Of a stretch of DNA of 32,000 nt, positions 1 through 32,000 are shown piece after piece (position 1 is the first letter of the stretch; each line of letters begins with the position of its first letter). Origin of the DNA: a virus; IMG/VR virus record IMGVR_UViG_3300042090_001664, positions 50,333-82,332 of that record. One strand, given 5' to 3'. The translations under genes and the position numbers were made by a program. The notes below the pieces were generated by a model. The model did no database searches, had not been told where the DNA came from, and worked only from the letters and a program-made list of their open reading frames with translations.

Positions 1-371
1 GCGATGTGGCGGGCCTCGACGACCCGCTCCGGGAGCTTCTCGAGGACGCGGTCGAGGTTGTCGAGCTCCGCGAGCGGGCCGTCGCCGTCGGTCGACGGGA
101 GTGCAGCGAAACGGGCCCAGACGCGGGTGAGGTTCGAGACAGCGAGGCCGAGCTGCTCCCATCGGCGGAGCGCTTCGGCGTTGTCGGCGTGGCTGCGGTA
201 GAAGGCGGCGAGCGCCTCCGGGACCGCCTCTTGGTAGAGGCGCAGCGCCTCGCGCATGATGTCGAGGCGCTGGTCGATGAGGCGCCAGTCGCAGGCGCTG
301 CACTCGCAGACGAGCGGCTGGTCGGTCCTGCGTTGCAGGCCGCAGGCGCGGCACTCGAAGACAGGGGTCAT
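1..371 (-). CDS. Hypothetical Cys-rich protein (3' end outside window)
   Basis: Open on the - strand from ATG at 371 (gaaggag RBS 6 nt upstream) to the window edge. Absent from the ORF track because no stop lies in the window. Translation MTPVFECRACGLQRRTDQPLVCECSACDW... has high GC3 and a zinc-ribbon-like Cys pattern. Confidence 0.6.
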   Translation of the reverse strand, partial: MTPVFECRACGLQRRTDQPLVCECSACDWRLIDQRLDIMREALRLYQEAVPEALAAFYRSHADNAEALRRWEQLGLAVSNLTRVWARFAALPSTDGDGPLAELDNLDRVLEKLPERVVEARHI

Positions 372-424
372 GGTGGCTCCTTCATGCTGGTAGTCTCGAA
401 TCATTAACATGCCTCCAACGCAGC

Positions 425-467
425 GACCCCCGCAGGCTACTCGAAAGCAGCCCCGGGGGTCGTGCGC
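425..467 (-). repeat. Hairpin-GCGCAC junction module, copy 1 of 14
   Basis: + strand gaccccc...gggggtc then gtgcgc. Lies between the stop at 479 and a ggagg. Confidence 0.8.
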
Positions 468-478
468 GCGGTCGTGGC

Positions 479-1207
479 TCAGAACGGGAGCGCGTCCGGG
501 TCGGCGGCTTCGGCCTCGGCGACATCGGTCTTGATGTCGCGCGGCGCGGGCGGCGGCGGAGCGGGCTGGTCCTCCATCGGCTGGTCGAGCGCGGCGGCGA
601 CCTGCTCCTCGGCGTACACCTTGGCGAGGAAGGTCCGCGCCATGGCCCGGTCGCCATTCGTGAGCTTCACGTAGCCCTCGAAGGTCTCGCGCACCTCGTC
701 GAGGAGGCGGTTGCGTTCGCGGCACGCCGCGTGGTCCTTCCAGATGTCCGCGGTCTCCTGCCGCACCTTGTCCATGTCCTTGTTGTACTTGGTGGTCGCG
801 GCGGTGTTCCGGTCGAGGATGTCCTTGCGGGTCTGGACGCTCGCCTTGATGGCGCCGAACTCCAGATCGGGGACGACGTCGATGAGCTTCTGCTCGTGCA
901 CCGCGACCGCGCGTGCGACGGAGAGCTCGGTCCGCCAGTCCTTGTCGATGAAGAGCGGCTTGAGGCGCAGGAAGGCCTCGAGATGCTCCTGCGTCTCGAA
1001 GCCGACCGTGCTGAACTTCTCGGTGCTCCAGACCTGGCGCTTCGGGACATCCCTCGGCTCGGGCGGTGGCATCTCGAGCACGGGCTTCTTCGGGAAGAGC
1101 ACGCCGCGCTCCATGAGCTCGACGTGCAGGTAGGCGTTCACCTGCTCCTCGGTCAGCGAGCCGCGCTGGCCCTCGGAGAGGTCGTAGTAGCGAGAGTATC
1201 GTTCCAT
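479..1207 (-). CDS. Hypothetical protein (242 aa)
   Basis: Track ORF with natural amino-acid composition and high GC3. An RBS precedes the ATG. Flanked by hairpin modules 1 and 2. Confidence 0.75.
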   Translation of the reverse strand: MERYSRYYDLSEGQRGSLTEEQVNAYLHVELMERGVLFPKKPVLEMPPPEPRDVPKRQVWSTEKFSTVGFETQEHLEAFLRLKPLFIDKDWRTELSVARAVAVHEQKLIDVVPDLEFGAIKASVQTRKDILDRNTAATTKYNKDMDKVRQETADIWKDHAACRERNRLLDEVRETFEGYVKLTNGDRAMARTFLAKVYAEEQVAAALDQPMEDQPAPPPPAPRDIKTDVAEAEAADPDALPF

Positions 1208-1231
1208 GGTGGTCGTCCCTTTCGACGCACG

Positions 1232-1268
1232 AACCCCGGCGGCTCAGAGGAGCCCCGGGGCGGTGCGC
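1232..1268 (-). repeat. Hairpin-GCGCAC junction module, copy 2
   Basis: + strand aaccccgg c ggctc-agag-gagcc ccgggg then cggtgcgc. Lies between the stop at 1291 and the RBS/ATG at 1207. Confidence 0.8.
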
Positions 1269-1290
1269 GTTGTCGTCCTGGCGAGCGAGT

Positions 1291-1851
1291 CTAACCCGGG
1301 TGGCGGTCCCAAGCGAGCAGCTCGGCGCCACGGAGGTCGAGGTAGTCTCGCTCGTCCTTCTCGGGACCGGCGGCGGTCATCACGTAGGCCCAGACGTGGC
1401 CAGGCTCGGGCTCGTACACGTTCCCGAGCGGCTCGCCTTCCGTGGCGCGCGCGAGGATGTGCTCGAAGCGCGCGCGGTCGTGGTAGCGGATCGCGCCACC
1501 GGCCCCGTGGATGCAGACCGGCCCGACGACGGAGCCGGCCTTCGTGCGCACGGTCACGTCCGCGTACGGGTCGGGCTTCGGTGGCCACGGCATGGGCCCG
1601 TGAACGTACTTGCGCGGCTCGCCCGAAGGCCCGAGCACGCCCGGCACGTCATCGACCGGAGGCTTCGTGTGGAAGCACTGGGCGCGCCGGTGCACGATGA
1701 AGCCGCCGACGGTGGCCGTTGTGGGCCGGCGGTTTGGGTCCGGATTGCAGTAGGTGCACGTGTGGTCCTTCGGATGGTCGTAGGCCCACTCGAGCGTGTA
1801 GTGACGGCGCCCTAGCCCGTCCGGGCCGGTGTCGTCGTACGTGACGAACAT
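1291..1851 (-). CDS. Hypothetical protein (186 aa)
   Basis: C-terminal part of track ORF 1291..2484. ATG at 1851 gives MFVTYDDTGPDG.... The upstream part of that ORF is Arg-rich out-of-frame read-through of the methyltransferase gene. Confidence 0.65.
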   Translation of the reverse strand: MFVTYDDTGPDGLGRRHYTLEWAYDHPKDHTCTYCNPDPNRRPTTATVGGFIVHRRAQCFHTKPPVDDVPGVLGPSGEPRKYVHGPMPWPPKPDPYADVTVRTKAGSVVGPVCIHGAGGAIRYHDRARFEHILARATEGEPLGNVYEPEPGHVWAYVMTAAGPEKDERDYLDLRGAELLAWDRHPG

Positions 1852-1856
1852 CGTGA

Positions 1857-2648
1857 TCACGTGCGCACCGTGACGAGGCAGGTCCGGACGCCGGTGCCGC
1901 TCTCCTCGAACGTGCCATCCGGTAGATCGACGACTCGAGACGTCGGGTACTCGGCGAGCTGCTCGCGGAGCTCGCACGAGGCGTGCGTCTGGCGGAACCT
2001 GAAGCCGGCCGAGACGACCGCGACGAGCCAGCCGCCGGGGCGCAGGAAGCGCAGCGCGTGGGCGACATGGAAGCAGTCGGCTTGCTGCGAAAATGGCGGA
2101 TTCATGAGCACGGCATCGAAGGCCCCGTGTGGCGCGAGCCCAAGGAAGTCGCGCTCGGGTAGCACGGAGAGGCCCGGCTGCCGCGCGAGGGTGGCAGCGC
2201 GCGCGGGGTCGCGCTCGCAGCACACGACGTGCGCGCCGGCGTCCCGCGCCGCCATGGCGATGCGGCCGAGCCCAGCGCTGGGCTCGAGGACGGCCTTGCC
2301 CGGTCCGACCCCGGCGAGCTCGCACATGCGCTTCGCGAGCGCCACCGGCGTCTCGAAGAAGTCGCCCGCGCGCGGGTTCGCAACGGAGCCAGTCAGGATC
2401 GCGGCCTCGATGCGCTCCGCAGCGTCCGTCCCTTCGGGGAAGACGTGCCCGCCGCCGGGGAGCGCCTTCGACGCCTTGGTCCACTTGCCGCCGAGCGCTT
2501 CGAGGATCTCGCTCAACGCCTGGTAGTCCTTGCGGTCGATCTGCTCGGTGTAGCGGAGCGCGACGTTACCCTTGCACGTGAAGCGCGAGAGGATATCGAG
2601 CACGCGGTCATCGACCTTGAGCTGGTCGCCCTTCGTTCGTCTGGCCAT
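1857..2648 (-). CDS. N6-adenine (amino) DNA methyltransferase
   Basis: Track ORF 1857..2693 trimmed to ATG 2648 (gaaagga RBS). SAM-binding motif I-like VLEPSAGLGRI is followed by catalytic motif IV NPPF. Confidence 0.85.
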   Translation of the reverse strand: MARRTKGDQLKVDDRVLDILSRFTCKGNVALRYTEQIDRKDYQALSEILEALGGKWTKASKALPGGGHVFPEGTDAAERIEAAILTGSVANPRAGDFFETPVALAKRMCELAGVGPGKAVLEPSAGLGRIAMAARDAGAHVVCCERDPARAATLARQPGLSVLPERDFLGLAPHGAFDAVLMNPPFSQQADCFHVAHALRFLRPGGWLVAVVSAGFRFRQTHASCELREQLAEYPTSRVVDLPDGTFEESGTGVRTCLVTVRT

Positions 2649-2800
2649 GGTGGTCCTTTCTGGTTGGAAGAGAATGGGAGCCGACCCGGGCAAGAACCCC
2701 CGGCCATATCGCTTGCGCCCCGAGCTTCACCGGGCCCCGCCTTTCGACGGCCGGTCACGCGGCCCGCGCCGCGCGGAGGCTCAGAGACTCCCGACGCCAC

Positions 2801-2837
2801 GACCTCGGCGAGGCTGGTGCCTCCCGAGGTCGTGCGC
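2801..2837 (-). repeat. Hairpin-GCGCAC junction module, copy 3 (variant stem GACCTCGG)
   Basis: gacctcgg...ccgaggtc then gtgcgc, immediately after the stop at 2839. Here ~150 nt of non-coding sequence separate it from the next gene. Confidence 0.7.
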
Positions 2838-2838
2838 G

Positions 2839-3282
2839 TCATGCGTTCTCGACGCCCCACCATGCGCCGTGCTCGTCGGAGCCGTGCGAGGTGACCTTGA
2901 CGTTGTACCGGCGGAAGAGGTCGTCCCAGTCGTCGAGCAGGAAGCCGAACGCGGACCATCCATTCTCGCGATGGCCGAGCAGCCATAGCTCGGAGCCGCG
3001 GAACCGAACGAAGCCCGGCGCGAGCAGGCGCGCGGGGCGCTTCGGCGGAACGCTGGAGCGAAGCGCCGCGATCTTGTCGTTCGCCTCGCGTAGCTGGCGC
3101 CGGAGTTCGGCGACGCGAGCAGCATGGCCCGCGAAGTCGCATGCCATCTCGAACGCGCGCTCGTTGTCCGCCTGGTCGTTCGGGGTGACGAGGATCTTGA
3201 GCTTGTCGGTGTTGAAGCCCGAGCTCCGCGCCCCGCGGGCGTCGCCGCAGTAGGTCGTGACGGCCTCGATGGTCTGGTCCAT
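2839..3282 (-). CDS. Hypothetical protein (147 aa)
   Basis: Track ORF with an aggagg RBS upstream of the ATG and natural composition. No domain recognised. Confidence 0.75.
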   Translation of the reverse strand: MDQTIEAVTTYCGDARGARSSGFNTDKLKILVTPNDQADNERAFEMACDFAGHAARVAELRRQLREANDKIAALRSSVPPKRPARLLAPGFVRFRGSELWLLGHRENGWSAFGFLLDDWDDLFRRYNVKVTSHGSDEHGAWWGVENA

Positions 3283-3301
3283 TGTGTCCTCCTGACGCAG
3301 C

Positions 3302-3335
3302 GACCCGGGCGACCTTGCGGCCCCCGGGCGTGCGC
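3302..3335 (-). repeat. Hairpin-GCGCAC junction module, copy 4
   Basis: gacccggg...cccggg c then gtgcgc. Stop at 3337 and aggagg RBS of 3282. Confidence 0.8.
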
Positions 3336-3336
3336 A

Positions 3337-3858
3337 TCATGCCGCAAGTGCGGCTTCGGCTTGCTCGAACAGATCGGCGAGGCCTTCATCGTACAGCGGC
3401 CCGACCTTGACCGGGAAGATGATGGCCACAAGCCCGTCGCCGGGCTTGACCTCGGTCTCGCGCGAACGCAGGTCGAGGCCGCCGCGGTGCTGGCCGCAGA
3501 CCCACCGGATGGCGAGCACCGGCCCCGCGTCGCGGAGGCTGAGCGAGGCCGTGACCTCCGGGAACTTCCGGGTCACGCGCGCGACCTCCGCGAGCTTCGC
3601 CCGAGGGATCACTACGTTGTGCCCCTCGACGCCGATCGCGATGTGCTTCTGCGCGCTGTCGGCGACGATTGGCCCGAACAGCGGCGCCACGTCGAAGCTG
3701 ACGCCGTTGTCCTCGCGCTTCGCGGTGGAGATGAGCTCCGCGACCGCGTCGCGGCACGCCTTCGCCCGCGCGGCCTGGTTCTCGCGCGCGGTCGCAGCCT
3801 GCGCGGTCTGCTTCGCCGCGCGGTCGGCAGCGAAGTCGTCGCTCCCGTCGGCGCTCAC
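3337..3858 (-). CDS. Hypothetical protein (173 aa)
   Basis: Last 173 codons of track ORF 3337..4221. GTG at 3858 overlaps the upstream TGA (GTGA). The remainder of the track ORF is Arg-rich and conflicts with the 3855..4061 gene. Confidence 0.55.
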   Translation of the reverse strand: MSADGSDDFAADRAAKQTAQAATARENQAARAKACRDAVAELISTAKREDNGVSFDVAPLFGPIVADSAQKHIAIGVEGHNVVIPRAKLAEVARVTRKFPEVTASLSLRDAGPVLAIRWVCGQHRGGLDLRSRETEVKPGDGLVAIIFPVKVGPLYDEGLADLFEQAEAALAA

Positions 3859-4061
3859 AGGCCACGCCGCAGCTTGCGCGCGACCCTCATGTAAAGCCGG
3901 CGCTGCTCGAGCGGCTCGTGACCCTTGCGCGCGGCGCGGGTGAGCGCCTCGGCGGTCTCGCCCGGGTCGAAGCCCTGCGTCGCGAACAGGCTGAGCACGA
4001 GCTTCTCGGTGAACGTCCAGTGGCGCTTCCGCGGCGCCCTCTCCTCGGTTGTGGTCGACAT
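3855..4061 (-). CDS. Small basic hypothetical protein (68 aa)
   Basis: Track ORF 3855..4079 trimmed to ATG 4061 (gggagg RBS). Begins MSTTTEERAPRKRHWTF.... Confidence 0.65.
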   Translation of the reverse strand: MSTTTEERAPRKRHWTFTEKLVLSLFATQGFDPGETAEALTRAARKGHEPLEQRRLYMRVARKLRRGL

Positions 4062-4075
4062 GGTGTGACCTCCCT

Positions 4076-4315
4076 TCAACGGCTCGACCCCGGCGGAGCA
4101 CGGAGGCTCCCCGGGGTCGTGCGCGGCGTGCAGTCGGCGACCGCCTCGGCGAGGGCCTCTTCCGCGGGCTTGAAGGCCGCCTCGGCGAATTCCTCGGCGA
4201 CTTCCGCCGCGACCAGATCATCGACGAACGATTCGGCCGTCTTGAAGCCTGGGGTTCGGGTGGGAATGAGGGAGCATACGAGCGTACGAAACCGGGCGTT
4301 CATGTCTTCGTTCAT
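4076..4315 (-). CDS. Small acidic hypothetical protein (79 aa)
   Basis: ATG at 4315 with a ggagg RBS; this is the tail of track ORF 4076..4804. The last ~15 codons read through hairpin module 5. The stop is the TGA inside the gttgaagg motif. Confidence 0.45.
   Translation of the reverse strand: MNEDMNARFRTLVCSLIPTRTPGFKTAESFVDDLVAAEVAEEFAEAAFKPAEEALAEAVADCTPRTTPGSLRAPPGSSR
4086..4124 (-). repeat. Hairpin-GCGCAC junction module, copy 5
   Basis: gaccccgg...ccggggtc then gtgcgc. Lies inside the 3' end of CDS 4076..4315. Confidence 0.8.
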
Positions 4316-4333
4316 GGGAGCCTCCAACGCCGC

Positions 4334-4369
4334 GACCCCGCCGGCTCCGAAGAGCCGCGGGGTGGGCGC
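4334..4369 (-). repeat. Hairpin-GCGCAC junction module, copy 6 (variant GCGCCC)
   Basis: gaccccgc c ggctc-cgaa-gagcc gcggggt then gggcgc. Stop at 4372, ggagg, ATG 4315. Confidence 0.7.
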
Positions 4370-4371
4370 GT

Positions 4372-4467
4372 TCAGCGGTAGACCGACGGGGAGAAGTAGA
4401 GCAGCGCCGCGAGGGCGGCGCCGACGACGAGCGCCGCGACGTACAGGAAGACGCCGCGCCGGGTCAC
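4372..4467 (-). CDS. Possible 31-aa single-pass membrane peptide
   Basis: GTG at 4467 overlaps the upstream TGA (GTGA). Sequence TRRGVFLYVAALVVGAALAALLYFSPSVYR is one hydrophobic helix. It is the tail of track ORF 4372..4623. Confidence 0.35.
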   Translation of the reverse strand: MTRRGVFLYVAALVVGAALAALLYFSPSVYR

Positions 4468-4832
4468 GTGGCAGCTCGTTCGGCGGTGCGGCTGCCGTAG
4501 CAGGCGTCCGCGCCGTGCTCCTCGAAGAGCTCGACCACCCGAGCGGCGACCGCTTCTTCCGCGGTGCGCTTGCTCGCGAACGGCTTGCCGCCGCCGACTG
4601 CGGCGGCGCGAACCTGCGTGCATCCGGCGCGGCCGACGTAGACGAACCAGGCGCGCAGCGTGGTGCCGGAGTCGATCGGCTCCCGGCGCACGTCGTAATG
4701 CCCCGCGAGGATGTGCAGGTCTTCGAGGCTAAGCCCGTCGGGCGGCGGCTCGGTGTCGTCGGGTGGGTCGCCCTGGTCCGTGGTGTCCGTGGTGAGCCAG
4801 GCATCGAAGCCGGCCGGGAGCTCGCCGGTCAC
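4464..4832 (-). CDS. Hypothetical protein (122 aa)
   Basis: Track ORF. The GTG start overlaps the upstream TGA (GTGA). Acidic/Pro-rich N-terminus and high GC3. Confidence 0.7.
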   Translation of the reverse strand: MTGELPAGFDAWLTTDTTDQGDPPDDTEPPPDGLSLEDLHILAGHYDVRREPIDSGTTLRAWFVYVGRAGCTQVRAAAVGGGKPFASKRTAEEAVAARVVELFEEHGADACYGSRTAERAAT

Positions 4833-5065
4833 GACGTCACCGTGAATGTGGCGAGGAAAGCTCGCATGTTGGCGATCGCCTCGTCGTAATCGCGCTGTTT
4901 GTAGAGCATCTGCGATAGAGCGCGCGCCGCCTCAGCTTCCGTGAGCTCGAGCGGCGGCCCACCAGTTTGCTTCTCGAATCCGATCAGTTCGTACAGGCCA
5001 GGGAAGTCGCCTGGTTTGAACTTCGGGTAGAGCGTGTTGAGCGGGAAAGCCTTCTTCTGTTGCAT
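4829..5065 (-). CDS. Hypothetical protein (78 aa)
   Basis: Track ORF with an aggagg RBS upstream of the ATG and natural composition. Confidence 0.75.
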   Translation of the reverse strand: MQQKKAFPLNTLYPKFKPGDFPGLYELIGFEKQTGGPPLELTEAEAARALSQMLYKQRDYDEAIANMRAFLATFTVTS

Positions 5066-5084
5066 GATGTCCTCCTAGCGCAGA

Positions 5085-5117
5085 ACCCCCGCAGCCTTGC
5101 GGCCCGGGGGTGTGCGC
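5085..5117 (-). repeat. Hairpin-GCGCAC junction module, copy 7
   Basis: aaccccc...gggggt then gtgcgc. Stop at 5119 and aggagg RBS of 5065. Confidence 0.8.
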
Positions 5118-5118
5118 T

Positions 5119-5349
5119 TCACGTGATCTCGATGCGCCCGTCCAGCAAGGCGTTCTCGATGCCCTGGACCTGGTCGGCCCCGCAGTCCTCGCACGGGTAG
5201 CCCTCCGCGTCGGGCTCGGTGTCCCGCACCGGGATGGCGCCGCACGCGAGGCACACGCCATCGTAGCTCTCGCAGTGCTCGTTGTACTCGGCTTCCGTCA
5301 TCGTGGCGACGACGCGGGATGGCTTGGTGACGGTAGCTGTCGTGGTCAT
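5119..5349 (-). CDS. Small zinc-ribbon-like protein (76 aa)
   Basis: Track ORF with two CxxC pairs (CLAC ... CEDC). ATGA overlap with the upstream gene. Confidence 0.7.
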   Translation of the reverse strand: MTTTATVTKPSRVVATMTEAEYNEHCESYDGVCLACGAIPVRDTEPDAEGYPCEDCGADQVQGIENALLDGRIEIT

Positions 5350-5552
5350 CGTGAAACCCTCCTGCGCCGTGGCGCTTCGATGATGTGGTCGCCGCGCTGG
5401 ATCGTCCAGGCAACTTCCTCGGCGAGCTCCGGGTGCTTCGGGCTGAGGAGCTCACGCAGCGACGCGAGCGAGACCGTGTCGACGTCGGCGCGGTCCCAGC
5501 CGAGCGCGTCGGCGCACCGCCGCTTCAGCTGCTCGAGGTCCGGGCCGCTCAC
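5346..5552 (-). CDS. Hypothetical protein (68 aa)
   Basis: Track ORF. The GTG start overlaps the upstream TGA, and its own stop overlaps the next ATG. Confidence 0.65.
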   Translation of the reverse strand: MSGPDLEQLKRRCADALGWDRADVDTVSLASLRELLSPKHPELAEEVAWTIQRGDHIIEAPRRRRVSR

Positions 5553-5908
5553 CGGCGCCCCTTGGCGCGCAGCGCGACGAAGAAGACGCAGCCGAGCACG
5601 AGCACCTCACAGAGCGCGTGCCCGAGGCTGTGCCGGAAGCCGACGACGTGCGCGACGCGGCCGATGAGCCACGAGCACCCGATCGCGAAGGCGAGCGCGG
5701 TCACGGCGAGCTCGCTCGGGAAGCGGCGGAGCGGGTGCGCGATGCGGTACGCGCGCGCGTGCTCGTCGCAGAGCGCGCGGTCCGTCATCCCCCGCATGCG
5801 CGGGTCGGGGATCAGGGTCGTCCATCGGCGCTCGCAGCCGCTCTCGTGGTCGCATGTGTCGTCGTCGGTCTCGGGTTGCGCGAGGCGCGCATCATGGTCG
5901 TTTCGCAT
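5549..5908 (-). CDS. Hypothetical membrane protein (119 aa)
   Basis: Track ORF 5549..5974 trimmed to ATG 5908 (aggagg RBS). Two hydrophobic segments lie in the C-terminal half. Confidence 0.6.
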   Translation of the reverse strand: MRNDHDARLAQPETDDDTCDHESGCERRWTTLIPDPRMRGMTDRALCDEHARAYRIAHPLRRFPSELAVTALAFAIGCSWLIGRVAHVVGFRHSLGHALCEVLVLGCVFFVALRAKGRR

Positions 5909-5928
5909 GGGTTCCTCCTGACGCCGAA

Positions 5929-5964
5929 GCCCGGACAGGCTTGGAAGCCTTCCGGGTCGGCGCT
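5929..5964 (-). repeat. Hairpin junction module, copy 8 (diverged: AGCGCC)
   Basis: gcccgga c aggct-tgga-agcct tccgggt then cggcgct. Stop at 5967 and aggagg RBS of 5908. Confidence 0.6.
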
Positions 5965-5966
5965 GG

Positions 5967-6419
5967 TCACGCACACTCGACGGGAGCGGCGAGGCTTGCC
6001 GGCAGCTTGCCGGCGAATTGCTGATCGACGATGTTGCGCATCCACGTGGTCGTGAAGCTCACGAGGTCGTACTGGATCCGCCGGTTCTCCCTCGTCGGCT
6101 TGCCCTTCTCGTCGAACACGATGGCGACCTGGTAGAGGCCGACCGCGTGCTGTTCGTACGTGACAGGGTACCACTCGCCGGTCTCGGGGCGCCGCCAGTA
6201 GGTGATCTCCGGGTCGCTCATGAGGTCGCCGTTCTGCTCGTAGCGGTGCGCGACCGCGATCATCCCGGGCCCGATGTACTCGACCCCGAGCGCCATGATG
6301 CCGGCGCCGCCGTTGTCGATCTTGCGGTGGTGGCGCGCGTCCTCGTCGCCGAAGTCGTCCGAGAGTCCGGACACGAGAACGTCGAGCACGCGCTGCGCAG
6401 TCTTGGAAACGGGTTTCAT
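5967..6419 (-). CDS. Hypothetical protein (150 aa)
   Basis: Track ORF with an aggagg RBS and globular-looking composition (…AVAHRYEQNGDLMSDPEITYW…). Family not confidently recognised. Confidence 0.8.
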   Translation of the reverse strand: MKPVSKTAQRVLDVLVSGLSDDFGDEDARHHRKIDNGGAGIMALGVEYIGPGMIAVAHRYEQNGDLMSDPEITYWRRPETGEWYPVTYEQHAVGLYQVAIVFDEKGKPTRENRRIQYDLVSFTTTWMRNIVDQQFAGKLPASLAAPVECA

Positions 6420-6441
6420 CGTAGGAACCTCCTAACGGCTC

Positions 6442-6475
6442 GACCCCCGCACCGTTGCCGGTCGGGGGCGTGCGC
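6442..6475 (-). repeat. Hairpin-GCGCAC junction module, copy 9
   Basis: gaccccc...gggggc then gtgcgc. Stop at 6479 and aggagg RBS of 6419. Confidence 0.8.
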
Positions 6476-6478
6476 ATC

Positions 6479-6949
6479 CTACTTGAGCAGGCCGAGATCC
6501 CGGAAGCTCGCGAAGCGCCCGGTCGAGCCGAGCACCACGTGGTCGAGCAGCTGGATCCCGAGCAGCTTGCCCGCGTCGGCGACCTTCGCGGTCATGTGCC
6601 GATCCTCCGGGCTTGGCGTCTCGTCGCCGCTCGGGTGGTTGTGGGCGAGAATGATCGCGGTGCACCCGGTCACGATCGGCGTGCGGAAGATCGTGGCGAT
6701 GTCCGTCGAGCAGGACCCGAGCGCGCCGCGCGCGACCTCGGTCATGCACACGACCATGTTCGCGTTGTTCATGCCGACCACGTACATGACCTCAACGACC
6801 TCTTGCACGATGCGCGGGCCGAGTAGCATCGCGATGTCGATCGATGTGGCGATCGGCTTCGCGGCGGCCGCGCGCTCGCTGGTCATCGCAGGCTCACGCA
6901 GGTAGACCGTCCACCCGGGCTCGAGGCAGTCGCTGTAACGTTGTCGCAT
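6479..6949 (-). CDS. radC: RadC-like JAB/MPN domain protein
   Basis: Track ORF 6479..7051 trimmed to ATG 6949. Carries the JAMM motif ILAHNHPSGDETPSPEDRHMT (HxHPSG..S..D) characteristic of the RadC family. Confidence 0.9.
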   Translation of the reverse strand: MRQRYSDCLEPGWTVYLREPAMTSERAAAAKPIATSIDIAMLLGPRIVQEVVEVMYVVGMNNANMVVCMTEVARGALGSCSTDIATIFRTPIVTGCTAIILAHNHPSGDETPSPEDRHMTAKVADAGKLLGIQLLDHVVLGSTGRFASFRDLGLLK

Positions 6950-6967
6950 GGCATCCTCCGACGCGAC

Positions 6968-7002
6968 GACCCCGGCGGGCCGAAGCCCCCGGGGTCGTGC
7001 GC
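6968..7002 (-). repeat. Hairpin-GCGCAC junction module, copy 10
   Basis: gaccccgg...ccggggtc then gtgcgc. Stop at 7011 and ggagg RBS of 6949. Confidence 0.8.
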
Positions 7003-7010
7003 TGTTTGCT

Positions 7011-7721
7011 TCACGCGGCGGCGGTCGCCGGCGCGGCGGGGAACCACGCATCCAGCCAGTAGCCGGCGCACTCCTCCGTTCCGCTCGCGGCGTAGTCGGC
7101 GAGCCCCTTGACCGCGTCCGCCTGTTCGACCGCGATGTAATCGCCGACTTTCGTGCTGTTCTGCTTCAGCGTGAACACGTGGATTACTTCCACGCCGTCG
7201 GCGGCGAGCTCCGCGCCGAGCTGCTTCGCCCGGTCGGGCTCCTCGGCGAGCAGCTTGCTGAAGCCGAGCACGAGCACGCGCCCGGGCGCGCACGCGTGCA
7301 CGTCGGCGCGGCCGACCTTGCCGCTGGTCCCGAGGTTGCGATACCCGGTGACCTTGCTGGCGATCGTCGCCGGCGACCACATCCCGCGCGACGGCTGCAT
7401 GATGCGGCAGTCGAGCACGTGCGCGACGTCGAGCGCCGCGCACATGCGGCCGAGATGTTCGGGATTCGGCAACGATCGTTGCCCGATGGTGAACACGAGC
7501 CGCGACGGCGTCGTGGCGCGGGTCGCGCTCGGGGGCGGCGCGGGCGTCGGCGCAGGGGCCGGCGGAGGCGTGGCGGCCGCTTGCGGCGCCGGAGCGGGCG
7601 ATGGTGCGGCCTTCGGCGCGCGCGGCGCCTTCGGTGCGGGAGCGCTCGCGGGCGCCTGGGGCGCGCCCGTTGCGGCGAGCAGTGCCGCGCGTGTTGCGTT
7701 TCTGTCGTGCTTCTTGGACAT
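7011..7721 (-). CDS. Hypothetical protein with Pro/Ala-rich linker; C-terminal domain weakly DUF488-like
   Basis: Track ORF trimmed to ATG 7721. The N-terminal ~80 aa are a PAPAP-type low-complexity linker. The C-terminal LVFTIGQRSL...LDVAHVLDCR resembles the DUF488 TIGHS...DVR pattern; this is a weak call from memory. Confidence 0.65.
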   Translation of the reverse strand: MSKKHDRNATRAALLAATGAPQAPASAPAPKAPRAPKAAPSPAPAPQAAATPPPAPAPTPAPPPSATRATTPSRLVFTIGQRSLPNPEHLGRMCAALDVAHVLDCRIMQPSRGMWSPATIASKVTGYRNLGTSGKVGRADVHACAPGRVLVLGFSKLLAEEPDRAKQLGAELAADGVEVIHVFTLKQNSTKVGDYIAVEQADAVKGLADYAASGTEECAGYWLDAWFPAAPATAAA

Positions 7722-7745
7722 GTGGACCCTACCTTTCAACGCGTC

Positions 7746-7781
7746 GACCCCGGCGACCCTTGCGGGCCCCGGGGGATGCGC
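7746..7781 (-). repeat. Hairpin junction module, copy 11 (variant GCGCAT)
   Basis: gaccccgg...ccggggg then atgcgc. Lies between the stop at 7806 and the RBS of 7721. Confidence 0.7.
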
Positions 7782-7805
7782 GTTGTCGGTCGGGCGAGGC
7801 GAGGC

Positions 7806-8408
7806 CTACGCCGTCAGCATGAGGCACTCGACCGCGGCGGGGAGCTCCGCCATCGCCGAGCTCATGTCCTGGAACGTGCCGCCCCCGGCCTCAGCGAGCC
7901 GCCGGAGCGCCGCGACGGCGCGGAGGTCGCGCGGGTTGCCAACGAAGATGCAGTCGAGCACGCCGGGAAGGCTGGCGACCGCGTCGAGACAGTCGTCGAT
8001 CTGGTCGACCTCGCCGTCGCAGATAAGGACGGTGCGCGCCGGGCGCGTCGTGGCCGCGTGACGGATGGCCTTGTGGGCCTGGGTCCACCCGCAGTTCCAT
8101 CCGGCGGTGACACCGGGCTCCGGCAAGCGCTGGCCCTTCAGGACCTCGCGCGTCTCTTCGGCGAAGGCGACCACGCGGGCGAGTCCGCGCAGCGGGTTGA
8201 GCGCCTCGCGCAGGACTTCGAGCCGGCTCTTGCCGTTGATGCCCGACGGGTCCTGCATCGATCCCGAGCAGTCGGCGAGTACGACGACGCCTTCACCGGC
8301 GGTAGCGAGGCGCGCAAGCGTCTCGGCGGTCGTGGTCGCGAGCGCGCCGCTTGCGGCGCTGAACATGTCGGAAAGGTCGGCGGGGACGTGGACGGTGTTG
8401 GTAGTCAT
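7806..8408 (-). CDS. von Willebrand factor A (vWA) domain protein
   Basis: Track ORF trimmed to ATG 8408. Has a beta-strand plus MIDAS-like motif VVVLADCSGSM (DxSxS) and overall vWA-like length and pattern. Confidence 0.8.
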   Translation of the reverse strand: MTTNTVHVPADLSDMFSAASGALATTTAETLARLATAGEGVVVLADCSGSMQDPSGINGKSRLEVLREALNPLRGLARVVAFAEETREVLKGQRLPEPGVTAGWNCGWTQAHKAIRHAATTRPARTVLICDGEVDQIDDCLDAVASLPGVLDCIFVGNPRDLRAVAALRRLAEAGGGTFQDMSSAMAELPAAVECLMLTA

Positions 8409-8435
8409 GGCGGTCTGTTGCTCCTTCAACGCGGC

Positions 8436-8471
8436 GACCCCCGCACGGGGTTACCGTCGGGGGTCGTGCGC
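8436..8471 (-). repeat. Hairpin-GCGCAC junction module, copy 12
   Basis: gaccccc...gggggtc then gtgcgc. Stop at 8473 and gaaggag RBS of 8408. Confidence 0.8.
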
Positions 8472-8472
8472 A

Positions 8473-9288
8473 TCATGCCGCGCGAGCGGCGGCGGAATAG
8501 AGGCGCGCGAGGAACTGCGCCGCGCCGTTCGCGTTTTTGAACGCGACGGGGTCGCCTCCCTGGTCGGGGTGCTTGACCGCGCCCGACCCGATGAGCTTGC
8601 GGAGCGCCTTGCGTACGCCATCTTCCGTGCGCTCGCCCGGGCTCATGCCGAGCACGGACCGCGCGAGGCGTTCGGCCTGGAGCGGGTCAAGCGGCGCAGC
8701 CTTCGGGGGCGGCGGCGGCGCTTGCGGGCGCGGCGGCGGGGTCGCCGCTTGCGGCTGCGGTGCGGGCGACGGTGCGGGTGCGGCCGCTCCGGAGCGCATC
8801 ACGTCGACCGTGGCGCCCGCGTAGTGCGTCGCGACCGCGCGGAGCACGGCATGCTCCTCCGCGATGGGGAAATCCCAAACCGCCGGCGCGGCCTTCGTCG
8901 CGCGGTGGAAACGGTGCCCGATGATCGTGTGGTACGCGGCGACCGCGCCCGGGTTGTACGGGCCGCAGACACCGATCCGGCCGTGCGCGTCGTCGCAGAA
9001 TACGTCTACCTCCGTCGAGGCGTCGTACGTGGTCGGCGCGGCCGCTTGCGCGGGCGGCGCGGCGCGGCGCGTGCGGCGAGGCGCGCTCGCAGGCTTCGAG
9101 CCCGAAAACTCGCACAGAGTGATCCGCGCGCCCGTCGCCTTGTCGGCACCGGACCACAGAACGGCGGTGACCTGCTCGGCCGAGCGGTCGCCCTTGGCGG
9201 TGACCGCGGTCACGAGGTCGCCGGGCGAGGCGTCGCCCTCGACGCGCAGGCACCAAACTCCGCGGTAGCGTGAAAACGTGGCTTGCAT
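8473..9288 (-). CDS. J-domain (DnaJ-like) containing protein
   Basis: Real start is ATG 9288 (gggag RBS) within track ORF 8473..9498. A Pro-rich linker leads to a C-terminal J-domain-like segment, SVLGMSPGERTEDGVRKALRKLIGSGAVKHPDQGGD, with the HPD tripeptide. Confidence 0.75.
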   Translation of the reverse strand: MQATFSRYRGVWCLRVEGDASPGDLVTAVTAKGDRSAEQVTAVLWSGADKATGARITLCEFSGSKPASAPRRTRRAAPPAQAAAPTTYDASTEVDVFCDDAHGRIGVCGPYNPGAVAAYHTIIGHRFHRATKAAPAVWDFPIAEEHAVLRAVATHYAGATVDVMRSGAAAPAPSPAPQPQAATPPPRPQAPPPPPKAAPLDPLQAERLARSVLGMSPGERTEDGVRKALRKLIGSGAVKHPDQGGDPVAFKNANGAAQFLARLYSAAARAA

Positions 9289-9309
9289 GGTAGCTCCCTT
9301 CAACGGCGC

Positions 9310-9345
9310 GACCCCCGCGAGGCGAGGGCCTCCGGGGGTGTGCGC
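9310..9345 (-). repeat. Hairpin-GCGCAC junction module, copy 13
   Basis: gaccccc...gggggt then gtgcgc. The stop at 9345 overlaps the motif. gaagggag RBS of 9288. Confidence 0.8.
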
Positions 9346-9554
9346 TAGATGCGTGGAAAGCGGCGTGGCGCCGTGCGGGGCGTGCACTCCGCGGCGCGAA
9401 GGTCCGCGGCGAGCGCGGCGTCGCGCTGCGCGCACGCCTCCGGGCTCATGTCGAGCCGCGCGCGCCGCGGAAAGAGCTCCTCGAGCGGGCGGGACCATGC
9501 GGGCGTGTTGGGTCGGTTCGGGCGAGCTCCGCCCGCGTCAGGGTGCGCCCTCAC
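9345..9554 (-). CDS. Possible small hypothetical protein (69 aa)
   Basis: GTG at 9554 overlaps the upstream TGA (GTGA); tail of track ORF 9345..9818. GC3 is only moderately high. An alternative internal ATG (MSPEACAQRD...) is possible. Confidence 0.35.
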   Translation of the reverse strand: MRAHPDAGGARPNRPNTPAWSRPLEELFPRRARLDMSPEACAQRDAALAADLRAAECTPRTAPRRFPRI

Positions 9555-9712
9555 GCGCGCACCGTCTTGGCGGCCGCGCCGCGTCCCTTGACGATCGCCG
9601 GGCCGCTGTGGATCTGCTTCGCGGCGCGCTTCGGGCCGCGGTAATCGATCGGGGTGGAGCCTCGCGCGTAGCGGGCCGCGTCGGTCTTGTAGCTCGTCCG
9701 GATGTCTTGCAT
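9551..9712 (-). CDS. Small basic protein (53 aa), first gene of the leftward operon
   Basis: ATG at 9712 with an aggagg RBS. Sequence MQDIRTSYKTDAARYARGSTPIDYRGPKRAAKQIHSGPAIVKGRGAAAKTVRA has very high GC3. Too short to appear in the ORF track. Confidence 0.5.
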   Translation of the reverse strand: MQDIRTSYKTDAARYARGSTPIDYRGPKRAAKQIHSGPAIVKGRGAAAKTVRA

Positions 9713-9737
9713 GGCGTCTAGCCTCCTGAAAAGCGAA

Positions 9738-9772
9738 GCCCCCGCGGTCCGAAGGACCCGGGGGCGTTGCGC
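9738..9772 (-). repeat. Hairpin junction module, copy 14 (variant GCGCAA), in the 5' leader of the first operon gene
   Basis: gcccccg c ggtcc-gaa-ggacc cgggggc then gttgcgc. On the - strand it is followed by ttcgcttttc aggagg ... ATG 9712. No gene lies upstream. Confidence 0.7.
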
Positions 9773-10222
9773 TGGTGTTGCCGGGGTGGTGCCTCGCGCG
9801 CCGTTGTCGTGGCGACATGCGAGGGGCCGGCGGAGCCGTTTTTAGCGGCCGTCGCTCCCTTGCGAAGGGAGCATCCTAGGGGGTAGCGTATGAGCCGGGC
9901 CTAGGGTTGGACTCTCATCGGTTGGGCCGTCCCTTCCGAAGCCGAGGGGAGCGCCCCCCGTCAAGCCTCATGGGTCCGAATCGCGCTTTCGCGCGTCGAC
10001 GGGATCAACTGCTCCCGTTCGGACGATGTTAGAGATCGTGTGTCGAAGCACCGTAACTCCCGGCCTAGTGGCTCGCGACTGACCGCCCGGCCGAACCGGG
10101 TTGCGCGTTGGGAACTGTGTGCGTTGCGCGTCAAGCGCGCGGCCTCGTGCTCGCGGTGCGCGGGGGCACCTGGTCGCCGACGGGGTGAGCCGTAAGCGTT
10201 GCCGATCGCCGGTTCGACGTGC

Positions 10223-10249
10223 CTTATCCGGCCCTGAGCCGTTGCGCGT
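10223..10249 (+). repeat. 27-nt perfect direct repeat, copy 1 (cttatccggccctgagccgttgcgcgt)
   Basis: Identical to 10364-10390; copies start 141 nt apart. Ends in the recurring GTTGCGCGT motif. Confidence 0.9.
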
Positions 10250-10363
10250 CGTAGCTCTCCCTCGCTCCCGGTTACCCCGCGCTTCCCTTCACCGGGCCCG
10301 CGGCTCTCCGTTCGCTCCCGCATTTCGCTCCGTCTTACTGACCCTCCCCGCTTGACCCCGCGA

Positions 10364-10390
10364 CTTATCCGGCCCTGAGCCGTTGCGCGT
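10364..10390 (+). repeat. 27-nt perfect direct repeat, copy 2
   Basis: Identical to 10223-10249. Confidence 0.9.
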
Positions 10391-11196
10391 GAAGGTCGGG
10401 CGCCTTGCGGCGTCCTTCGGTATCGGGCTTTCGACGTTGCCCCGTAAGGGCGGCAAGCGTGCGTTTCGGGACTCACTACCTAGGAACCTGAGCGGTCCTC
10501 GCAGTCAGTCTATGTGCTCCCCTGTCAGCGGTCGGGGCCGTCCGTCCGGCGTTGCGTTGCCCGGCGACTAACCCCTAGAGCAGGCGCCGTGCCTAACCTC
10601 TGCTGACCTGTATTCGGGTACTTAGGACCGTTCCCGGACGTGTGGATTGCATCCGTGGAATCCGGCCGTTTCGGTTGTGCAAGGCGTCCCGTGAAACACC
10701 CGACCCCGAAAACGTCGCGAATCTAGCGTTGTCTCGCTGCGTCAGCGGCAATCGACGGCGCGTCATCCGAATTTGTGGGCCTTATGTTTCCCGTCGGTTT
10801 TCACTTCTGAACGACGGATCGGGCTCCGGAGGCTCGAAAGTGTTTCACGGGGTGCCCCGCTGGCATCCCCCCGGACGGGTGCCCCGCGGGGCCCCCTCGC
10901 CCCGTAGCGGCGCCCGGGCGCACTCTGGCGCCTTCCGGCCGTTCCCCTGGCGCGAAGGCCTTCCGCGCGCCCCGGGGCGCGCGCCTTGTCAGATCCTGGC
11001 GTCCGGGCGCGTCGTTCCCCCGATGGCACCGGGGCGAGCGTTCACGCGGAGCGCTCGCGCGACCGCGCGCGCTGTCGCCCCTGACGCGCGGCGAGCTCGG
11101 CTCGAGCTCCTCGAGCGCTCGACGCCACCCGTCTCCTCGCGGTAGGCTGCGCTCGGACGACGAGCACGCGCCGCGGGCGCGGGAGGGACGACACCG

Positions 11197-11889
11197 ATGC
11201 CGACGTACGAGCTCCAGAAGGACGACCCGAGCCACACAGGGGAAGCGCTGCGGCTCCGCGACGAGCGGAGCCACGACGTGGCGCACATCCTCGGCGAGAC
11301 CGACCCGGTCGTGGTGAAGACGCTCGGCTGGCTGCTCCAGCAGCTCGGGGCGGCGGAGGTCTCGATCCTGGTCGCCGAGGCGCTGGAGCTCGAGGCCGCG
11401 GGCGGGGTATGGGTGGTCGCCACGCAGGCGCGGCGCTCGCTCGGTGGCGTGTTCTTCGCGCTGGTGAAGATGCGGGCGACGCGCGCGTTCAACGCGGCGC
11501 TGTTCCGGCGCCAGCAGCGGGAGGTGGCCCGCGGCTCGGAGAAGGCTCTCGCAGCGGGTGAAGCGGCGCTAGGCGACGCGGTCTCGGCGCTGACGCCCAA
11601 GGGCGAGGAGAACGCATGGCAGCTCGCGAACGCGGCGAAGTTCTGCGCCGCGCGGGCGAAGGCGACCGACGCCTGGAAGGCCAGGGGCACCGGCGGCGGA
11701 CCGTGGGAGCCGAGGAGCATCCAGTGTCCGACCTGCGGGGCGCGCGTTGGGGAGCCGTGCTCGGCGACGGTCACGCTGCACACGCGCCTCGACCCGAGGT
11801 GCCAGCCGCGCGGGAAGGCGCCGCCTCCACCGAGACCGCCGCCCGCGCCGGAGCCCGAGGTGCTCGTGCGGCGCCGGAGGCCCTCGTGA
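11197..11889 (+). CDS. PHAX-like RNA-binding (RNA_GG_bind) domain protein with C-terminal zinc ribbon
   Basis: Track ORF with a gggagggacgacacc RBS. The segment VAHILGETDPVVVKTLGWLLQQLGAAEVSILVAEALELEAAGGVWVVATQARRSLGGVFFALVK aligns by eye to the PHAX RNA-binding domain (...NGGLFIMNGSRRRTPGGVFLNLLK). The C-terminus has CPTCGARVGEPC. Confidence 0.7.
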   Translation: MPTYELQKDDPSHTGEALRLRDERSHDVAHILGETDPVVVKTLGWLLQQLGAAEVSILVAEALELEAAGGVWVVATQARRSLGGVFFALVKMRATRAFNAALFRRQQREVARGSEKALAAGEAALGDAVSALTPKGEENAWQLANAAKFCAARAKATDAWKARGTGGGPWEPRSIQCPTCGARVGEPCSATVTLHTRLDPRCQPRGKAPPPPRPPPAPEPEVLVRRRRPS

Positions 11890-12146
11890 AGGCGCTGCTG
11901 CGCGCGAGGGATGTTCAGGTCTTGGAGGTGGCCGAGGTCGTCGGCCACGTCGACGCATTCCTCCGCTACCGGCAAGACACGGACCGCGTGCGGGCCGAGG
12001 ATGCCCTCATGCGCCTTCGGTACGCGGCCTCAGACGCTGGATACACGGAGCTTGAGCACGACGTTCTCGACGTCCTTGACGCCATCAAGCGCGAAGAATG
12101 GGGATGGGTGGAGCACTACAAGCGAAGGATCGAGGCGTCGCGATGA
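11886..12146 (+). CDS. Hypothetical protein (86 aa)
   Basis: GTG at 11886 overlaps the upstream TGA (GTGA); tail of track ORF 11616..12146. Natural composition. Confidence 0.6.
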   Translation: MKALLRARDVQVLEVAEVVGHVDAFLRYRQDTDRVRAEDALMRLRYAASDAGYTELEHDVLDVLDAIKREEWGWVEHYKRRIEASR

Positions 12147-12718
12147 AGCAGGCGGACCTCTTCGCACCAGGGCCGAGGCCGACGCCGAACGCCTGGGCGG
12201 TCTTCTCGAGCGAGACGCCGCCGGTGTACCGCTACTTGCTCGGCCGCCGCATCGCGCCCACCGGCCCGCACGGGCTGGTCGTGATGGTGAACCCCTCGAC
12301 GGCGGGTGCGTACCGGCCGGACGGTCGCGAGGACAACGACCCGACCGTGACCAACCTGAAGGCGCGCGCCGCGTGCTGGGGCTGGGGCTCGTTCGAAGTG
12401 GCGAACCTGTTCGCGCTGATCTCGAGCGACCCGAAGGCGCTCCGCGACCCGCGCCTCGTCCGGGAGGTCCTCCACAACGACCTCGTGCTCGGCGAAGCCA
12501 TCGGGCGCGCGGAGGTGCTCGTCGCTGCCTGGGGGAACGCCGGCGCCGCCTTCCCCGCGCGGGTCGACGCGGTCCTCACCAAGATGCTCGCGCGCGCCGA
12601 CGTGCACTGCCTCGGCCGCTGCGCCGGCGGCGCCCCGACGCACCCGCTCGCTCGAGGCCTCCACCTCGTGCACGATGCGACCCCGCTCCAGCTCTTCTCG
12701 CTCGCGCCGCGCGGCTGA
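12143..12718 (+). CDS. DUF1643 family protein
   Basis: ATG at 12143 (ATGA overlap) within track ORF 12098..12718. Pattern VVMVNPSTAG...DDPTVTNLKARAACWGWGSFEVANLFALISSDPKAL...AWGN...HCLG...THPL matches the DUF1643 signature. Confidence 0.85.
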   Translation: MKQADLFAPGPRPTPNAWAVFSSETPPVYRYLLGRRIAPTGPHGLVVMVNPSTAGAYRPDGREDNDPTVTNLKARAACWGWGSFEVANLFALISSDPKALRDPRLVREVLHNDLVLGEAIGRAEVLVAAWGNAGAAFPARVDAVLTKMLARADVHCLGRCAGGAPTHPLARGLHLVHDATPLQLFSLAPRG

Positions 12719-12818
12719 TTCGCCGCTCCTAGCGAGGTCCGCTCGACGTGGATCTTGACCCGCGCGGCAGCGCTGGCGTACCGTCTCCCTTCCGCCACCG
12801 AGGCACCAACCGCACAAA

Positions 12819-13970
12819 ATGGCGAAGCGCCGAAGGCTCACTTTCCAGGGAAAGCCGACGGCGCTTCAGGAGTACGGCGAGCATGGTCCAGGATACGAGC
12901 GCCAGAGTCAAGCGTCCCCGCACGAGGGACCGCTGATGGTCAGGCAACGGATTCAAGCCGAGGCCGGCAGTCTCGAGGCGATTGGCGAAGCCATCCGCGC
13001 CGCCCACGCTAAACTCGGCGACGTGGGGGCCCCGGCGATCTGGGGCATGATCGAGACGTCGGTTGTGGCAACGGGTCTAGCCGCCCTGCGGATGGCATCT
13101 CGCGCGCCAGGAATCCAGCCGGACGAGACGGCGATCGTGCCCGACGACCTTCGCGCGAAACGCGCCGAGGCTGGGCGCCGCGGTGGGCTAGCAAGGGCAA
13201 GCAAAGCAGGCAAGTTGCTTCAAGCAAACCAAGCAAACTTGCTTCAAGCAAACCAAGCAAACTTGCTTGCTTTGCCAGCCGCCGACTCTTCTCACGTGCG
13301 CGTGCCTGCGTCAGATCCCTCTGGATCTTCTCCTGGGACGTCTCCCGGATCTCAAGACCAGAAACCTCATGCTGTCTTGGAGGGGGGTGCAGGGGGGAAC
13401 CTTCCGGCGGCTCCCCGATCGGAGCCTCCGGCTCCGAAGGATGGTCCGGTGACATCGAGGTCGGCGGAGGTGTTCCGGCTCACGTCACCGGAACCCACGA
13501 AGCCACCCTCGAAGCCGAGCCGTCGAGCCGAGGCGGTCGAGGTCGTCGAGCACTGGCAAGCGGCGAGCTACCACGGACGCCGGCCCCTGCTGACCGACGA
13601 ACGGGTCAAGCTGGTCGAGAAGCTCCTCGCCAAAGGGCTCACGGTCGCCGACTGCAAGGCGGCCGTCGACGGTGCCGAGCACGATGACTGGATCATGGGA
13701 CGCGACCCACGAACCAGCGGCAAGCGGTGGACGGGCATCGAGACGATCCTGAAAAACGTCGAGCAGGTCGAGAAACTGCGTGACCTCGCGGACGGCGGAG
13801 CTATCAACGCCAGCCTCGAGCGAAAGCCGTGGCCGTTTCACATCGAGCTTGTTCCCGGAGCTCCGACGACGGGGGACGAGATCCATCGACTCGCGCAGCG
13901 CGTGTTCTCGCCAGAGGCGAGCGTGATTCGCGCGACACGTGACGTCGAACACCTGGAGGCGCACCGATGA
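12819..13970 (+). CDS. Replication-initiator-like protein (conserved phage C-terminal domain, Phg_2220_C-like) with internal repeat array
   Basis: Track ORF. The C-terminal RRPLLTDERVKLVEKLLAKGLTVADCKAAVDGAEHDDWIMGRDPRTSGKRWTGIETIL matches the phage replication-protein C-terminal pattern. Sits immediately upstream of, and is translationally coupled to, the DnaB-type helicase. The start is uncertain (ATG 12819 or ATG 12936). Confidence 0.7.
   Translation: MAKRRRLTFQGKPTALQEYGEHGPGYERQSQASPHEGPLMVRQRIQAEAGSLEAIGEAIRAAHAKLGDVGAPAIWGMIETSVVATGLAALRMASRAPGIQPDETAIVPDDLRAKRAEAGRRGGLARASKAGKLLQANQANLLQANQANLLALPAADSSHVRVPASDPSGSSPGTSPGSQDQKPHAVLEGGAGGNLPAAPRSEPPAPKDGPVTSRSAEVFRLTSPEPTKPPSKPSRRAEAVEVVEHWQAASYHGRRPLLTDERVKLVEKLLAKGLTVADCKAAVDGAEHDDWIMGRDPRTSGKRWTGIETILKNVEQVEKLRDLADGGAINASLERKPWPFHIELVPGAPTTGDEIHRLAQRVFSPEASVIRATRDVEHLEAHR
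13189..13276. repeat. AAGCAA/TTGCTT hexamer array (ori-like iterons), including a 24-nt unit x2.25
   Basis: About 11 AAGCAA/TTGCTT hexamers in both orientations lie within ~88 nt. Exact 24-nt tandem copies occur at 13215-13238 and 13239-13262 (encoding LLQANQAN twice). It is a local AT-rich island inside the initiator-like gene. Confidence 0.7.
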
Positions 13971-15394
13971 CCCTGCGTTCGGTTCAAGGCGGGAACTACA
14001 AGCCCGCGTCGGTGGCGGGTCGCGTGCCACCCATGGACCTCATGGCCGAAGCCGCGGTGCTCTCGGCCGCGATTCTCGACGAGACGCAGATCGGTCGCAT
14101 CGTCGAAACGCTCGGGCCAGAGCACTTCTACTCGGACGCTAACGGGCGGATCTTCGAGGTGGTCCGCGACCTGTCGACGGCCGGTGTTGCGATCAACCTG
14201 GTCACGGTCGTCAGCAAGCTCCGCGACCAGGACCGGCTGCGTCAAGTCGGTGGTGCGGCCTACCTCACCGAGCTGCTCGACGCGGCGCCCGTGGTGGATG
14301 CGAAGAGCGTCGCGGCGTACGTCAAGATCGTCTACCAGAAGTGGCGCCTCCGGACCCTCATCGCGAAGTGCCAGCGAATCGCCGCCGAGGGTTACGGCGA
14401 TGTCGGCGACGAGGACGAGTTCGTCGACACCGCAGCGGCGGACATCGTCGATGTGCAGCGCGCGAAGGTCGTCGCCGAGGGCTGCATGGTGGGCGAGGTC
14501 GTCGACCAGATCGTAGCCCAGATCAACGGCACCCCGGCGAGCCCTTCTCGGGTGTCGGTCAAGACGGGCCTATCGACGCTCGACAAGTTGTGCGGCGGGC
14601 TGAAGGCGCCCCAGGTGACCCTGCTCGGCGCGCCGCCTGGCACCGGCAAGAGCACGCTCCTCCGCGACGTCTGCGTCAACGTCGCGCGCGACACCGTGAC
14701 CGTCGATGGGAAGACCGTCGCCCAGGGTTCGGCGATCTTCTCGCTCGAGATGGACACGGCGGAGATCGCACTCGCGATGGCGTGCACCTACGCGCGGGTC
14801 GACTACCAGCGCTTCGAGACGAACGATGCGACGTCCGACGAGTACGCCCGCATCTGGGCCGCGCTCGCGTGGGTCCGCGATCTGCCGATCGTGGTCTACG
14901 GAAACAGGGACATGAAGGTTCACGCGCTGCCGACGCTCATCGAGGACGCCAAGCTCAGATTGCGGTGGAAGGGCGCCGCGCTGCGCCTCGTGTGCATCGA
15001 CCACCTCGGGCTCCTCGTCGACAACGAGCCAGAGGCGAAGAACAAGATGGAGTCGTCGACCTACGCCCACGTGTCCCGCTACATCGGCACCGTGGCGGTC
15101 GCGAAGCAGGTGCCGATCCTGCTGCTCACGCAGCTCACGCAGAAGGAAGACGGCAAGCAGTTCGCGCGCGGGTCCAGGGACGTGGAGGCGAACGCGGACA
15201 ACTTCTGGCTGCTCAAGGTCGACGAGAAGAAGTGCGCGCCAGGCGGTTCCCGCGAATCCACGAAGACGCCGCGCGAGGCCTCGGTTACCATCAAGAAGCA
15301 GCGGAAGGGCCCGAAGAACGTCTCGGCGTTCTTGTGGTTCACGCCAGCGTTCACGCACTTCAGCGATTCCCTCTACGACGCGGAGACGACCTGA
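13967..15394 (+). CDS. dnaB: DnaB-family replicative DNA helicase
   Basis: Track ORF with ATGA overlap to the upstream gene. Has a DnaB N-terminal pattern (AEAAVLSAAILD...HFYSDANGRIFEVV) and Walker A GAPPGTGKST. Typical length, with no intein-sized insert. Confidence 0.92.
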   Translation: MTLRSVQGGNYKPASVAGRVPPMDLMAEAAVLSAAILDETQIGRIVETLGPEHFYSDANGRIFEVVRDLSTAGVAINLVTVVSKLRDQDRLRQVGGAAYLTELLDAAPVVDAKSVAAYVKIVYQKWRLRTLIAKCQRIAAEGYGDVGDEDEFVDTAAADIVDVQRAKVVAEGCMVGEVVDQIVAQINGTPASPSRVSVKTGLSTLDKLCGGLKAPQVTLLGAPPGTGKSTLLRDVCVNVARDTVTVDGKTVAQGSAIFSLEMDTAEIALAMACTYARVDYQRFETNDATSDEYARIWAALAWVRDLPIVVYGNRDMKVHALPTLIEDAKLRLRWKGAALRLVCIDHLGLLVDNEPEAKNKMESSTYAHVSRYIGTVAVAKQVPILLLTQLTQKEDGKQFARGSRDVEANADNFWLLKVDEKKCAPGGSRESTKTPREASVTIKKQRKGPKNVSAFLWFTPAFTHFSDSLYDAETT

Positions 15395-15723
15395 TGACGA
15401 TCCACTTCAAGTGCACCGGCGGCTGCGGGCAGCGCGTGGCCGACGCCAACGTGATGGTCAACCGCGACTTCGCCGAAGCCAGCGTGCTGTTCGCTCGCGT
15501 CGTGTGCAAGGTGTGTACGAACCGCCTGGACGCGTCCGGAAGCGGACAGACCATGCAGAACCTGTGGGAGGTCGGCTGGGTCGCGCGCCGCCCGCTGCGG
15601 CTCATGTTCGACGTGTTCGCAAGCCAGGGTCGGTATCATTGGGCAACAACCGCGATCGACGACCTATGGCGCATCATGCAGGAGGCGCACCCGGATCTGT
15701 GCAAAGGCACGTCGCAGTCGTGA
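15394..15723 (+). CDS. Small zinc-ribbon-like protein (109 aa)
   Basis: ATG at 15394 overlaps the upstream TGA by 1 nt; tail of track ORF 14341..15723. Contains CTGGC...CKVC Cys pairs. Confidence 0.6.
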   Translation: MTIHFKCTGGCGQRVADANVMVNRDFAEASVLFARVVCKVCTNRLDASGSGQTMQNLWEVGWVARRPLRLMFDVFASQGRYHWATTAIDDLWRIMQEAHPDLCKGTSQS

Positions 15724-16400
15724 CCGACCACCACCTCACCGCCGCCGAGCTCGCCGCGAACCCGTGGGCATCGTGCGGGCCGGCGTCGCTCGCGGCGCTC
15801 CTCGGGCGGCCGCTCGGCGAGCTCCGGCACGCATTCCCGCACCAGAACGAAGGCTCGACCTGGACGACCCTCGCGATGATGGAGCGCGCGCTGGCGCGGC
15901 TCAGCGTCAAGTACGAGCGCACCGTTCCGGACGTGGAGGTGGTCTCGGTCGGCGGGTACGCCGCGAACGCGAGGAAGTGGCCGCGCCACGGACTCGTCGT
16001 CGTGCAGTTCGTCGGCTCGTGGAGCTCGATGCCGTTCTCGCACCCGGCGCAGCTCGCGCGCACGCACTTCATCGCCGTGAAGCCGCCTGCGCCACCACCC
16101 GAAGCGAGTTCGGTCCTGCGGATGATGAGCGAAGCCGCGCGCAACGTCGGCGACGTTCTCGCGCCAGAGGTCGCCGCGTCGATGAGGGCGAGCACGGTCG
16201 TTCGCTCGATGCCCGGAGAGCCCGTGAGCGCGAGCGTCTTCGACATTAACCTGGTCGACGACGAGGCCGCGCCAGACATGCACGGGTGGACGATGCGTCG
16301 GGCGTGGGAGAAGCACTGCGCGCCGTTCCTGGCGTCCGGGTACGGCAAGCGCGCCACCGGCGAGTGGTGGGTGCGGATGGGGCTGGAGGTCGCACGATGA
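15720..16400 (+). CDS. Hypothetical protein, possible papain-like (C39-like) cysteine peptidase
   Basis: GTG at 15720 (GTGA overlap); tail of track ORF 15411..16400. N-terminal ANPWASCGPASLAALLGRP resembles the C39 catalytic-Cys motif, and a later THFIAV could supply the His. Functional call is weak. Confidence 0.55.
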   Translation: MTDHHLTAAELAANPWASCGPASLAALLGRPLGELRHAFPHQNEGSTWTTLAMMERALARLSVKYERTVPDVEVVSVGGYAANARKWPRHGLVVVQFVGSWSSMPFSHPAQLARTHFIAVKPPAPPPEASSVLRMMSEAARNVGDVLAPEVAASMRASTVVRSMPGEPVSASVFDINLVDDEAAPDMHGWTMRRAWEKHCAPFLASGYGKRATGEWWVRMGLEVAR

Positions 16401-16840
16401 TCCGTCTGCTCGGTTGTGGGTCGCGCACGTGGTCAGACCGCGCGCGCGTGCGGCTCGAAGTAGCCCAGCTCGCGCCTGACGTGCTCCTGCACGGGGCCGC
16501 GCGGGGCGCTGACACGCTCCTCGCCGAGGAGGCGCTCGCCTGGGCGCTCGCCGCCGGCCGCGCGCTCGAGGTGGTCGCCTTCCCCGCGCGGTGGGAGGAC
16601 CACGGGATGCGCGCGGGCCCGGTGCGCAACGCGGTCATGCTGCGGGATGGAAAGCCCACGAGGGGCTTGGCCTTTGGGGCCCTATGGCGCGAGAAGGAGG
16701 GCGAGATCCGTCGGTCCGGCACCGGCGACATGGTCTCGAAGATGCTCTGGGAGAAGCTGCCGGTGCGGTGGATCCAGCACCCGCACGCGCCGGCGGAGGA
16801 CCTCGTCGCGATGCCGGCGCCGCCGAGGTCGCTTCGATGA
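16397..16840 (+). CDS. DUF2493 / SLOG-family (YspA-like) protein
   Basis: ATG at 16397 (ATGA overlap). Pattern GCGSRTWSD...LLHGAARGADTLLAEEA...FPARWEDHGMRAGPVRNAVML...GTGDMV matches DUF2493. Confidence 0.75.
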   Translation: MIRLLGCGSRTWSDRARVRLEVAQLAPDVLLHGAARGADTLLAEEALAWALAAGRALEVVAFPARWEDHGMRAGPVRNAVMLRDGKPTRGLAFGALWREKEGEIRRSGTGDMVSKMLWEKLPVRWIQHPHAPAEDLVAMPAPPRSLR

Positions 16841-17202
16841 AGCCGACGACCCCGCTCGACCGCGTCGTCGCGAGCCTGCGCTCGAGGCGGTTCACGCGCT
16901 TCCGCGACGAGGCAGAGCTCCAGCGCCTCATGGCTGGCGTGTTCGCCGAGGACGGCATCGCCGCGCTTCGCGAGCACGCCCTCAGCGCCAAGGACCGCCC
17001 CGACTTCTACTTTGAGGGCGTGGCGGTCGAGGTGAAGATCGGGGGGTCGACGACCTCTCTGGCGCGTCAACTTTTCAGGTACGCGGAGGTCGAATCCGTC
17101 ACCGCGTTGGTGCTAGTCTCCACGCGGGCGAGGCACACGACGATGCCGACAACGATGGTCGGCAAGCCGGTCGTGAATGTGCACGTCGGAGGGTTCGTGT
17201 GA
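16837..17202 (+). CDS. Hypothetical protein, possible PD-(D/E)xK nuclease fold
   Basis: ATG at 16837 (ATGA overlap). [15 protein letters not shown] is consistent with a D...ExK motif. Functional call is weak. Confidence 0.55.
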
Positions 17203-18110
17203 GGTTCACCTGGACGATCTACGCGCTGGCGGAGCCGCTGCCGCTCGCGACCGCGGGCGATGTGCGGTACGTAGGCTTCACCACGAAGACGCCGGAGCAT
17301 CGGCTTCGTGAGCACCGCTACAACGCAACATCCGACGCGGTCGGCTACAAGCAGCTACACGCGCGAAGGAACCGCTGGCAGCGCAAGCTCTACCAGATGG
17401 GAGTGGCGCCCGCGCAGACCGTCCTTGAGTCCGGCACGTGGGAAGGCGATGACCCGGACGAGTTTCGCGCGGTGTGGGCGCCAGCCGAGCGGCGCTGGGT
17501 CGCGCACTACCGCGCGCTCGGGGCCGACCTCACGAACATGACCGACGGCGGAGACGGGACGCCAGGACGGCACCACACGGAAGAGGCGAAGGCGAAGATC
17601 GCCGCGAACACGCGCGCGGCGCAGCTCGGCCGGAAGCACACGCCCGAGACGCGTGCGAAGATGAGCGAATCGGCGCGGCGAAGGCAAGCAGCGCCAGAGG
17701 TCCGCGCTGCGATGAGCGAGAGCCTGCGAAAGCGCGTTTTCACTGCTGAAGCCGTTGAGAGGATGCGGGAGAACGGGCGCAGGAGCGGGCATTCGCCAGA
17801 GGCGCTCGAAAAGCGAGCGGCGCAGATCCGCGGCCGAAAGGCGACGGCCGAGACGCGGGCGAAGCTTTGCGCCGCGGCGCAAATGCGTATCGCTCGGCCA
17901 GGGGCGTTGGACATGCAGCGAGCCAGCCTGCGCGCGGGCAAGCACGTCAAGCTCAACGCCGAAAAGGTTCGCGAGATCCGCGCAGCGGTCGCCGGTGGCG
18001 AGTCCCAATCGTCCGTGGCTGTCCGGTATGGGCTCCACAGTGCTTCGGTCTGCAACATCGTCAAGCGCAAGACGTGGCGTGACGTCCAGGACGAGGTCGT
18101 GGTGGCATGA
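17199..18110 (+). CDS. GIY-YIG homing endonuclease with NUMOD3 repeats and C-terminal HTH
   Basis: Track ORF. Has the IYAL...VRYVGFT...RLREH GIY-YIG module. Repeated [12 protein letters not shown] / [13 protein letters not shown] are NUMOD3-type motifs. C-terminal [25 protein letters not shown] is HTH-like. Confidence 0.85.
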
Positions 18111-20218
18111 GCGGGAAGGCGGTCATCGAGCCGGAGAAGAAGCGCTGGGCGATTACGGTCGATCCAGACGTCATGGTTGATCTGAAGCGAGTTTTCGCGA
18201 AAGCCGACAAGCGCGACATGGGGACCGTGTTCTTGAGCGACACGCCGGAGTGCGCACGGAGACTGCACTGGTTCAGCCAGCTTCACCCATTGGCCTTCGA
18301 GCCGGAGAGCTACCTGCTTGAACGGAAGGCCGAGTACGAAGAGCAGTGCTCCACGGTCGACCGCATCCTCGCGGCTGGCTACTCGCCGCCGAAGTTCGAG
18401 ATGGCGATGCACCCGCGGCCCTACCAAGCTCAGGCCGGCGCGCTCTGTCTCGCGAGCGGTGCGCTCCTGCTCGGGGACGCAACCGGGGTGGGGAAGACCC
18501 TCAGCGCGTTCACCATCCTGACCGACCCGCGCGCGCTGCCCGCGCTGTACGTCACGCTGACCGCGCTGCCGTGGCAGGTCGAGAAGATGCTCAAGCGCGC
18601 CATCCCGGGCCTGCGCACGCACATCATCAAGAAGGGCACGCCGTACGACCTCGGCAGGATGCCAGACGTGGTCATCACGTCATGGTCGAAGCTCAAGTCT
18701 GACTGGGCGTCGTGGTGGGGGAAGGTTGGCGCGGAAGGCGGCCTCGGCGCGGTCATCTTCGACGAGATGCAGGAGCTACGGCACCCTGACACCGAGCGCT
18801 ACAAGGCCGCGAGCCACGTCGCCAAACATGCGAGGTTCAAGCTCGGGTTGAGCGCGACACCCGTGTACGGGGCCGGCTCCCAAATCTTCAACCTAGTCGA
18901 GGTGCTCAGGCCAGGGGCGCTCGGCACGTGGGAGGAGTTCTGCCGCGAATTTTGTGGCACGTCAGGCGGCGAGAAGCCCGCGGTCAAGGACCCTGGCGCG
19001 CTCGGGCTCCACCTTCGGAAGATGGGCCTGATGCTCGCGCGCTCGAGGGCCGATGTCGGGCGCGAGCTACCGAAGATCCAGCGGATTATTTTGCCAATCG
19101 AGATGGACGAGGAGCCTCTCAAGAACGTGGCCGGTCGCGCGGCCGAGCTCGCCCGCATCGTGCTCCGCGTTGGCGGCGACGGCCTGTCCAAGATGAAGGC
19201 ATCGGGGGAGATCGACATGCTCCTCCGGCAAGCAACGGGCATCGGGAAAGCGAAAGCGGTCGGCGAGTTCGTCGCCATGCTGGTCGAGTCCGGGGAGCAG
19301 GTCGTCGTCTACTGCTGGCATCGCGAAGTCTACCGAATCCTCAATGAGCGCCTGAAGCAGTGGTCGCCGGCGATGTACACGGGCAGCGAGAGCCAGCCGC
19401 AGAAGCGTGAGGCGAAGCGCCGGTTCTGCGACCGCGATGCGCCCGACCACACGCCGATCCTGCTGATGTCCCTTCGGAGCGCGCAGGGCCTCGACGAGCT
19501 TCAACACGTGTGCAGCGTGATCGTAGTGGCAGAGCTAGATTTTGCCCACGCCGTGCTCCTTCAGGCGGAAGGTCGGATCGATCGCGACGGGCAGACGCGG
19601 CCGGTCGTGGCGTACTACCCGATCGCGTCGAGCGGGAGCGATCCAGAGATCATCGACCTCCTAGGCTTCAAGAAGGCCCAGCTCGATGGGCTCATGCGCC
19701 CTGGTGAGGACGGCGTCGAGAAGGCGCCCGACCAGACCGCGATCATCGAGCGCGTGAAGCGGCTCGCGGCTGGGCACCTCGCGCGGCACGACCCGGCGAG
19801 CCTCAAAATGATCGACGGCGCCAGCGACTACCTCGTGAAGCCCGAAGATGAGGACATCGAGGACAACGCGCCGCGGTTCGTGCCGCCGCCCGAGGTCCGC
19901 GCCGCGCGCGTCGAGGCGCGGCCGGCGCTCGCCGCGCTCCCGTGGCTCGTGGACCCGACCGCGGACGACGACGAAGGAACCGACGTCACCGACGAGCTCG
20001 AAGAGGCGGGGTTCCCGTTGCACTACTGGTTCGATGACCCAGGCGGCGGGAAGGTGATGCTCCGCCGGTACGACAATGAGGACGGGACCGGCGCGAAAAT
20101 CTGGTGGTATGACCTGCCCCCAGAGGAGCCCCCTCCACCACCCCCGCCGCCGGCGCACAGGGTCGTCCGCCGCGACGGCACCCGCGTTGCCCGCATCATC
20201 GAAGGAGCCAGCGAATGA
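18107..20218 (+). CDS. SNF2/RAD54-family helicase
   Basis: Track ORF. Motifs: RPYQ; motif [10 protein letters not shown]; motif [10 protein letters not shown] (DExx); motif III LSATP; motif [13 protein letters not shown]. Confidence 0.92.
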
Positions 20219-20895
20219 GCCACTGCCCGCAGTGCACCGACGCGGTCGACCTCTTGCCGTGCGCGACGGACGAGCACCCCGAAGACGGCCTCTACTGCCC
20301 GCGGTGCGGTAGTCCTTTCGTGCGCGGTGGGCCGCACCAGCCTCGCCCGCGCGAGCCGGAGCGGGTGAGCGCGCGCGGCGACGTGACCGGCTACCCGTTC
20401 GCCCTCCACGTCGAGCCGGACGGCCTGGTGCTGCTCACGATGGACCCGGGGCCGGGACAGCAGCGCCTGACCTGGCGCGGCACGCCGGAGGACCTATCGA
20501 GGCTCGCGCGCGCCGCGGTGCACATCCGCCACGAGGCGAAGGCGATTCAGGACCGGCTGCGCGGCGCCAATCGCTGGGCGTTCCGGCGCGACGCTGGCGG
20601 CTTCTTCGCGCGGATCTACGACAGCGAGGCGCGGCTCGTCACCTGGACATCGGGCGGCCGGCGCACGACCGCCGCCCATAACATCGGTCGCTCGCCGCAG
20701 AAGTGCGACTCGTGCCGCGCGGAGCTCCCCCGTGGCAGGCAAGGCTTCCGGCCGCTCGCGACCCCGCAGGGCGCCATGGGCAGCTGGGACGAGGTGCGGT
20801 TCTGCGCCGCGTGCGTGAGCACGGCGCCGATGCCGACCGCGCGGCCCGCGCTGGTCGCGATCGACGGCGGCCGCACGAAGGCGAGGCGGGCGTGA
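20215..20895 (+). CDS. Hypothetical protein with N- and C-terminal zinc-ribbon-like Cys pairs
   Basis: Track ORF with ATGA overlap. Cys pairs CPQC...CPRC and CDSC...CAAC. Confidence 0.7.
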   Translation: MSHCPQCTDAVDLLPCATDEHPEDGLYCPRCGSPFVRGGPHQPRPREPERVSARGDVTGYPFALHVEPDGLVLLTMDPGPGQQRLTWRGTPEDLSRLARAAVHIRHEAKAIQDRLRGANRWAFRRDAGGFFARIYDSEARLVTWTSGGRRTTAAHNIGRSPQKCDSCRAELPRGRQGFRPLATPQGAMGSWDEVRFCAACVSTAPMPTARPALVAIDGGRTKARRA

Positions 20896-21245
20896 GCCTC
20901 TGGGTCGTCCATCACGGCGACAACGCCGACGTGCTTCCAACGATCGCGGACGAGAGCATCGACGCCATCGTCACCGATCCGCCGGCCGGGATCGCGTTCA
21001 TGGGGAAGGCTTGGGACCGCGCGACCCGCCAGACGTTCGTCGTCACGATGACGGCGACCTTCACCGAGTGCCTTCGCGTGATGAAACCGGGCGCGCACGC
21101 GCTCGTGTGGGCGTTCCCGGTTCATCGGCATCGAGCGCGAGGCCGTCCACGTCGAGGAAGCCCGGGCTCGATGCGCGCAGGCGGAACGCGACCTACGCGA
21201 GGAGCGGAACGGGCAAGCCCGCTCTTCGGAAGGCTGGGCACGTGA
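20892..21245 (+). pseudogene. Internally deleted beta-class (N4/N6) DNA methyltransferase remnant
   Basis: From GTG 20892 the frame gives ...SIDAIVTDPPAGIAFMGKAW...RVMKPGAHALVWAFP (motif IV region), then degenerates. From 21121 a different frame reads FIGIEREAVHVEEARARC, the usual C-terminal motif of this family. The central ~150 aa, including SAM-binding FxGxG, are missing. Confidence 0.6.
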
Positions 21246-21910
21246 CCCGTCGCGCGCTCGGCCGCGCCGGCACCAACCTCGCGGCGTGGGGCTGGTACGC
21301 GCTGATGATGGTCCCGGTCGCCTCCGTGCCCGGCGGCAGCTTCCCGAGCCTCGTCCAGCGTCCTGGCCCGGGGCGCGTGTTCTGGGCTGCGTGGTGGACC
21401 TCGGACCCGCGCCGGTACGATGTCGAGCCCGACGACTACGGGTTCGTCGAGGGGCCACGCGCCACCGGGGACGCGGTCGGGGCCGCCTACGACTCGCTCC
21501 GCAAGGGGCGCGGCCGCGCGGTCTACGATGTGTGCGTCGGCGAACTGCTCGCGCGTCGCGCCTACCGCGCCGGAGCTCCACAGCGCCGTGCGGTCGGGCA
21601 GGACTTCGAGGTAGTCGCGCGCGGGTGGCTCGAGGAGCAGGGCCTCGACCCCTTGACCGTCACCAGCCGGCAGGTTCGCGCCGCTTGGCGCAAGCTCGTG
21701 ACAGCGGTGCACCCCGACCGCGCCGCGGGGAGCTCGGTCGACATGGATGCGATGCGCAAGCAGTACCAGGCGGCGCTCGCGGTCGTGCAGGCGCGTGAGC
21801 AGGCGACCGTGCGCACGGAGATCGCCATGGGGCGCGCGCCGGCACGCAAGGTCCGGAAGCCGCGGAAGCGGAAGGGCGAGCAGGGCGCCGCCGACCTCGG
21901 AATCGGGTAG
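21242..21910 (+). CDS. J-domain-like protein (222 aa)
   Basis: GTG at 21242 (GTGA overlap) within track ORF 21011..21910. DPLTVTSRQVRAAWRKLVTAVHPDRAAGSSVDMDAMRKQYQAAL carries the HPD motif in a J-domain-like context. Basic C-terminal tail. Confidence 0.7.
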   Translation: MTRRALGRAGTNLAAWGWYALMMVPVASVPGGSFPSLVQRPGPGRVFWAAWWTSDPRRYDVEPDDYGFVEGPRATGDAVGAAYDSLRKGRGRAVYDVCVGELLARRAYRAGAPQRRAVGQDFEVVARGWLEEQGLDPLTVTSRQVRAAWRKLVTAVHPDRAAGSSVDMDAMRKQYQAALAVVQAREQATVRTEIAMGRAPARKVRKPRKRKGEQGAADLGIG

Positions 21911-21958
21911 TACCGCCAGCGTGCGCCGTGGTAGCCTCCTGGCTCCCGCGCAGGGCGA

Positions 21959-21984
21959 CCGCGGACGCCGCGGCGCATTTCTCT
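21959..21984 (+). terminator. Candidate intrinsic terminator
   Basis: ccgcgg-acg-ccgcgg (6-bp GC stem) is followed by cgcatttctct. The U-tract is weak. Confidence 0.3.
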
Positions 21985-22003
21985 GAGGGGGACAGGGACG
22001 GCC

Positions 22004-22144
22004 ATGAACGCTTCACTTAGCGAGTGGGAAGCGCTAACTGAAAACGACAGCTTCAAAGGTCGCATTCTTTTGGGCTTCAGACTAGGACCAGCGGGCCCAA
22101 GTGAGTACGAGTTCAGAAGGCAAGTGCCAGGGCAACCATCATGA
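22004..22144 (+). CDS. Possible small ORF (46 aa) in a low-GC island
   Basis: ATG at 22004 with gaggggga/aggga upstream. Its stop overlaps the next ATG (ATGA). GC3 is atypically low for this window. Confidence 0.3.
   Translation: MNASLSEWEALTENDSFKGRILLGFRLGPAGPSEYEFRRQVPGQPS

Positions 22145-32000: not shown

Follow-up and report, generated by a model that had tools for sequence, protein, structure and literature searches.

The window analysed here, a 32-kb stretch of viral DNA, is organized around two divergent operons with a 1.4-kb non-coding region between them (9781..11196), which contains repeats and no ORF with a coding GC3 signature; the promoters are presumably located in this region, where none was identified. 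The leftward operon (minus strand, 1..9712) comprises about 21 genes, mostly small, as delineated by GC3 and ORF checks that match the gene calls of the public contig, and presumably gives rise to an early polycistronic mRNA. Its genes form groups of one to three, joined through GTGA/ATGA overlaps; between the groups stand copies of a conserved module: a hairpin opening with a GCGC box and ending a few nucleotides ahead of a strong, extended Shine-Dalgarno (SD) sequence. The rightward operon, as a preliminary description of this DNA had stated, contains no copy and mostly uses 4-nt overlaps.

Copies of the module and their placement

A covariance model built from the 14 copies finds exactly these on the minus strand of the window (402-9780), all in the one leftward operon and at 49-69 bits per copy, confirming the number and positions previously given; the best non-copy match in the 32 kb, itself the reverse complement of a copy, scores 16.9 bits. 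A 15th copy lies immediately left of the window. A rigid composite pattern gives 8 matches against 0.02 expected, and a pattern of the hairpin only gives 10 against 1.37, all on the minus strand and within 427-9764; GCGCAC by itself is not enriched (81 matches, 70 expected). In every copy the module is oriented like the genes, and the modules are confined to a single operon region.

The leader copy, m14 (9710..9780, minus strand as for all others; 52.4 bits), has a GCGCAA box, a UUC loop and a U-rich tail, followed by the SD and ATG of the first gene; it folds at -29.1 kcal/mol (z -3.5) and is the sole copy flagged as terminator-like. The TAG stop codon overlaps the GCGC box in m13 (9286..9353; 63.4 bits; -31 kcal/mol), while m12 (8406..8479; 60.7 bits) lies between a J-domain-like and a VWA-like gene, at a junction whose ortholog in the locus L008 likewise bears a module. 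GCAA loops are seen in m11 (7719..7789; GCGCAT box; 56.3 bits), m09 (6417..6483; upstream of a DUF6908 gene; 56.9 bits), m07 (5063..5125; lower stem AGCGCA/UGCGCU; 49.4 bits) and m04 (3280..3343; 59.7 bits), and C(UUCG)G loops in m10 (6947..7010; upstream of a RadC-like gene; 67.6 bits; -36.8 kcal/mol, z -5.2) and m06 (4313..4377; GCGCCC box; 63 bits). The GCGCCG box of m08 (5906..5971; 54 bits; fold z -5.0) adds to the variants GCGCAT, GCGCAA and GCGCCC listed earlier, all of which are present. By ORF check, m05 (4059..4132; 69.4 bits) is indeed translated as had been proposed, encoding the C-terminus of ORF 4076-4315 with the TGA stop within GTTGAAGG. Further left, m02 (1205..1276; 62.8 bits) begins 22 nt past a stop codon and has a 5' extension, GGACGACAAC, and m01 (402..475; 58.4 bits; -40.3 kcal/mol), with a UUCG loop and the longest upper stem (8 bp), precedes a gene running off the left window edge. 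The remaining copy, m03 (2780..2845; 65.2 bits; -36 kcal/mol, z -7.0), is an orphan, in which an intact hairpin is followed by a 190-nt structured spacer and no start codon.

The preliminary description had placed the module at almost every junction and a start codon after it. The copies are at the junctions named, but only 12 of the 20 junctions in the window have one (11 intergenic copies and m05 inside a CDS); seven are GTGA/ATGA overlaps, the 14th copy is in the leader, and the start codon fails at m03. The link to the upstream stop codon is close: in 29 of 39 scorable copies the stop ends -1 to +4 nt from GCGC, and in most copies the hairpin starts 0-4 nt past it. At least five intact hairpins lack an adjacent SD and ATG (m03, two in L008 at 3497 and 7120, L030 at 1844 and L032 at 5844), an observation linking the function to the transcript or the unit upstream, and not to initiation downstream.

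Two IMG/VR contigs of 155 and 163 kb, which represent distantly related viral genomes, carry this module at more than 40 sites. In L008 and L061 some copies lie at orthologous junctions, despite proteins only 25-44% identical, and the gene content of the window diverges from that of L008 outside a shared block. Two closer relatives (DnaB 55% and 42% identical) share the divergent layout but lack the module, which is thus dispensable for this kind of operon. The module is also absent from 185,579 species-representative genomes; the generic, genome-wide REP/MITE-like repeat that the preliminary description had named as evidence against its proposal was sought and not found. The hairpin family matched no Rfam family, no description of it was found in the literature searched, and megablast of the 10.5-kb array region gave no match among GenBank phage records.

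A sense-strand structure, almost certainly of RNA

The hairpins are irregular, of about 17-22 bp and -25 to -40 kcal/mol on the sense strand, and all 14 window copies fold alike (z-scores -2.3 to -7.0). At the base, GCGC and a (G/C)CGU box form a short lower stem of 4-7 bp that has a terminal G-U pair; above it come a small internal loop, a conserved C-rich/G-rich middle stem and, after the latter on the 3' arm, a single bulged G (53 of 55 copies). The preliminary description had missed both this G and the pairing of the two boxes. The top consists of an upper stem of 4-5 bp and a loop, whose sequence varies freely with pairing kept, so that the sequence-constrained part is the lower two thirds. 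GCGC is kept in 48 of 48 aligned copies; its 3' partner is less conserved, and U is retained there where C would pair better. The 3' box lies at a fixed distance from the bulged G and a few nucleotides from the SD, and merges with the extended SD (GAAGGAG). The arms are some 12 to 24 nt apart, with the extra G always on one arm, and lineages differ in the stem base, which is CGAC/GUCG in the window and AGAG/CUCU in L032.

All 13 pairs tested in the main helix covary, as expected from the compensatory evolution on the transcribed strand suggested earlier. Paired cells make up 91.7%, as against 40-53% after sliding the 3' partners, and both sides have changed in 139 cells. G-U pairs outnumber A-C pairs 22 to 1 in the 10 core pairs and 36 to 5 overall, an excess that identifies the folded strand as the sense strand. 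Of the 38 tetraloops, UUCG accounts for 8 (7 of them with a C-G closing pair) and GNRA for 9, together 17; the UUCG loop is especially stable in RNA and not in DNA. The covariation, the G-U excess and the RNA-stable loops show a single-stranded structure of the sense strand, which is almost certainly RNA.

Possible punctuation of the polycistronic mRNA

We favour, at a probability of roughly 0.45, the reading that the module is a cis-acting structured RNA that punctuates the translational units of the leftward mRNA by defining and protecting 3' ends. The closest likeness of the module is to the sites at which RNase III processes the early mRNA of phage T7 (R0.3, R0.5, R1, R1.1 and R1.3, with R0.3 in the leader). 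Like it, these are irregular hairpins of about 50-60 nt with an internal loop, found in the leader and at intercistronic positions of an early polycistronic transcript, in sense orientation and without a U-tract, and m14 parallels R0.3. The module differs in having three times the copies, a shorter lower stem, direct fusion to the next SD and strict invariants (GCGC, bulged G, CGU). Among the roles proposed earlier, the T7-like processing or stabilising one best fits the leader copy, the hairpin size and the irregular helix; this leader copy, standing before the first gene, also upholds the earlier statement that the element is not merely a terminator of the preceding gene.

The hairpin would define and protect mRNA 3' ends either as a barrier against 3' exonucleases or through an endonucleolytic cut at its base, and the operon may thereby be divided into stable segments capped by hairpins, each followed closely by the next ribosome-binding site, comparable to those from the T7 sites. 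Such an invariant platform points to a specific trans-acting factor, putatively a double-strand-specific nuclease or another host or phage protein. RNase III is not known to need an invariant sequence of this kind, so that it leaves GCGC and the bulged G unexplained, and the short lower stem makes the helix borderline for this enzyme. A scan of roughly 60 proteins found neither a nuclease nor a hairpin-binding protein.

Other systems share parts of this picture. The intercistronic C(UUCG)G hairpins of T4 and the REP hairpins of E. coli operons, thought to shield upstream mRNA from 3' exonucleases, are likewise very stable, GC-rich and located between cistrons, and UUCG loops are common to the module and the T4 hairpins; the latter, however, have no shared flanking boxes, whereas REPs are spread host-wide in either orientation, frequently as pairs, and are associated with RAYT transposases. 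In chloroplast intercistronic expression elements with PPR10-type barriers, a short RNA signal sets both the upstream 3' end and the downstream 5' end, as is predicted for the module; the barrier there is a bound protein rather than a hairpin, and the likeness is a functional analogy only. The SAS/ESAS of Cluster K mycobacteriophages (PMC3203893) are also repeated motifs with an SD a few nucleotides from start codons, restricted to non-structural genes, with nearly all copies in one orientation and a lineage-specific consensus; about half of the SAS follow imperfect inverted repeats whose spacer varies, as in the module. As of 2025 their function had not been established (PMC12699233). They are unrelated in sequence to the module, which, unlike SAS/ESAS, is linked to the upstream stop codon as well and covaries at 13 of 13 pairs, whereas an mRNA hairpin at ESAS is little supported according to its authors (PMC3203893).

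Alternative interpretations

The alternative that survives best, though unlikely, is that the module serves as the operator of a sequence-specific RNA-binding regulator of phage or host origin, which would recognise the unchanging platform of GCGC/CGU stem, internal loop and bulged G beside each SD and switch translation of the whole gene set together, in the manner of T4 RegA or the coat-protein operators of RNA phages. Consistent with this are the invariant platform under a variable top, the fixed distance from the bulged G to a 3' box close to the SD, the restriction to one gene class and the lineage-specific stem base. Candidate binders are the small basic products of the first genes (9551-9712 and 9345-9554) and a protein with a PHAX_RNA-bd domain (11197-11889; 36.3 bits), but no homologue of these was found in the other module-bearing loci, and the orphan hairpins have no neighbouring SD and ATG.

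We consider it rather improbable that the modules are attenuators or pause hairpins, which would halt or delay RNA polymerase whenever the ribosome falls behind and produce graded polarity along the operon, the leader copy being a true attenuator that an antitermination factor might overcome. GC-rich hairpins with UUCG or GNRA loops do recall intrinsic terminators, the leader copy has a U-tract and the terminator-like flag, and the stop codon abuts the hairpin; in a published E. coli system, translating ribosomes silence a terminator lying a few bp past a stop codon (PMC4824070). Against this, the U-tract is absent from 13 of the 14 window copies, being found, as first described, after the leader copy only; terminator-like sites in the region number 3 versus 5.7 in shuffles; 15 terminators in series would starve the distal genes; and termination does not need an invariant GCGC or bulged G.

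It is quite improbable that the module acts as single-stranded DNA, be it as a recombination or transposition site (REP/RAYT, IS200/IS605, integron attC), with modules bounding exchangeable gene cassettes, or as a priming signal on the lagging-strand template. Leftward replication from the divergent region would proceed in the direction of transcription, so that strand asymmetry alone would leave room for such a role, and single-stranded DNA tolerates G-T pairs too. The anatomy is REP-like in its conserved tetranucleotide and imperfect palindrome, and attC-like in its paired, conserved outer boxes, extrahelical base and variable top; as in integrons, units of 1-3 genes in the same orientation each end in an imperfect hairpin, and outside the shared block the window and L008 do not carry the same genes. 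However, neither an integrase nor an HUH or Y1 transposase was found among about 60 proteins, integron integrase included, and the attC cores (RYYYAAC/GTTRRRY) are missing, the 5' box being GCGC and the 3' box conserved only at CGU. The module is furthermore not dispersed, never seen in inverted pairs and absent from the species-representative genomes; the UUCG enrichment and other RNA-stable loops indicate RNA, and the module is closely fused with the SD of the next gene.

More remote still is a translational insulator or standby structure, keeping the ribosome-binding site single-stranded in a 70% GC mRNA or stacking on the SD/anti-SD helix. The SD is unpaired just outside the helix in most minimum-free-energy folds, and the extended SD is continuous with the 3' box; yet the computed SD-to-AUG opening energy is alike with native and shuffled hairpins (7.42 versus 7.54 kcal/mol, 13 copies, no consistent direction), lending no support to this earlier suggestion, and neither the orphan copies without a ribosome-binding site nor the sequence invariance is explained. 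The insulator, terminator, REP and attC readings have each failed at least one test. Finally, a double-stranded DNA repressor site comparable to the mycobacteriophage stoperators, as also suggested earlier, or to the phiC31 conserved inverted repeats would suit many same-orientation copies in one operon with arms forming an inverted repeat, but is rejected as hardly credible in view of the variable arm spacing, the extra G always in one arm, the 22 to 1 excess of G-U over A-C, the RNA-type tetraloops and the compensatory changes, which keep pairing rather than sequence.

Placement of the hairpin module in the leftward operon

All 14 copies of the module in the window (m01 to m14, from left to right) lie on the coding, minus strand of the leftward operon, which runs from 9712 down to 1 and beyond and encodes about 21 mostly small proteins. 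With a covariance model of those 14 copies, run unfiltered over both strands of the window, they score 49-69 bits, while the next match, the reverse complement of a copy, reaches only 16.9 bits; the 14-fold repeat at the junctions of this operon, as given in the preliminary description, is thus confirmed. The composite pattern finds eight copies versus 0.02 expected, and the hairpin-only pattern ten matches (427-9764, minus strand only) versus 1.37 expected; the hexamer GCGCAC alone is not enriched in the window. One copy sits in the leader (m14, 9710-9780), 11 occupy gaps between genes inside the window, m05 (4059-4132) lies within a coding sequence just before the next start, and m01 (402-475) precedes a gene running off the left window edge. 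Both the leader position of copy 14 and the translation of copy 5 had been recognized from the sequence at the outset. The accompanying statement that almost every junction carries the module holds for 12 of the window's 20 junctions, counting the one within a coding sequence; seven others are GTGA/ATGA overlaps and one, coming after the translated copy, is a 14-nt gap. Given this division between modules and overlaps, the operon is a chain of translationally coupled groups of one to three genes with modules between the groups. Copies are limited to this one operon of small non-structural genes and to one strand.

On the contig sequence that reaches left of the window (L052), a 15th copy with a score of 38.8 bits lies just outside the window (L052 11321-11380), and further left a degenerate module (L052 16823-16901) keeps ACGACAAGCACGCGCAC and GATGCGCTGGAGG and has lost the main hairpin. 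The degenerate module, m02 and the 15th copy have a common 5' extension, GGACGACAA(G)C. No copy was found in the next 9 kb, with N6_N4 methylase, DpdA and AAA_24 genes. The region of m03 (2646-2841, minus strand; the copy itself at 2780-2845) is peculiar in that the hairpin is followed by a 190-nt spacer and then by a methyltransferase gene with its own ribosome-binding site; the whole gap folds very stably (-112 kcal/mol), and within the spacer a second 3'-box-like CCGTCGAAAGG occurs that has no hairpin.

A folded RNA with a conserved platform

Every copy folds alike, with energies of -25 to -40 kcal/mol and z-scores of -2.3 to -7.0. In 5' to 3' order, the stop codon is followed by GCGC (usually then A), a conserved C-rich arm and a variable upper stem of 4-5 bp with its loop; then come the return arm with one unpaired G exactly at the junction of the upper and middle stems, two unpaired bases, (G/C)CGU pairing with GCGC, 1-4 nt, an extended Shine-Dalgarno (SD) sequence of the GAAGGAG type, 5-9 nt and the start codon. 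The helix totals 17-22 bp, including a lower stem of only 4-7 bp, and is interrupted by a 1x2 internal loop and the one-base bulge. Of 55 copies, drawn from three genomes, 53 have a single G as the bulge and 47 an upper stem of 4-5 bp. There are 37 different loop sequences, and 38 of the 55 loops are tetraloops, among them eight UUCG (seven closed by C-G) and nine GNRA. In an alignment of 48 copies GCGC never varies and 47 of the 48 have the bulged G; the 3' box is conserved at 73, 94, 73 and 81% by position and followed by T in 62%. The lower helix is 82% paired, and since its 5' side is constant no covariation can be seen in it; 39 of the 48 copies have G-U as its terminal pair, even though C would give better pairing. 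When related loci were scanned independently for hairpins, no class of junction hairpins lacking GCGC came up, so that this invariance is not just an artefact of the model.

The main helix, for its part, shows changes on both sides of all 13 pairs. Pairing is found in 91.7% of alignment cells, versus 40-53% after sliding the partners by 1-3 columns, and double changes occur in 139 cells versus 40 in shuffles, in an alignment whose fitting to the model favours structure somewhat. In ten core pairs G-U exceeds A-C by 22:1, and on the opposite strand those G-U pairs would be mismatches. The module thus folds as a single strand of sense polarity, and the G-U excess, together with the variable spacing of the arms and the compensatory pairing, rules out a symmetric double-stranded DNA site. 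Since C(UUCG)G is specially stable in RNA, the enrichment of UUCG points to RNA rather than single-stranded DNA. We conclude that these modules form a genuine RNA structure family with strong support, whose recognition platform (the GCGC/(G/C)CGU stem with its terminal G-U pair, the internal loop and the bulged G) is unexplained.

Related modules in viral genomes and the genomic setting

Pattern scans of IMG/VR, followed by the covariance model, gave 45 pattern matches, with true multi-copy carriers in only two contigs: IMGVR_UViG_3300035695_000001 (162.8 kb; 25 copies; loci L008 and L030) and IMGVR_UViG_3300010396_000002 (155.6 kb; at least 16 copies; loci L032, L058 and L061). Their copies are all on the coding strand, again between a stop codon and an SD-ATG, and of 39 cases that could be scored, 29 have the stop codon ending -1 to +4 nt from GCGC. 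The J-domain-like and VWA-like genes of the window and the genes following them are syntenic with L008 2617-4940 at 25-36% identity, the window methyltransferase matches L061 at 44% identity, and the corresponding junctions in both loci are also occupied by modules. Therefore, the platform was kept while the proteins diverged to near the detection limit and the upper stems were replaced through compensatory changes. At its base the middle stem differs between lineages, with CGAC/GUCG in the window and often AGAG/CUCU in L032. The three-gene block, namely the J-domain-like protein with a KHPDQGGD motif (8473-9288), the VWA-like protein (7806-8408) and a protein of no assigned kind (7011-7721), with all three genes on the minus strand, accounts for all the protein content that is clearly common to the window and the 163-kb contig.

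Judged by DnaB, two other contigs are more closely related to the window (55% and 42% identity); they show the same divergent layout and no module. In a module-less relative (L063 4896-4987, minus strand) one junction carries GCCGCGTTGAGGGG, resembling the 3' box and SD of the module, beside an unrelated hairpin; it scores 16 bits with the covariance model and may be the trace of a lost module. Beyond the carriers, the strict module pattern gave three single weak matches, each in an actinobacterium, among 185,579 genomes (one per species), and four matches on short contigs in JGI metagenomes. Scatter of the hairpin over a whole genome, as expected of a REP- or MITE-like repeat, had been named in advance as the result that would speak against a function at gene junctions; with copies in one region and on one strand, and these three weak matches, the module shows no sign of being a host-wide repeat within the species representatives scanned. 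Megablast of the 10.5-kb region against GenBank phages returned nothing. The SNF2-type helicase has matches of at most 44% identity, one in an acidobacterial jumbo phage; the RadC gene as query recovered two IMG/VR loci, both module-free, and the helicase and PHAX-like protein queries no IMG/VR relative. In Rfam only tRNAs reach the gathering score, and at E<=1 over 1-11200 no match falls on a module; our literature search found no description of it.

The window sequence, with a GC content of about 70%, matches a 46,125-bp metagenome contig (ENA ERZ27249839, k141_911359) and a Logan contig from SRR6182195. Gene calls were based on GC3 (0.86-0.98 in genes) and are consistent with those of the public contig. 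Products of the leftward operon include the J-domain-like and VWA-like proteins, RadC, DUF6908 and the methyltransferase; the operon part downstream of the array, left of window position 1, encodes an N6_N4 DNA methylase and DpdA (L052 14448-16823), the latter presumably acting in 7-deazaguanine DNA modification. These two genes suggest that the operon as a whole may serve anti-restriction. The rightward operon encodes replication functions, with a DnaB-type helicase, an SNF2-type helicase and an HNH/NUMOD3 homing endonuclease (17199-18110). The DnaB has its closest cellular matches in Sorangium, Chondromyces and Polyangium (35-37% identity), which makes a polyangial myxobacterial host tentatively possible. 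Between the divergent operons lies a 1.4-kb non-coding region (9781-11196) without an ORF of coding GC3 signature and with no sigma-70-like promoter detected; it may function as an origin, as an operator region or as a non-coding RNA. It has four of the only five exact copies of ACGCGCAAC in the whole window (minus strand, 10100-10390), and a 32-nt direct repeat (10218-10249 and 10359-10390) with a purine-rich stretch in between.

Possible role in punctuating the operon transcript

We propose, at a probability of about 45%, that the module is an mRNA punctuation element of the operon. The hairpin would define and protect the 3' ends of operon segments, either because it stops 3' exonucleases or because an endonuclease cuts at its base, and would leave the next ribosome-binding site just downstream. 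Beyond the evidence for a folded RNA, this role is favoured mainly by the persistence of intact hairpins without a following ribosome-binding site or gene (m03, L008 3497, L008 7120, L030 1844 and L032 5844) and by the leader copy, which matches the layout of T7 early mRNAs. The L008 7120 copy precedes an inserted GIY-YIG homing-endonuclease gene (L008 7188-7859), which follows directly with a TTG start and no SD. By likely mechanism, the RNase III sites of T7 early transcripts would be the closest known system: like the module, they occur on the sense strand, both in the leader of a polycistronic phage transcript and between its cistrons. Sites of the T7 type are irregular RNA duplexes of roughly two helical turns, interrupted by an internal loop; the module has 17-22 bp in all, with a 1x2 internal loop, a one-base bulge and a lower stem of only 4-7 bp. 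The mycobacterial RNase E motif RN|CNU (PMC10641625) is just a loose match to the conserved CGU, and an actinobacterial host is improbable; the motif is at most a lead.

RNase III or stability alone leaves the sequence invariants unexplained, which implies a specific reader. Scans of the element with Pfam and PHROGs, in which the enzyme searches covered about 60 proteins and left out about 4.6 kb of the 46-kb contig, detected no integrase, transposase, RNase III or known RNA-binding regulator. As candidates, we can only speculate on the small basic products of the first two genes (9551-9712 and 9345-9554) and on a PHAX_RNA-bd protein, the one lead that the scans gave. The latter, the 230-aa product of the first gene of the rightward operon (11197-11889, plus strand), scores 36.3 bits for this domain against a Pfam cut-off of 25, with a weak phage zinc-finger match and a weak PDB sequence match (E 0.12); judged by its sequence, it is possibly an RNA-binding protein beside the hairpin array. 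We regard it as possible, though less likely than not, that the platform is the recognition code of a dedicated, putative RNA-cleaving or RNA-binding protein common to a small, possibly polyangial-myxobacterial, clade of high-GC phages and serving operon-wide RNA punctuation. CRISPR repeats with Cas6 and the PPR barriers of chloroplasts would be comparable in logic, and such a reader would coordinate the expression of early, probably anti-defence genes.

Of the roles considered earlier, that of a translational insulator is disfavoured by a null result in the in silico test of ribosome-binding-site accessibility. An intrinsic terminator would need a U-tract, which, as the preliminary description had it, is absent except in the leader copy; this is also the only copy to pass the terminator scan, and the region has three terminator-like sites versus 5.7 in shuffles, in keeping with the earlier view that the module does not simply terminate the preceding gene. 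Classical termination is rejected on these features. By position, the closest system is the SAS/ESAS of Cluster K mycobacteriophages, likewise limited to non-structural genes and one orientation, and unrelated in sequence. SAS is a 13-bp motif, GGGATAGGAGCCC, at most a few nt away from the start codon, unlike the (G/C)CGU and GAAGGAG-like SD of the module; ESAS, just upstream, consists of imperfect 17-bp inverted repeats with a 4-13 bp spacer, for which an RNA hairpin was judged unsupported (PMC3203893). Their function was not known in 2011 and still not in 2025 (PMC3203893, PMC12699233). With an analogous layout and position but pairing proven by strong covariation, the module is a useful contrast to them. 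A regulator-binding site distributed like mycobacteriophage stoperators, also suggested at first, would as a repressor site of that type be an asymmetric double-stranded DNA site of fixed length, and is rejected in view of the variable length, compensatory pairing and preference of G-U over A-C. With REP elements the module has in common a conserved tetranucleotide next to a bulged hairpin, but this is GCGC and not the GTAG of E. coli; REPs and REPINs are dispersed host-wide in both orientations or inverted pairs, whereas the module keeps to one region and strand, and no Y1/HUH transposase was found in about 60 proteins scanned. In integron attC sites the cores RYYYAAC and GTTRRRY pair mutually beside an IntI tyrosine recombinase and attI; the module lacks such cores, having an invariant GCGC and a 3' box with conservation limited to C-G-U (94, 73 and 81%), and the same scan gave no integrase family. 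The REP and attC readings therefore both fail, on core sequence, distribution and missing enzymes. A lambda-type nut site (boxA and boxB), with a conserved loop read by N protein and one site per early operon, does not agree with the varied loops and the 15 copies in one operon.

If the punctuation reading is right, the module would be an undescribed structured RNA family of about 55 copies with full covariation support and clear invariants, governing the expression of the first genes in a group of uncultured high-GC phages, and would pose the directly testable question of which factor reads GCGC and the bulged G. Stop codon, hairpin and ribosome-binding site together take up 60 nt, and so compact a unit could find a further use in building operons for high-GC hosts.

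Two short ORFs on the minus strand (9345-9554 and 4372-4467), with a coding GC3 signature or overlapping GTGA starts, are missing from the gene table of the public contig; their products are a 69-aa arginine-rich protein and a 31-aa hydrophobic peptide. On the plus strand, tools disagree on a tRNA cluster at 26737-27025: ARAGORN calls tRNA-Ala(CGC) at 26737-26814 and tRNA-Cys(GCA) at 26950-27025, and Rfam calls a tRNA at 26950-27024 and an unusually long tRNA match of 107 nt at 26839-26945.

Follow-up and report, generated by a model that had tools for sequence, protein, structure and literature searches.

The window analysed here, meaning the whole 32-kb stretch of DNA, belongs to a novel phage, probably of Polyangia/Myxococcota. 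Between its leftward and rightward early operons lies an ORF-free gap of 1,484 nt (9713–11196, assigned to neither strand). GC content by codon position is flat from ~9720 to 11190, and GC3 is 0.85–1.0 in the flanking genes. No residual codon periodicity was found in any frame of the gap, its ORFs translate into Arg/Pro/Ala-rich noise, and an independent gene caller placed zero genes within it on the identical public contig L001. The GC3 frame plot, the ORF translations and the gene caller together rule out a hidden gene. A 101-codon GTG ORF at 10840 with an RBS-like GGAGG was also rejected as a gene, being Arg/Pro-rich with a GC2 of ~0.75. The gap is non-coding DNA between divergently transcribed early operons, and a first-pass annotation of this DNA was right to describe 1.4 kb without a credible ORF. 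Its statement that GC is lower here than in the flanks applies to the mean (69% versus 70–75%) and not throughout: GC is 58–60% at 10550–10750 and 77–81% at 10850–11100.

The leftward operon begins with a 53-aa basic ORF (9551–9712, − strand), whose ATG at 9712 follows AGGAGG; it was found by the gene caller, has a GC3 of 0.88–0.92 and returned no Pfam match. Immediately upstream lies a junction-type element (9710–9774, − strand) composed of GCGCAAC, a GC-rich hairpin (9738–9765) and then the RBS, recovered both by alignment of gene-upstream regions and by an nhmmer profile (GCGCAC, GC hairpin, CGTTGAAGGAGG and ATG; match at 9774–9710, E 5e-9). The profile identified 14 such elements, all on the − strand between 404 and 9780, and none at 10076–10500. 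Because the element precedes the 53-aa gene, the leftward transcript should start to the right of 9774. We rejected the 9738–9765 hairpin as a specific terminator of a minus-strand ncRNA, as it is one of 14 junction hairpins preceding RBSs; judged by this recurring arrangement, the sequence shows it as part of the leftward mRNA. A 19-nt repeat, CGGGGTGGTGCCTCGCGCG, lies at 9782–9800 (+ strand), with a second copy (1 mismatch) at 9650–9668 inside the 53-aa gene; 0.39 matches are expected, and two or more occurred in 5 of 100 shuffles.

The first rightward gene (11197–11889, + strand) encodes a 230-aa protein with an N-terminal PHAX-type RNA-binding domain (Pfam PF10258, E 5.7e-9) that aligns to human PHAX 2XC7. 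Its C-terminus is Cys-rich and zinc-finger-like, the match to Phage_zn_bind_8 (E 0.004) falling under the cut-off of that family. The 143 weak homologues share the domain only, and PHAX homologues of ~235 aa carry a different C-terminal domain; at the two loci examined, PHAX-domain genes did not lie beside non-coding repeats. To our knowledge, the PHAX domain is otherwise known only from eukaryotic snRNA export. Both flanking proteins, the PHAX-like protein and a 271-aa protein, are orphans: each matches itself alone among 5.8 billion proteins, and tblastn found no match in phage records or in IMG/VR.

Repeat searches revealed a set of phased units within the gap. The perfect 27-nt direct repeat of the first-pass annotation (10223–10249 and 10364–10390) was confirmed, with just these two copies at ≤3 mismatches in the whole window against 0.01 expected. 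It extends to 32 nt at 94% identity, defining units c2 (10218–10249) and c3 (10359–10390), both on the + strand, spaced by 141 nt and identical across the 27 nt. Unit c2 is an imperfect dyad (GACGTGC...CGGC-CCTGA-GCCG...GCGCGTC) whose hairpin has a z of −3.4 on the + strand and −2.3 on the − strand. The word GTTGCGCGT occurs four times on the + strand of the gap (10100, 10123, 10241 and 10382), and its total of 5 in the whole 32 kb compares with 0.79 expected and was reached in 0 of 100 shuffles; the four or more copies reported earlier are thus present above chance, with the second at 10123 rather than 10122. Three of the words (10100, 10241, 10382) fall at exact 141-nt intervals, and the first of them ends c1 (10076–10108, + strand), a degenerate third copy exactly 141 nt upstream of c2. 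This copy is the best non-self Smith–Waterman match of the unit in 64 kb of both strands, though its score of 23 barely exceeds the background of 20–22, and folds as a two-tier hairpin. Direct reading and hairpin folding indicate that the stems of c1 and c2/c3 differ while their register relative to GTTGCGCGT is unchanged. The extra word copy (10123–10131, + strand) was located by word scan. A diverged fourth copy, c4 (10466–10503, + strand), is doubtful: it shares ACT.AC..CC..GG..CCTGAGC.GT in a by-eye alignment, does not rise above background in the Smith–Waterman scan and forms no stable hairpin. These direct repeats all share one orientation, and TRF detected no tandem array in 10076–10500.

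Comparison with described repeat types excluded several identities. CRISPR repeats measure 23–50 nt with spacers of similar length; here, repeats of 27–32 nt stand 109–114 nt apart in only two conserved copies, which fits neither an array nor a mini-array. ToxI-like RNAs of type III toxin–antitoxin systems consist of head-to-tail repeats of ~34–45 nt followed by an endoribonuclease toxin gene; TRF found no such array, and the downstream gene is PHAX-like, not ToxN/AbiQ. A decayed repeat-domain protein (141 nt being 47 codons) was rejected on the unrelated translations of the units. As a sigma-54 promoter the repeat has a GG-to-GC spacing of 14 instead of 12, other sigma-54-like matches occurring at background rate; as a DnaA box (TTATCC...) it agrees, on direct reading, at 6 of 9 positions and lacks the CACA half. 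Nor are the units copies of the junction element: they share the GCCGTTG/GCGCAAC word, yet the nhmmer profile misses 10076–10500.

Between c2 and c3 lies a C-rich, G-poor tract on the + strand (10250–10363; purine-rich on the − strand), and the first-pass description of it as a 114-nt pyrimidine-rich stretch was accurate: it is 73% pyrimidine, with 49% C and 20% G, and its C/G ratio of 2.4–2.6 is the maximum of the window (99th percentile, 1.92). TCGCTCC occurs at all three reported positions (10262, 10312, 10325), although the word is not enriched window-wide (12 found, 14.7 expected). The tract region folds more weakly than shuffles on the + strand (z ~+1.0 to +1.4). A rut site is a C-rich, G-poor, poorly structured stretch of transcript of ~80 nt or more; in composition and low structure the tract is rut-like, making it a candidate site of this kind.

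Further right, a 17-nt inverted repeat with arms 88% complementary, GGCGTCCCGTGAAACAC at 10683–10699 and GTGTTTCACGGGGTGCC at 10840–10856 (both given on the + strand), brackets the lowest-GC core of the gap (10700–10839, ~58–65% GC, no strand). The word GTGAAACA occurs twice in the window, only as this inverted-repeat pair, against 0.17 expected. Beyond the right arm, a palindrome-rich segment of 79% GC (10861–11196, no strand) extends to the first rightward gene and includes a perfect 20-nt palindrome (10964–10983) and three tandem palindromic 12-mers (GCGAGCGCTCGC) at 11034–11072. No convincing sigma-70 or sigma-54 promoter was recognised in the gap, matches being at or below background rate. 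A relaxed promoter scan reached 7 of 12 matches at best, sigma-54-like matches occurred at background rate and a tool scan was empty; weak promoter-like sites are GCGTCA-17-TATGTT (10760–10788, + strand) and TCGACG-18-TAGGCT (11119–11148). A promoter motif common to other intergenic regions of the window was rejected, nothing being shared beyond chance 10-mers. The ORFs scanned across the window yielded neither a repressor nor a Cro-type HTH, nor another DNA-binding regulator that could be recognised; they gave only the weak zinc-finger match (E 0.004) of the 230-aa protein and, at 22141–23502, a weak Ant-like match.

Folding analysis of 150-nt windows against dinucleotide shuffles gave z values of ~−1.3 to +1.4 across most of the gap, the exceptions being the window from 9725 (z ~−3 on both strands), where the junction-element hairpin lies, and that from 10775 (−2.5 on the + strand, −1.9 on the − strand). 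Among longer segments, the repeat array (10070–10510) scored +0.95 on the + strand and −0.01 on the − strand, 9714–10400 scored −0.9 on the − strand, and 10600–11200 scored −2.6 and −1.9 on the + and − strands, a near-equality that points to DNA-level dyads. A long imperfect hairpin at 10112–10336 mildly favours the − strand (z −1.68 versus +0.25). The region had been described as highly structured and dense in hairpins, which these shuffle-like values, the array included, do not bear out. Of the tetraloop hairpins cited, the GUAA-capped stem near 10440 is present; in place of a GCGA tetraloop, that at 9855–9871 has a loop of 3 nt on its 7-bp stem (CTCCCTT-GCG-AAGGGAG). Rfam 15 covariance models run on the whole window returned only tRNAs at 26.8–27.0 kb, and 4,227 models run on the gap at E≤10 gave three chance-level matches (11–17 bits against thresholds of 37–53). 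The scan against all Rfam families proposed in the first-pass annotation thus yielded no family match for the gap, and a known RNA family, tRNA or tmRNA was discarded as its identity. The gap does not represent one large structured RNA belonging to a described family.

Searches for homologues of the gap in a phage database (near and distant modes), a plasmid database and, by 23-mer, IMG/VR returned none, and a 23-mer search of metagenomes gave 0 matches. Four 21-mer matches in GTDB genomes were dismissed as chance, all lying inside unrelated coding sequences with unrelated flanks. A gapped two-copy pattern gave 48 matches, with spacings mostly multiples of 3; all four inspected were unrelated to the gap unit, three of them being protein-coding repeats. 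The nearest relatives, identified through DnaB (L002, L003, L010 and L011), share only DnaB, at 42–55% identity, and their initiator-like proteins are unrelated. Upstream of DnaB their genes are likewise arranged divergently, around gaps of 245–865 nt (mostly 245–313) whose repeats are their own and unrelated; intergenic regions compared by blastn gave no match. The gap is ~5 times larger than its equivalents in most of these nearest, distant relatives. As far as such distant relatives allow, the region is therefore absent or unconserved, an outcome that the first-pass annotation had itself named as counting against its structured RNA.

Our preferred reading, advanced tentatively and with slightly less than even confidence, is that the gap is an expanded, unusually large early control region of an orphan phage, with functions that we infer from its anatomy. 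The core is most likely the site of divergent promoters: two would stand back to back in the AT-richest segment (~10700–10840), and the 17-nt inverted repeat around it would present the same element to both transcripts or promoters, following the logic of lambda OL/OR or nutL/nutR. The leftward transcript would begin to the right of 9774 and run into the junction element of the first leftward gene, which recurs at 13 other operon sites. Each of the three phased 141-nt units (c1, c2, c3) ends in an imperfect-dyad element of ~33 nt, and these elements may offer a regulator of phage or host origin several recognition sites, acting as DNA dyads or as hairpins of a long leader. On any plus-strand transcript the 114-nt tract could serve as a Rho-loading, rut-like site that insulates or attenuates transcription across the hub, and the 79% GC palindromes (10861–11196) may act as operators or leader hairpins of the rightward operon. 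The effectors could be the products of the first gene on either side, the basic protein of 53 aa to the left and the PHAX-domain/zinc-finger protein to the right. The master control region of the first-pass annotation is retained in this form, its position and anatomy (one-orientation repeats, an inverted repeat around the core, GC-rich palindromes) being a good fit; the ncRNA half of that proposal is not.

Several observations bear on such a control region. In its favour are the divergent layout in relatives, the third copy in phase, the inverted repeat around the lowest-GC segment, the extreme C/G ratio of the tract, the similar palindrome z on both strands and the location of an iteron origin elsewhere. 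Against it, a period of 141 bp does not correspond to an integral number of helical turns, making simple cooperative binding along a single DNA face less likely; no recognisable promoter and no repressor or Cro-type gene was found in the scans above; and most relatives manage with 245–313 nt, so ~1.1 kb may be dispensable. The perfect 27-nt identity between c2 and c3, whose flanks do not align, may just as well stem from a functionless recent duplication or gene conversion.

Two RNA-based explanations compete with the control region. The gap, or a large part of it, may be transcribed as a long leader or separate ncRNA in which the hairpin units, perhaps joined by the tract (purine-rich if the − strand is transcribed, C-rich if the + strand is), would serve as a platform or decoy read by the PHAX-domain or 53-aa basic protein, for antitermination or host-factor sequestration. 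We regard this as unlikely, yet it draws on a genuine PHAX-type RNA-binding domain encoded next door, on a c2 unit that folds far better than shuffles (z −3.4), on paired, in-register changes between the c1 and c2/c3 stems that suit a hairpin better than a fixed DNA half-site, and on the mild − strand preference of the 10112–10336 hairpin. A leftward transcript starting upstream of 9774 could also cover the array, and the inverted repeat would place the same 17-nt sequence in both divergent transcripts. With two distinct stem versions only, however, the apparent covariation is anecdotal; the whole array folds no better than shuffles on either strand, neither promoter nor terminator was located, Rfam gave no match, and the other PHAX-domain proteins examined are not beside non-coding repeats. 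The bolder version, in which phased hairpins and the extreme tract constitute a new phage RNA antitermination or decoy platform read by the PHAX-domain protein, appears improbable. An equally small chance attaches to the main idea of the first-pass annotation, one large, stably folded ncRNA of at least ~1 kb, in the manner of GOLLD, ROOL or HEARO. A long gap in an otherwise tightly packed genome, the many visible local GC-rich hairpins and the + strand z of −2.6 at 10600–11200 suggest it. However, 4,227 Rfam models gave no match even at E≤10, z is near zero or positive over ~9800–10775 on both strands, the strands score almost alike at 10600–11200, as DNA palindromes would, a 114-nt tract with 20% G cannot add much structure, no collection searched holds a homologue, and the gaps of distant relatives are shorter and unrelated. 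Because no truly close relative exists, this idea is unsupported rather than disproved.

Two further explanations operate at the DNA level. Rather doubtful, though less so than the single large RNA, is that the gap is largely non-functional: a 141-nt tandem triplication with remnants of deleted genes or a recombination scar, its 27-nt identity being merely recent. The 245–313 nt found here in most relatives, exact 141-nt phasing with diverged interiors resembling an old tandem duplication, perfect 27-nt identity adjoining unalignable flanks and the lack of conservation in the collections searched would all be expected of such DNA. Codon periodicity, by contrast, is absent in every frame, the translations of the three units are unrelated, no leftward-operon junction element survives in the gap, phage genomes are under packaging-size pressure, and several independent non-random features (inverted repeat, extreme C/G tract, 20-nt palindrome) cluster here. 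Least probable of all is a DNA-handling site, in which the phased repeats would mark a replication origin, a partition centromere or a packaging (pac/cos) site. One-orientation direct repeats do adjoin the replication module, and each inverted-repeat arm carries half of a canonical ParB site (TGTTTCAC/GTGAAACA), the two half-sites lying 150 nt apart; in some viral contigs the same words are arranged as arrays or as complete palindromes. Against an origin in the gap, a textbook iteron origin occupies 13189–13280, with three tandem 24-nt repeats in an island of 55–59% GC, just upstream of or inside the initiator-like gene and followed by a block common to relative L002; contiguous tandem iterons are absent from the gap, at which GC skew does not change sign. 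Against parS, the window contains half-sites only: the full 16-bp palindrome (TGTTTCACGTGAAACA) has no match in it at ≤3 mismatches, no ParA, ParB or terminase was found there, and viral contigs with the same words (GTGAAACAC) have them beside terminase genes, in unrelated contexts.

If the control-region reading is correct, an uncultured myxobacterial-type phage runs its early switch without a recognisable repressor, relying on dyad repeats in phase, on a rut-like tract and on elements mirrored about two back-to-back promoters, and the gap offers an entry point to regulation in a phage group with essentially no characterised members. Were the repeats instead read at the RNA level, the link between a phage PHAX-domain protein and repeat RNA would be new, and a PHAX-read platform would supply the first function for the prokaryotic/phage branch of this domain. 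In practical terms the outcome so far is negative: annotating this region as structured ncRNA is to be avoided, and the replication origin belongs at 13.2 kb, not in the gap.

Comparison with known systems places these features in context. Like GOLLD, ROOL and HEARO, the gap is a long non-coding stretch in a phage genome with tRNA genes, but it matches no covariance model, gives no folding-energy signal and lies 15 kb from the tRNA cluster rather than adjacent to it. Tandem small RNA gene arrays, such as NsiR1 in Nostoc and LhrC in Listeria, likewise have repeated units of ~100–140 nt in one orientation with a conserved hairpin each; the gap units differ in conserving ~30 nt each, in having two well-conserved copies and in lacking a promoter or U-tailed terminator in any unit. 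Iterons are contiguous repeats of 17–24 bp next to an AT-rich element, and the direct repeats of the gap do lie close to initiator and helicase genes, but the contiguous iteron structure is that at 13189–13280. In the T7 group, the early promoters A1, A2 and A3 are reportedly ~125 nt apart, and the gap resembles them in its one-orientation, non-coding element copies spaced by ~125–140 nt ahead of an early operon. Unlike those promoters, the gap unit read in either orientation fails to fit the consensus of sigma-70 or that of sigma-54; the GACTCACTA word resembles the T7 RNAP promoter core, but solely in the doubtful c4, and the window contains no gene for a single-subunit RNA polymerase.

The lambdoid early control region comprises PL/OL and PR/OR, nutL/nutR and the Rho-dependent terminator tR1 with rutA/rutB. 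The present window differs in that no cI/Cro-type HTH gene was found in it, and in showing no boxA/boxB-like nut site and no recognisable promoters. Its gap of ~1.5 kb contains no gene, while in lambda the interval from PL to PR carries cI and rex; the three phased 141-nt units have no lambdoid counterpart, and there is no sequence homology. The likeness is one of organisation: in both, divergent early operons are separated by a hub without genes for proteins of the operons themselves, one element flanks the presumed promoter zone in opposite orientations, palindromes precede the rightward operon, an unstructured C-rich stretch is of the sort that Rho loads onto, and the operons open with genes for small basic or RNA-binding proteins.

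The window has a GC content of ~70% and comprises two gene blocks that run apart from a shared gap, one leftward (~400-9712) and one rightward (from 11197). Many small genes make up the leftward block, whose identifiable products include RadC, DUF6908, a small methyltransferase and a VWA-like protein; the rightward block encodes a PHAX-domain protein, DUF1643, an initiator-like protein, DnaB, a GIY-YIG/NUMOD3 endonuclease, an SNF2 helicase and DUF5131, and carries a tRNA cluster. Because PHROG families phrog_19, 62, 2045, 2554 and 3230 are matched, we assign the window to a phage. The closest cellular relatives of its DnaB helicase occur in Sorangium and Polyangiaceae and, judging from these proteins, the host probably lies within Polyangia. 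An independent public assembly carries the identical sequence, which rules out an assembly artefact as the source of the gap.

Within the rightward block, the GIY-YIG/NUMOD3 homing-endonuclease-like gene (17199-18110) is inserted among the replication genes, directly 5′ of the SNF2 helicase gene. Segments 25047-25206 and 25604-25775 (99% identical over 141 nt, 569 nt apart) form a direct duplication, apparently the product of a recent, partial duplication of a gene, since it covers the interior of gene 24861-25607 and the beginning of the gene after it. The tRNA cluster (26737-27025) contains tRNA-Ala(cgc) at 26737-26814 and tRNA-Cys(gca) at 26950-27025, both detected by ARAGORN, together with a third tRNA scored by Rfam (26839-26945), whose 51-nt insertion in the anticodon-arm region may mark it as intron-containing or degenerate.

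The first-pass annotation had described the space between the operons as free of credible ORFs, and our analysis bears this out over 1,484 nt, from the 53-aa ORF at 9551-9712, the last leftward gene (AGGAGG site, GC3 ~0.9), to the rightward gene start at 11197. The GC profiles of the three codon phases stay flat throughout, all ORFs in the gap yield Arg/Pro/Ala-rich noise on translation, and the gene caller placed no gene in the gap of the identical contig. A decayed gene was ruled out by the lack of residual periodicity and by the unrelated translations of the repeat units. The lower GC content claimed for the gap holds for the mean (69%, marginally below the flanks) and misses an internal range of 58% to 81%. 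A dyad-dense segment of 79% GC (10861-11196) includes a perfect 20-nt palindrome (10964-10983) and three tandem palindromic 12-mers (11034-11072), and the lowest-GC stretch is flanked by a 17-nt inverted repeat (arms 10683-10699 and 10840-10856), whose core word GTGAAACA has no further copy elsewhere in the window. The reported pyrimidine-rich 114-nt tract (10250-10363) was recovered, with 73% pyrimidine and the highest C/G ratio of the window.

Repeat analysis confirmed the perfect 27-nt direct repeat, extendable to 32 nt at 94% identity (units c2, 10218-10249, and c3, 10359-10390). The word GTTGCGCGT is indeed present four times in the gap, on a single strand, against 0.79 copies expected over the whole 32 kb; its second copy begins at 10123, one position later than reported. 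The copies at 10100, 10241 and 10382 are spaced at exactly 141 + 141 nt, and the repeats thus constitute a phased array. Used as a Smith-Waterman query, the c3 unit returned c2 as the top match, and over both window strands the best non-self hit was 10076-10108 (c1), exactly one period upstream. Since the c1 score of 23 barely exceeds the background of 20-22, phase is the main argument for a degenerate third copy; a possible fourth copy, spotted by visual inspection near 10466-10503, did not rise above background. Each unit is an imperfect dyad able to fold as a two-tier hairpin, most clearly in c2 (GACGUGC...CGGC-CCUGA-GCCG...GCGCGUC, z -3.4). Direct reading revealed paired changes between the inner stems of c1 (CCCGG/CCGGG) and c2/c3 (CGGC/GCCG), in constant register relative to GTTGCGCGT and around a 5-nt CC..A loop; resting on two versions only, these changes are suggestive of a hairpin and not proof of it. 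The gap lacks the defining features of a CRISPR or ToxI-like element.

Alignment of the regions upstream of leftward genes uncovered a conserved junction element of ~65 nt, consisting of GCGCAC, a GC-rich hairpin (CCCCSG...CSGGGG), TCG, CGTTGAAGGAGG and ATG. Fourteen copies emerged from a profile search, every one on the minus strand within 404-9780 (e.g., 9353-9289, 8478-8413, 7785-7722, 7010-6948, 6483-6420, 5122-5063, 4375-4311, 4131-4059, 3342-3281, 2845-2788, 1272-1206 and 468-409), with none in the repeat array and no equivalent in the rightward operon. One copy (9710-9774) occupies the left edge of the gap, and the leftward mRNA therefore starts to the right of 9774. The hairpin at 9738-9765 belongs to this 14-copy element, which ruled it out as a private terminator. 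The element could act in RNA processing or stability, serve as a pause site or terminator requiring antitermination, or mark a recombination boundary of gene cassettes. A 19-nt sequence recurs in direct orientation on either side of the junction hairpin, with one mismatch between the copies, at 9650-9668 inside the 53-aa gene and at 9782-9800 in the gap; the pair may be operator-like sites around the leftward operon start.

Comparative searches returned little. Both gap-flanking proteins gave only self-matches against 5.8 billion clustered proteins, and HMMER against 1.8 billion representatives gave only weak hits, confined to the PHAX domain. Nothing related to the gap DNA was found in phage, plasmid, IMG/VR, GTDB and metagenome collections, the few exact-word matches all falling within unrelated coding sequences. 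The nearest phages by DnaB (L002, L003 and L011; 55-42% identity, L002 being nearest at 55%) share the divergent layout, with gaps of 245-313 nt (up to 865 nt in L002 when a doubtful 53-aa call is ignored), so that ~1.1 kb of the window gap appears extra. Their gaps hold their own unrelated repeats and show no nucleotide similarity to that of the window. The gap was ruled out as a replication origin, as iterons sit elsewhere: three tandem 24-nt repeats, CAAGCAAACCAAGCAAACTTGCTT, at 13189-13280 form an iteron-type origin in a 55-59% GC island (13150-13300), located within the initiator-like ORF 12819-13970 or a short way 5′ of it (gene caller start, 13470). The block that follows (13280-13400) is clearly homologous to L002 9170-9295, a segment that in L002 comes after its own 42-45-nt repeats and before the gene that precedes DnaB. 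Directly 5′ of this common block, within its divergent gap, L002 carries a tandem pair of internally dyad-symmetric repeats at 45-nt spacing (9065-9162; ATGGCTCGGCGGATGGCTCCGAGCCATCGGCTTGCCAT), probably its iterons.

The large structured ncRNA that headed the first-pass annotation found no support. For the greater part of the gap and on either strand, the minimum free energy of 150-nt windows resembled that of dinucleotide shuffles (repeat-array region, z +0.95 plus and -0.01 minus; 9714-10400 minus, z -0.9). Outliers were the window from 9725, which holds the 9738-9765 hairpin, the window from 10775 and, more broadly, 10600-11200, where the nearly equal strand values (z -2.6 and -1.9) are the pattern expected of DNA palindromes. 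The hairpin at 9855-9871 exists, with a 3-nt loop and not a tetraloop. No Rfam model matched the gap, either at gathering score when the whole window was scanned or at E<=10 when the scan was confined to the gap, and no tRNA or tmRNA occurs there. With folding and Rfam results both against it, a single large structured RNA is improbable. A repeat platform that acts at the RNA level and is recognized by the PHAX-domain protein is somewhat less unlikely. The neighboring gene (11197-11889) encodes a genuine PHAX-type RNA-binding domain (PF10258), which aligns with human PHAX (2XC7) around the GGxF motif, and a Cys-rich tail with a weak zinc-finger match; the constant hairpin register also favors such a platform, whereas the array is devoid of any folding signal and no such association was seen at the two other PHAX-gene loci examined. 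We detected 143 weak, domain-only homologues of this product in prokaryotic and metagenomic proteins, many of them ~235 aa long with a different conserved C-terminal domain, and found no literature on this prokaryotic/phage branch.

One canonical ParB-site half (TGTTTCAC/GTGAAACA) in each inverted-repeat arm (10691-10698 and 10841-10848) is intriguing and hints at a role in DNA handling, for instance as a centromere or pac site; this is the least plausible reading. There is no full parS site and no ParB in the window, and in unrelated viral contigs these words build up complete palindromes or extended arrays of direct repeats (L012 3589-3606 and 3749-3766; L013 5020-5360; L014 10978-11147), adjoining terminase genes in both cases checked. 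Junk or a duplication scar is a rather unlikely explanation. The phage has no known relatives, and the gap is a real, somewhat unusual feature of it. A control region, as also proposed initially, is its best filing: tentatively, and short of even odds, we favor an enlarged version of the early control region of a phage, one that carries a repeat array. Position, non-coding nature, repeat and dyad anatomy, compositional extreme and the junction element fixing the left-edge direction are established for this control-region reading. Against it count the lack of any credible sigma-70 or sigma-54 promoter hit, the lack of a recognizable repressor gene in the window, and a 141-bp spacing that is a non-integral number of helical turns.

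Under the control-region reading, the phased units would be putative recognition sites for a regulator, with the two first-gene products, the 53-aa basic protein and the PHAX-type protein, as candidate effectors. The C-rich, unstructured tract would load Rho on any plus-strand transcript, and the GC-rich dyads may serve as operators or leader hairpins for the rightward operon. Divergent promoters would sit within the AT-richer core that the inverted-repeat arms enclose, so that the same element would be downstream of both, an arrangement that would resemble lambda OL/OR or nutL/nutR.
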